50,852 bases of DNA. It comes from Macrostomum lignano (Eukaryota). Of the stretch, positions 1 through 50,852 are shown piece after piece. The notes under the pieces are model-generated. The model did no database searches. It worked only from the letters and a program-made list of their open reading frames with translations, and was not told the DNA's origin. Position numbers and translations under genes: made by a program. The stretch covers positions 1 through 50,852 of the forward strand of contig NIVC01004312.1 in NCBI GenBank assembly GCA_002269645.1, in the 5' to 3' direction. Every line of letters begins with the position of its first letter. Within the stretch, counting starts at the first letter, position 1.

Positions 1-297
1 ATATGTTATATATTCTTCCCAAAGTGGTAACTCTCTTCTGATCTAGGTTTAAATTTTTTATCAATACATAAAAATTCCAATGACTTTTTCAAATAACATT
101 TCGTTAGGTATGTTACCTATCCTTATAAACTTTGTATTCTCTCGAATAAGAAAATTGAAATAATATCCAACTAAATTAAAATCCTTTCAGAGTCTCGAAC
201 TTAATCCCTTTCCTTTATTTAAATGGAAAAGTTATTATATAAATAAACATTATTTCCGGGAATTAAAATTGGATCAGAAATGTCTCTTGTAAGATTC

Positions 298-462
298 TTA
301 AAATTGTGTTTTTAAAATAGTAATATGAGTTTTCAATCTTTTTTGTTTTTCAAATTGATATATTTTAGAACATGAATAACACATATGATATATATCTCCG
401 TTTGCTGTTTGCCCTCTGTGCATAGTCACATTACATTTATTACATTCGTAAATGTCTTTCAT
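298..462 (-). CDS. Small 54-aa viral ORF with CxxC...CxxC (zinc-ribbon-like); may continue through frameshifts toward the window start
   Basis: Hand translation MKDIYECNKCNVTMHRGQTANGDIYHMCYSCSKIYQFEKQKRLKTHITILKTQF. A-run before the ATG; divergent from the 490 ORF with only 27 bp between them. Confidence 0.45.
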   Translation of the reverse strand: MKDIYECNKCNVTMHRGQTANGDIYHMCYSCSKIYQFEKQKRLKTHITILKTQF

Positions 463-489
463 TTTTTTTATTATTTTTTAGATTAAAAA

Positions 490-822
490 ATGGAGAGCTG
501 GTTCAAAACCGATTCTAATGTGATTAATTATCTCACACCCAATATGTTGGAGAATAAAGAATATAATATTATATGTTTGAGACAGGTTAAATTTATTGGG
601 CTTCAATCAATATTTTTACAATTAGATGGGCAAAAAATTTTATGTCTAAGCGGAGATGATGTTAAAAATTTTCCTGTTTTAGTTATTAATAAACCTAAAG
701 CGTTTGTTATGAATACTGCAACGAGAGGTGGATTGCAATTTAAACTAAAACAAACAAATAATAAAAAGAGTGATAGGACTGTAAAATTGGCGGCTGTTTG
801 GGAGGATGACGACGAAGACTAA
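490..822 (+). CDS. Polinton orphan protein, 110 aa, beta-rich with acidic C-terminal tail (WEDDDED)
   Basis: ORF track; AAAAAATG start; AT-rich codon use like neighbouring viral genes. Confidence 0.7.
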   Translation: MESWFKTDSNVINYLTPNMLENKEYNIICLRQVKFIGLQSIFLQLDGQKILCLSGDDVKNFPVLVINKPKAFVMNTATRGGLQFKLKQTNNKKSDRTVKLAAVWEDDDED

Positions 823-837
823 ATTTTTTATAAGAAA

Positions 838-1296
838 ATGGATACGATAAAAATCCTTATCACTAAAGAGCGTGAACTTAATGATATTAATAAAAAAATA
901 AATATAATTATATCTCAGAAATATCATGAGTATGGGGACGATATGTTTCCCATCCGATATGAAATGGATAAAAGAAAACGTTTTATTAAATCTGCAATTG
1001 CTTATGCTGAAACAGTAATTGAAATCGAAATAGATAGGTTGGTTAGAAAAATAAAAAAACTTAGGAAAAAAATAAAGGATTGTTTAAGTTACCCTGACGA
1101 CTGCGAGGAAAATTGGCCTTCAATATTATATGAAATCGAAATGGATATTATGCTTAAACAATTACATGCTTTAGTTTTTTTCCGCCCGAAGGGTCGCGGA
1201 TTTTATCCGATAAGTAATTTTTCTGTTAATCTCTTCCAGTTATTCAAGACTTTTTCCTTATTTAATTTTTTAAGTTCTTTTGGAAATGTTGAATAA
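838..1296 (+). CDS. Polinton orphan protein, Lys/Ile-rich, likely coiled-coil; true 3' end uncertain
   Basis: ORF track; starts 15 bp after the previous stop with GAAAATG. The 3' end overlaps the convergent 1203-1451 ORF and runs through a T-run, so a frameshift near 1175 is possible. Confidence 0.6.
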   Translation: MDTIKILITKERELNDINKKINIIISQKYHEYGDDMFPIRYEMDKRKRFIKSAIAYAETVIEIEIDRLVRKIKKLRKKIKDCLSYPDDCEENWPSILYEIEMDIMLKQLHALVFFRPKGRGFYPISNFSVNLFQLFKTFSLFNFLSSFGNVE

Positions 1297-1451
1297 TAAT
1301 TATCTATATCTTTTTCATATTCTAGAAATGTATTATATTCACAATCACATTCGGATTCACAATCACAATCGTAATAATAATTATTTATTGCCGCTTTGTA
1401 TTCATTATATTTACTTATTATATCTTCTTTTTGTTTTTTATCTTTTATCAT
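1203..1451 (-). CDS. Small 82-aa viral ORF (K/Y/acidic, DCDCESECDCE segment) coupled to the polB stop
   Basis: Its ATG overlaps the reconstructed polB TGA (ATGA, 1448-1451). Confidence 0.6.
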   Translation of the reverse strand: MIKDKKQKEDIISKYNEYKAAINNYYYDCDCESECDCEYNTFLEYEKDIDNYYSTFPKELKKLNKEKVLNNWKRLTEKLLIG

Positions 1452-4400
1452 ATTTTTATCTCTTCTTTTAAACCATATGGATATGTTTTAATTTTATCAT
1501 CTAAATACCTTTTATCATCAAATGGACTTAATGTTTTTTTATCTGTCTCGATGACAAACATCTGATGCTTTTCTGAATTTAATCGATATTGTGGAGCATG
1601 ATAATTTTCAATTGTATTAAGGTAATCTAAAAGTACGTTTTTATAATCATCAAATGTTATCTTTTTTACTGCTGCTCTTGATACCCCTTTTATTTTTTTT
1701 ACCTCTCCCTCCTGTCCTAAAACCTTAAATGCATAGCATTTGATCTTATTGCTATAAACTCGGTTATGATTTTGCTATTTAATTCATCTTTCATTTTAAG
1801 TACAACTTTTTTATTTTGATCTGATTTTAAAGGATGGTTATCCGGATAGTCGGAGGTATCCAGTGTATCCTTAATTTTTTCCATATCTTTATAGACATCG
1901 AACCTTTGGTTCGTGGGCTTTGCCCGATCATCTGTTTCAACCTTAAATACCAAACTGTCGGTGTCTGCATATATTGGATAGTTATCTGGCCATGTTTTAT
2001 TTATAACATCATAATAGTATTCATACATTACCAGCTTTGCATAATCTAAAACAACCATTCCAATAAATATTGGTTTAAGAAATTTTGTTGTTTTATTTCT
2101 CATATGAATACCCATAAAGTTATCATCAAATTTTATAAAGTCTTTAAAGTTAGGTTTTGAGAAATATTTCTTTGCTTTATCAATATCCTTTTCTAAATGG
2201 AATTGGGTTCTATCTCTAATATTTTCAACCGTTTTTCCATAAAAAGCATTATTCATTAATTTCCAATAATCTTTCTCAAAATTTGTTTTTGACATCTGTC
2301 TCTGATTTGAATTAAAGTCAATATATTTAGCTAACCAATCTTCCTCAATAAACGATATTGTTCGATGTACTTTAGACACTTTTAATCCCTGTTTTTCATA
2401 AAATTGTAGAAGCTTATAATGCACTACATAGTTTTTCTTATCATGTAAATTTAATATTAATTTTTTTGTTGCTAGATGTTTTGCATTATCTACTTTAAGA
2501 TAATCTTTTTGTGTTTGTGATAAATCATCTTCATTAACTGAACAATGCTCTGGAGCTAAAGGATATTTATATGTTTTTGCTTTTGCTTCCCGAGTATATT
2601 GCAAATCCACCTCTACAATACAGCCCCTTCCTTCGGGAATATTTTTGTAATAATCGGGGTCATCTTCCCATTGGAAATCAGCTATTGGTAATTTTTGTTT
2701 CATACAACCACCGTATAAATTGTTTGCATCTAGATATAATACATATGATGATTTTTCTTTTTTATTATAATTTGGAAGATACTTATTATTTACTTTAGTA
2801 TATCTATCTCCTAGTACACCCGAGAATCCGCCGCGAATTCCTCTCTCAATCATTAACAACATATCATGATCAGTTAGTAAATCAATCTTAACATCTGTAT
2901 GTTTCAAACCACAAGCCCATGTTAATCCCGGTGCACTGAAACAATATGCGGGATCAATTTTAAAATTCTCATATGTATGATTCCTAAAGTTTTCAAATGC
3001 ATCAGCTAATAGGAGAACATCTGCTTTAAGATATAGATTATGATAATCTTTAAATGTTTTACAATTAAAGTATTTCCATACTTTTTGAGCGTGTTCATAA
3101 TCCGATTCACTTATATTTGATTGTGATAATGTGGAATAAAACTTTTCTATGGGCGGTAATTCGGTATGAAAAAATACGTCTTCAGATGTTACATATTCAT
3201 ATGGATAGATGCCCTTACGAGTTAATAGCATTAGTTCTTCCTCGGATAGTTTTTCTTTTTGAACGATTCAATAGTATTGGAAAGTTTTTCTTTACTATTT
3301 CTAAATCCCATGGTTTTGGAACTAATGATGAAACAACATTTGCTAAAGATGTTGATAAGAATCTCAAGGAATCTAGAAAAACTAGATGGGAGTATTTCTT
3401 ACCATATGTTATTGATATGTAATTTTCTGATGTTTTAGGTAATATATTTATTTCATATTCATCCTTTCCTAAATGAAGCAATTCTCGAACTAAGAAATGA
3501 AAATCATATCCGGAACCATTATGAAAAAATACTGGTATTTCCTTACATCCTTTTCCTTCTTTTGCATTACATGATCTACATGCTGCCCTCGATAATTTCC
3601 TGTTAGATGACAATGTTCTCGTATCTTATTATTCTTACTTAAATGTCTTTTGCACATAAAACAATTTGTTGCATTTTTATAATTGTCTCTATCCTTATTT
3701 GTCATATTAATATTTTTTGATAATTTATCATATTGATTTTGAATATATTCAAATACATTTACTAATGATTCTGCCATGTGCTTAGCTGCATCATTACCGT
3801 GGTAAGTAATCATCCTTGATTTAAATATATGATCAGCTACAGAGTGTACATATATACAATAACTATTCGGAAACTGTTGTGCCAATTTTTTTGTGCATTC
3901 GTCCCGTAGGGTCGCGTGCTTTGCACGATCCCCATCATCAGATGCCGTCTGTGATTCTTTTAAGGGAACATTTGTTGCTTCAAAATCAGCATATATTACT
4001 ATTGGTTTTTTAACTGCCATATAATGTTGTTGGAACTTTAGGGTTGCATCTTCAGATGCTGGCATTATAGCATTAGTAAATTTGTGATCTAAACAAAATC
4101 GTTGGTGGTTTTTAAGAGCTGTTTCATCCTTTTTAAATGTAAAACAATTTCTACATAGTGGATATCTATTTCTATTTTCTCTTAAAAAAGAACTAATATC
4201 TTTTATGTATATATAATGTGTTTCATTTTCGCGCTGCATGTACAAAAGATCGATTTGATCTGGTGCTGTTATATCAGTTGCTGGCTTAACAAGATAACAC
4301 CTTTTCTTATACCATTCTGGATCGGTTAAAATTTCTTCTAGATCTTTTGGTTCTTCAATTGTAAACACATTAATATTTAAACCATTCATTTTTTCAATCT

Positions 4401-5181
4401 TATATATATCATCTATTGCTACTGGGTATGATATGTTTTTCATTATTATTTCATCCTCATATTGTCTATAATTATATATTTTATTAATGTGTGATTCTAC
4501 TTGATTGTGATATTTATGAATTAATAAACACCATAATAAACATTTATTATCTTTATTGTCTGGATTTATAATCATAGGTGATTTAAATTTGAGCTTCATA
4601 TGTGATCGTCCTTTAAGAATTTCTATAGGTGCAATCTTTACTATTGCTGAATTACAGGATACAAATATAAACCCAGATCCGTTTTCTGTCATCTTATCTA
4701 TCCATTCATCAAACTCAGCTTCTATTTGATCGAATTGATTGTTGTAATTTCCCATTGATAATAATGTTTTATATGATTCTTGTGAAAAGTTATTTATTAC
4801 TTCAATTTCTGAATTTGCATTAAGAATATTTGGTTTTTTAAATTCTGTTTCAACTTCTATTTTATACTTAATTGGCTGTCGTTTGTTATTTGGCCTTATA
4901 GTATAATTGATTAATATGGTCTTTAATTTATCTTTCATTTGTTTAAAATATTCTTTATAATTTGTATTTATATCTATATCTATATATATTACTTCAGCTC
5001 CATTTTGTCCTTGTGGTTGGAGGTTATCAATATCATTTAATTGTCTTTCTAAACGTATCTCATTTTCTGCCCTAATTCTTGCTTCTATTTCAGCCCTATC
5101 GGCAATTCGTTGTGCTTCGATTTGAGCTATTAATTGTGCTCTAAGTTCAGGGTTGTCGATTTGAGCTAAAATTGCTTCCAT
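1448..5181 (-). CDS. polB: Protein-primed family B DNA polymerase (pPolB), about 1244 aa after repairing three single-base indels; N-terminal terminal-protein/OTU-like region, C2H2 finger and EndoVII/HNH insert
   Basis: ExoI YADFE, ExoII HNGSGYDFHFL, ExoIII YLKADVLLLAD, motif A YLDANNLYG, motif B KLMNNAFYGK, motif C YADTDSL. HNH-like CFMC...EHCHLTGNYRG/AACRSCN. Frameshifts: -1 in C-run 3586-3588, +1 in T-runs 3250-3260, -1 in T-run 1739-1741. The repaired C-terminus is RSKCYAFKVLG...KKTLSPFDDKRYLDDKIKTYPYG...EIKI*. Confidence 0.95.
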
Positions 5182-5265
5182 TTTATAGAATAAAATTTAT
5201 ATAATGTTTGAATTATTGATTTTTTAATTTTGTGTTTTTGGTGTCCTGACCCACCCCCCAGGAGC

Positions 5266-6259
5266 CTATTCGAGATCTGCTTTTGGTAACAGTAATCCAT
5301 TGCCCATAACGTTTGAATTTAAGAAAATTCCTGAACCTGCTTTTGGTCTCATTTCGAGATATAATCCGCTTCCGTCGTGTTTTTCAATGATATTAAAATC
5401 TTTTCCTAATTTATTAAAAATTTTCTGAACAGCTGGTCTAAAATTGGATCCAATATTGTCAAAAAATCCTTTAGCTTTCTCACCCGTTTTTTCTAAAGTT
5501 TGACCAAATTCATGTAGTTTATCTGCGACAAGTCCACTTCCTTGGGTTGTTCCTTTTAGTACCAAACCATTCCCGTGATTTGTTCCTTGCAAGAGTAAAC
5601 CTTTTCCAGCTGATAACCTAGCTTCTGCATTTCTTTTTTGCTCAGCTGTTGCTGAACTACTATTAATTGTATCGATAAGTTTTTGTTTAAATTGTGCGTC
5701 CTGCGTTATTTGCTGTCTTTGAAATTCGGCCTCTCTTTTAGCTTTTTCGTCCGCAGCTTTTTTGTCATTTACTGCTTTTGCAATTCCAGCTGCTCCGCCA
5801 GCAACTCTCCAGCTGCTCCAATTCCTGCAAAAATTATTGGGAGCAAAGCTGCAAGGGGCAAGATTCCCCCCTGTTTCGCTCTTAACTCTCCTAGCTGTTT
5901 TACATTATCATGAATTCTTTTTCCGGCTAAACCGACTGCTCCAGCTGCGCCAAGTCCTAAAAGAAGCGGTAGAATGGGTAGTAATCCGCCGTCCTTTTTA
6001 GTGTGAGTCTCCATTAAAAATTTCACATCGGAGTCTGTCAACCTATAATTTCTGCCGCGATTCTTAAAGATATTGGCCTTCCTTCTTGTGCATATTTTGC
6101 TGCGAGTTTAAATGTATCGATGTCGTAGTCAAACTTTTTACCTAATCGATCCAATCTTTTTAACATTGTGTGGGTTTGCTTATTATCATCAAGATTTAAG
6201 GTATCTACAATTTCTCCTATAAAATATAACCGGTTTTCATCATCATTAACTGAGCCCAT
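5266..6259 (-). CDS. Core/pX-like polyprotein, about 331 aa when three ORF-track fragments are joined
   Basis: Adding one base near 6040 gives ...AAEIIG-LTDSDVKF...; adding one near 5806 gives ...FAGIGAAGxVAGGAAGIAKAVNDKK...LSAGKGLLLQGTNHGNGL.... Two GG-(L/I)LP hydrophobic segments resemble adenovirus pX (GGFLPALIP). Repeated G-x-G-(L/I) motifs. Confidence 0.75.
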
Positions 6260-6269
6260 TTTTATATTG

Positions 6270-6668
6270 TTAAAATTTCTTTAATCCTTTTCCACCTTTA
6301 ATAGTATTTAACATTTTATTAAAATCCTGAATATCTTTATTACTTATTGGTGCGCTTTTCGTGGGGGTTTCTGTTGGTTGTGCGGCTTGTGCCAGCTTTA
6401 AATCTTTTATTGCATTTATTTGTGAGAGGGTGTCGTTAAAATCTCTCAATTTCTTTAGTTCTTCTGCCGCTCTAGCTGCTTCAATTCCTCCTTTTACAGC
6501 ATTTGTTATAGAGCCTGCTGCAGAGCCAGCTTGCCCTATAAGCCCCATATTGTCTTTAACAAAATTTGCTGCTGTTCCAACCAAATCAAAAAGTCCCTCA
6601 CCTCGGTATTCAATTGGATCTCCTACCTGATACTCATTTATATTTTGCACATGTGTAACGTGTGTCAT
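6270..6668 (-). CDS. pVI-like putative membrane-lytic virion protein, 132 aa
   Basis: True ATG at 6668 (CAAAAAATG). YRGE-GLFDLVGTAANFVKDNMGLIG amphipathic helix follows a GxG site; C-terminus IKGG-KGLKKF. Confidence 0.7.
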   Translation of the reverse strand: MTHVTHVQNINEYQVGDPIEYRGEGLFDLVGTAANFVKDNMGLIGQAGSAAGSITNAVKGGIEAARAAEELKKLRDFNDTLSQINAIKDLKLAQAAQPTETPTKSAPISNKDIQDFNKMLNTIKGGKGLKKF

Positions 6669-7077
6669 TTTTTGTTCTATTTTTAGTAACAGAAAAAAAG
6701 AATACGAGAACACACAAAAGAATATTTTTCAACCCAAGATGGTGTATATACTGCATTGAGTCATTTTTTTCTGGACGTCCAGAATTTTTCTGGACGATTT
6801 GTTAAAAACTTATTCATTGATGGTGGGCACCCCATTTTACTTGTGACGCGCGGAGCCTGTCTTCTTCTTCCTGAGAGATGAGCTAGAACTGGGTTGATGG
6901 CTGTGGTTTTTATAGAGTTGGATGGCTGAGTGGGCGTTCAATTCCTGCTACGGCAAGATTTTGCAAGCTAGCCAATAGTGGCTATGAGAGTAATTTTTTG
7001 TTGAGTGTTACTATTACCATGACTCAGTTTAAACTCTTTTGTGACCCTTCGCGCCTGCGGCGCGGGCAAGGGGTTAT

Positions 7078-7351
7078 AGAGTAGTAGTATAGAAAAAGAC
7101 GCTTCTAGATCAGACCTTATTTTAATTACCGTTTTTAAGGTCTTAAGAGGGGGGACGCGAGGGGAGTATTGGGGAGTGTTTGGAAGTGTTGGGATTGATT
7201 TTTATTGTTAGGGGTGATTATGGGTGATTAGATGTGTTAAGGGTGATTAGATGTGTTTTTTTATTTACCCCCCGTGTCCCCCCTCTAGACCCTTAAAACG
7301 GTAATTAAAAAAGTGCTCTGGGTCTAGAAGCGTCTTTTTCTATACTACTCT
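7078..7351. repeat. Terminal inverted repeat pair (arms about 7078-7165 and 7268-7351) enclosing a ~100-bp G/T-skewed loop
   Basis: AGTAGTATAGAAAAAGACGCTTCTAGA (27 nt) is identical in both arms; further identical blocks TTTTAATTACCGTTTT and GAGGGGGGAC. Confidence 0.9.
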
Positions 7352-8373
7352 CAACTCAGTCACGATGCTTTTTGATTTATGAATGCCTGGACTGCTAAAT
7401 CACAACAGTTATAGGAGAACCTACTGCTTCAGTATATATATTTATATTTTACGAGTTCTATGTGCAGGTATAGTATAGGATAGCATAGCTTATCATAGTT
7501 TCTCTGAACTTTGTTCTTGGTTATATTAATCAGGTAATCAAATATAGATTGGAATACAGTTTATGCTGGGCGGTGTTAATATAAAATTATATATTTATTA
7601 GCGCGTATATTGGGCTGACAGAGACCAGAGGGCTTTCTATTCTAAATAGCCGGTCGATACCATGGACAGCTGTAGTAAAAGGACTCTAAAACTACATGTA
7701 GATTTTATTAGAAAGGAGCTGGAGGCATCGCAAGTAGGGCAGTACGAATCTGATTTTTCTCAAACCGATTTTGTCTATGGTAAAACTCCATCCTCTGCCG
7801 CATTGCCCAACATCGTTAATAGCTGGTCTGCTCTCGACAACATCATTGCTCGCGCAAAAAACTTTGTAGCGCCACCAGTAAAACTGCTGCTGCTGCTGCA
7901 CTGGTGGTCACCTTCTGGGCTTTGCAGCCGTGTTTCTGCTTCTCTGATTTTTGGGTTCCTGCCCTCCCGTTCTTTTGTTTTCTCGTTCGTTAATACGTCC
8001 GTCATTCGATTTATTGACATATTCTTAAATTTTTAACTTCTTTTTAAGCTGATAAATAAACATGTGTTCGTCTTACCTTCAATCAGCCAGCCCCCACATT
8101 TCTTACTCACTAAAGCCGAGTTTCTAGTCCCTTCTTTCTATGGTAAATTTATATCGCAGAAGTCCCTGGCTGAATGCACTGGCAATACGATAAACATACG
8201 TTCCTTACTGGCTCAACCTCATATCTAAGAAAACTGAGTAAAGCCTCCTTTTTACGTCAGGTGTCCACGGTCACAATATTAAAATACTTGTGGAGTTTTA
8301 GGGTTAAAGTTTTTTTTAAACCGAGACATCTTAAACTACTGTCAATTGTCTTTTGACGAAATGAGTTTACAGC

Positions 8374-10332
8374 TTACTGCACACCGATGCAGGCCACCGG
8401 GTGGTACACCCCCCAGCACAGGCTGTACCGACGCCCGCCTCTCTTGTTGAGGCCAGTCGAGGTCAGCACGACTGACGGGATCAACTTCTGCAGGATTCCT
8501 TTTGGCAGGTTATGAGTAGCCTCGACATACTTCAGCTCATGCTTCACGTCGCCCAGCTGAAATTAGTGCAAAAAATATCACAGAATTGCTAAACCGTTGC
8601 AAAACTAGTTTCAAAGACTGCTAAACCAATCTTGACGACTGTTAAACCAATCTTGGCGATTGTTGAACTAATCTTGGCGATTGTTGAACTAATCTTGGCG
8701 ATTGTTGAACTAATCTTGGCGATTGTTGAACTAATCTTGGCGATTGTTGAACTAATCTTGGCGATTGTTGAACTAATCTTGGCGATTGTTGAACTAATCT
8801 TGGCGATTGTTGAACTAATCTTGGCGATTGTTGAACTAATCTTGGCGATTGTTAAACTAATCTTGGCGATTCTTAAACCAATCTTGACGACTGTTAAACC
8901 AATCTTGGCGATTGTTGAACTAATCTTGGCGATTTTTAAACTAATCTTGGCGATTGTAAACCAATCTTGGCGATTGTTAAACCAATCTTCACTATTGTTA
9001 AACTAATCTTGGCGATTGTTAAACTAATCTTGGCGATTGTTAAACCAATCTTGGCGATTATTAAACCAATCTTGGCGATTGTTAAACCAATTTTGGCGAT
9101 TGTTAAACCAATTTTGGCGATTGTTAAACTAATCTTGGAGATTGTTAAACCAATCTTGGCGATTGTTAAACCAATCTTGGCGATTGTTAAACTAATCTTG
9201 GAGATTATTAAACTAATCTTGGAGATTTTTAAACTAATCTTTGTGATTGTTAAACTAATCTTGGAGATTATTAAACTAATCTTGGAGATTGTTAAACTAA
9301 TATTGACGATTGTTAAACTAATCTTGGCGATTGTTAAACCAATCTTGACGATTGTTAAACTAATCTTGGAGATTGTTAAACCAATCTTGGCGATTGTTAA
9401 ACTAATCTTGGAGATTGTTAAACTAATATTGACGATTGTTAAACTAATCTTGGCGATTGTTAAACTAATATTGACGATTGTTAAACTAATATTGACGATT
9501 GTTAAACTAATATTGACGATTGTTAAACTAATCTTGGCGATTGTTAAACCAATCTTGGCGATTGTTAAACTAATCTTGGAGATTGTTAAACCAATCTTGG
9601 CGATTGTTAAACTAATCTTGGAGATTGTTAAACCAATCTTGGAGATTGTTAAACTAATATTGACGATTGTTAAACTAATCTTGGCGATTGTTAAACTAAT
9701 CTTGGCGATTGTTAAACTAATATTGACGATTGTTAAACTAATATTGACGATTGTTAAACTAATATTGACGATTGTTAAACTAATCTTGGCGATTGTTAAA
9801 CCAATCTTGGCGATTGTTAAACTAATCTTGGAGATTGTTAAACCAATCTTGGCGATTGTTAAACCAATTTTGGCGATTGTTAAACTAATCTTGGAGATTG
9901 TTAAACCAATCTTGGCGATTGTTAAACCAATTTTGGCGATTGTTAAACTAATCTTGGAGATTATTAAACTAATCTTGGTGATTGTTAAACTAATCTTGGA
10001 GATTATTAAACTAATCTTGGAGATTGTTAAACTAATCTTGGCGATTGTTAAACTAATCTTGGTGATTGTTAAACTAATCTTGGAGATTGTTAAACTAATC
10101 TTGGCGATTGTTAAACTAATATTGACGATTGTTAAACTAATCTTGGCGATTGTTAAACCAATCTTGGCGATTGTTAAACCAATCTTGGCGATTGTTAAAC
10201 TGATTTTGACGATTGTTAAACCAATCTTGTCACTCTCACCATCAGTTCCAGATTCTTATAGCGGCCAGCTGGCAGAGCCGAAAGCACCGTCGCCAGGCAG
10301 AGCAGAGCGAACGCCAAACCAATGCTGCTCAT
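8374..10332 (-). CDS. Two-exon secreted neuropeptide-like precursor, 91 aa (exons 10332-10240 and 8556-8374)
   Basis: Exon 1 [31 protein letters not shown] (signal peptide) ends at a GTGAGA donor. The TTTCAG acceptor gives phase-0 exon 2 [60 protein letters not shown]. Dibasic sites precede a two-Cys peptide. Confidence 0.85.
8620..10229. repeat. 21-bp minisatellite (AAACTAATCTTGGCGATTGTT)n filling the neuropeptide gene intron
   Basis: Direct inspection; causes the spurious 124-aa and 508-aa ORFs. Confidence 0.97.
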
Positions 10333-10413
10333 CTCGAGTGCTATCTGCAGTTGATGGAGAAAAACTCTGTCCAGTTATTGAGAAGATAGCAAGAGAGAGT
10401 GGAGAGTCTGGGC

Positions 10414-10448
10414 GAATGAAATTCTCGCTCCGAGTTGTTGCCTTTATA
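10414..10448 (-). promoter_or_regulatory. TATA box plus initiator of the neuropeptide-like gene
   Basis: TATAAAGG with first T at 10448 and TCATTC with A at 10417, i.e. TATA at -31, the canonical spacing. Confidence 0.75.
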
Positions 10449-10727
10449 GGCAAGCAGATCAAAAGGCCTGCATGGAACCCCCAGCTCTGTTAGTATCGGT
10501 TTTGTATTATAGAAATCAAAGAAATGCTTCGGTGTCTCAGGTGGCGTGCAAAATTGTGAACGATGCTCGCCTTTTTTTCTGTAGTTCTCTTTTCACCTGC
10601 CCACGTGGTTTTTTTGAAATAATCTTTTTTACCAACGAATAGCAGCAGTAAGAGCTTGTGATAAACAAATCCCCAGTTTCTGCAAGATGGAAAATTGCTG
10701 CGACTATGGGAATTAAAGAAGATGAAG

Positions 10728-11158
10728 TCTCCTGTTCTATCCCTGTTCTATCCCTGTTCCATCCCTGCTCTATCCCTGTTCTATTCCTGTTCTATCCCTG
10801 TTCTATCCCTGTTCCATCCCTGCTCTATCCCTGTTCTATTCCTGTTCTATCCCTGTTCTATCCCTGTTCCATCCCTGCTCTATCCCTGTTCTATCCCTGT
10901 TCCATCCCTGCTCTATCTCTGTTCTATTCCTGTTCTATTCACTGTTCTATCCCTGTTCCATCCCTGCTCTATCCCTCTTCTATTCCTGTTCTATTCACTG
11001 TTCTATCCCTGTTCCATCCCTGCTCTATCCCTGTTCTATTCCTGTTCTATCCCTTTTCTATCCCTGTTCCATCCCTGTTCTATCCCTGTTCTATCCCTGT
11101 TCTATCCCTTTTCTATCCCTGTTCTATCCCTGTTCTACTCCTGTTCTACTCCTCTGTT
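10728..11158. repeat. ~11-bp minisatellite (CCCTGTTCTAT)n
   Basis: Direct inspection. Confidence 0.95.
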
Positions 11159-11562
11159 CTACTTAATTTTTTCCAAATCGCGTGTATGTCTCCTTACCTA
11201 CTCTTCCATAGCCATTGCTTTGCTCTGTGGTCTAAATTTTCCTGTTGTGATGCAAAATTTTCAGGCATAAAAATGTTCCAGAATAAAGATCCTCTATAGG
11301 AATTTTCTATTCCTAGAGCTCGTAATCGCTAGCCCTGCTTGTGCGTCATTCGGGGTTCGCCGGGTCTACAGGTGGCAGCTGAAGCACCAATAGGCACTCA
11401 AAGCGAGGAAAATGCACCTGAGGGACACGGGGTGGATAAGTTAGAGGCGCCATTACATAGAGCTGCTCTTCATCGCTCTTCATCGCTGGCCATCTGGGCT
11501 GCCAGTTGCGCTGGGCTGGAATCCCAGAAACCGCTTTCGTAGCACCGGAACCTGACTTAGTC

Positions 11563-13453
<1,891 letters not shown>

Positions 13454-13681
13454 CTTTTGTCTCCGTTTTTTGTCTTCTGCAACCTGATTTCGATAAGTAG
13501 CAAGTGGAACGCCATGAGGAAAGCAAATAACATTTTTGCGATATTTCATCAACCTTTATGATATGATATTTAAAAAAAACCATCGATGGCATTGCAGATC
13601 AATTTCCTAGAAATATTACTCTCAGTAGGCAGGTAAGTGTCAGTCTCGAAAAAAGTATTTAGACAGACAGATAGATAGATA

Positions 13682-13919
13682 TACTCAGCAACATCGAAAA
13701 TTCGCCACTACGTAAGATTCCGTCTGGTCGCCAATTTTGAGAGTGCAGGTAGAGTCTCTAAATCTTGCGAGTGACGCAACTTAGCTACGCCACGCGGCAG
13801 ACTTGGGTTGAGGAATGAAGTGGGGGGAGCGGTGTGCGAGGGTTAAACGACGGATTAAAGTTACCCCTCAGTTTTCTCGTATCTTTTATTTCAGATAAGT
13901 CCAAGAGAGTTGCTGAGTA
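13682..13919. mobile_element. 238-bp Tc1/mariner-type MITE inserted into a (GATA)n tract
   Basis: 11-bp TIR TACTCAGCAAC/GTTGCTGAGTA flanked by TA on both sides; removing the element and one TA restores a perfect GATA array. Confidence 0.75.
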
Positions 13920-14687
<768 letters not shown>

Positions 14688-15338
14688 AATCAACAGGAAT
14701 GAACAGTTTCCAAAGTGCTTGCAACACTGCATTGCTCCATCCCTGATCTCAAGAGTTCAGACAAATGTCACTTTTTTTTAAAACAGAAGTTCCTCAAATT
14801 TCGACTCTGAGCGATGACAAGCCAAATCCACAGGGGAAGCTGGGCTGAGGAAATGCGAAGAGATGGAGAGTCAGTCAGCCGCAGAATATCTGTGCTGCTA
14901 ATCAAATATCACGCAGGATGCACTTTCTCTCCCCTGCCTGCCTGGCGCTGCTGTTTCCCCTCTCCCCTTTTTTCTCCCCGCAGGCGATTTGGCCATTCGG
15001 CCTTCGAATAGGGCGAGGGGAAGGCGTTGTCATGGCAACTAGCAGAGCTTGGGGAGCAGACTAAGGCGCTTTACTTCGTCTATGAGACGGCGCTTGGCTT
15101 TCTTCCCCGATTTCTCTCAGACCCGAAGCCAGCCAAATCCCAACTGGGCTCTGGTCTGCGTGACCTGACAAGTTCAATTTTCAGTTTAAAAGCGGCAGCG
15201 TAAGTTTAGACAGATAATGTTTTTAGTAGTGTAAACACAATGTTAATAATTGTTTGCATGCGTGTGAACAGAAACATTTAGTTTGCATGGAAACTTTAAG
15301 ACAGTTATTGCCATTGTTACAAGCATATTTAGATTGTT

Positions 15339-15609
15339 GTTGCCATGGAGACAAGCATACTGAGATTTGTTGTTGCCATTGCGACAAGCATACTGAGATT
15401 TGTTGTTGCCATGGAGACAAGCATACTGAGATTTGTTGTTGCCATGGAGACAAGCATACTGAGATTTGTAGTTGCCATTGAGACAACAATATCAGGATTG
15501 TTGTTGTCATGGCGACAAATTGTGATTGTTGTTGCCATGGAGACAAGCGTATTGAGATTGTTGTTACCATGGAGACAAGGCATTTTGAGATTGTCGTTGC
15601 CACGAGGAC
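15339..15609. promoter_or_regulatory. ~33-bp tandem repeat, each unit carrying an RFX X-box-like motif (GTTGCCATGGAGAC)
   Basis: Nine motif copies, at 15339, 15372, 15405, 15438, 15471, 15503, 15531, 15563 and 15596, plus a lone GTTGTCATGGCAAC at 15026. Confidence 0.55.
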
Positions 15610-16110
15610 AAACATCCTCAATATCTATACGATTGCACAGTCCAAGGTGTCAAATCAACCAAGGAGGGAAATATAAAATGCAGGCACAAGAACTAGACAA
15701 CCTCAGAACACCCTAAGGTGACCCTAAGGTGACTAAGGTGACCCACACTACTATGCAACAACTGAACAACAACAACAACAACAACAACAACAAATTGGAC
15801 CAACATGAACAGCGTGAAAAAACAATCCTAATTGGAGTGTTGCACCATTTCCGAAAATATCTCCAAAGTTTCTTTTTCAACAGGTTAGAAGGAGGGACAC
15901 CGTAGAAAGGCAAGACCATCACAGGTCATTCGAGGTCTTTCGCCATGATTCTTATGCACCCTGCCAGTAACTTTATCAGTAACAAACTTGCTAATCAAAC
16001 GACTAATGAGATTTTTAGGGCAGGTCTTTTCGCACTCAATGTTGATTTTAAGCTTAATTAACAATAATTAATTAACGATATTGCAGCCAGAGTCAGCCGG
16101 AGCCGCTCCC

Positions 16111-16986
16111 ATGGCCTCGGTCAGCCCCATCGCCTCCGTCGAGCAGTTCAGCGCAGATCTCCGCTCGTTGAACCGCTGCCTCGCCCAGTGCAAACTGCTG
16201 CTCCGCCAGCTCGGCACCCAGGTGGACGGTCGGCGACTTCGCGACGAGCTTCAATCGCTCCTGCTGGACCGCCTGCTAGCCGGGCTGTACACCGCCCGCG
16301 ATGCCATCCTGCCCGTCATGCTGCACACTGCGGACGATGGCAGCCCAGCCAGGCGGGACTGGGAGGCCCGCTACGCCACCCTGGTGCAGACGGCCGAGTC
16401 CGCCATAGACAATGCCGACCGGACAGCCGCTCTGGTGGCCAGAGCTCGGCCGGGTCAGCCGCCGGTGCTGACGGGCGTCACCGAGGCCTTCCGCACCGGC
16501 CGCAGGTCCATCTTCGGGCTGGGCGGCGGCGGCAGCGTTGGCGGCGGCAGCCGGGCCAGCTCCCTCAGATCGTCACGCCGCGGCTCCGTGTCGCGGGCGT
16601 CGCTGGCCAATCCGGACGCCGACGCTTCGGGTCCCTCGTCGGCGGCCGCTTCGACAACTGCTGCCGCGTCCGTCGAGGAAGCTGCATCGACCAACGTTGA
16701 GGAGGCGCTGGCGGAGCTCCGTCGCGAGACCGCTTCGGCTCGTGGGCTTGTTGAGCAGCTGCAGTCGGCTGTCAGCGTGGCGCACTGGACGGTGCAGCAC
16801 AGTCTGGAACTGGACTCGCTGTCTGCCGACGGTCTCGACGATGGCGACGATGATGGGGGTGATGAGGATCGAACAGCGGCAGCGGAAGCGGTGTCGGGGC
16901 GGAGAGATTCAAGGCGGTTTAGTCGGGCGAACGGAGGCGGCGGCAGCAACGGAGGCGGCCTGGGTGCCTGCGTTTGGTGCAAGTGA
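16111..16986 (+). CDS. RGS7-binding/RGS9-anchor (R7BP/R9AP)-like protein, 291 aa, single coding exon
   Basis: N-terminal syntaxin-like helices (LNRCLAQCKLLLRQLGTQVDGRRLRDELQ). C-terminal basic stretch then cysteines (RRDSRRFSR...ACVWCK*), as in palmitoylated R7BP. GC-rich codon use; AG acceptor at 16085-16086 just upstream. Confidence 0.7.
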   Translation: MASVSPIASVEQFSADLRSLNRCLAQCKLLLRQLGTQVDGRRLRDELQSLLLDRLLAGLYTARDAILPVMLHTADDGSPARRDWEARYATLVQTAESAIDNADRTAALVARARPGQPPVLTGVTEAFRTGRRSIFGLGGGGSVGGGSRASSLRSSRRGSVSRASLANPDADASGPSSAAASTTAAASVEEAASTNVEEALAELRRETASARGLVEQLQSAVSVAHWTVQHSLELDSLSADGLDDGDDDGGDEDRTAAAEAVSGRRDSRRFSRANGGGGSNGGGLGACVWCK

Positions 16987-16991
16987 CTGCG

Positions 16992-17273
16992 CACGGAGTG
17001 AGACACGGAGTGAGACACGGAGTGAGACACGGAGTGAGACACGGAGTGAGACACGGAGTGAGACACGGAGTGAGACACGGAGTGAGACACGGAGTGAGAC
17101 ACGGAGTGAGACACGGAGTGAGACACGGAGTGAGACACGGAGTGAGACACGGAGTGAGACACGGAGTGAGACACGGAGTGAGACACGGAGTGAGACACGG
17201 AGTGAGACACGGAGTGAGACACGGAGTGAGACACGGAGTGAGACACGGAGTGAGACACGGAGTGAGACACGGA
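16992..17273. repeat. 12-bp tandem repeat (CACGGAGTGAGA)n starting 5 bp after the stop codon
   Basis: Direct inspection. Confidence 0.97.
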
Positions 17274-18189
17274 GCTTTAGCTTAAAAAACTGGAATTCTT
17301 CTATCTCGCTAGACTGCAGATTTGGCCTTCAATTGTAATTTTCACAAATTTGAAGTTCGACGCCCTCTCAATACTGTGCGATGCTTATTTAAAATCGTAC
17401 GCAGTGTCCGTATTCTTATAACGTATCCTTTTTCTACATGTTTTCTATCCTTTTCAATAAGCCTGATGTCAGCCAGGCTTAATATACTTATACTTGTATT
17501 CTTTTTACCATACAATTCTATAGAGACTTGGACTAGAAGCCATTTTTTCCAAGAACCATGGACAACGTTTTTCTTAGAAATGAGCTTGGGGCGGTAAGGA
17601 ACGGATATTCGTCGCATCGAATCAAAATTGAATTCTGATAAAGAAATCGTAGACTCTGGCTGGCTTCCAGACCAATTATCCATGGATCCTTGATTTCCAT
17701 GCACTGAGCATCGGTTTCTCAGCTCCTGATCTTCCACTCAAGGACCACGTGAGTAGTAATAATAATAAGGTGGAACACTTGGAGATTATGGCATTTTTTA
17801 TAATATACTTTACTAGCTATCTCCAGCAACTAAAGATTATGTGTAATTTTCCAACTGGGTATGAAAAAGACACATAAAAGTGCACTCTACCGATTTTTGT
17901 CCGTCTGTCTGTCATTTAAATTTTGCTCTCACTAATTTAGACGCTTGTCTTAACTTAGCGAGGCTCAACTAAACTCTGTCACTGCCGGGCGCAGAGCTCG
18001 CGGAGAGTCTAACTTTTAAAATGGAAGCTTTTAAAAGACAGAGAGAGAGAAAGATTGGTGAAGAAGGCTGGGGATGGCGTCAGGGTTGAAGTGTCGAGGC
18101 GACTTAATTGACTCTTGAAGACAGGCAGACAGGGCGTTTGGGATTGGAAGCGACAGGGGAAAATAATTTAGATTTGGAGTGGGGACAGA

Positions 18190-19010
18190 GAGGGAGATAA
18201 GGAGGATGAATAAGGAGAGGGAGATAAGGAGAGGTACATGAGGAGAGGGAGATAAGGAGAATGAATAAGGAGAGGGAAATAAGGAGAATGAATAAGGAGA
18301 GGGAGATAAGGATAATGAATAAGGAGAGGGAGATAAGGAGAATGAATAAGGAGAGGGAAATAAGGAGAATGAATAAGGAGAGGGAGATAAGGAGAATGAA
18401 TAAGGAGAGGGAGATAAGGAGAGGTACATGAGGAGAGGGAGATAAGGAGAGGTAGATGAGGAGAGATAGATGAGGAGAGGTACATAAATAGAGGTACATA
18501 AGGAGAGGTAGATGAGGAGAGATAGATGAGGAGAGGTACATAAATAGAGGTAGATGAGGAGAGGTAGATGAGGAGAGGTACATAAGGAGAGGTAGGTAAG
18601 GAGAGGTACATAAGGAGAGGTAGATGAGGAGAGGTACATAAGGAGAGGTAGATAAGGAGAGGTACATAAGGAGAGGTAGATAAGGAGAGGGAAATGAGGA
18701 GAGGTACATAAGGAGAGGTACATAAGGAGAGGGAGATGAGGAGAGGTACATAAGGAGAGGTAGGTAAGGAGAGGTACATAAGGAGAGGTAGGTAAGGAGA
18801 GGTACATAAGGAGAGGTAGATGAGGAGAGGTACATAAGGAGAGGTAGGTAAGGAGAGGTAGATGAGGAGAGGTACATAAAGAGAGGTAGATAAGGAGAGG
18901 TACATAATGAGAGGTAGATGAGGAGAGGTACATAAGGAGAGGTAGATGAGGAGAGGTACATAAATAGAGGTAGATGAGGAGAGGTACATAAGGAGAGGTA
19001 GATGAGTGGA
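18190..19010. repeat. Purine-rich minisatellite (GGAGAGGTAGATGA-type units)
   Basis: Direct inspection. Confidence 0.95.
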
Positions 19011-19505
19011 GAGAGACAATGCGATCAAGTCCCAACTGAGCTCACTACAGAAGCACTAATATTCGTGCCCCACAGTCGCAGCACGAAGCAACAATTTACC
19101 TGACAATTAACAAAGAATAATCACACTGCGCACGGAAATGCCCTGCGTTCAGCCTGGAGGGAGAGGGGTTGGCAGATTTCCGCTACTCCCCCTGCTTAAG
19201 ATTTCTCACTGAGTCTCAAGGCGTATTCAAGGACCCGACTTATAATCCCCGTTCTTCCCTCCGGTCGCTCCTGTCTAACCGCTCTAATTAATTATCCCTT
19301 CAGGCTTCCTGCGTGCCCCCTCAAGCCGCTAGACTCCTCGCTCTTACTCACGAGCCGGCCGGACAGAGGTGGAACCCGGCAGGCAGGTAAAGGCGCTTTA
19401 ATGGAACGGCTTTTATGGCTAAAAAACTCGATTGCACGCACTGATTTCGCTTATGCTCGGTACTTTTTAAAGGGACTTTTTAGCTCTTAGCTCGATTCTA
19501 GCTGA

Positions 19506-20998
19506 GGATTGAGGACCCTGAGTCCTTCACGGCTCTCTTATCTGAGGACCCGAGTCCTTCACGGCTCTCTTATCTGAGGACCAGAGTCTTTCACGGCTCT
19601 CTTATCTGAGGACCCGACTCCTTCACAGCTCCCTTATCTGAGAACCCGTCTTTCACGGCTCTCTTATCTGAGGACCCGAGTCCTTCACGGCTCCCTTATC
19701 TGAGAACCCGTCTTTCACGGCTCTCTTATCTGAGGACCCGAGTCCTTCACGGCTCTCTTATCTGAGGACCCAAGTCCTTCACGGCTCTCTTATCTGAGGA
19801 CCAGAGTCCTTCACGGCTCTCTTATCTAAGGACCAGAGTCCTTCACGGCTCTCTTATCTGAGGACCAGAGTCCTTCACGGCTCTCTTATCTGAGGACCCG
19901 AGTCCTTCACGGCTCTCTTATCTGAGGACCAGACTCCTTCACGGCTCTCTTATCTGAGGACCAGAGTCCTTCACGGCTCTCTTATCTAAGGACCAGAGTC
20001 CTTCACGGCTCTCTTATCTGAGGACCAGAGTCCTTCACGGCTCTCTTATCTGAGGACGCGAGTCCTTCACGGCTCTCTTATCTGAGGACCCGAGTCCTTC
20101 ACGGCTCTCTTATCTGAGGACCAGAGTCCTTCACGGCTCTCTTATCTAAGGACCAGAGTCCTTCACGGCTCTCTTATCTGAGGACCAGAGTCCTTCACGG
20201 CTCTCTTATCTGAGGACCAGAGTCCTTCACGGCTCTCTTATCTGAGGACCCGAGTCCTTCACGGCTCTCTTATCTGAGGACCAGACTCCTTCACGGCTCT
20301 CTTATCTGAGGACCAGAGTCCTTCACGGCTCTCTTATCTGAGGACCAGAGTCCTTCACGGCTCTCTTATCTGAGGACCCGAGTCCTTCACGGCTCTCTTA
20401 TCTGAGGACCCGAGTCCTTCACGGCTCTCTTATCTGAGGACCAGACTCCTTCACGGCTCTCTTATCTGAGGACCAGAGTCTTTCACGGCTCTCTTATCTA
20501 AGGACCAGAGTCCTTCACGGCTCTCTTATCTGAGGACCAGAGTCCTTCACGGCTCTCTTATCTGAGGACCAGAGTCCTTCACGGCTCTTATATCTGAGGA
20601 CCAGAGTCCTTCACGGCTCTTATATCTGAGGACCAGAGTCCTTCACGGCTCTCTTATCTGAGGACCAGAGTCCTTCACGGCTCTCTTATCTGAGGACCAG
20701 AGTCCTTCACGGCTCTCTTATCTGAGGACCAGACTCCTTCACGGCTCTCTTATCTGAGGACCAGAGTCCTTCACGGCTCTTATATCTGAGGACCAGAGTC
20801 CTTCACGGCTCTCTTATCTGAGGACCAGAGTCCTTCACGGCTCTCTTATCTGAGGACCAGACTCCTTCACGGCTCTCTTATCTGAGGACCAGACTCCTTC
20901 ACGGCTCTCTTATCTGAGGACCAGAGTCCTTCACGGCTCTCTTATCTGAGGACCAGAGTCCTTCACGGCTCTCTTATCTGAGGACCAGAGTCCTTCAC
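19506..20998. repeat. 32-bp minisatellite (TGAGGACCAGAGTCCTTCACGGCTCTCTTATC)n
   Basis: Head-to-tail units with no spacers. Confidence 0.97.
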
Positions 20999-21855
20999 GT
21001 CCATTTATCCCATATCATGTCCTTGATATTTGACATATTATCTGAGGACCATGGCTACTCAAATTTCCTCAAAATCTGAGCAACATAAATGCAGTTCTTA
21101 CAATAATCCAAGGCCGAACTTTCCTCGAAATGTTGAGCTGCTGGAAGCACCTGTGATAGATTAGATGGTTCAGATAGAAATCCCAGAGATGTCCCCCAGT
21201 CTTTTCTCCGCATTCCCCCCTCCAAGATTCGAATCGCATCAAACTAAACTAGGAAATTTAGGATTATATTTTGCCACCTGTTTGTTCCAAGTCAGGTGTT
21301 CAATGAGCCAACTTATTTAATTTATCAAATCTTTTTACAGAGTCACGATTCACTATTCACAGAGATTCAATTCCATAATTGCTTTGGACTTTCTCTCTAA
21401 GTCCCAGGTAACCTAGGGATGCTGAAGGTTCAGGCCATATGGTGCATGAAATTTCCCGCGAGTTAAGGACTTCCTGTCTAGCTTAGCAGAATACTGAACT
21501 CAGATTGTAAGCAGAAAATACAAGAAGGAAATAAAGACAGACTCATATACCAGTTGAACATATCAAAGCTGTTTTATAGGAGTTAAGGGTTGACAGTTCC
21601 GAATCCCTAGTCCGCAGTTAATCCAAGCGCTGCGCTAGCTCGTACTGCAAGCGGATTATAAAAAACGTTTCCTTTGATGAAAAGCGAAATCGAGGGTACA
21701 AAAAATGACTTTGACTTTTCCCAATTAAATGAAGATCTCAATGATCCTACAGATAAGAGTAGATTCCACTGATTTAAATCTGATCACGACTTCTATTTTA
21801 TTCCGCTGGTTTTTGAACCATTCATCGTCGTGACAGACCGAAACAGCTAAAATAC

Positions 21856-21920
21856 AGACCGACAGACAGACAGACAGACAGAAAGACAGACAGACAGAAA
21901 GACAGACAAAAAGACAGACG

Positions 21921-21952
<32 letters not shown>

Positions 21953-21967
21953 CACACACACAGACAC

Positions 21968-22003
<36 letters not shown>

Positions 22004-22005
22004 TC

Positions 22006-22076
<71 letters not shown>

Positions 22077-22083
22077 AAGACAA

Positions 22084-22119
<36 letters not shown>

Positions 22120-22165
22120 TCAGACAGACAGACACACAGACAGACAGACAGACACACAGACAGAC

Positions 22166-22208
<43 letters not shown>

Positions 22209-22297
22209 GTCAAACAGACAGAAGACACACAGACAGACAGACAGACAGACAGACAGTCAAACAGACAGAAGACACACAGACAGACAGACAGACAGAC

Positions 22298-22344
<47 letters not shown>

Positions 22345-22437
22345 GTCAAACAGACAGAAGACACACAGACAGACAGACAGACAGACAGACAGTCAAACAG
22401 ACAGAAGACACACAGACAGACAGACAGACAGACAGAC

Positions 22438-22480
<43 letters not shown>

Positions 22481-22526
22481 GTCAAACAGACAGAAGACAC
22501 ACAGACAGACAGACAGACAGACAGAC

Positions 22527-22573
<47 letters not shown>

Positions 22574-22606
22574 GTCAAACAGACAGAAGACACACAGACA
22601 GACAGA
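21856..22606. repeat. (CAGA)n microsatellite
   Basis: Direct inspection. Confidence 0.97.
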
Positions 22607-23089
22607 TGGCAAAAAGAAGCAACGGGGAATTCAAGAACAGCAAGCCAGTTATCGCATAATGCAGTTAAGGCATCAAAGCCGAACGCGTCCTGCTATCAAT
22701 AGTACAAACATTACTCCAACACAGTTTTAATTAATTTATTTCTGCAGACAGTTGAGCCGTTCAGCGCCTTCACAAATGGTAGCACGGGAGTCCCGCGCCA
22801 ATAAGTTCAAGCATAAATAATATAAAAAGTTTGAGTAAGAAACCTGTGCAACTTAGTGCGAGTCAGTGGAAGTTAGAGCGCAATAAATCATTACAAAGTA
22901 CAAAATGAAGCAACATAAAGCATTTCTAGGCACGAGAAAGATTTGAACTCAGAAACTCACTGATAGGCAGGTAAGGAAGGAAAGTCGCAATCGAAAAAAA
23001 GTTGGTACTACTCAAATATCGACAAAGTACAAAGGTGCCAGTGAAAGCGACTCAAAATTTACGCAGTGCAACTGATCAACTTTGGTCAC

Positions 23090-23601
23090 TTGTAGATCAG
23101 GGGGGGTCAGTTGATCAGGTGGGTCAGTAGATCTAGTGGGTCAGTAAATCAGGTGGGTCAGCTGATCAGGTGGGTTAGTAGATCAGGTGGGTCAGATGAT
23201 CAGGTGGGTTAGTAGATCATGTGGGTCAGATGATCAGGTGGGTTAGTAGATCAGGTGGGTCAGATGATCAGGTGGGTCAGATGATCAGGTGGGTCAGATG
23301 ATAAGGTGGGTCAGTAGATCAGGTGAGTCAGTTGGTCAGTAGATTAGGTGGGTCAGTAGATCAGGTGGGTCAGTAGATTAGGTGGGTCAGTAGATCAGGT
23401 GGGTCAGTAGATTAGGTGGGTCAGTAGATCAGGTGGGTCAGTAGATTAGGTGGGTCAGCCGATCTAGTGGGTCAGTAGATTAGGTGGGTCAGATGATCAG
23501 GTGGGTCAGCTGATAAGGTGGGTCAGTAGATCAGGTGAGTCAGTTGGTCAGTAGATCTAGTGGGTCAGTAGATCAGGTGGGTCAGTAGATCAGGTGGGTC
23601 A
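23090..23601. repeat. 17-bp minisatellite (TCAGGTGGGTCAGTAGA)n
   Basis: Direct inspection. Confidence 0.95.
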
Positions 23602-24361
23602 ATAGCGGAAGTCTACCAGAGCAAGTCAAAGTACAAGTGGATACAAATAAGTAGTCTGCGTTGATTTTTAAGAAATAAATTTCCAAGAATAGGCATTCCA
23701 ACATTTTACTTTCTCAATCATTCTATAAGTCTGCACTAGAAATCTTTTTGAACCAATACAGCACCAAAAATTGAATGAATTTTCTATATCTACTACTACT
23801 TTATCAACTACTTGTAGTACTAAATTACCGACAAATACATAAAAAAAACAGATCAAGTGGAATGGTTTTAACAGACTTTATCAATTATGTTACTGTTAAA
23901 GAATTAAATAATAATTTAGAAAGATAAATTAAAAGTCAGTAAAATGTATAAGTAGTCAGTTACCTAGAACAATTGTGGAACCAAAGGATGGCAATGCTGC
24001 ATTTTTATCGGTTTAACTTTTTTAATCCAAAATATCTGATTTATTAAACAGTGCTGTGACACAACAGTTTTGTCCGAATCAAATGAACTAAATTAACAAA
24101 GCGCAAGCAAAGCATAAAGCAAAGGTCAATCAGGAAAAGTTGCTCTCTACATAAAAACATTGCTACTTACGTCGTACTTATAGTAGTCAGTCAATTTGTA
24201 AACTGTAACAAAGTCATTCAACTAATCACTGCTAGAATAACACACGCTAGTAAAATGTGGCATCGCATACAGGAAACGACAAACGAGAAATGACGCCGCA
24301 ATCCTAATTAGCTGCAGGAGAAGTGTAACAGAGAAAAGGGACTGAAAAGTGTGTCCTGAAT

Positions 24362-24429
24362 TGTCTGTCTGTCTCTGCATGTCTGCCTGCCTGTCTGTCC
24401 GTCTGTCTTTCCGTCTGTCCGTTTGTCTT

Positions 24430-24466
<37 letters not shown>

Positions 24467-24467
24467 G

Positions 24468-24498
<31 letters not shown>

Positions 24499-24531
24499 AT
24501 GTCTGTCTGTGTGTCTGTCTGTCTGTCTGTG

Positions 24532-24602
<71 letters not shown>

Positions 24603-24615
24603 ATGTCTGTCTGTG

Positions 24616-24691
<76 letters not shown>

Positions 24692-24716
24692 GGTCTGTTT
24701 ATCTGTCTGCCTGCCT
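24362..24716. repeat. (TGTC)n microsatellite
   Basis: Direct inspection. Confidence 0.97.
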
Positions 24717-24805
24717 GTCGGGGCTTGAAACCAAACCCCTGAAAACAAGCGCTACAAGCGATAGCCAGCAGAAACCTAATGTCATCACCAAATGCAGACA
24801 GTCCA

Positions 24806-27729
<2,924 letters not shown>

Positions 27730-27884
27730 CTTTTATAGGATTAGATTGGCGCTGATAATAAAATAAATCTGAAACATGAGCAGACTTTATCGCGTCAATT
27801 TAATTGTAAATGAAGAGATATTTTTACTTTTACGCATTTGCATATATTGTACAGTCTTTTTGGCCTGTGAAGCGATTGTATATT

Positions 27885-28525
27885 GTGGCAAGAGTTTGGT
27901 TAGGGAACTAAGTGTACGTTGGGGCAGGAGTTTGTCTAGGAAAGTGAGTGTAAATTGGGGCAGGAGTTTGGCTATGGAAGTGGGTGTATTGTACATTGGG
28001 GCAAGAGTTTGGTTAGGGAAGTGAGTGTACATTGGGGCAAGAGTTTGGCTATGGAAGTGAGTGTACGTTGGGGCAAGAGTTTGGCTAGGGAAGTGAGTGT
28101 ACATTGGGGCAAGAGTTTGGCTAGGGAAGTGAGTGTACATTGGGGCAAGAGTTTGGCTAGGGAAGTGAGTGTACATTGGGGCAAGAGTTTGGTTAGGGAA
28201 GTGAGTGTACATTGGGGCAAGAGTTTGGCTAGGGAAGTGAGTGTACATTGGGGCAAGAGTTTGGTTAGGGAAGTGAGTGTACATTGGGGCAAGAGTTTGG
28301 CTAGGGAAGTGAGTGTACATTGGGGCAAGAGTTTGGCTAGGGAAGTGAGTGTATATTGGGGTAGGAGTTTGGCTAGGGAAGTGAGTGTACATTGGGGCAA
28401 GAGTTTGGCTAGGGACGAGAGTGTATATTGGGGCAAGAGTTTGGCTAGGGACGAGAGTGTACACTGGGGCAAGAGTTTGGCTAGGGACGAGAGTGTACAC
28501 TGGAACATGAGTTTAGCTATGGAAG
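27885..28525. repeat. 36-bp minisatellite between ERCC2 and SPTLC1
   Basis: (TAGGGAAGTGAGTGTACATTGGGGCAAGAGTTTGGC)n. Confidence 0.96.
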
Positions 28526-29163
28526 TGAGGGTTTATTGTCTTAAGGCTAAGGCTCATAACTATTTTTGAAGATACTGCAAGGAGAAAAAAACGCAATTAT
28601 TTAACAATGTTGTCTGTTTTACTACAAGACTAAATCAAAGTTACGAAGTTTGCATTGTTGCAGAACAAAAAATCAGAGTCAAAGAGCTATATACTTAACA
28701 AACAGCGCTTTGTTGACAAATAGAAAATATAATGGCAACCGGTTGTACGTCAACAGATAATGTTAGGGAATAAATTCTAGCAAGGAGAATAATACAAAAA
28801 TACCAGCAAATCGTTCATATGGAAAGGATGAACCGGTTAATAATTACATGTTATGATTAAATGCATAATTATTTTGTTATTTAACAGACATGTAGTACAA
28901 ATACAATAATAACTAGGTGGGACACTCAGGCGTACTTTTTTGGTAGAGCAGTTTCTCTACTGTCTGTTCAGTAGTAAGAGAGAATGCGTAAGCTATTTTT
29001 GTAAGCCTGAAAAGAAAGGCAGTTGCAGGGACTTGCGAACGCATACAACTTTTTAATCTTGCATAGAAATTAAAGGTTGGGGAGGCGTACTTAGTAAGAA
29101 ACACGAACAGTCAGTTTAAGATTAGATTAAACATATTACTAGCATACTACTAGCGGTTAGTAG

Positions 29164-32100
29164 TTAGCCGGCTTCATTGGCGTATCTGCGCTGCATTTCA
29201 ATGTCGCGCAGCTGTTCCAGGGTGAGCAGCGACACGCCCAGCTGATCCTGACGGGTGAACGGCTGGGCCATTTGTTTGAGAAATCGGCGAGATATTTGCA
29301 CGGCTTCGTCCACTGAGAGATTGAGTACAGCCTCGCTTAGGTTTTCCTGGGGAATTATAGTGTGCTTGTGCAGTTCAGTCCTGGGAATTACAGTGTGCCT
29401 GAGAAATTTAGCCTAGGGGGAATTACAGTGTGCTTGTGCAGTTTAGTCCTGGGGAATTACAGTGTGCTTGTGCAGTTCAGTCCTGGGGAATTACAGTGTG
29501 CCTGAGAAATTTAGCCTAGGGGGAATTACAGTGTGCTTGTGCAGTTTAGTCCTGGGGAATTACAGTGTGCCTGAGAAATTTAGCCTAGGGGGAATTACAG
29601 TGTGCTTGTGCAGTTTAGTCCTGGGGAATTACAGTGTGCCTGTGCATTTAGCCACTGGGGAATTACAGTGGGCCTGCGCAATTTAGCCACTGGGGAATAC
29701 ATTGTGCCTGAGCAATTTGGCCACTGGGGAATTACAGTGTGCCTGTGCATTTAGCCACTGGGGAATTACAGTGGGCCTGCGCAATTTAGCCACTGGGGAA
29801 TTACATTGTGCCTGTGCATTTAGCCACTGGGGAATTACAGTGTGCCTGAGCAATTTAGCTACTGGGGAATTACAGTGTGCCTAAATATTTTAGCCACTGG
29901 TGAATTACAGTGTGCCTGAGCAATTTAGCCACTGGGGAATTACAGTGGGCCTGCGCAATTTAGCCACTGGGGAATTACAGTGTGCCTGCGAAAATTAACC
30001 CTGGGGAATTACAGGAGTACCTGCGCAGTTTAGCCATAGAATTCCAGATATTTTTCAGGGTTTATCAGAATTCCAAAACTTCCGCAATGTCTCGTGAGCC
30101 GAAAATAATTTTTCTGATGTCTTTTTCATACATAGGTAATTATTTGTTGCAAATGAAACCCAGTTTACTGTCTAAAACAGTTTTTAAAAATGACCGCATT
30201 AAAAAACTCACTCCTCAAGGGTGTCTGTGCGGGCATGCGTATTATCTAATCTGAAAATTACCTTGAGTGTGTCAAATATGTACTGCACTGGCTAAGCATG
30301 GTCCCATTTAATTTCTGCACAGCGACAGTTAAGAATTCATATTCCAGTTATGATTTTTCATAAATTTCAAGGCACATACATAGCGTGTGAGCGTAAAGGA
30401 CAAAGTTCAAAGCAATAATTGAACTGGACCGAGAAAACTCGATGCCAACTTTGGAAGTCCCTCGTATTTTAATTTCAGATCACACGTAGTTTTTGCAACC
30501 ATTGGGTTTATGTGTACATTGAGGGAATAAGGAATCCATCGGGTTTACATGCATATGTACACTGGGGGTAGGGAAATCCATCGAGTTTATATGTACAATG
30601 GGGGTAGGGAAATCCATCGGGTTTACATGTACACTGGGGGTAGGGAAATCCATCGAGTTTATATGTACAATGGGGTAGGGAAATCCATCGGGTTTACATG
30701 TACACTGGGGGTAGGGAAATCCATCGAGTTTATATGTACAATGGGGGTAGGGAAATCCATCGGGTTTACATGTACACTGGGGGTAGGGAAATCCATCGAG
30801 TTTATATGTACAATGGGGGTAGGGAAATCCATCGGGTTTACATGTACACTGGGGGTAGGGAAATCCATCGGGTTTATATGTACACTGGGGGGTAGGGAAA
30901 TTCATCGGGTTTATATGTACACTGGGGGGTTAGGAAATCCATCGGGTTTATATGTACACTGGGGGGTAGGGAAATCCATCGGGTTTATCTGTACACTGGG
31001 GGGTAGGGAAATTCATCGGGTTTATATGTACACTGGGGGTAGGGAAATCCATCGGGTTTACATGTACACTGGGGGTAGGGAATTCCATCGGGTTTATATG
31101 TACACTGGGGGTAGGGAAATCCATCGGGTTTACAATATGTACACTGGGGGTAGGGAAATCCATCGAGTTTATATGTACAATGGGGGTAGGGAAATCCATC
31201 GGGTTTACATGTACACTGGGGGTAGGGAAATCCATCGGGTTTACATGTACACTGGGGGTAGGGAATTCCATCGGGTTTACATGTACACTGGGGGTAGGGA
31301 AATCCATCGGGTTTATACTCGTATGTACAGTGTGAATAGAAAAATGTATCTGCGATTTAATGTACAGAGGGGTAGAGAAATCGGCAATTGAATACAAATT
31401 GGCTCAAAGTACACACTGAAGTACACATAGACATGCATCCGCACTGTAAAGATACCTGAATCCACCTGGGCAGTTTTGTTCGCTTGTCGGCCCTGGCGAA
31501 CCGTTTGTCAGCGAACAGCATGATGCCATAGTCGGTCTTGCCTCTCAGCGCCCGCCCAACGCACTGGGCCGCGTGCCGCATTGCATCGAACGTGAGAAAG
31601 TCGTTCTCCCTGATGTGAAAGTGTTCACGCAGATAGTCTAGGCGGGTCTTCAGAATTCTGCTCTGGGTATAGACGTAGGGAACGCCAAACATAATTACGC
31701 AACGGCCCAAATGATGATCGAAGTCGATACCCTCGGACACTTTGCCGCGAGCTACTGATAGTAGTATAGCGCCGCGTCCATTCTCGCAGGCTCGCTGATA
31801 GTTATAGAGAGCGATGCTAGTCTCTTGAGCGTCCTGAGTTTCGATGAACACTAGCTTGTACTTTTGCACCTGATCGATAATCTTCTGCTCGTACCAGGCC
31901 GCGAATATGGTCTCCAGGTACAGATAGCTGGGAAAGAAGCAGACGAGGCCGTCTGGTACAACTCGGGCCATTTCTAGCAGCAGGCTGCCGTAGTTGCGCA
32001 TCACTGCTGGGTCTTCGCGACTCTCGTAGCGAGAGGTTATGGTCACCTGACAGGTGTGGATTAACGATTTTTACATACTGTAACATTTATATAACTATAA

Positions 32101-35100
32101 AAATGCATACTTGGGTTTAATATACATCAAAGGATATCGCTTCATCAATTTGGGAAGCTGGGAGTAGGAACTAGGGATAAAAATCTTACAGGTGACGCTT
32201 CATCGACTCGGGAAGCTGGGAGCAGGGATAAAAGTCAAACAGGATATCGCTTCATCAACTCGGGAAGCTGGGAGTAGGAATAAAGGTCCTAAAGGATATC
32301 GCTTCATCAACTTGGGAGGCTGGGAGTAGGGATAAATATCCTACAAGATACCGCATCAACTCGGGAAGCTGGGAGTAGGGATAAACATCCTACAGGATAC
32401 CGCTACATCAACTGAGGAAGCTGGGAAGAAGAAGCTAGTAAAGATTAGAATAAAGATCTTAATCGACAAACTGCACAAACCGTAAAAAAACAAGCAAATT
32501 CAAAACCCACAGTTTTTTCTCACCTGATCATTGCCCTTAGCAACAATCATAGGACAGATACACTGCCTAGCCAGCGTGACAGTGAATGACACCATATTAA
32601 CTGGCCGGAAGTCCAATATACGCGGATACATTTCCAACGGTGACAGAGTGCCTGAGGTGATCAATACAGTTTGGAAGCGGGCAAACACAGGCCTGACAGC
32701 GATGCTGGCGTCCATGCAAGTCAGGTGCATGATCGGATTGATCACAGTCGGTGCCCGATCGTCGAAGGGTTCAACTAGGAAGCAGAATCCGCGCAGATAG
32801 GTAGCTAGCAGGGTGGCCAGGTTGGCTACGCGGAACAGGCTGCCCAGTTCTGGCGATTCGGCCACCTCCAGCGTGGCCAGGAGGCTGCGCAGGCGCTCGT
32901 GACAGAACCGAAGCGGCTTCCGATCCAGGCACACCCGTTCGGAGCAGTCGCGCAGAAATGCGGCCGGACTCTCCGACACGACGTGGACAACTCGGAGTCG
33001 AAGTTTCAAGTATTCGAGGAAACGGCGCAGGAAGGCTAGGAAATGCTCGGCTGTGCGAATGTTGCCTGGCACCGCTTCGCGTAGCACCTGCGGGCGGGAA
33101 TGGGGGTGGCGGTGGCTTGGGAACTGGGTGAGAAACTGGTTAGAGAGGGGTGAGAAACTGGTTGGAGATGGGTGAGAAACTGGTTAGAGGGGGTGAGAAA
33201 CTGGTTAGAGATGGGTGAGAAACTGGTTGGACATGGGTGAGAACCTGGCTGAGAATCATGAGAAACTGGCTGAGAATCATGAGAAACTGATAAGCCACAA
33301 TTACCTGATCTGGAAGCACAGGATTAGCCAGAATGAGGTCAGTCTCCCTAGCGGACTGGGCCTCGCGCAGGTTATTAACAAGCCTGTTGTACTCCTCCTG
33401 CAGCTTGGCGGCGTCTTGCTGCTTGATCTCTCTAACCCGATTCTGCAAGCTGTTCAAGCCTAGCTGAGCACGGTCTAACGACCGGCGACTCAGCGTTACG
33501 CTCATTGATTCGATGCAGACATTGTCAATGTTGTGCGCCTCGTCGAACACAACAATGCTAGATTTGGGCAGCTGCTTGGAAACTAATTCGGATATTTTCG
33601 GATCCAACAGATAGTGATAGCTGTATACAATGATGTTGGCAGTTGACATTGAATACCGGGCAAAGAAGTACGGGCATAGGCCTTTACGGCGACCGTAGGC
33701 CTTCAGGTGCAAAATGGGGGCGGCGTTCCTGTAAGCTAATTAAATTCATAGTTACTCCTGCCGAATACCTTACTGACAGTCACTACTAATTAGATGACGA
33801 GGCAATATAGCTTGCTAGTCAAAAAATTCATAGTTACTCCTGTCGAATACCTCACTGACAGTCACTAGTAGTCACTACTAATTAGATGACAAGGCAATAT
33901 AGCTTGCTAGTCAAAAAATTCATAGTTACTCCTGCCGAATACCTTACTGACAATCTCTACTAATTAAATGAAGCAATGTGGCTAGTCAAGAAATTCATAG
34001 TTACTTTTGCCGAATACCTTAATGAAAATTACTACTAATTAGATGACGAGGCAATGTGGCTAGTCAATAAAGCCATAGTTACTCCCGTTCTTATTATCTT
34101 CCAATTTACCTTCAAATCGTCCAGATTGTACACCCCAGGCGGCAGCAAGAACTCCCGGCCGTGAGCGTCGAATTCTTCGTAGTACTGACAGCCTGGCGGC
34201 GCGGATTCAACATCGGCGCCGGCGCGGCCAATAGCATGGCGCCGACGATCGCGCACAAAACTGGCGGTGAGCTGATGACAGGCGCTGTCGATTGACCGAC
34301 CGTCACCGGCGTTGCCCTCCAGCACGTCGGCGTTGATGCATAAATTTTTGCGCGAGCTAAGCGCCATACCGGTCAGGTTGAGCGTGACGCCATTCTTAGT
34401 GTAATAATCGAATAGAGTCTTCATCTCTTCTACAACTTTCTCTAGCTCAGGCACGGTGCGCGAACAATACACCAGCTTGCTCACGTGATCTGGCGAATGG
34501 TGCAGATAGGCCACGGTCAGAGACAGAATTGTGATGGTTTTACCCGTGCCAGACGGCATCTCGAGTACGCAATGACCCTGAAAATTGATATTGCAAATCA
34601 AAAAAAAACAAAATTAGATTTTAATGTCCAATTACGCTACTTATAGTAGATTTCGATATCTAAAAAATGAAACAGTTAGCAGTAGCAAACCTTAGCATCG
34701 ATGCTCCTTTTAAACTCCACCATGTAGGAGTACTGCTCCGGGTAGATGTACTCATATGGAAATAGGACAGGCAAGCCGTCTACATTCAATCTGTTTGGCA
34801 GGTTAAAGACAATGTATTTTATTAGCATTGTTGCTTTTAGATTTCTATTAAACATGAAATTTGATTTTTACAAATCAAATTACAAATTATACAGCACTGT
34901 ATTAGCATTTAGTATCATGGGTTCAAATTCTGGTCACCAAATTGCAAACCAGGGTACCAGCTGGTGTCAGTTAAGAAGTTTAGGATCAAATAAATGCCTG
35001 TCTCTAACCTTTACTGTGGAGGGGTGTAGCCTAGAGGTCTCATGCAGCACTCTTATGTGCATACATACATCTTGGCTTGGCTCTGCTTGTGCAATTAACA

Positions 35101-38100
35101 CCCTTGAAGGCCAACCCTCAAAGCACAGCAAAGTGTTCATGTCTAACAATAAATAAAGTTAGGCTACTATAACTGCATACACATCTGCTTAGGGGAAATG
35201 GCAAAAGGCAACAGTGATTATATAGCAATGATGTATAGCAAATATACCTGTAGTGCACTTAGTCTCTGCTTTTAAAAGCAGATGACTATATGCACCATGG
35301 ATGCCTTGGCCTTTACCATCCATTACATTGCTAGGATTCAAAGAGACAAAGAATTCTAAAAAGTATAAATTATTGATAAACATATGCTAAAATAATACAA
35401 ATTGCAATTGATTACTCACAGACTTTTAAAAAACTTTTTTGTAATTGAAATATAAGAATAGCTTTAAAAAATTACTTGTTGCATATTTCTATACATTACT
35501 AATGTACATTTCTAGACAAAACTGCACTATAGTCTACAAGGGCCTAGGCAGAGGCAGATTTAGGTAGGGGTAGGTAGGTGGCTGCTTTGATAGAACATAG
35601 AAATAGAAACAGCTTGATGGAAAATATTGTGCCTCCCAAAAACCTAAGGTTTGTAACCTTTAGAATTTATTTTTTGCCCTTACATGCATTTTTTGCACCT
35701 ATCATATGTATGTAAGTGGCCCAAACTTGGACCCCCTCCAAATGAAACTCTAGATCTGCCACTGGGCCTAGGCCCTAGGGCTGAAGTACAGGTCTCAAAT
35801 GCAAAAGTGGACTAATAAACTATGTGTACACATAGGCCTAGTCATGACTTATAAATTATTGTTAACTTAGTAAGTTGGATAGGCCTACCCAATTATATTT
35901 ACAATGGTGCACCTAGTGCTTTTTAGACTTGGGTACTTTTAATTTATTTTATGCAGTTAGAATTTTTTGGTTCTATTCTATAGACATTATTACAAAACAT
36001 AAAATAATCCCAATGATCCCAATAGATGGTTGCGGTAACTTATAGCATAGTAAGCTAGAGTTCTTTACTTTGTTATAGTCCTTTTAATGTATCACTACAC
36101 AATCAATCTGGACTAAGGCAAAGGCAATAGTGCTGTCTTATCTACTTTTCTAAACCATGCTGTAATAAAAAATAAAAGCCATTGTATTGTAATCTACACA
36201 AATGAAAGTACTTGTCAAAGTGGGTTTTCCTGTACAATATGAGATCCCACTGCTGCCACCAAAGTTGTGCTAGGGGTAACTTCTGTCCCTACAAATGATT
36301 CCACAGCTGTCACTAAAGTTGTCACAGGGCTTAATTTTCTGTCTTTATAAATGTCCTAATGTTGGTAGCTGCCACCAGGATTATCCTATTAATAAATTAT
36401 AAGTTTATCAATCTTAGAATAATCCAAGAAATGTTTCTTAGAATTGATCTGAGTATATATCTTAGTATTTAGTCTGAGTATTTAATCTGAGTATTATTCT
36501 GATTCCGGTAGCATTTACTGTACTTTTGGCCTGAGTGGTCTATTGGCTATACTGGTATATGTATTCCATGTACTTTGCAAGTCCTTGGGCATTACCGAGA
36601 TCAGAGGGTCACAGCCTCCAGTTAGTCTTACACGTATCACTTCAGATCTATTTTGTATTCTCTTACTACTCAATACTGCTGCTTCTCAATAGTATGTACT
36701 ATATACGCTTCAGTCTATTTCACTCTTACTTTGTAAAAGGAATTAACATAGAAAGCACTTCTTCAATTCTTTTTTTCTCGGAACTCTTACTATTTGCTAT
36801 CAATCACTTATTGCGGAACCGCGATGCGTGAGGTTGGTCTCTCCTCTGCCAAAAATGCTTTTATTTATAATAAAATTTGCTACAGTTTTAAACAAAAATT
36901 TGTTAGCGCAAAATATTATAGAAAATACAAGTATTAAAACAAAATATGTTTCTTAGTTTTGGCATGAATTCAAATTGACTGTAGTGATCCACTAGTTGAT
37001 GTTAGGCGTCCCACTTTGTCAGCAGTCTCCCTCGCCCTCGCCCTGGGTTGCTGTCTGCCTCTGGTCAGCTTCCCGCCCCCCTTGGCCCGTCTGTTGCTGC
37101 CCTTGGCCTGTTCTGCCCTTCTGCGTCTCTGTTCTCAGCCCTTAGCTTCTCTGCTGTGGGCTGTCTCTGTTTCGTTCCCGTCCCGTTTTCCTCTGTCATG
37201 TGAGCAAGTCACATGACAGACTCTGCGTTCTTCGAGTCCTAAAGTGCAGTAAACATGTTTACTGCACTCGTTGGCCCTGTTTACCGGGAGAATCACGTGC
37301 TTTCGGAACCCTCCCTTCTCTAAGGAGAGGAGTGACTCATGTTGCTAAAAATAGCAACTGAGTCATAGCCGCGTGTACTCTGGCCGGAGACCTCAAGTGA
37401 CGTCAGTTCTAAAAATAGAATGAGTCACGAGGTCTTGCGCGCACTGAGACCCTGCCCCGAGACCCCAAGTGACGTCAGTTCTAAAATTAGAACAAGTCAC
37501 GAGGTCTTGTGCGTGGGTGTTTCCCAGCTATAAATAGGACCCCTCTCCCCTTGTTTCCGTCAAGGATTTTGGCTTCTTATCTGCGGAGAATTCACTAAGA
37601 ACCCGTGTGCGTCAGTGTCTAACTAAGTGCCCTTTGCGTACTGAATCCATTTGTACTGGTCTGACTGAGACCCCACTAAAGCCCAAGCCTAAGGGAGGCT
37701 AACACTGCCTTCCCAGTCACCCCTGAGCCCGGCGGGGATCTGCTGATCAGGATGCCTTGTTCATTAATCTGCAAATCTGCACGCTGTGCTGAGTTCGTTG
37801 ACTTGTTTATTTCGTTCCGACGGGAAGCTCACCTCATCGAAGGCCGAGACCTGAAGGAACTGGTGGCAGCACTACCTACGCTACTGAGAGAATTAAGAAG
37901 GCTTCCGAGTGAGAAGACGGAGAGCCCAAGTCACTGCGCTGTACAGCAAGACAACCACAGGTACAACACTGGTGGCAGCGGTAGGATTCAAAGACCTACC
38001 AGGCCACCCCGAGAAAACCATTCTATAACACTGGTGGCAGCGGTGGGATTCAAAGACCTACCAGGCCACCCCGAGAAAAACCAAAGTACTTCACTGGTGG

Positions 38101-40080
38101 CAGCGGTGGGATTCAAAGACCTACCAGGCCACCCCGAGAAAAACCACTCTATTTCATGACTAAACAGTGACTATTTTATAAAGAAATTGGAAGGGGCCCT
38201 GCATATACCCTGCTATTGAAAATGAATTTTAGATACTGTGCCAATGCAATGTTGCAATGAATTTGGTATGCTGGTGGTGCGCACCACTACCATAAAAAAA
38301 TTCAAAGAAATTATAAACTTTTAGCAAAGCCAACTTTTTCTTCATTTTTAAAAATTTTGGAATATAATTGTTTGAAAAACATAGATATACTTTTTAGAAT
38401 CTTCTTGCTTATTAGTGCAGCACCTCTTAAAGAGATTTAAAACTTTCAATTTGGACCATTTGTATGCCTGTATAGGCGAATAGCTAGCAGACAAATAGGC
38501 TGGTACCCTACAGCCAGGAAGACGGTAGAATCCTCGGAATTTTCCGGTGCAAATCAGCAATTTGCCGGCGCATGGCGCACACTTCACTGTGCCGCGCGCA
38601 TGGGCTCAGTGCATCGGCACATGGCTCGGTGCATGGCTCGGCGCATGGCGCACAAGGTATGTCAGTGTATGTGACAATATAATAATGAATAATAAAAAAA
38701 CGTATATTAAATGTCAATCAATTAATAAAATAAACGATAGTCAATATGATAGTCATTATTTCCAATGTTGTTTCTATTTCAAATTTCATTAATCGTAGCT
38801 TTTAACGATTGCAAAGCAACGAGCAATGGAGCAAGTTGGAGCATCTTCAGTTCAGTTCAGTATGAGTAAGTCAAGGACAAGGTCAATTCACTCAAGTGAC
38901 AGTGACAGTGATAGTGATGCAGATTTTGAAGTTGGAGTTACGGGCACAGCTACTACCATCAGTAAAAATGCCAAAGGTATTTTTCTCGGTGCATGGTGCA
39001 CAAGTAATTTTTTTTCTTGGCGCATGCGGCGCACAACAAAAATTTTGATGGATGTTATTCTGGCGCACATGCTACACCTTCCTGACCATGGCTGGTACCT
39101 AGTATTTAGATCGGGGTGCTTTCACAAGGTCGAAATTTTACAACGTCGAAAAGTAAATTATTTCACAAGGTCAAAACTTCACAAGGTCGAAATTTCACAA
39201 CATCGAAAACTTTAGCAAAAGACTTCATAAGGTCGAAATTTCATAAGGTCGAAATTTCACAACATCGAAAACTCAAATAGCAGCCACTTTCACAAGGTCG
39301 AAACTTCACAAGGTCGAAATTTCACAACATCGAAAACTCAAGTGCAGCCACTTTCACAAGGTCGAAACTTCATAAGCTCGAAATTTCACAAAGTCAAAAA
39401 TTTTATATATCAAGAACCATACAGTAGTTTTCTACATTGTGAAATTTTGACCTTATGAAATTTCGACCTTATGAAGTCTCTTGCTAAAATTTTTGATGTT
39501 GTGAAATTTCAACCTTGTGAAGTTTCGACCTTATGAAAGTGGCTGCTGTTTAACTTTTCGATGTTATGAAATTTCGACCTTATAAAGTCCTTTGCTAAAG
39601 CTTTCGATGTTGTGAAATTTCGACCTTGTGAAAGTGGCTGCTATTTGAGTTTTTGATGTTATGAAATTTTGACCTTGTGAAATTTTGACCTTGTGAAAGA
39701 AGGTGCTTTCGACGTTGTGAAATTTTGAGTTTGTGAAACCCCCCCTTTAGATCCTAGGATTGCAAATCATGGGATTCTATTCTTTCCAAAATCCTGGGAC
39801 TGAAATCCCAGCTTAAGAGGCCAAATCCTAGGATCCCAGGATTGGAATCCCTAATTAAGGCATATGACATAAACATAATTTGTGCTCAGCTTAAAGATAT
39901 TTTAAAATGCTTCTTTAAATTGACTATAGCCTAGGTAGCCTAACTGTCTTATAAAGTCAAAAAAATTTGGCCTGTATTTCCCAACTGTGTTTGGTTATGA
40001 AAATATTCATTCTAATTAATTATATTAAAAACAATCTGTATACTGACTAGAAAGTAGAATAACTAAATTACTTACTTCAT
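29164..40080 (-). CDS. ERCC2: TFIIH helicase XPD, 768 aa; exons 40080-40076, 34790-34691, 34577-34110, 33700-33305, 33087-32524, 32046-31456, 29346-29164
   Basis: [31 protein letters not shown], four Fe-S cysteines, [25 protein letters not shown]. The first exon ATG-AA|GTAAGT is 5 nt; phases are consistent; exon 4 needs an AAG acceptor. Confidence 0.96.
29347..31312. repeat. Two ~36-bp minisatellites in the last ERCC2 intron (29347-30012 and about 30530-31312)
   Basis: GGGGAATTACAGTGTG... and GGGGGTAGGGAAATCCATCGGGTTTATATGTACACT units. Confidence 0.95.
32133..34085. repeat. Three short intronic tandem repeats in ERCC2 (~47 bp at 32133-32430, 21 bp at 33124-33290, ~80 bp at 33741-34085); exons lie between them
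   Basis: Direct inspection. Confidence 0.85.
35549..35764. mobile_element. 216-bp hAT-type MITE
   Basis: TIR CAGAGGCAGATTTAG / CTAGATCTGCCACTG (13/15) with a perfect 8-bp TSD GGCCTAGG. Confidence 0.85.
37000..38150 (+). mobile_element. Truncated LTR retroelement: ~970-bp LTR (TGTT...AACA) followed by three tandem tRNA-Leu primer-binding units
   Basis: TGTTAGG at 37000 and AACA ending at 37968. TATAAATA at 37529; duplicated TGACGTCA blocks at 37398 and 37470. TGGTGGCAGCGGTGGGATTC at 38032 and 38095, and with one mismatch at 37970. No gag/pol seen; the left LTR boundary is less certain. Confidence 0.7.
39113..39745. mobile_element. 633-bp foldback-type non-autonomous DNA transposon
   Basis: Left half has arrays of TTTCACAAGGTCGAAA and the right half their reverse complement. 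Ends GGGGTGCTTTCACAA / TTGTGAAACCCCCCC; 8-bp TSD TTTAGATC. Confidence 0.85.
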
Positions 40081-41691
40081 TTTATCTTGTTTGTATCTGG
40101 ATGTGAAACTAGCAGTCAAAAAGCTTAAGTAGTTAGTAAGTTGGCGTTCTAGGTTGTCGTCTTAGACATTCTGCTTTTAAACAAGTTCTCAAAGATTATT
40201 AACTAGTTAATAAGTCATTCCGAATTTCTGCTTATTTGGTTCTAAAAACAGATTTTGACACGAAAAACTTCGTGCTTTCGTTCATCACATGAGTCAAAAA
40301 ATATATTCTTAAGTATTCTATATAACTAACAACTAACTCATTGAGACCTAGTCATCTTTTGGGAACCAGAATATATAGTGATCCTACTAGCTGGTCCACG
40401 ACTCCACGATTACGAGTCTTTTCGGAATTTCTGGGAAATCAGTAGACTAAAAAGAATGCAAATTAAAACAACCTTTTACAAGCACTGACAAGTTTTAACG
40501 TCTTCTTCCGTAAATTTTTTTTAAATATGACCTGCCTGTCTTATATACCCGTTTAACTTATGTAGGATAAAAATGGACGTGAGAAGGTGTCTAAACAGTA
40601 GAAGTTGCACTTATCCGGGCCCGTCGAGACAATCTTATCACTAGCCTGCGCCGGAACAGAGCATATTTCAAAATTCAAGAACATGAGCTAGTTAACCATT
40701 TTTGTACGCTTTCTCAAGCAAGAATCGAGTCGTCAGCCCTCCGGACGGTCGGGATATTTCAACAATTTTGCCATCGCGGCTCCTTCAACGCAACGGCCGT
40801 GACCAGTGACTATAGACACCTTGTTGCAACTATGTCGACGTAGATCTCCGCCTACGGCGTCTTGATGACGGGCTGTATGCTTGACAGACTAATAGAGGAT
40901 TGAGGCTTGATAGCAGTTGAGGCTTGCTCACTCCAACTGTCGAGGCTTGAACAGAGACATCAGAGGAATTCGCAATAGGGTGCCCATAGTCACCTGGTGC
41001 TACCTATTGAACGTTCAGAAGGCACTCCGCCTGGGTGAAGACCAGTGACCAAAGAAGTCAGATATAATGCAGACACGTGGTTGATGTGCTGAAGAATTTG
41101 GAGGCTTGGCCAGGCCGCTCTGATGCGCAGTGATGATTGGCGCACAGGGTGTAATTATCCAATACACTAGCGCTTATAAGAAAAATTTGACCTTCATGGC
41201 AGAATTTTTCAATATCTCGACGGTCCGAAAGGCTGATGACTTGATTATTGAATTTGAGAAGGTGTGCAACAATAATTTAATTAGTCGAGTTCTTGAAGTT
41301 CGTGTTCCTGCATTTGCTCTGCGACGTTTGATTCTGTGATTACCCAAAAGTAACGGCGGTACAACAATTAACTGAAGTTATGCCTTTGAGGTCCTTGAAA
41401 CAATTAAGCTCACTTACAAATAAGATCCCCATAGAGTCCATGTATACGTACATGTACTGCCATGAAGCAATCATTTCTGCAAGTATAACATTTGAGGGGG
41501 CAATGTAGGTACATTCTATCGTGCTCTACATGTATATGAGATCTCAACTAATCAAGAATCCTGGATCTCAGCAAGGTAAGATAGTACGCTGCTATGGTAG
41601 ATCTAAACAAGGACCATTAAATATGTTACAAGCATGTATATCTAATTTAAAGTCATCATTTGATCAAAGTTGCATGGTCATACACTTATAG

Positions 41692-42077
41692 CAGGGCTCA
41701 GCAAACTCTAGTCCACGCGCCACATGCGGCCTTTTGTCTTTTGTCTTTTGAAACTTCATAATGGCAATCCGGCCCACTCAAAGTCTCTTCTCAACTCTCT
41801 GATACCTTCTCTCTCTCCTCTTTTCTCGATCCTACTTGTTTCTCTCTTCTCCCTTTTCTCTTGTTTCTCTTCTCTCCTGTCTCTCCTTTTCTATCGTTTC
41901 TCTGCTCTCCTCTCTTCTCTCATCTCTCTCACCTTTCCTCTGTTCTCTTAGCTCTTATCGCCTACTTCCTCTTCTTTCTCTTCTCTATTCCCTTCCCTCT
42001 CCTCTCTCATCCGGCCCGCAACCAATAGCAAAGGTTCTTTGCCTGGCCCTTGAGGTAAAACAGTTTGTCGACCCCTG
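41692..42077. mobile_element. hAT-type MITE with an internal CT-rich tract
   Basis: TIR CAGGGCTCAGCAAACT / AGTTTGTCGACCCCTG (13/16); CGGCCC subterminal motifs; flanks ACTTATAG / ATTCATAG (6/8). Confidence 0.7.
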
Positions 42078-43069
42078 ATTCATAGAGCTTCAATATGAGT
42101 AAAACTAAAACTCAATAGTAATTAGAAACGATGTAAGGATTCGCGAAAAAGCCATTGTCAAGCAAAATGGCAGCTTCAAAAAAGTGAATCCAAGCTTGTC
42201 AATTTTTTAATCTTAGATGAGCTGCAAACGTGCAGCATGAGTTCAAATTGACATACACGTGCTTATTACAACTTGGAAAATAACGATCGAAAATCATCAT
42301 TCCTTGACTGACAAGCTAATGTCAAGTTTACTTCAATTGGGACACAGAAGCAAAGTAAATGAAAAAAATCCCTTCAATGCGAAAACCCACCCTGAGAGTC
42401 TGATCCCAGTAGTACTCTGCAGAAGTACATCTATAAGATTGATTATGCAACGCATCTGAAAATATGGCACTTTTTTTGATAGGATGAAATTGTTTATTTG
42501 AAAGCTTACCCATCATACGTACTTGTAACATGCAAAAACATTCGATTGTCGGTATCGAATTTCACTGTCGTCTGCACGGTGTTCTTATTCCTACACGTAT
42601 CATTGGGTTGTACAAGAGAAAAAAATAATATCCGAATACAGGGTAAATGTTACAGAAATCATTTTACGTCCAAGAATATGGCAAAATTTTCCTAGCAAAT
42701 TCATTCAGTTCAATTCTGCGAAAAAAACCATGCTATTACAAAAGCATAGCAGCAAAGGGAACCGAATCTCCTCCTTACGATATAAGAACATTTAAACTCG
42801 ACGCGGTATTTTACGAGTACATCTCTGATGTCTTCTGCTGTCCCAAGTGAACGTTTCATGCTTAAGTGTTGGAGAAAAACTGACAGCCTTCAAATTGCTG
42901 GTAAAGTCAATTCCTAATTCTTATTACATGTTATGTGCTTCGGTCCCTAATGCTGTGCCAGAAGGGCGCTATATATTTGAAATTATGGGCATTAATATAG
43001 GTTTCTTAACTTTCGTATCAAAGGTGCAATTAGTCAAAAGTTCCTAGATTAAAACTTAAAGCAAAAGTC

Positions 43070-46000
43070 TCAAACAAAGCCATCCTCGTACTTAAAGTTA
43101 GAGCTGTCGGAGCCAGAATCCGAGGAACTGCCCGACTGGCCATTTTGTTTGGTTGGCGGAGGCGGCTCTGGCGGTGGCTGTTGCTGGTGATGCTGAAGCA
43201 GAATCGGCGAAGGTGGCCTCCTGTGCAATTCCATAATTGCCGACGTAATGGTTTGCTTCTTTTGTACGTTTCTATGATGTAGATCCTGCTGGTGAAACTG
43301 GTTGAACTCCGATGATGCAACAGTGTGCATCTTGAACTGTTCACGTGTCGCAGCTTCGTCGCTGTCTTCCGCACGGCAGATGTCACCAACTGACGCCGCG
43401 GCGCTGAGGCTGACCAGGGCTCGATCGTTCTCAATCACCGCGTTGTTGCCGGCGTCCTCTAGTCTGTACAGCTGCGAAGGCAGCCGACTTGTTGAGCAGG
43501 AGTCGATGGAGGCGGCCTCTTCTGCGAAGCATGAGATTGCCATTTTGTTAATTTCTTGAGCTTGTAGAAGTGTAATATACTCTGTCTTTGATGACGTAAA
43601 ATTCCAAGTTTATAAAAGTTCACTAATTGGTTTTAACTGCATCCTGAAGATAGAAAACTAAATGATCTAAAGAGCGAAGAAGAGTGAAAAAGCGCGCTCA
43701 CTCACTGTGATTAGCGTTGGTGTAGCTGCCTCCGCTGCTCGATGGCTGCTTCTTGTAATGATTTGAGTTCATGGTCAGCTTGCGCACATTCTTCTCCGGC
43801 TGGAAGAAGATAATGTACAGCTTCGGCGTGAAGAGGCACACCAGGGCCACGGAGGCCGACAGCGAGATGCTCACACATTGGGTCGTTATTTGCACCTGAA
43901 AGGAGGTTAAAAAGACATTGACTTGTTGAAGTACGCGAAGTTTAGCAGAGAAGTATGATTTGATGGATTTTTAGGTTGATAAAACATAAGAGAGCGAGTG
44001 TAGATTGATGGATTATTTTGGGTTGGTAAGAGAGCGAGTGTATATTGATTAATGGTTTGAGGTTGGTAAGAGAGCGAGTGTACACTGATGAATGGTTTGA
44101 GACTGGTAAGAGAGCGAGTGTACACTGATGAATGGTTTGAGGTTGGTATGAGAGCGAGTGTACATTGATGAATGGTTTGAGGTTGGTATGAGAGCGAATG
44201 TACATTGATGAATGGTTTGAGGTTGGTATGAGAGCGAGTGTACATTGATGAATGGTTTGAGGTTGTTAAGAGAGCGAGTGTACATTGATGAATGGTTTGA
44301 GGTTGGTATGAGAGCGAGTGTACATTGATGAATGGTTTGAGGTTGGTATGAGAGCGAGTGTACATTGATGAATGGTTTGAGGTTGGTATGAGAGCGAGTG
44401 TACATTGATGAATGGTTTGAGGTTGGTATGAGAGCGAGTGTACATTGATGAATGGTTTGAGGTTGGTATGAGAGCGAGTGTACATTGATGAATGGTTTGA
44501 GGTTGGTAAGAGAGCGAATGCAGCTGTCACACAAATCGCACAAGCAGTTGTTGGCTGTTTGTGTACCATTTTTCTGACTGTATGAGCTAGTTTTTGAATA
44601 GTCTGATTGGCTTTGGCTTGAATTCGCTGCATACAAGCAGTGAGTTAGTAGGCACAAACCTCGTACGAAGAGTGCGTGCCATAGTAAAGCGGCACAAACG
44701 CCAGCCAGATGATGCAGGTCGTGTACATGGTGAAACCGATGAACTTGGACTCGTTGAAATTCTCCGGAATACGCCGCGTCTTAATTGCATAGTAAGTGCA
44801 CACCATTATTAAGACAACATTATAGAGCAGCGACACTAAAAAGGACTTGTCATCGATTCGGCAGCGCAGGATGGCCTCCAGACGCTTCGGATGATGAATC
44901 CTGGTGCCCGATTGTTCAGCACCAGCCAGATCAGGGTGCTTACCAGCTGGACGCTGATCAGCGCCCCGCCAATCAGTAGCTGCGATCTGGGCGAAATAAA
45001 CGGTGGCCGTTTCGCGCTCCGACTTGCGGCGTCGAAAATCCTAGCGATTCGGTTGGTCTTGGCCAGCAGCGAGGAGTAGATTACGGCGAAGCCCAGCCCG
45101 ATGCCGATTCGCTGCAGGGCGCAGGTGAATCCGCTGGGCTTAGTGATGAGCAGGAATGTCATCAAGTAGCAGATGAGACAGCCGGAGAGCAGCAGGTAGC
45201 TCAGCTCCCTGCCGGAGGCCTTCACTAGTGGAGTCTCATTATACCGGATGAAGGTGGCGATCACGAAGCTGGTGGCTATGATGCCGATGGCGCTCAAAAT
45301 CATGGGCACGATGGCGTACCAGCTGCTCCAGCGCATGTAGTGCACCTGTAGATGGGATGAGTAAGCGAGCTTATCGATTAGAAATATGGAAAACTATACG
45401 TGTCGCGCATCGTTAGCACACTTTTTAGTTGACGGAGCCGCGAGATGCTCTCACTTAAGGCTAGTTGACATCGATTGTCGTAGGACAGGAAGTTTTTTAA
45501 ACTACACTGACCCTACTCACCTTAGTGTGCGTTTTATCCGAGGCTGATTGGCAAGTTTATCAATAAAAGTTTGAAAAATAATATCGGTCGAGAAAGATGC
45601 GAATTAACCTCAGAAAAACACACACAATTGCTTCATTTGCAATAGCGGAAGCTCAGGTGAGAGCTTGTCAATATCTTGTAAAATACGAAAAAATGCAAAC
45701 CACCTTATATCATTGGTAATTTTTTCTCTGCTATTTACGAGTGTAGTGGCCTTCTACTTTTGCTGCCTACGAGTATGAGTAGAATTTCACTAGAATCGTG
45801 CAGCTCTACTCCTAGTACCGATGTGCATACAGATTGATCCAAAGGTTTCGACATTGAATTTATCTTCTTTGTTGATTGCATTGAACAGCCTAAGTCATTG
45901 AATTAGCCTAAGTCATAAATATGAGATTCATTATTTTTCGCTCAACACGCTTAAAAGCAGAAGTATCACGAAGAACTTTCTTTTTCAGCATAAAAAAACC

Positions 46001-49000
46001 TGTGCGGAAAGAGAAGAAACAGATTCCAGCATCAGACGCGGGTTGCAGGGCACATTGAAGGAGCAGTATCAGGCTAAAGTGGAACTGACAACCTGCCTGA
46101 TCCAAGAACGACCCTCGAGGGCCGAATCTGACTTGACCCCCGGCCAATCCGACTCGGGACCGCCGCTCGGGACCCTTTTGACACTTTAGCCGGTGTCTGT
46201 CAAGCTAAGGGGTGTTGCGGGGTTGGGAAACCCTGTCGGCTATTTTCAGAAGTTCGGTCTGGGCAGGCACGATGAAAAGTTTCGGTGCACTTTTCTGCAA
46301 TCCTTTCCCGCGTGCCAAAAGCCCCCAGCCTCCTGATGCAGAATTTCCTATAGGGAAACGGGCCACTTTCCTGTGCGCAAACCAGAGCTGATTCCCTCTC
46401 CGCTTCTCTTCAAGTCCCGCTCTGCTGGCACAAAGTTTCCTATTTCTCCTCTTATCTCTTCATCATTCTCAGCTGCCTTTCTCATTCTATCTCTGACTCT
46501 TATCTTGGATTGTCACCCACGGTAGCGAGATGGAGACTCCAGGTGCGGGATGGAGAGGTGGTTAAAGACCGTTGACGGAACTTCCCGGGCCTCAGGTAGT
46601 TAATCCGCCCAGGGTAAGGATTTGGACCAGCCATCCATAAGGCTGTCAGACAGTAAAGTCCAAAGTCGAAAAATGAAGAAAAATAATTGAGCAATTAAGC
46701 TGTCGAAAAGGAAAGTCAATTAGTAATCAGGGAGACAGAAGAGAGAAGGGAGCAGTTGGTATTCTTTATAGACATTTACATGAATTTTTGCCAAATGAAA
46801 ATTTTCTCTGACCTTGGGGATATCCAAAGATAATTTCAGGAAGATTTCTTAGTGATTTTCTTTCTTGACAGCTTCGACAATTTGTTAGAGAAAAATCCGA
46901 TTTCTAGAGAGCATAACGTTTTAACAAACACGTTGAAATGAGCAGTCAGCATCTCTAAACTAGAGAAAAATGCTTCCGATTTCATCTAAAAAAAAACAAA
47001 AAAACTTCGAGCCAGCTAAAAACAGCTTTTTTGTTTCTACTTTGCCCATTCAATACAGTCACAATTAGCCATCATTGGCTTTGTGGCTTTGAGATTGCAA
47101 TCGGAACACACAGCGGCGCTTATCTTTCCATCTCAGGTTACTTCATTATGAGCTTAAAATAGTTTAGTCGGTGTTTGAGCTCACCAGTTTTTCAGTTTTC
47201 CTGGTGTCCTTGCTTTGCATAGGGGCGTCGCCATTGATTTTATGGTGTGTGGGTGGACAAAGCCAAGACTAAATTCCTGCATTATTTTGAGAATCGGTGT
47301 TGATAGCACTCATTTTGGCGCCTCAGGCACTCATTTTGGTGCCGCAGGAACTCATTTTTGCGCCGCAGGCACTCATTTTGGCGCCGCAGGCACTCATTTT
47401 GGTGCCGCAGGCACTCATTTTGGCGCCGCAGGCACTCATTTTGGCGCCGCAGGCACTCATTTTGGCGCCGCAGGCACTTATTTTGGCGCCGCAGGAACTC
47501 ATTTTGGTGCCGCAGGCACTCATTTTGGCGTCGCCGGCACTCATTTTGGCGCCGCAGGCACTCATTTTAGCGTCGCCGGCACTCATTTAGCGCCGCCGGC
47601 ACTCATTTTGGCGCCTCAGGCACTCATTTTGGCGCCCTAAAGCAAAATTATTGATTTCCATAACATAGCTTTTACTGGGGGGGGGGCATGCCCCCTGTCC
47701 CCCGCGACGCCCCTGGCTTTTACATTCCTTTTGCCATTTAACTGATTCAAGGAGACCATAAAGCTGGAATCTGGAATGACAACTACTAACTAAACGGTTT
47801 GATCTCTAGACAATTAACTGCATAGGCGTAGGAACGGGGGACAGTGGGCCATGGCACCCCCATTATTTAAATTGGGGGGGGGCAGTAATGGTATCTGGCC
47901 CCTCCCCATTTTAAATGCAAAATGTAGACTTTTTGCTTATTTTTTACTTTTATTTCTGGTTTTTGCTGCTTTGCATGAATGCATTTTGCTGCAGGACGAC
48001 AAAACATAGCGCCTGCGGCGCCAAAATGAGTGCCTGCGGTGCAAAAATGAGTGCCGGCGGCACCAAAATGAGTGCCTGCGGCGCCAAAATGAGTGCCTGC
48101 GGCGCCAAAATGAGTGCCTGTGGCGCCAAAATGAGTGCCTGCGGCGCCAAAATAAGTGCCTGCGGCGCCAAAATGAGTGCCTGCGGCGCTAAAATGAGTT
48201 CCTGCGGCGCCAAAATGAGTGCCTGCGGCGCCAAAATAAATGCCTGCGGCGCCAAAATGAGTGCCTGCGGCGCCAAAATGAGTGCTGACAACACCGATTC
48301 TGAAAATAATTGGTATATGATAATGTGCATTTTCCATATAAAAAACATCTGTGCGCCCCCCCCCCCCTTAAATCCGCCACTGAACCTGGCCGCCCACTTT
48401 TTGAAACGTTCCTACGCCTATGACTGACTGACTGCAGTTCTTCAGTTCACACACAAAAGATAGGTGAGAGTTTCTCTATAATCTTTTACTAAAGTTATCA
48501 AAAGCTTGGTTATTTGTTTTGATTCCAAATTAGCTCATTGCAGCTATGGTGTCAAACGCTCTCGCAAGCATTTCTCATTCTTCTAGCTATACTCGACTCA
48601 GAGAGCCCCGCTTTTTTCCCGAGTACGAGCCACGACATGATTTATTCAGGTCTTGCCATTCTGCTGCGTTATACGATATCGCATACGAGAGATGCAACTC
48701 AACCAACGAACAAAAAGGTGTGTTGCTTTTTATTGCTCACATCGTTAATCACAGCGATGCCGCGTATAAGGAAGGAGAGAAAAGTACAACCCAGGAAATG
48801 CCTCGAGCACTTCGGGCCACTTTCTTATCGAGAAGATAGTAAAATAACGCTTAATTCATGCGACAATGCAATCTCGATTCAATTCATTCAGAAAATCATT
48901 GTAGAATTGCTGACTTCATTGATGGACAACAAAAATAAACTCAGGGATTGGATTTAGGCCCCTTAATGCAATTAGGTTATTTAACCTTGTTAATCTTGTT

Positions 49001-50022
49001 ATATAGTAATAAGCCGCTGCAACCTGGCAGGTGTCACAGAATCCATCAAGTCACTGAATCCATCATTATCAAGTGATAGAATCTATCAAGTCACTGAACC
49101 ATCATCATCAAGTGACAGAATCCATCAAGTCACTGAATCCATCAAGTCAGTGAATCCATCAAGTCACTGAATCCATCAAGTCACTGAATCCATCAAGTCA
49201 GTGAATCCATCAAGTCAGTGAATCCATCAAGTCACTGAATCCATCAAGTCACTGAATCCATCAAATCAGTAAATCCATCAAGTCAGTGAATCCATCAAGT
49301 CAGTGAATCCATCAAGTCAGTGAATCCATCAAGTCACTGAATCCATCAAGTCACTGAATCCATCAAGTCAGTGAATCCATCAAGTCAGTGAATCCATCAG
49401 GTCACTGAATTTATCAGGTCACTGAATCCATCAGGTCACTGAATCCATCAGGTCACCGAATCCATCAAGTCAGTGAATCCATCAAGTCACTGAATCCATC
49501 AAGTCACTGAATCCATCAAGTCACTGAATCCATCAAGTCACTGAATCCATCAAGTCACTGAATCCATCAGGTCACTGAATCCATCAGGTCACTGAATCCA
49601 GCAGTACAGCAGAATACTCAATAATATGTCTCACATGCAACGGCACGCAGGCGGTCCTGTCAGCCGTCGGTCCTTCATCCGCGCCGCAGTCCACGCAGTC
49701 GTCCTTAGCGTCTGTAGTTCGCTGATGCGGCTGACAATCGGCACAGGTCCAGCAGCACTTGTCTTTATTGGCGCCCTTATTGGAGTACATCTTCTTCTGG
49801 CCGATGGCGCACTCTTCGCTGCACCGGGAAATTGGCACGTCGAGATAGCCGCCGGTCCAGTAGATCTCGTTTGTCCAGGCCAGACCGGTGCCTTGCGCCA
49901 TTCGCCAACGCGGGTGCATAGTCCCAGTGCTTGTTCTCACGGTCTCGCCGATAGTTTGTAGATTTTATAGGTGCCGATACCGTCGCCCGCCTTGGTGAAT
50001 TGTACTTTTCTATTTGCCGAAT
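43070..50022 (-). CDS. Metabotropic glutamate receptor (class C GPCR), 3' part; exons 50022-49635, 45345-44660, 43895-43706, 43560-43070; upstream exons not found in the window
   Basis: GDGIGTYKIY, cysteine-rich domain (SRCSEEC...CCWTC), 7TM with VKASGRELSY, KTNRIARIF, IKTRRIPENFNESKFIGFTMYTTCIIWLAFVP, PKLYII..PEKNVRK. Contains indels at ~44917 and ~49890-49957. Confidence 0.93.
43985..44518. repeat. 40-bp intronic minisatellite
   Basis: (AGAGCGAGTGTACATTGATGAATGGTTTGAGGTTGGTATG)n. Confidence 0.96.
47218..47715. mobile_element. MITE-like element with an internal 21-bp array (GGCGCCGCAGGCACTCATTTT)n
   Basis: Inverted AGGGGCGTCGC ends; G-run/C-run subterminal hairpin; no clear TSD. Confidence 0.6.
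47821..48422. mobile_element. 602-bp MITE with the same 21-bp array in the opposite orientation
   Basis: Perfect 16-bp TIR CATAGGCGTAGGAACG; ACTG directly repeated on both flanks. Confidence 0.8.
49045..49600. repeat. 17-bp intronic minisatellite (GAATCCATCAAGTCACT)n
   Basis: Direct inspection. Confidence 0.96.
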
Positions 50023-50852
50023 CTGTGATTGTTTCAGTTTGTTGTTATATTCTTCTTCTGTCTGATCTGTAGATTCACAAGCTCGAAACTTCCCCAGCTC
50101 GAAGCTTCCCAAGCTTAAAACTCTCCCCCAGCTAAAAACTTTCTTAAGTATTTTTAAGCTGCATAGACGCTTGGTGGCGTTCTAACTTTTGTGATTGTGT
50201 AAACGTTTTAAAACACGCAAAGCTTAGTTATGTACTTCTATTTCAGCAAAAGTCCTTGCAATGGCATTGACAGAATAGCCATGTAGCTAGTAGTATTCTT
50301 CTTAGTATAAAACGTGTCTCATACGGACTCAGGGCAATCATGCAAGTACCGCTTGTAATAGCGGATACGAAAGTTACTTGTACTTGTATTTGAGCCTCGA
50401 AAATTATTACACGGAGGTCTTGCCGAACCATTTAATCTTTAATGAGTACTTCAGCTCCACTTTGTAATGAGTATTTCTATATGATATGCGAATTATCTTT
50501 CTATAGCTAGCTACAGTCTAGGAACAAAATTTTCAGGGAATTCAGCAATGGTAATAATCAGAAATAATTTTCTTTAGCGATTAACAATTGGCTTAACCGT
50601 GTTAAAGGTGTTCGTCCGTTAAAGCATAAATTTCCCTTGTATATTCGTTAGCTAAAGAAGAAAATTTTGAACGTTAAACTTAAGCGAAGATATAATAAAT
50701 AAACAATGCGGTAAAGTGAGAACTCTGGAGTCAACAAGTTATTTCATCGGTGGTTTAAATTTTCAACCTCTAGTGTACATTAGGCTCCCTTCCCTTCCTG
50801 CTCGCATGTACATACCCTAGCCCAGCCCGCCTACTGAGGGGTGTGGCTGGCT

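What the first reader, a model, noticed from the sequence alone, without database searches (positions are those of the whole stretch)
1897..3930. Modular GC double-hairpin cassettes inserted in frame in the viral polymerase
Seen: two GC-rich islands sit in the very AT-rich polB. At 1900-1926 a 27-nt core (coding strand CGGGC-AAA-GCCC-A-CGAACC-AAA-GGTTC) is flanked by a 3-bp direct repeat GAT. Deleting 30 nt turns ETDD-RAKPTNQRFD-VYKDM into ETDDVYKDM, the spacing I recall after motif C in this family. At about 3901-3930 a second cassette (GAT-CGTGC-AAA-GCACG-CGACCC-TAC-GG-GAC) encodes DRAKHATLRD. The two share 15 of 18 leading nucleotides, including a compensatory pair change (GGGC/GCCC versus GTGC/GCAC), but have different second hairpins. 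Inference: tiny structured mobile units that land in frame in loops of a viral enzyme. Analogues are the double-hairpin elements of fungal mitochondria and Rickettsia palindromic elements; I do not know of a description from Polintons.
Basis: partly seen in the sequence, partly recalled or inferred. Interest (0 to 1): 0.88.

Follow-up and report, generated by a model that had tools for sequence, protein, structure and literature searches.

The report
30-base jumping hairpins inside a Polinton
A virus-like element integrated in an animal genome carries tiny 30-base double-hairpin units that are present in some copies and cleanly absent in others at about 25 sites, many of them in frame inside its genes, so they are likely a gene-less parasite of the virus itself.

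Summary
Confirmed and larger than reported. Both cassettes lie at the stated places in the polymerase gene of an ~18-kb Polinton/Maverick with about 100 copies in this genome. The unit is a 13-nt hairpin, a 15-nt hairpin and a 2-nt spacer (mostly AT): 30 nt, ten codons. A generic pattern finds 322 matches against 11 for its control. Empty alleles exist: 10 of 99 at site 1 and 54 of 86 at site 2. Of 33 site clusters, 25 have an exact -30 allele. Cassettes sit in polymerase, protease, ATPase, integrase and other genes, in both orientations and all three phases. Hairpins are swapped as modules, and free stem positions pair in 88.5% of cells against 37% when shuffled. All 97 matches checked lie in Polinton-derived DNA. 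Both inserts fall in low-confidence loops of a predicted structure. A same-template unit occurs in an unrelated metagenomic Polinton-like element. It works like fungal mitochondrial double-hairpin elements and yeast GC clusters. The mechanism (donor-carried AT core exchanged during viral replication) is inferred, not shown.

The parts
1..7351 (.). Right-hand ~7.3 kb of a Polinton/Maverick copy; its other end lies beyond the contig start
   Evidence: 98-99% identical to copies in C632 and C1547; complete copies are ~18-19 kb with polymerase, integrase and ATPase
1203..5181 (-). Protein-primed family B polymerase gene with an Endonuclease VII-type domain; in this copy broken by small frameshifts into pieces (1717-3231, 3215-3613, 3490-5181)
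   Evidence: an unbroken natural copy in C632 matches PF02945 and its model matches phi29 polymerase
1897..1928 (-). Cassette 1: 28-nt double-hairpin core 1899-1926 with AT on both sides; 30-nt in-frame insert just after polymerase motif C
   Evidence: 10 of 99 alleles are exactly 30 nt shorter; loop between a strand and a helix, pLDDT block 62 against 96 before it
3898..3929 (-). Cassette 2: core 3900-3927, AT before and AA after; 30-nt in-frame insert after exonuclease motif I
   Evidence: 54 of 86 alleles empty; 15 carry a cassette with the same kind of second hairpin one codon upstream; tip of a long beta-hairpin, pLDDT blocks 54 and 65
1182..1211 (-).
   Evidence: full, half and remnant alleles
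720..1135 (.). Six empty sites (near 725, 848, 938, 986, 1091, 1129) at which other copies carry a cassette
   Evidence: window positions of four of them read by eye
7043..7351 (.). Terminal inverted repeat, with an internal ~84-nt inverted repeat and a hairpin at 7050-7064 that fits the second-hairpin template

Best explanation
These are 30-base, gene-less double-hairpin units that are present or cleanly absent at many sites of one Polinton family, and they likely spread as a selfish parasite moved by the virus's own replication and nuclease enzymes. Shown: fixed 30-nt length, exact empty alleles, both orientations, tandem arrays in 30-nt register, module swapping, confinement to the element, and loop positions in a predicted polymerase structure. 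Inferred: during strand-displacement replication the unit folds in single-stranded DNA so that its two flanking dinucleotides meet. It would leave as, or be copied from, a 30-nt dumbbell that carries its own AT, and would be joined into a target dinucleotide (usually AT) by a 2-nt exchange. The Endonuclease VII/HNH domains encoded by the element are the likeliest cutters and the polymerase the likeliest filler. Filled alleles would then travel between viral genomes by recombination, and crossing over at the shared CGCG joint inside tandem arrays would shuffle hairpins. A length of ten codons and mostly stop-free frames would let it persist in a gene-dense genome. Odds: mobile selfish unit about 0.9; this route, given that, about 0.6.
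For: Exact -30 alleles at 25 of 33 site clusters, including an intergenic one, so the length is intrinsic (some clusters are the same site counted twice, about 25-28 distinct). 43 head-to-tail joints with an AT spacer vs 0 control. Where the empty target is not AT, filled alleles read AT..XY, XY..AT or XY..XY: site 2 gives AT..AA (16), GT..GT (10), AT..GT (5); the orf218 site gives all three forms, and two sites give TT..AT. A plain target duplication does not give this; a donor-borne AT does. Site 1 has a two-cassette allele and a one-cassette allele made of its first and last hairpins. 50 distinct cores combine 17 first and 33 second hairpins; free positions pair in 88.5% vs 37.4% shuffled, maximum 47.5% in 2000 shuffles (relatedness not controlled). 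96 of 97 held matches have a flank in the element, and the last has a 97-nt element match beside it. The unit folded as a circle gives a dumbbell with the AT unpaired in 3 of 4 folds. The element encodes an Endonuclease VII domain in the polymerase and a separate EndoVII/HNH-like gene. Filled and empty states are scattered on a tree of the intervening DNA.
Against: No excised form was looked for or seen, and no enzyme is tied to the unit by any search. 29 IMG/VR relatives with the same polymerase type show no such family (0-2 unrelated double hairpins each), so these enzymes alone do not predict cassettes. The element's integrase makes a 6-bp duplication in 1 of 2 copies read, not 2 bp. Mixed flanks could also come from later mutation or mismatch repair. 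36 of 89 filled site-1 alleles are 1-7 nt short (counted by hand); I cannot tell assembly error from decay. One common second hairpin keeps an A-G mismatch (12 of 50 cores). The tree is confounded by recombination and cannot separate repeated gain from precise loss.
Confidence: 0.55

Rival explanations
1. Same selfish unit, but no nuclease: the strand-displacing polymerase hops onto a folded cassette on a displaced strand using 1-2 nt of microhomology at AT, copies it and hops back; stem compensation comes from intrastrand template switching.
For: Confinement to the element; AT at most targets (left AT 80 of 108, right AT 93 of 108); new units land next to old ones; the one-codon shift of a same-type cassette at site 2; the AT..AA, TT..AT and GT..AT forms fit a 1-nt microhomology.
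Against: AT..GT alleles at targets whose empty form is GT need two donor letters and no microhomology; an exact 30 nt at 25 clusters is precise for slippage; a persistent A-G mismatch is not corrected.
Confidence: 0.27
2. The units are useful signals of the virus (transcript ends, packaging or replication marks) kept by selection and only incidentally variable.
For: Stems are kept by compensatory change; several sit at gene ends and between genes; a similar hairpin is in the terminal repeat; the first hairpin of cassette 1 equals the tip of one arm of the AAV T-shaped terminal repeat (PMC3004791).
Against: Every well-sampled site has copies without it, including copies with unbroken 1307-aa polymerase frames; both orientations occur; many lie mid-gene; copies differ from 4 to 10 units.
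Confidence: 0.07
3. A miniature inverted-repeat element moved in trans by a host or co-infecting transposase that targets AT.
For: 4-nt inverted ends (ATCG..CGAT) and 2-nt flanking repeats; a same-template unit in an unrelated element.
Against: None of 97 inspected matches is in host DNA although host DNA is nearly all of the 764 Mb; flanks are not always duplications; the inverted ends are very short.
Confidence: 0.09
4. Assembly artefact or chance.
For: The assembly has many small indels that short-read contigs lack.
Against: 322 vs 11 matches; four independent studies hold filled and empty alleles; 0 expected in shuffles.
Confidence: 0.01

Closest known systems
Double-hairpin elements (DHEs) of chytrid and fission-yeast mitochondria (Paquin et al. 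2000, seen only as cited; passages of PMC10085805 and PMC5910586 read)
   Same: Short, GC-rich, two adjacent hairpins, no gene, patchy presence, mechanism unknown.
   Different: The fission-yeast DHEs described there are mitochondrial and intergenic or in rRNA genes. Here the host is a Polinton in a nuclear genome, over half of the units are inside proteins, and the length is fixed at ten codons. Sequence homology was not tested.
Yeast mitochondrial GC clusters, GC42 (PMC4478555; passages and section 17 read)
   Same: 2-nt flanking repeat, clean empty sites, constraint on stems, merger and shuffling of units, spread by recombination with co-converted flanks, endonucleases proposed as movers.
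   Different: Organelle vs virus; AG vs mostly AT; here mixed flanks point to a donor-borne dinucleotide.
Rickettsia palindromic elements (as reviewed in PMC2229807, passages read)
   Same: In-frame fusion into conserved proteins, apparently tolerated.
   Different: RPEs are 105-146 bp long stem-loops in a bacterial chromosome; these are 30 nt, modular and polymorphic among near-identical copies.
Polintons with pPolB2 carrying an HNH domain / Alpha adintoviruses (10.1101/2023.08.22.554363 and PMC8502044, passages read)
   Same: The carrier element: polymerase with inserted nuclease domain, rve integrase, ATPase, TIRs.
   Different: Neither main text contains 'hairpin' or 'palindrom'; supplements were not seen.
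AAV2 T-shaped terminal repeat (PMC3004791, one passage)
   Same: Two short GC arms with 3-nt AAA/TTT loops; 12 nt identical to hairpin 1 of cassette 1.
   Different: AAV arms close a long stem and serve as an origin for Rep; most family members here have other stems and loops. Treated as convergence.

Membership tests
Polinton/Maverick (carrier) | Protein-primed polymerase B | tested here: met
   model of a natural unbroken copy matches phi29 polymerase, E 1.8e-17
Polinton/Maverick (carrier) | Retroviral-type integrase and packaging ATPase | tested here: met
   PF00665 and PF04665 in other copies; outside the window
Polinton/Maverick (carrier) | Terminal inverted repeats and 5-8 bp target duplication | tested here: met
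   ~308-bp TIR at both ends of C632; 6-bp duplication read by eye in C77 but not in C632, 1 of 2
Polinton/Maverick (carrier) | Capsid proteins and maturation protease | tested here: inconclusive
   ORFs of 490, 261 and 146 aa had no Pfam or PHROG hit; my labels MCP, mCP and PRO are from size, position and recalled motifs
Double-hairpin elements (DHE) | GC-rich, two adjacent hairpins kept by compensatory change | tested here: met
Double-hairpin elements (DHE) | Presence/absence at homologous sites | tested here: met
Double-hairpin elements (DHE) | Mitochondrial, non-protein-coding location | tested here: not met
   nuclear-integrated virus; 54 of 95 units inside aligned ORFs, one of these a mis-assignment
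Double-hairpin elements (DHE) | Sequence kinship with described DHEs | not tested
   original sequences not obtained
Yeast GC clusters | True 2-nt target duplication | tested here: inconclusive
   AT..AT at AT targets, but mixed flanks at non-AT targets
Yeast GC clusters | Merger and shuffling of units | tested here: met
Rickettsia palindromic elements | 105-146 bp long stem-loop with terminal inverted repeats | tested here: not met
   30 nt, two short hairpins (PMC2229807)
MITEs | Long terminal inverted repeats matched to a transposase; spread through the host genome | tested here: not met
   4-nt inverted ends; 0 of 97 inspected matches in host DNA; the genome was not searched for transposases
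REP/RAYT (HUH-mobilised palindromes) | Adjacent HUH transposase | tested here: inconclusive
   no HUH hit among 14 element ORFs in Pfam and 11 in PHROGs; three small ORFs (218, 109, 136 aa) were not scanned

The most novel reading that the evidence does not exclude
A class of 27-30-nt gene-less parasites of Polinton-type viruses that travel as closed single-stranded dumbbells carrying their own dinucleotide core, are cut and pasted by the virus's polymerase-fused nuclease, pass between unrelated viruses, and continually add ten-residue loops to viral enzymes.
Probability: 0.2. Interest if true: 0.9.

Novelty: new variant of a known kind. Interest (0 to 1): 0.74.

Why it matters
How tiny GC-rich hairpin elements move has stayed open for fungal and yeast mitochondria (PMC4478555 section 17 leaves it open). 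Here the whole system is an 18-kb genome with about 18 ORFs, about 100 allelic copies, some 25 polymorphic sites and only three or four candidate enzymes, so the question becomes testable with oligonucleotides and purified domains. The inserts also map, naturally, where a Polinton polymerase, ATPase, integrase and putative protease tolerate ten extra residues, and show one way viral proteins gain loops and altered ends.

Tried and rejected
The metagenome scan gave 75; 3 are true units (L104, L132, L140) and I rejected 72 as chance in DNA of 53-75% GC, although 3 of them pair nearly as well. Single-protein searches for related loci in IMG/VR found none; the alignment found 29. No cassette-type peptide in 120 homologous polymerases apart from one chance match. 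The single-sequence structure model was useless (pLDDT 33). Sequencing runs: no holder is on record as RNA, so expression is untested. The tool for contigs encoding a given protein was closed, so DNA around the closest (50-57%) homologues was not seen. Paper searches found no description of such units in Polintons or adintoviruses; the library lacks most subscription journals and no supplements were read. Rejected: a 3-bp GAT duplication (the G varies); the integrase as mover (6-bp duplication); a Helitron-like insertion between A and T as the whole story (fails for AT..GT at GT targets); AAV kinship. In one search one row (L165) was badly trimmed and sits on a long branch; no rows were dropped.

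Full report
Setting. Bases 1-7351 are the AT-rich right part of a Polinton/Maverick. Complete copies elsewhere in G000 are 18-19 kb, have ~300-bp terminal inverted repeats and encode a 1324-1327-aa polymerase, an rve integrase and a Pox_A32 ATPase. The polymerase carries an Endonuclease VII-type domain (PF02945), and a model of one natural copy folds like phi29 polymerase. About 100 copies exist (99 and 86 alleles; 115 protein matches). The host looks like an invertebrate animal: an intron-containing XPD helicase gene and a family-3 GPCR exon lie in the window. The window's own polymerase gene is broken by small frameshifts.

The observation. A generic template, CG-NN-C-NNA-G-NN-CG followed by CG-NN-CC-NNN-GG-NN-CG, gives 322 vs 11. 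A structure-only finder gives 9, 4, 10 and 2 double hairpins in four copies and 0 in shuffles. Contigs from four studies of the same organism show a filled site 1 in all four and an empty site 2 in two.

Empty sites. At site 1, 10 of 99 alleles are exactly 30 nt shorter, 53 are full and 36 are 1-7 nt short (counted by hand; two-cassette alleles in C77 and C87 fall outside that pattern). At site 2, 54 of 86 are empty, 16 are filled at the window's position, 15 are filled one codon upstream with the same kind of second hairpin, and 1 is a remnant (by hand). Outside homologues have the short form: spacing after motif C is 26-28 in 85 of 86 measurable proteins against 37 here, and the loop after Exo I is about 12 residues shorter in the six homologues measured at 26. 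Across the fetched copies 33 site clusters were found; 25 have an exact -30 allele, 3 another empty form and 5 none. Several clusters repeat one site, so about 25-28 are distinct.

Where they sit. Of 95 units, 54 lie inside aligned ORFs (one of these mis-assigned): polymerase, putative protease, ATPase, integrase and three unknown genes, in both orientations and phases 0, 1 and 2. Two carry a stop in frame, both near the end of the putative protease. The rest lie between genes or at gene ends. Most unit types are open in any frame: 41-47 of 48 per frame. Copies with one or two cassettes in the polymerase keep unbroken frames of 1324-1332 codons, as do empty copies at 1307. In the alignment-based model (mean pLDDT 88.6) insert 1 is a loop between the strand after motif C and the next helix, and insert 2 is the tip of a long beta-hairpin; both are local confidence dips. 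Surface exposure itself was not computed.

Anatomy. 50 distinct cores combine 17 first and 33 second hairpins (loop variants included); positions left free by the pattern pair in 88.5% of cells against 37.4% shuffled (copies are related, so this is not a probability). The flanks are AT on the left in 80 of 108 and on the right in 93 of 108. Units stack head to tail with an AT spacer (43 joints vs 0 control), up to three in a row, and also head to head. Site 1 shows how modules mix: a two-unit allele, and a one-unit allele made of its first and last hairpins. At non-AT targets the filled alleles read AT..XY, XY..AT or XY..XY.

Confinement and spread. Of the first 100 listed matches I held 97; 87 have both flanks and 9 one flank in the element, and the last has a short element match beside it. 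225 matches were not inspected. On a tree of the DNA between the two sites, filled and empty states are scattered (9 changes, least possible 4); recombination confounds this. All 10 empty site-1 alleles have a Pro or Leu codon before the site, 87 of 89 filled ones a codon starting GA; copy C1776 has the empty-type codon with a different cassette, which points to a second insertion at the same spot. Outside this genome, three metagenome contigs (L104, L132, L140) of an unrelated Polinton-like element (integrase 32% identical) carry a same-template unit in frame at the start of an ORF, and L140 has an extra 27-nt unit that L104 and L132 lack. 29 IMG/VR relatives have none.

Mechanism. Mobility and modularity are shown; the enzyme is not. 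I commit to a route inside viral replication: the folded unit brings its flanks together, leaves or is copied as a 30-nt dumbbell with its own AT (3 of 4 circular folds), and is joined at a 2-nt core, likely by the element's Endonuclease VII/HNH domains with the polymerase. The mixed flanks are the main support. Polymerase template switching without a nuclease is the main rival. That strand-displacing protein-primed polymerases expose single strands, and that Endonuclease VII cuts branched DNA, is from my own knowledge.

What is known. It works like mitochondrial DHEs (PMC10085805, passages) and yeast GC42 (PMC4478555, passages and section 17), and shares in-frame tolerance with Rickettsia palindromic elements (PMC2229807, passages). 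It fails their location or size tests, so I do not file it under them. Seven paper searches found no such element in Polintons; two Polinton papers lack the words hairpin and palindrome in their main text. Three earlier AI notes of this scan describe similar units in giant viruses and a virophage-like virus; I did not test them and count them as leads only. Verdict: real, mobile, a new variant of a known kind; interest 0.74.

Noticed in passing
window 7043-7351: The terminal repeat contains its own ~84-nt inverted repeat, so each end could fold back over ~270 nt; just inside lies a hairpin that fits the cassette's second-hairpin template. Kept in all copies viewed.
   Followed up: partly
L050:6912-7493, L033:6044-6661, L038:174-689: A variable slot before the integrase holds either an EndoVII/HNH-like gene or an Eco47II-like nuclease (weak Pfam hit, below cut-off); cassettes often sit at the 3' end of whichever is present.
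   Followed up: partly
L038:634-2264: A PLA2-like stretch upstream of the integrase is interrupted by a stop and about 230 nt of other sequence in the one copy read; label from recalled motifs.
   Followed up: no
L140:1-2461: The second element has a PLA2-integrase fusion and a tyrosine-recombinase-like ORF; the start of its 177-aa ORF looks like a decaying array of 27- and 30-nt units.
   Followed up: partly
window 1915-1926: Hairpin 1 of cassette 1 is identical over 12 nt to one arm tip of the AAV2 terminal repeat as printed in PMC3004791; probably convergence.
   Followed up: partly
G000:C110:524900-535100: One copy has an internal duplication of about 5.3 kb; C87 and C954 hold rearranged or fragmented copies.
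   Followed up: no
window 8630-10230: 21-bp tandem array with a 508-codon open frame; 4-bp satellites follow at about 11570-13450 and 13920-14690.
   Followed up: no
window 31357-34850 (-) and 49584-49940 (-): Host XPD/ERCC2 helicase exons with introns filled by tandem repeats; an exon of a family-3 GPCR.
   Followed up: partly

What the first reader, a model, noticed from the sequence alone, without database searches (positions are those of the whole stretch)
7078..7351. Polinton end carries two opposed replication-origin-like termini only ~270 bp apart
Seen: the AGTAGT-tipped terminal sequence is present at the outer end (7351) and again, inverted and diverged, at 7078. The internal copy has one extra AGT unit, the loop is strongly G/T-skewed, and no TSD flanks the pair. 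Established: Polinton ends carry short AG/AGT repeats suited to slide-back protein priming, and TIR partners normally lie at opposite ends of the element. Inference: a subterminal fold-back (panhandle) end, or a second origin able to release a ~274-bp mini-replicon. Divergence between the arms argues against a simple assembly duplication.
Basis: partly seen in the sequence, partly recalled or inferred. Interest (0 to 1): 0.7.

Follow-up and report, generated by a model that had tools for sequence, protein, structure and literature searches.

The report
Fold-back end of a flatworm Polinton
The end of a virus-like jumping gene in a flatworm genome carries a reversed copy of its own tip, so a single strand can fold back on itself; related copies share this design, which may let each end rebuild or repair its own replication start, but no function has been shown.

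Summary
The inverted repeat is real: arms 7083-7164 and 7268-7349, 86% alike, first 27 bp identical, around a 103-nt loop without C. It lies at the right end of a Polinton/Maverick-type element (broken pPolB gene) in a Macrostomum-like flatworm genome. Two corrections: the element ends at 7349, not 7351, so the target-duplication candidate is CTCAAC, not CAACTC; and the shared end block starts at 7043, adding a GC hairpin. Contigs of four public runs show different interiors converging at 7043 and diverged copies keeping the inner arm: this is family architecture, not an assembly duplication. Some copies seem to lack the inner arm. No free ~270-bp copies or common flipped forms were seen, but only 24 of 274 loose-end rows were shown. 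Three related termini lack the fold-back. Best reading: a terminal repeat with a built-in panhandle that gives displaced strands a local duplex origin (function inferred, about 0.45). Terminal palindromes are described in protist virophage/PLV repeats; ten literature searches found none like this in an animal pPolB Polinton. The scan earlier noted only a smaller hairpin in a Giardia element's end. New variant of a known kind.

The parts
7268..7349 (-). Outer arm: true element terminus, reading 5'-(AGT)2 inward on the minus strand
   Evidence: loose ends behind 7349 and X11 contig starting at 7350; end motif as in PMC8097293
7083..7164 (+). Inner arm: inverted copy of the terminus, first 27 bp identical, 86% overall
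7080..7082 (+). Extra AGT in front of the inner tip; 7081-7088 reads GT+(AGT)2, the form seen at the contig ends of two related elements
   Evidence: sequence; L016 and L029/L030 ends
7165..7267 (+). 103-nt loop, G/T-rich with no C, unpaired in the fold, with a 19-nt-spaced direct repeat
7045..7072 (.). GC-rich hairpin (6-bp CG stem, 3-nt loop, 3-nt bulge, 5-bp base) at the inner edge of the shared block
7043..7349 (.). Shared terminal block of 307 bp, the probable TIR (partner end lies outside the window)
   Evidence: contigs 6678/6668/6765-7072 end where 7043 begins to be shared; loose ends before 7043 in 3 of 4 runs; joints 6697/6699 to 7043/7045
7350..7355 (+). Candidate 6-bp target-site duplication CTCAAC (left copy not in the window)
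   Evidence: position of the end, letters; inference
6700..7042 (.). 343-bp spacer carried by a minority of copies; TATA-like box at 6907-6914 on the minus strand
   Evidence: summed depth about 580 against over 16,000 next to it in X1; joints that skip it; TATA box read from the sequence
5266..6671 (-). Cluster of small ORFs, some broken; one has a weak match to adenovirus protein X
   Evidence: PF05829, E 0.03, below the cut-off; atlas search gave nothing usable
1448..5181 (-). Protein-primed DNA polymerase B gene, broken by three frame changes (near 3590, 3270 and 1740)
   Evidence: PF03175 E 7.9e-08; best relatives 53-58% identical; pieces mapped with full-length relatives

Best explanation
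The 307-bp terminal repeat of this Polinton family has a reversed copy of its own origin built in. Shown: the sequence, its fold, the true end at 7349, and the inner arm in diverged copies. Inferred origin: an ancestral copy-back or template switch by the element's strand-displacing polymerase, inherited by later copies. Inferred function: when a strand is excised or displaced, its end pairs with the inner arm 180-270 nt away and forms an 82-bp duplex whose end is the normal (AGT)2 origin. Terminal protein and pPolB can then start there without the far end, 15-20 kb away, having to find it, and the 3' end is protected. Selection on that local duplex, or repeated copying between the arms, keeps the tip-proximal 27 bp identical while the mid-stem drifts.
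For: Stem stability on both strands (z -13.5, -12.2, -15.9). Differences avoid the first 27 of 85 columns (P about 0.01-0.02 if placed at random, chosen after seeing the data). (4 of 18 runs, 3 studies): interiors converge at 7043, not at the inner tip; joints 7117/7121/7122 to 7251/7257 (X1, X11, X16) and 7121 to 7316 (X13) show contigs of diverged copies that hold the start of the inner arm and part of the outer arm in the same order, one of them apparently reaching both tips; summed depth over the block is roughly 1-4 times that over the adjacent genes, as a repeat at both ends would give (the tool warns this is no copy number). Panhandle origins and jumping-back priming are the accepted model for Polintons (PMC4196379 passages; PMC8097293 passages).
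Against: No experiment or free molecule was seen. Some copies seem to lack the inner arm (X13 loose end behind 7080; joints 7076 to 7257 in X11 and X16). Most laid contigs carry other letters at 7127-7128 with no matching change listed in the outer arm (40 of 106 rows shown), so the mid-stem is not kept by compensatory change. Three related termini (L016, L029/L030, L047) have no inverted tip copy, so Polintons do not need it. The left end is outside the window. Joints rest on sides of 24-34 letters at 85% likeness and one contig per run. A paired 3' end could be extended into a dead snap-back product, a cost to the element.
Confidence: 0.45

Rival explanations
1. Neutral relic: one copy-back accident in an ancestor was inherited by the whole family; occasional conversion between the arms keeps the tips alike, and it does nothing for replication.
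For: Copies without a recognisable inner arm; mid-stem mismatches without listed compensation; absent from 3 of 3 related termini; the Halocafeteria preprint names accidental annealing as an alternative for terminal palindromes (10.64898/2026.07.28.741278, section 7).
Against: Retained in diverged copies in 4 of 4 runs; perfect 27-bp tip; long inverted repeats are usually unstable (general knowledge), so long retention suggests upkeep.
Confidence: 0.25
2. End-repair template: the inner arm keeps the unprocessed terminus. After excision the 3' end folds back and is extended by a few bases, restoring the dinucleotide that a retroviral-type integrase trims; the GC hairpin 10 nt further stops run-on synthesis.
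For: Inner copy reads GT+(AGT)2; 2 of 3 related elements whose contigs end at a terminal motif begin with GT+(AGT)2 (L016; L029/L030), 2 nt longer than the integrated end; position of the GC hairpin. Dinucleotide trimming by retroviral integrases is recalled knowledge.
Against: Those relatives have the longer end without any fold-back; slide-back priming could restore the bases alone; contig ends are not proven molecule ends; L047 ends at (ACT)2 exactly.
Confidence: 0.12
3. Second origin or MITE: the inner tip is used as an origin, releasing a 267-270-bp mini-element that is replicated and inserted in trans; or such a mini-element forms the end here.
For: Both ends of 7083-7349 are complete origins; in X13 and X16 summed depth over the block is about 3-4 times that of the adjacent genes; 250 of 274 loose-end rows were not shown.
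Against: No TSD around the pair; no loose ends before 7080/7083 among the rows shown; convergence is at 7043; in X1 and X11 the depth ratio is about 1-2; no other copy in the window.
Confidence: 0.1
4. Hairpin self-priming as in parvoviruses: the paired 3' end primes synthesis and a nick resolves the hairpin, giving flip and flop ends.
For: The last 20 nt of the plus strand are fully paired in the fold; proposed for terminal palindromes of protist virophages/PLVs; close relatives of the polymerase carry an endonuclease VII-like domain; one opposite-strand joint 7075/7317 in X1.
Against: That joint is 1 of 8, in one run, at depth 69 against thousands, and not where a flip would fall (about 7109/7322); no outer-arm letters at 7110-7119 among 40 of 106 rows shown; the element has pPolB and slide-back end repeats; the inserted nucleases are read as homing-type insertions in PMC11161782 (passage).
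Confidence: 0.06
5. Assembly artefact or one-off rearrangement of this copy.
For: The window's polymerase gene has three frame changes and its letter at 7127 is rare among laid contigs, so the assembly may hold errors; no listed contig spans both arms of this copy.
Against: Arms differ by substitutions and indels; both arms are covered at depth in the thousands in 4 of 4 runs and diverged copies show the same order.
Confidence: 0.04

Closest known systems
Polinton/Maverick elements (polintoviruses, adintoviruses) of animals
   Same: pPolB gene, (AGT)2//(ACT)2 end motif, terminal block of usual length (46-1,447 bp in vertebrates, PMC8097293 passages; 100-1,500 bp, PMC10748475 passages), many dispersed copies.
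   Different: The terminal block holds an inverted copy of its own tip; term look-ups for palindrome or hairpin gave no hits in PMC8097293 and none for palindrome in PMC10748475. Kapitonov and Jurka 2006 could not be read and may describe related rearranged ends; Repbase was not available.
Terminal palindromes of endogenous virophages and PLVs of Halocafeteria seosinensis (bioRxiv 10.64898/2026.07.28.741278; section 7 and a methods passage read)
   Same: Palindrome inside the TIR next to the TSD, proposed to fold into a priming hairpin.
   Different: There 52-nt palindromes found with a gap limit of 10 nt, mostly in elements without pPolB, in a protist; here 82-bp imperfect arms, a 103-nt skewed loop, a pPolB element of an animal.
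Adenovirus and bidnavirus panhandle origins
   Same: A single strand regenerates a duplex origin by pairing inverted termini; short end repeats allow jumping back (PMC8097293 passage; otherwise recalled).
   Different: There the two genome ends pair; here each end could pair with itself.
Parvovirus/AAV terminal hairpins; fold-back telomeres of Streptomyces linear replicons (both recalled, not read)
   Same: A 3' end that folds back on an internal complement.
   Different: No Rep-type nickase in the window, no common flip/flop forms seen; loop much longer.
Casposon TIRs with internal palindromes (PMC4046053 passages)
   Same: Self-synthesising transposons with palindromes in their TIRs.
   Different: Prokaryotic, Cas1 integrase; not described as copies of the tip.

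Membership tests
Polinton/Maverick | Protein-primed DNA polymerase B | tested here: met
   PF03175 hit; 53-58% identity to best relatives; gene broken in this copy
Polinton/Maverick | (AGT)2//(ACT)2 or (AG)3//(CT)3 end motif | tested here: met
   ACTACT at 7344-7349 with the end placed there; right end only
Polinton/Maverick | TIRs of 100-1,500 bp at both ends | tested here: inconclusive
   307-bp block shared by copies with different interiors; left end outside the window, no genome held
Polinton/Maverick | 5-8-bp (usually 6-bp) target-site duplication | tested here: inconclusive
   candidate CTCAAC; an empty-site-like contig in X11; left flank not visible
Polinton/Maverick | Retroviral-type integrase, ATPase, protease, capsid genes | not testable with these tools
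   only about 7.3 kb of the element is in the window; no Pfam hit for them among the ORFs scanned; a relative's integrase region found no match
MITE / non-autonomous mini-element | Short non-coding element with terminal inverted repeats | tested here: met
   7083-7349
MITE / non-autonomous mini-element | Own TSD on both sides | tested here: not met
   TTATAG or TAGAGT against CTCAAC
MITE / non-autonomous mini-element | Free copies with unique flanks at both ends | tested here: inconclusive
   none among 24 of 274 loose-end rows; none in the window; 0 exact 20-mer matches in viral contigs
Parvovirus-type rolling-hairpin terminus | 3' end pairs with an internal complement | tested here: met
   prediction only
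Parvovirus-type rolling-hairpin terminus | Flip and flop forms of the hairpin | tested here: inconclusive
   one low-depth opposite-strand joint at an unexpected place; no common flipped form among rows shown
Parvovirus-type rolling-hairpin terminus | HUH (Rep) nickase | not testable with these tools
   none in the part of the element within the window
Halocafeteria-type terminal palindrome | Palindrome with a gap of at most 10 nt next to the TSD | tested here: not met
   loop of 103 nt against the preprint's search settings

The most novel reading that the evidence does not exclude
This Polinton family has self-sufficient, self-repairing ends: each terminal repeat stores the unprocessed terminus as an inverted template, so a single excised strand folds back, restores the bases lost at integration, is stopped by the adjoining GC hairpin, and presents a duplex origin to the terminal-protein polymerase. 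That would be a hybrid of hairpin and protein priming and would address how an integrated Polinton regains a replicable end; the inner origin might also shed 267-bp satellite replicons.
Probability: 0.15. Interest if true: 0.8.

Novelty: new variant of a known kind. Interest (0 to 1): 0.5.

Why it matters
How an integrated Polinton is excised and regains a protein-primed end has only a paper model (end-to-end racket). A family whose ends carry their own complement is a natural experiment: comparing hundreds of copies in one genome can show whether the fold-back is selected, whether ends flip, and whether minimal ~270-bp replicons exist, which would define the minimal origin and integration signal. 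If it is a relic, it still records polymerase template switching at the end.

Tried and rejected
Whole genome not held, so no direct scan for the left end or free copies. Exact 20-mer of the tip in viral contigs: 0; a 16-mer gave 47 stretches, best match to the block 24 bp, none with a fold-back, taken as chance. Single-protein locus search: 7 candidates, 0 confirmed. Among 102 polymerase-bearing loci and the window, 688 AGTAGT/AGAGAG sites were tested for an inverted copy within 1.2 kb: 3 hits, all this feature; 0 of 485 in 66 further loci, 47 of which are the chance 16-mer loci and many re-fetches. Inverted repeats at the contig ends of L036 and L081 lie in coding sequence and were set aside as likely chimeras; L051 is A/T-only. 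Rfam: two matches far below gathering score, a generic hairpin hit. Atlas search of ORF 6270-6671: best 0.83, not usable. Loose ends at 6660 and 7069 in X13/X16 look like library adapter (recalled) and were dropped. The rare T at 7127 matches the outer arm and could be conversion, but assembly error is as likely: not used as support. The endonuclease VII domain as a resolver of the hairpin: possible, no evidence.

Full report
Observation. The region holds an imperfect inverted repeat: 7083-7164 against 7268-7349, 85.7% over 84 columns, E 1.6e-19, with no third copy in the window. In a global alignment 11 of 85 columns differ (10 events) and none lies in the first 27, which begin with AGTAGT; random placement would give this with P about 0.01-0.02, a figure chosen after seeing the data. 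The loop, 7165-7267, is A21 C0 G35 T47. As single-stranded DNA the segment folds at -65.1 kcal/mol, z -13.5, 0 of 200 shuffles as stable; both strands fold, and a separate GC hairpin appears at 7045-7072. The inner copy has an extra AGT at 7080-7082. No 6-bp direct repeat flanks the pair.

Context. Left of it lies an A+T-rich, gene-dense stretch with a protein-primed DNA polymerase B gene on the minus strand (PF03175; best relatives 53-58% identical, most with an endonuclease VII-like domain). The gene is broken by three frame changes, near 3590, 3270 and 1740. Small ORFs at 5266-6671 include one with a weak adenovirus protein X match (E 0.03). Integrase, ATPase, protease and capsid genes are not in the window, which holds only about 7.3 kb of the element. 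The host XPD gene at 31357-34613 is 95% identical to a Macrostomum lignano protein, next best 70-80%, so the host is that flatworm or a close relative. No whole genome was held.

What other copies show. Sixteen public runs hold part of 5200-8200; four of the 18 listed, from three studies, all contigs, were laid on 6000-7800 at 85% likeness. One may be the sample behind the window. (a) The end. Loose ends begin behind 7349 (X16, 3 contigs, agreement 0.54, i.e. mixed flanks). (b) The inner boundary. Unbranched contigs end at 7072 in three runs, as expected if several sequences join at 7043; loose ends before 7043 appear in X1, X11 and X16, and joints link 6697/6699 to 7043/7045. So the shared block is 7043-7349, 307 bp, and includes the GC hairpin; the 343 bp before it belong to a minority of copies (summed depth about 580 against over 16,000 beside it in X1). 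That this block is the TIR is inferred, since the left end is unseen. (c) The inner arm in other copies. Of 8 joints, four kinds (7117, 7121 or 7122 to 7251 or 7257 in X1, X11, X16; 7121 to 7316 in X13) come from contigs that match the start of the inner arm and then the outer side, with an unmatched middle; the X13 one has a 34-letter side, the length of 7316-7349, so it probably reaches both tips. A variant outer-arm middle begins behind 7288 (X11 3 contigs, X16 5). These rest on one contig per run and sides of 24-34 letters. (d) Against uniformity: one X13 contig leaves at 7080 into loop-like G/T-rich sequence, and joints 7076 to 7257 (X11, X16) suggest copies whose inner arm is missing or unrecognisable. 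Nearly all laid depth at 7127, and most at 7128, shows G, with no matching outer-arm change among the 40 of 106 rows shown, so typical copies pair slightly worse in mid-stem than this one. (e) Free mini-copies and flips: no loose end before 7080 or 7083 among 24 of 274 rows; one opposite-strand joint (7075/7317, X1, depth 69), not at the place a flip would give. Summed depth over the block is about 1-2 times the adjacent genes in X1 and X11 and about 3-4 times in X13 and X16; the tool states this is no copy number. None of the 32 of 1900 listed pieces spans both arms of this copy, and raw reads were not available.

Relatives. Polymerase alignments fetched 22, 80 and 27 loci (partly overlapping). 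Three distinct elements end in a Polinton motif: L016, L029/L030 and L047. None has an inverted copy of its tip (best scores 16-22 against 54 here); L029/L030 has an unrelated 59-bp hairpin about 130-190 bp from its tip. Two of the three begin with GT+(AGT)2, two bases longer than the integrated end and the same as 7081-7088. These relatives are distant (37-43% identity), so the fold-back looks family-specific, on a small sample.

Mechanism. Shown: structure, fold prediction, true end, presence in diverged copies. Inferred: origin by copy-back or template switch of the strand-displacing polymerase. Most likely use (0.45): a local panhandle that gives an excised or displaced strand a duplex (AGT)2 origin and shields the 3' end, in place of the end-to-end racket of the standard model (PMC4196379 passages; jumping back, PMC8097293 passage). 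Rivals: neutral relic (0.25), end-repair template limited by the GC hairpin (0.12), mini-replicon or MITE (0.10), parvovirus-like hairpin priming (0.06), artefact (0.04).

Comparison with what is known. It works like an adenovirus-type panhandle compressed into one end (recalled). It is very probably a Polinton end (polymerase and end motif met; TIR pair and TSD inconclusive; other core genes untestable). It is not filed as a MITE (own TSD not met). The nearest description is the 2026 Halocafeteria preprint: palindromes within TIRs next to TSDs, 52 nt in one subtype, mostly with non-pPolB replication genes, with hairpin priming or accident as explanations (section 7 and a methods passage read). 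Casposon TIRs also hold palindromes (PMC4046053 passages). Passages only were seen of PMC11296320, PMC10748475, PMC6431247, PMC3014272, PMC8363768, PMC8502044, PMC11161782 and 10.1101/068312; none described an inverted tip copy. Ten searches found no such report for animal Polintons; Kapitonov and Jurka 2006 was not held, and it, Repbase entries and unread supplements may describe similar ends. The scan's own notes gave no match by sequence or place, only an 18-bp hairpin in a Giardia element's terminal repeat and a giant palindrome ending in a Maverick-like terminus, unchecked.

Verdict. Real, family-level and unusual, with corrected boundaries; a new variant of Polinton end architecture whose function is unproven. 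Interest 0.5.

Noticed in passing
window 6700-7042: Segment carried by a minority of copies; others join 6697-6699 to 7043 through short spacers. It has a TATA-like box and short palindromes, so subfamilies may swap the promoter region of the end-proximal genes.
   Followed up: partly
window 7350-7556: An X11 contig stops matching exactly at the element's end, as an empty allele would: the insertion may be polymorphic between samples.
   Followed up: partly
window 7127-7128: The window's letters match the outer arm but are rare among laid contigs: arm-to-arm conversion or assembly error.
   Followed up: partly
window 7200-7250: Loop has degenerate TT(A)GGG-like repeats and G runs on the strand whose 3' end is the terminus, reminiscent of telomeric strand bias (by eye; G runs).
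   Followed up: no
L015 4657-4840: 184-bp inverted repeat in a polymerase-bearing viral contig with (ACT)2 and (AGT)2 motifs facing outward and a TGATAC direct repeat at its left edge and just after it.
   Followed up: no
L030 13044-13102 (= L029 134-192): 59-bp hairpin inside the terminal region of a related element, not a copy of the tip.
   Followed up: partly
window 31357-34613: Host XPD/ERCC2 helicase gene in at least four exons on the minus strand.
   Followed up: partly
window 8630-10230, 10740-11150, 11560-13000; 21938-24616; 47281-48310: Long tandem arrays (about 21-bp unit by eye, 10-bp unit by eye, 4-bp units) and inverted repeat arrays in the host flank.
   Followed up: no

What the first reader, a model, noticed from the sequence alone, without database searches (positions are those of the whole stretch)
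8374..10448. Unannotated neuropeptide precursor with a C-terminal disulfide-loop peptide
Seen: TATA/Inr, signal peptide, phase-0 intron, then KR-GG-RR followed by [17 protein letters not shown] at the C-terminus. The ORF track misses the gene because exon 1 is short and exon 2 has no start codon. Established: one C-terminal Cys-bridged peptide after basic residues is the layout of somatostatin, allatostatin-C and MCH precursors. Inference: the 8-residue loop with G-VY-P resembles MCH (CMLGRVYRPC) and the PVAC end resembles AST-C (NPISC), so it may be an informative family member or a new family.
Basis: partly seen in the sequence, partly recalled or inferred. Interest (0 to 1): 0.78.

Follow-up and report, generated by a model that had tools for sequence, protein, structure and literature searches.

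The report
Flatworm allatostatin-C-like peptide hormone gene
This is a real-looking two-exon gene of the flatworm Macrostomum lignano for a small secreted prohormone whose C-terminal 17-residue disulfide-loop peptide most resembles allatostatin-C; public databases already hold the protein, but only as an unnamed "secreted protein".

Summary
The described anatomy is all present on the minus strand. It has a TATA box and Inr, an ATG at 10332, and a 31-codon exon 1 with a signal-peptide-like hydrophobic core. A phase-0 GT..AG intron (10239..8557) is filled by a 21-bp minisatellite. Exon 2 (8556..8374) ends in [23 protein letters not shown]-stop.

The spliced 91-aa product is 100% identical to UniRef A0A1I8HWD5, "Secreted protein", Macrostomum lignano. 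So the gene model is already public, but no function has been assigned. A paralogue carries the identical peptide.

No orthologue outside M. lignano was found. Transcript evidence could not be obtained with these tools.

Against published peptide sets, the 17-mer matches allatostatin-C best: Y-x-x-C-[WY]-(GV)-[YF]-[HN]-P-[VI]-[AS]-C-[IF]. The chance probability is about 0.001-0.005 for ecdysozoan ASTC. Elevenin (0.03-0.2), MCH (0.08-0.46) and somatostatin (about 0.7) are not above chance.

The precursor layout also fits the published hallmarks of somatostatin/ASTC-type genes: one peptide at the C-terminus and a phase-0 intron in the N-terminal part. The 8-residue loop (protostome ASTC has 6) and the GVQ tail are atypical.

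Verdict: probable divergent ASTC-type prohormone. Moderate interest; family membership unproven.

The parts
10443..10448 (-). TATA box (TATAAA)
   Evidence: Read directly from the sequence. It lies 31 nt upstream of the Inr-like A.
10414..10419 (-). Inr-like element TCATTC; inferred transcription start at about 10417
   Evidence: Read directly. There is no ATG between here and 10332. The start site is inferred, not shown.
10240..10332 (-). Exon 1 coding part, 31 codons: [31 protein letters not shown]
   Evidence: Translation. An in-frame stop lies 12 codons upstream. Identical to residues 1-31 of UniRef A0A1I8HWD5.
10276..10332 (-). Predicted signal peptide (about residues 1-19 or 1-22; cleavage site not determined)
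   Evidence: Uncharged 14-residue core [14 protein letters not shown]. The maximum Kyte-Doolittle 11-residue mean is 2.73, at residue 4. The UniRef name is 'Secreted protein'. SignalP was not available.
8557..10239 (-). Single phase-0 intron, 1683 nt, GT..AG
   Evidence: Donor ATG|GTGAGA and acceptor TTTTTTGCACTAATTTCAG|CTG. The junction reproduces the public 91-aa protein exactly.
8622..10229 (.). 21-bp minisatellite filling the intron (76.6 copies, 92% matches)
   Evidence: Tandem Repeats Finder. It also creates a spurious 508-aa ORF on the + strand.
8374..8556 (-). Exon 2 coding part, 60 codons plus the TAA stop (8376..8374)
   Evidence: Translation.
8446..8556 (-). Exon-2 part of the propeptide (residues 32-68; the propeptide begins in exon 1), with no internal dibasic site
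   Evidence: Five of the six differences from paralogue P0002 fall in the propeptide (four of them in this exon-2 part); the sixth is in the signal peptide.
8428..8445 (-). Processing site KR-GG-RR (residues 69-74)
   Evidence: Codons AAG AGA GGC GGG CGT CGG read directly. Cleavage itself is inferred.
8377..8427 (-). Predicted mature peptide [17 protein letters not shown] (residues 75-91). Cys78 (8418..8416) and Cys87 (8391..8389) would close a ring with 8 residues between them.
   Evidence: Identical in paralogue P0002. Best alignment is to ASTC. Calculated oxidised [M+H]+ is 1892.882.
8010..8015 (-). First canonical AATAAA downstream of the stop (358 nt); possible polyadenylation signal
   Evidence: Pattern scan. 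Its use is not shown.

Best explanation
The locus is a two-exon gene of Macrostomum lignano encoding a 91-residue secreted prohormone.

Proposed mechanism:
1. The signal peptide from exon 1 directs the protein into the secretory pathway.
2. A prohormone convertase cuts at the KR-GG-RR site. Because the stop codon follows directly, no C-terminal trimming or amidation is needed.
3. The product is a single 17-residue peptide, [17 protein letters not shown], cyclised by a Cys78-Cys87 disulfide.
4. By precursor layout, intron phase and peptide sequence, it is most likely a divergent member of the allatostatin-C (ASTC / echinoderm SS1) branch of the somatostatin/ASTC superfamily.
5. If so, it would act as a neuropeptide or peptide hormone on a rhodopsin-type GPCR of the SS/ASTC receptor group.

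Shown: the gene anatomy, identity to a public gene model, identity of the peptide in a paralogue, and similarity to ASTC above chance.

Inferred: transcription, secretion, cleavage, disulfide formation, neuronal expression, the receptor, and family membership.
For: - Anatomy read from the sequence.
- The spliced product is 100% identical over 91 of 91 residues to UniRef A0A1I8HWD5, 'Secreted protein', M. lignano. An independent annotation therefore chose the same ATG, junction and stop.
- Paralogue A0A1I8GGZ1 differs at 6 of the first 68 residues but at none of the 23 residues [23 protein letters not shown].
[quoted passage not shown] The FXP core appears here as YHP.
- Alignment to Drosophila/Manduca-type ASTC, QVRYRQCY--FNPISCF against [17 protein letters not shown], gives Y(-3), C, P and C identical. 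W/Y, Y/F, H/N, V/I, A/S and I/F are conservative.
- The spacing from FXP to the second Cys is in register with protostome ASTC. The spacing C-x-G-x-[FY]-x-P from the first Cys is in register with echinoderm SS1 peptides such as KCIGRFQPFSMPC.
- Best-score tests against ecdysozoan ASTC give p=0.003-0.005 with 2000 Cys-fixed shuffles under three gap settings. They give p=0.001 against 20000 random C-x8-C peptides.
- Elevenin, MCH, SS2/SS and SS1 are not significant on the same best-score measure.
- Aplysia ASTC ends ...NVVACY, and the candidate ends its loop ...HPVACI.
Against: - No transcript, peptide or expression data could be reached. The exact-sequence look-ups found no encoding contig.
- No orthologue outside M. 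lignano was found in 5.8 billion or 1.84 billion protein collections.
- The loop has 8 residues between the cysteines. Every protostome ASTC in the published lists has 6, so the alignment needs a 2-residue gap.
- Spiralian ASTCs are phylogenetically the closest comparators. They lack the Pro and match only weakly (p 0.02-0.2).
- ASTC normally ends one residue after the second Cys; here four residues (IGVQ) follow. That C-x-G-V tail looks like elevenin instead.
- The ecdysozoan ASTC set is nearly one sequence repeated. Five or six families were tried, so the corrected significance is only about 0.01-0.03.
- The conservation contrast between paralogues is not significant (Fisher p=0.33).
- None of the ASTC synteny neighbours listed for Pecten in the supplement of PMC8851493 is in the window.
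Confidence: 0.45

Rival explanations
1. It is a genuine processed Cys-loop neuropeptide, but one specific to the Macrostomum or flatworm lineage. The ASTC-like look would then be convergence on an aromatic-x-Pro turn inside a disulfide ring, not homology to ASTC, elevenin or MCH.
For: - No homologue outside M. lignano in two very large protein searches.
- Loop length and C-terminal tail fit no single family cleanly.
- The [FY]-x-P loop motif occurs in ASTC, SS1, elevenin and MCH alike, so it is a weak discriminator.
- Flatworm neuropeptidomes are described as rich in lineage-specific peptides and poor in ancestral ones (PMC13551398).
Against: - The match to ecdysozoan ASTC is above chance at about 0.001-0.005.
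- It extends outside the loop, to Tyr at -3 and a hydrophobic residue after the second Cys.
- The phase-0 intron and the single C-terminal peptide are the SS/ASTC gene signature.
Confidence: 0.25
2. It is a secreted small protein or peptide with a non-neuronal role, for example a gland, seminal-fluid or defence product. It may not be processed at the basic sites at all.
For: - Only a signal peptide and basic residues are actually seen, and no expression data are available.
- The 'dibasic, Cys loop, stop' motif occurs by chance a few times in the same window.
- Planarian prohormone genes are also expressed in glands and reproductive organs (PMC2953531).
Against: - Two dibasic sites sit immediately before a short Cys-loop C-terminus.
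- There is a single product and ASTC-like residues.
- The peptide is near-neutral and hydrophobic (pI 6.7, GRAVY 0.84), unlike cationic antimicrobial peptides.
Confidence: 0.12
3. It is an elevenin (L11)-type peptide whose precursor has lost the usual long C-terminal part.
For: - It has the same 8-residue loop as all 38 published elevenins.
- It shares V-[FY]-H-P as in Platynereis PDCTRFVFHPSCRGVAA, and a C-x-G-V tail as in C-R-G-V or the bivalve C-L-G-V (PMC10175484).
- G17 and V18, which are important for Aplysia receptor activation, are present.
Against: - The Pro and the aromatic residue are shifted by one position, so two gaps are needed.
- The conserved D5 and R16 are absent.
- The elevenin HMM score is 4.4 bits, and 56 of 5000 Cys-fixed shuffles do as well.
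- Pairwise tests give p=0.03-0.2.
- Elevenin lies directly after the signal peptide in a precursor of about 150 aa, not at the C-terminus.
Confidence: 0.08
4. It is an MCH-type peptide.
For: It has an 8-residue loop, a C-terminal position in the precursor, and G-(R)-V-Y-(R/H)-P in common with CMLGRVYRPC. The MCH sequences were taken from memory.
Against: - The shared residues are out of register by two positions, and the Arg within GRVY is missing.
- Alignment scores are at chance (p=0.08-0.46).
- The review read here reports MCH-type precursors outside chordates only in an echinoderm and mentions none in protostomes (PMC5818035).
Confidence: 0.03
5. It is not a functional gene but a chance ORF pair, or a pseudogene, picked up by an automatic annotator.
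For: - There is no transcript evidence here.
- A third public model (P0003) carries a frameshifted copy fused to unrelated exons.
- The region is extremely repeat-rich.
Against: - Promoter, first-ATG context, signal peptide, canonical splice sites and GC-rich exons are all coherent.
- Two intact copies keep the open frame and an identical peptide.
Confidence: 0.05

Closest known systems
Allatostatin-C (ASTC) of protostomes, e.g. Manduca/Drosophila pQVRYRQCYFNPISCF and Aplysia SHYSSMCMFNVVACY
   Same: - A signal peptide, one propeptide and a single Cys-bridged peptide at the very C-terminus after a dibasic site.
- A phase-0 intron in the N-terminal coding part.
- The residue pattern Y-x-x-C-aromatic...[FY]-[NH]-P-[IV]-[SA]-C-hydrophobic.
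   Different: - 8 rather than 6 residues between the cysteines (an extra G-V).
- Three further residues (GVQ) beyond the single hydrophobic residue that normally ends ASTC after the second Cys.
- Spiralian ASTCs lack the Pro.
- The receptor is unknown.
- No ASTC-type peptide was found reported for flatworms in the papers read here.
Echinoderm SS1-type (ASTC-type) peptides, e.g. Asterias ArSS1 KCIGRFQPFSMPC
   Same: C-x-G-x-[FY]-x-P counted from the first Cys is in exact register. The peptide is C-terminal, and the gene has a phase-0 N-terminal intron. These peptides also show that loop length varies within the ASTC-type family (10 residues there).
   Different: The second half of the loop is two residues shorter here. 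The basic residue after Gly is missing. SS1 genes have an extra phase-1 intron. The statistical support is weak (p 0.04-0.18).
Elevenin (L11), e.g. Platynereis PDCTRFVFHPSCRGVAA and Crassostrea ...FCETYPFAPRCLGVAA
   Same: An identical loop size (8), V-[FY]-H-P inside the loop, and C-x-G-V after it.
   Different: The motif is shifted by one residue and D5/R16 are absent. Elevenin sits right after the signal peptide in a longer precursor. Similarity is not above chance.
Melanin-concentrating hormone (DFDMLRCMLGRVYRPCWQV)
   Same: An 8-residue loop, a C-terminal position and V-Y-x-P.
   Different: The motif is out of register by two and the Arg is missing. No MCH-type peptide was found reported from protostomes in the papers read here. 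Similarity is at chance level.
Somatostatin / urotensin II / protostome SSRP-like peptides (FWK or WK core)
   Same: A C-terminal Cys-loop peptide and a phase-0 first intron.
   Different: There is no W-K core, no second phase-1 intron splitting the peptide as in mollusc/annelid SSRP-like genes, and alignment p is about 0.7.

Membership tests
Somatostatin/allatostatin-C-type precursors | N-terminal signal peptide | tested here: met
   Hydrophobic core [14 protein letters not shown] with a KD(11) maximum of 2.73 at residue 4. UniRef names the protein 'Secreted protein'. SignalP itself was not run.
Somatostatin/allatostatin-C-type precursors | A single bioactive peptide derived from the C-terminal end of the precursor, preceded by a basic cleavage site | tested here: met
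   KR-GG-RR is followed by 17 residues and the stop. There is no other dibasic site in the precursor. Criterion from PMC8851493 and PMC8786951.
Somatostatin/allatostatin-C-type precursors | Two cysteines forming one disulfide bridge in the peptide | tested here: met
   Cys78 and Cys87 are the only cysteines after the signal peptide. Actual bridge formation is not testable here.
Somatostatin/allatostatin-C-type precursors | [quoted passage not shown] | tested here: met
   The intron lies between codon 31 (ATG) and codon 32 (CTG). Criterion from PMC7536072.
Allatostatin-C type (including echinoderm SS1) | FXP core motif inside the loop | tested here: inconclusive
   Y-H-P is present, with Tyr in place of Phe. 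It is in register with ASTC counted from the second Cys and with SS1 counted from the first Cys. Spiralian ASTCs themselves lack the Pro.
Allatostatin-C type (protostome) | Six residues between the two cysteines | tested here: not met
   There are eight residues (WGVYHPVA). All 20 listed protostome ASTCs have six. Echinoderm ASTC-type peptides have ten, so the feature is not universal in the wider family.
Allatostatin-C type | Peptide similarity above chance | tested here: inconclusive
   Ecdysozoan ASTC gives p=0.001-0.005. Spiralian ASTC gives 0.02-0.2 and SS1 gives 0.04-0.18. The peptides are short, the reference set is redundant, and several families were tried.
Allatostatin-C type | Activates an SS/ASTC-type GPCR | not testable with these tools
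Allatostatin-C type | Conserved synteny with ASTC neighbours | tested here: not met
   The window holds SPT-like, XPD-like and class-C GPCR exons and a polB relic. It holds none of the Pecten ASTC neighbours listed in the supplement of PMC8851493. This is weak evidence, because only 50 kb was examined.
Elevenin | C-x8-C loop | tested here: met
   There are eight residues between the cysteines, as in all 38 listed elevenins.
Elevenin | Conserved D5, F11, P13, R16, G17, V18 (Aplysia numbering) | tested here: not met
   G17 and V18 are present. D5 is Leu. R16 is Ile (bivalves have Leu). The aromatic residue and the Pro are displaced by one position. HMM score 4.4 bits, with 56 of 5000 shuffles as good.
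Elevenin | Peptide immediately after the signal peptide, followed by a long C-terminal remainder | tested here: not met
   Here the peptide is the last 17 residues of a 91-aa precursor. In Aplysia it follows the signal peptide in a 151-aa precursor.
Melanin-concentrating hormone | C-M-[LV]-G-R-V-Y-R-P-C ring with its conserved Arg and Tyr | tested here: not met
   The ring size is the same but the residues are out of register and no Arg is present. Alignment p=0.08-0.46.
Somatostatin / SSRP-like | FWK / WK core | tested here: not met
   There is no W-K. Alignment p is about 0.64-0.93.

The most novel reading that the evidence does not exclude
The peptide may be a surviving intermediate form. 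It combines the ASTC/SS1 core and precursor layout with the elevenin/MCH ring size and the elevenin C-x-G-V tail. That would point to a common origin of the [FY]-x-P disulfide-loop peptides (ASTC, elevenin, possibly MCH), and would give flatworms a first ligand for testing which receptor clade it uses.
Probability: 0.07. Interest if true: 0.65.

Novelty: new member of a known kind. Interest (0 to 1): 0.38.

Why it matters
Flatworm neuropeptide repertoires are described as incompletely sampled and as having lost many ancestral bilaterian peptides (PMC13551398). In the papers I could read, no ASTC-, somatostatin-, elevenin- or MCH-type ligand is reported for Platyhelminthes.

A confirmed ASTC-type peptide in Macrostomum lignano would fill that gap. 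This species is an early-branching and genetically tractable flatworm. Confirmation would also show that ASTC loop length is not fixed at six residues in protostomes. It would supply a synthetic ligand for deorphanising flatworm SS/ASTC-like receptors, which are of interest as drug targets in parasitic relatives.

If the peptide turns out to be lineage-specific, it is one more orphan flatworm prohormone and of local interest only.

Tried and rejected
- **Exact-sequence look-up of encoding contigs.** I tried the 91-aa product and paralogue P0002 and found nothing on record. No RNA-seq or genomic copy could therefore be examined.
- **Word-seeded homology search.** It returned only the M. lignano cluster.
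- **Full HMMER scan of 1.84 billion representatives.** It returned the query itself, P0003 and P0004. P0003 is a chimeric M. lignano model carrying a frameshifted copy. P0004 is a repeat protein matching only the propeptide. No orthologue was found.
- **Pfam on the precursor.** No family matched.
- **Literature string searches.** Searches for the peptide and the UniProt accessions gave 0 papers. Searches for flatworm ASTC or elevenin reports found none. McVeigh et al. 2009 is not held, and Koziol et al. 2016 could not be consulted.
- **Elevenin HMM.** HMMER local alignment on 16 columns is a poor instrument. It gave 4.4 bits with an empirical p of 0.011. I replaced it with global pairwise tests.
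- **Six-frame background.** C-x8-C segments from the window numbered only 27, too few to be useful.
- **Supplementary files of PMC8851493.** They hold accessions, not peptide sequences.
- **Rfam and tRNA scans of the window.** Both were empty.
- **M. lignano SS/ASTC receptor search.** I considered and rejected it. A search by homology cannot be restricted by taxon, and no reliable query sequence was at hand.
Full report
**1. What is in the sequence**

I read 8200..10700 on the minus strand.
- A TATAAA box lies at 10448..10443. An Inr-like TCATTC follows at 10419..10414, with its A 31 nt downstream of the TATA start.
- The first ATG after that is at 10332, and an in-frame stop lies 12 codons upstream.
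- Exon 1 (10332..10240) encodes [31 protein letters not shown].
- Exon 1 is followed by the donor GTGAGA.
- The acceptor is TTTTTTGCACTAATTTCAG|CTG, so exon 2 starts at 8556.
- Exon 2 encodes [60 protein letters not shown]-stop. The stop is at 8376..8374.
- The intron lies between two codons, so it is phase 0.
- The intron is almost entirely a 21-bp minisatellite, 8622..10229, 76.6 copies. This also explains a spurious 508-aa ORF on the + strand.
- The mechanical ORF list holds exon 1 as 38 aa and exon 2 as a 57-aa GTG-start ORF. Both are below the usual 60-aa cut-off.
- The exons have 51-58% GC against about 35% around them.

**2. Is it more than chance?**

The motif 'dibasic, Cys loop, stop' is not rare by itself. 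The six-frame translation of the window has three or four other stop-free instances, in satellites and GC-rich DNA.

The case rests on the combination of that motif with a core promoter, a first-ATG context, a signal-peptide-like N-terminus and canonical splice signals. The N-terminus has a Kyte-Doolittle 11-residue maximum of 2.73 at residue 4.

It also rests on an independent result. The spliced 91-aa protein is 100% identical, end to end, to UniRef A0A1I8HWD5_9PLAT, 'Secreted protein', Macrostomum lignano.
- This identifies the organism.
- It shows that a public annotation chose the same start, junction and stop.
- It means the gene is not unannotated in the public sense. It only lacks a functional name.

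No paper in the searchable library contains the peptide string or the accessions.

**3. Relatives**

The 90% cluster holds a second M. lignano protein, A0A1I8GGZ1 (P0002, 100 aa).
- It differs at six positions (6, 26, 31, 33, 42, 68), all upstream of the processing site.
- It is identical over [23 protein letters not shown].
- This contrast fits selection on the peptide but is not significant (Fisher p=0.33).
- P0002 continues with YFNIVTMDN. A near-identical YFNIVTVDT-stop is encoded about 90 nt downstream of the stop in this window. The paralogue's model probably splices on an extra exon where its stop is lost.

A full HMMER scan of 1.84 billion representative proteins found only three hits.
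- The first is the query itself.
- The second is P0003, a 541-aa chimeric M. lignano model. Its C-terminus is a frameshifted copy of this gene, fused to exons that correspond to window ORFs at 24806..25330 and 16455..17270.
- The third is P0004, a repeat protein that matches only the propeptide.

No orthologue outside M. lignano was found. Exact-sequence look-ups for encoding contigs also failed.

**4. Which family does the peptide resemble?**

I collected published peptide sets.
- 38 elevenins (PMC10175484, Supplementary Table 1).
- 20 protostome ASTCs (PMC8786951, Supplementary Table 3).
- Echinoderm SS1 and SS2 peptides, plus further ASTC and SS sequences (PMC7536072, Supplementary Figure 4).

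*Elevenin.* It shares the 8-residue loop, V-[FY]-H-P and a C-x-G-V tail. However, the aromatic residue and the Pro are displaced by one position. The conserved D5 and R16 are missing. Elevenin also sits directly behind the signal peptide in a precursor of about 150 aa.

*MCH.* It shares the ring size and V-Y-x-P, but the motif is two positions out of register and the Arg is absent.

*ASTC.* It gives the most coherent alignment, QVRYRQCY--FNPISCF against [17 protein letters not shown].
- Tyr at -3, both Cys and the Pro are identical.
- W/Y, Y/F, H/N, V/I, A/S and I/F are conservative.
- The spacing [FY]-x-P-x-x-C is in register with protostome ASTC.
- The spacing C-x-G-x-[FY]-x-P is in register with echinoderm SS1 (ASTC-type) peptides such as KCIGRFQPFSMPC.

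**5. Statistics**

I scored global BLOSUM62 alignments in two ways. The first used 2000 shuffles of the candidate with the cysteines held fixed, under three gap settings. The second used 20000 random C-x8-C peptides of average composition.

| Family | Shuffle test, p | Random C-x8-C peptides, p |
|---|---|---|
| Ecdysozoan ASTC | 0.003-0.005 (best score) | 0.001 |
| Spiralian ASTC | 0.09-0.21 | 0.025 |
| Echinoderm SS1 | 0.04-0.18 | 0.08 |
| Elevenin | 0.03-0.20 | 0.13 |
| MCH | 0.08-0.46 | 0.35 |
| SS2/SS | about 0.64-0.93 | not run |

An elevenin HMM gave 4.4 bits, and 56 of 5000 shuffles did as well.

So only the ASTC similarity is above chance, and modestly so. The ecdysozoan reference set is nearly one sequence, and five or six families were tried. 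The corrected level is about 0.01-0.03.

**6. Precursor and gene structure**

The literature defines SS/ASTC-type precursors by four features.
- One Cys-bridged peptide from the C-terminal end of the precursor.
- A single peptide per gene.
- An FXP core in ASTC/SS1-type peptides, or an FWK core in SS-type peptides.

These criteria come from PMC7536072, PMC8851493 and PMC8786951. The gene here meets the first three and has YHP for FXP.

It fails the protostome rule of six residues between the cysteines. It also has a longer tail after the second Cys: IGVQ, where ASTC has a single hydrophobic residue.

Protostome SSRP-like genes have a second, phase-1 intron splitting the peptide, and a W-K core. 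Neither is present here.

No ASTC synteny neighbour listed for Pecten lies in the window. Over only 50 kb this counts for little.

**7. Best explanation and rivals**

The most likely reading (about 0.45) is a secreted prohormone. It would be cut at KR-GG-RR to release one 17-residue disulfide-cyclised peptide. The calculated oxidised [M+H]+ is 1892.882. The peptide would be a divergent ASTC-type ligand acting through an SS/ASTC-type GPCR. Secretion, cleavage, cyclisation, neuronal expression and the receptor are all inferred.

The rivals are as follows.
- A lineage-specific Cys-loop neuropeptide that only converges on the aromatic-x-Pro ring: 0.25.
- A non-neuronal secreted product: 0.12.
- An elevenin-type peptide with a truncated precursor: 0.08.
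- A mis-predicted or dead gene: 0.05.
- An MCH-type peptide: 0.03.

**8. Novelty and interest**

The papers I could read on flatworm neuropeptides list no ASTC-, somatostatin-, elevenin- or MCH-type ligand. These include a 2026 review and polyclad and planarian surveys. They describe flatworm repertoires as under-sampled and depleted of ancestral peptides.

I rate the finding as a new member of a known kind. It is of moderate interest to neuropeptide-evolution and flatworm researchers, and ordinary otherwise.

**9. Context noted in passing**

- The left end of the window (1..~5200, 28% GC) carries a frameshifted family-B DNA polymerase. All six canonical motifs occur in order.
- XPD-like helicase exons, SPT-like aminotransferase exons and a class-C GPCR lie to the right.
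- More than thirty satellite arrays fill the window.

Noticed in passing
window 1717..5181, minus strand (ORFs 3490-5181, 3215-3613, 1717-3231): An AT-rich block (28% GC, against 40-50% elsewhere) encodes a family-B DNA polymerase split over three reading frames. All canonical motifs occur in order: ExoI YADFEA, ExoII NGSGYDFHF, ExoIII YLKADVLL, A DANNLYG, B KLMNNAFYG, C YADTDS. It looks like a decayed protein-primed polB of a Maverick/Polinton-like element or an integrated virus. Pfam, PHROGs and PDB sequence searches found nothing.
   Followed up: partly
window 8446..8556 (propeptide residues 36-55) versus protein P0004: The propeptide stretch [19 protein letters not shown] matches seven repeats, HELKHVE[PT]THDASKP, of an unnamed 354-aa repeat protein. 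The library-wide E-value is 4e-5, and each single repeat scores only 20-26 bits. The LK-x-VE-x-TH look recalls beta-thymosin/WH2 LKHVET motifs, but Pfam gives no support. It is probably a summed-repeat coincidence.
   Followed up: partly
window about 8256..8285, minus strand: YFNIVTVDT-stop is encoded about 90 nt downstream of the gene's stop. It matches the C-terminal extension YFNIVTMDN of paralogue A0A1I8GGZ1. This suggests an optional or paralogue-specific third exon. In this copy, a CA|GTAAGC donor-like site overlaps the stop codon.
   Followed up: no
window 8374..25330, minus strand, versus protein P0003: A public 541-aa M. lignano gene model is a chimera. Its N-terminus equals the aminotransferase (SPT-like) ORF at 24806..25330. 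Its middle equals an ORF at 16455..17270 that runs into a 12-bp satellite. Its C-terminus is exon 1 plus exon 2 of the peptide gene read through two frameshifts. It is likely an annotation or assembly artefact of another copy.
   Followed up: partly
window 31357..34601, minus strand: Exons of an XPD/ERCC2-type helicase: DEAD_2 at E=1e-15 and Helicase_C_2 at E=5e-40.
   Followed up: partly
window 44836..45345 and 49584..49940, minus strand: Exons of a class-C GPCR, metabotropic-glutamate-like: 7tm_3 at E=3e-41 and the NCD3G cysteine-rich domain at E=2.5e-10.
   Followed up: partly
whole window, e.g. 11573..13447 (CTAA x468), 19510..20999 (32-bp unit x47), 8622..10229 (21-bp unit x77): More than thirty micro- and minisatellite arrays lie in 50 kb. 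Many of them generate long spurious ORFs on both strands.
   Followed up: no
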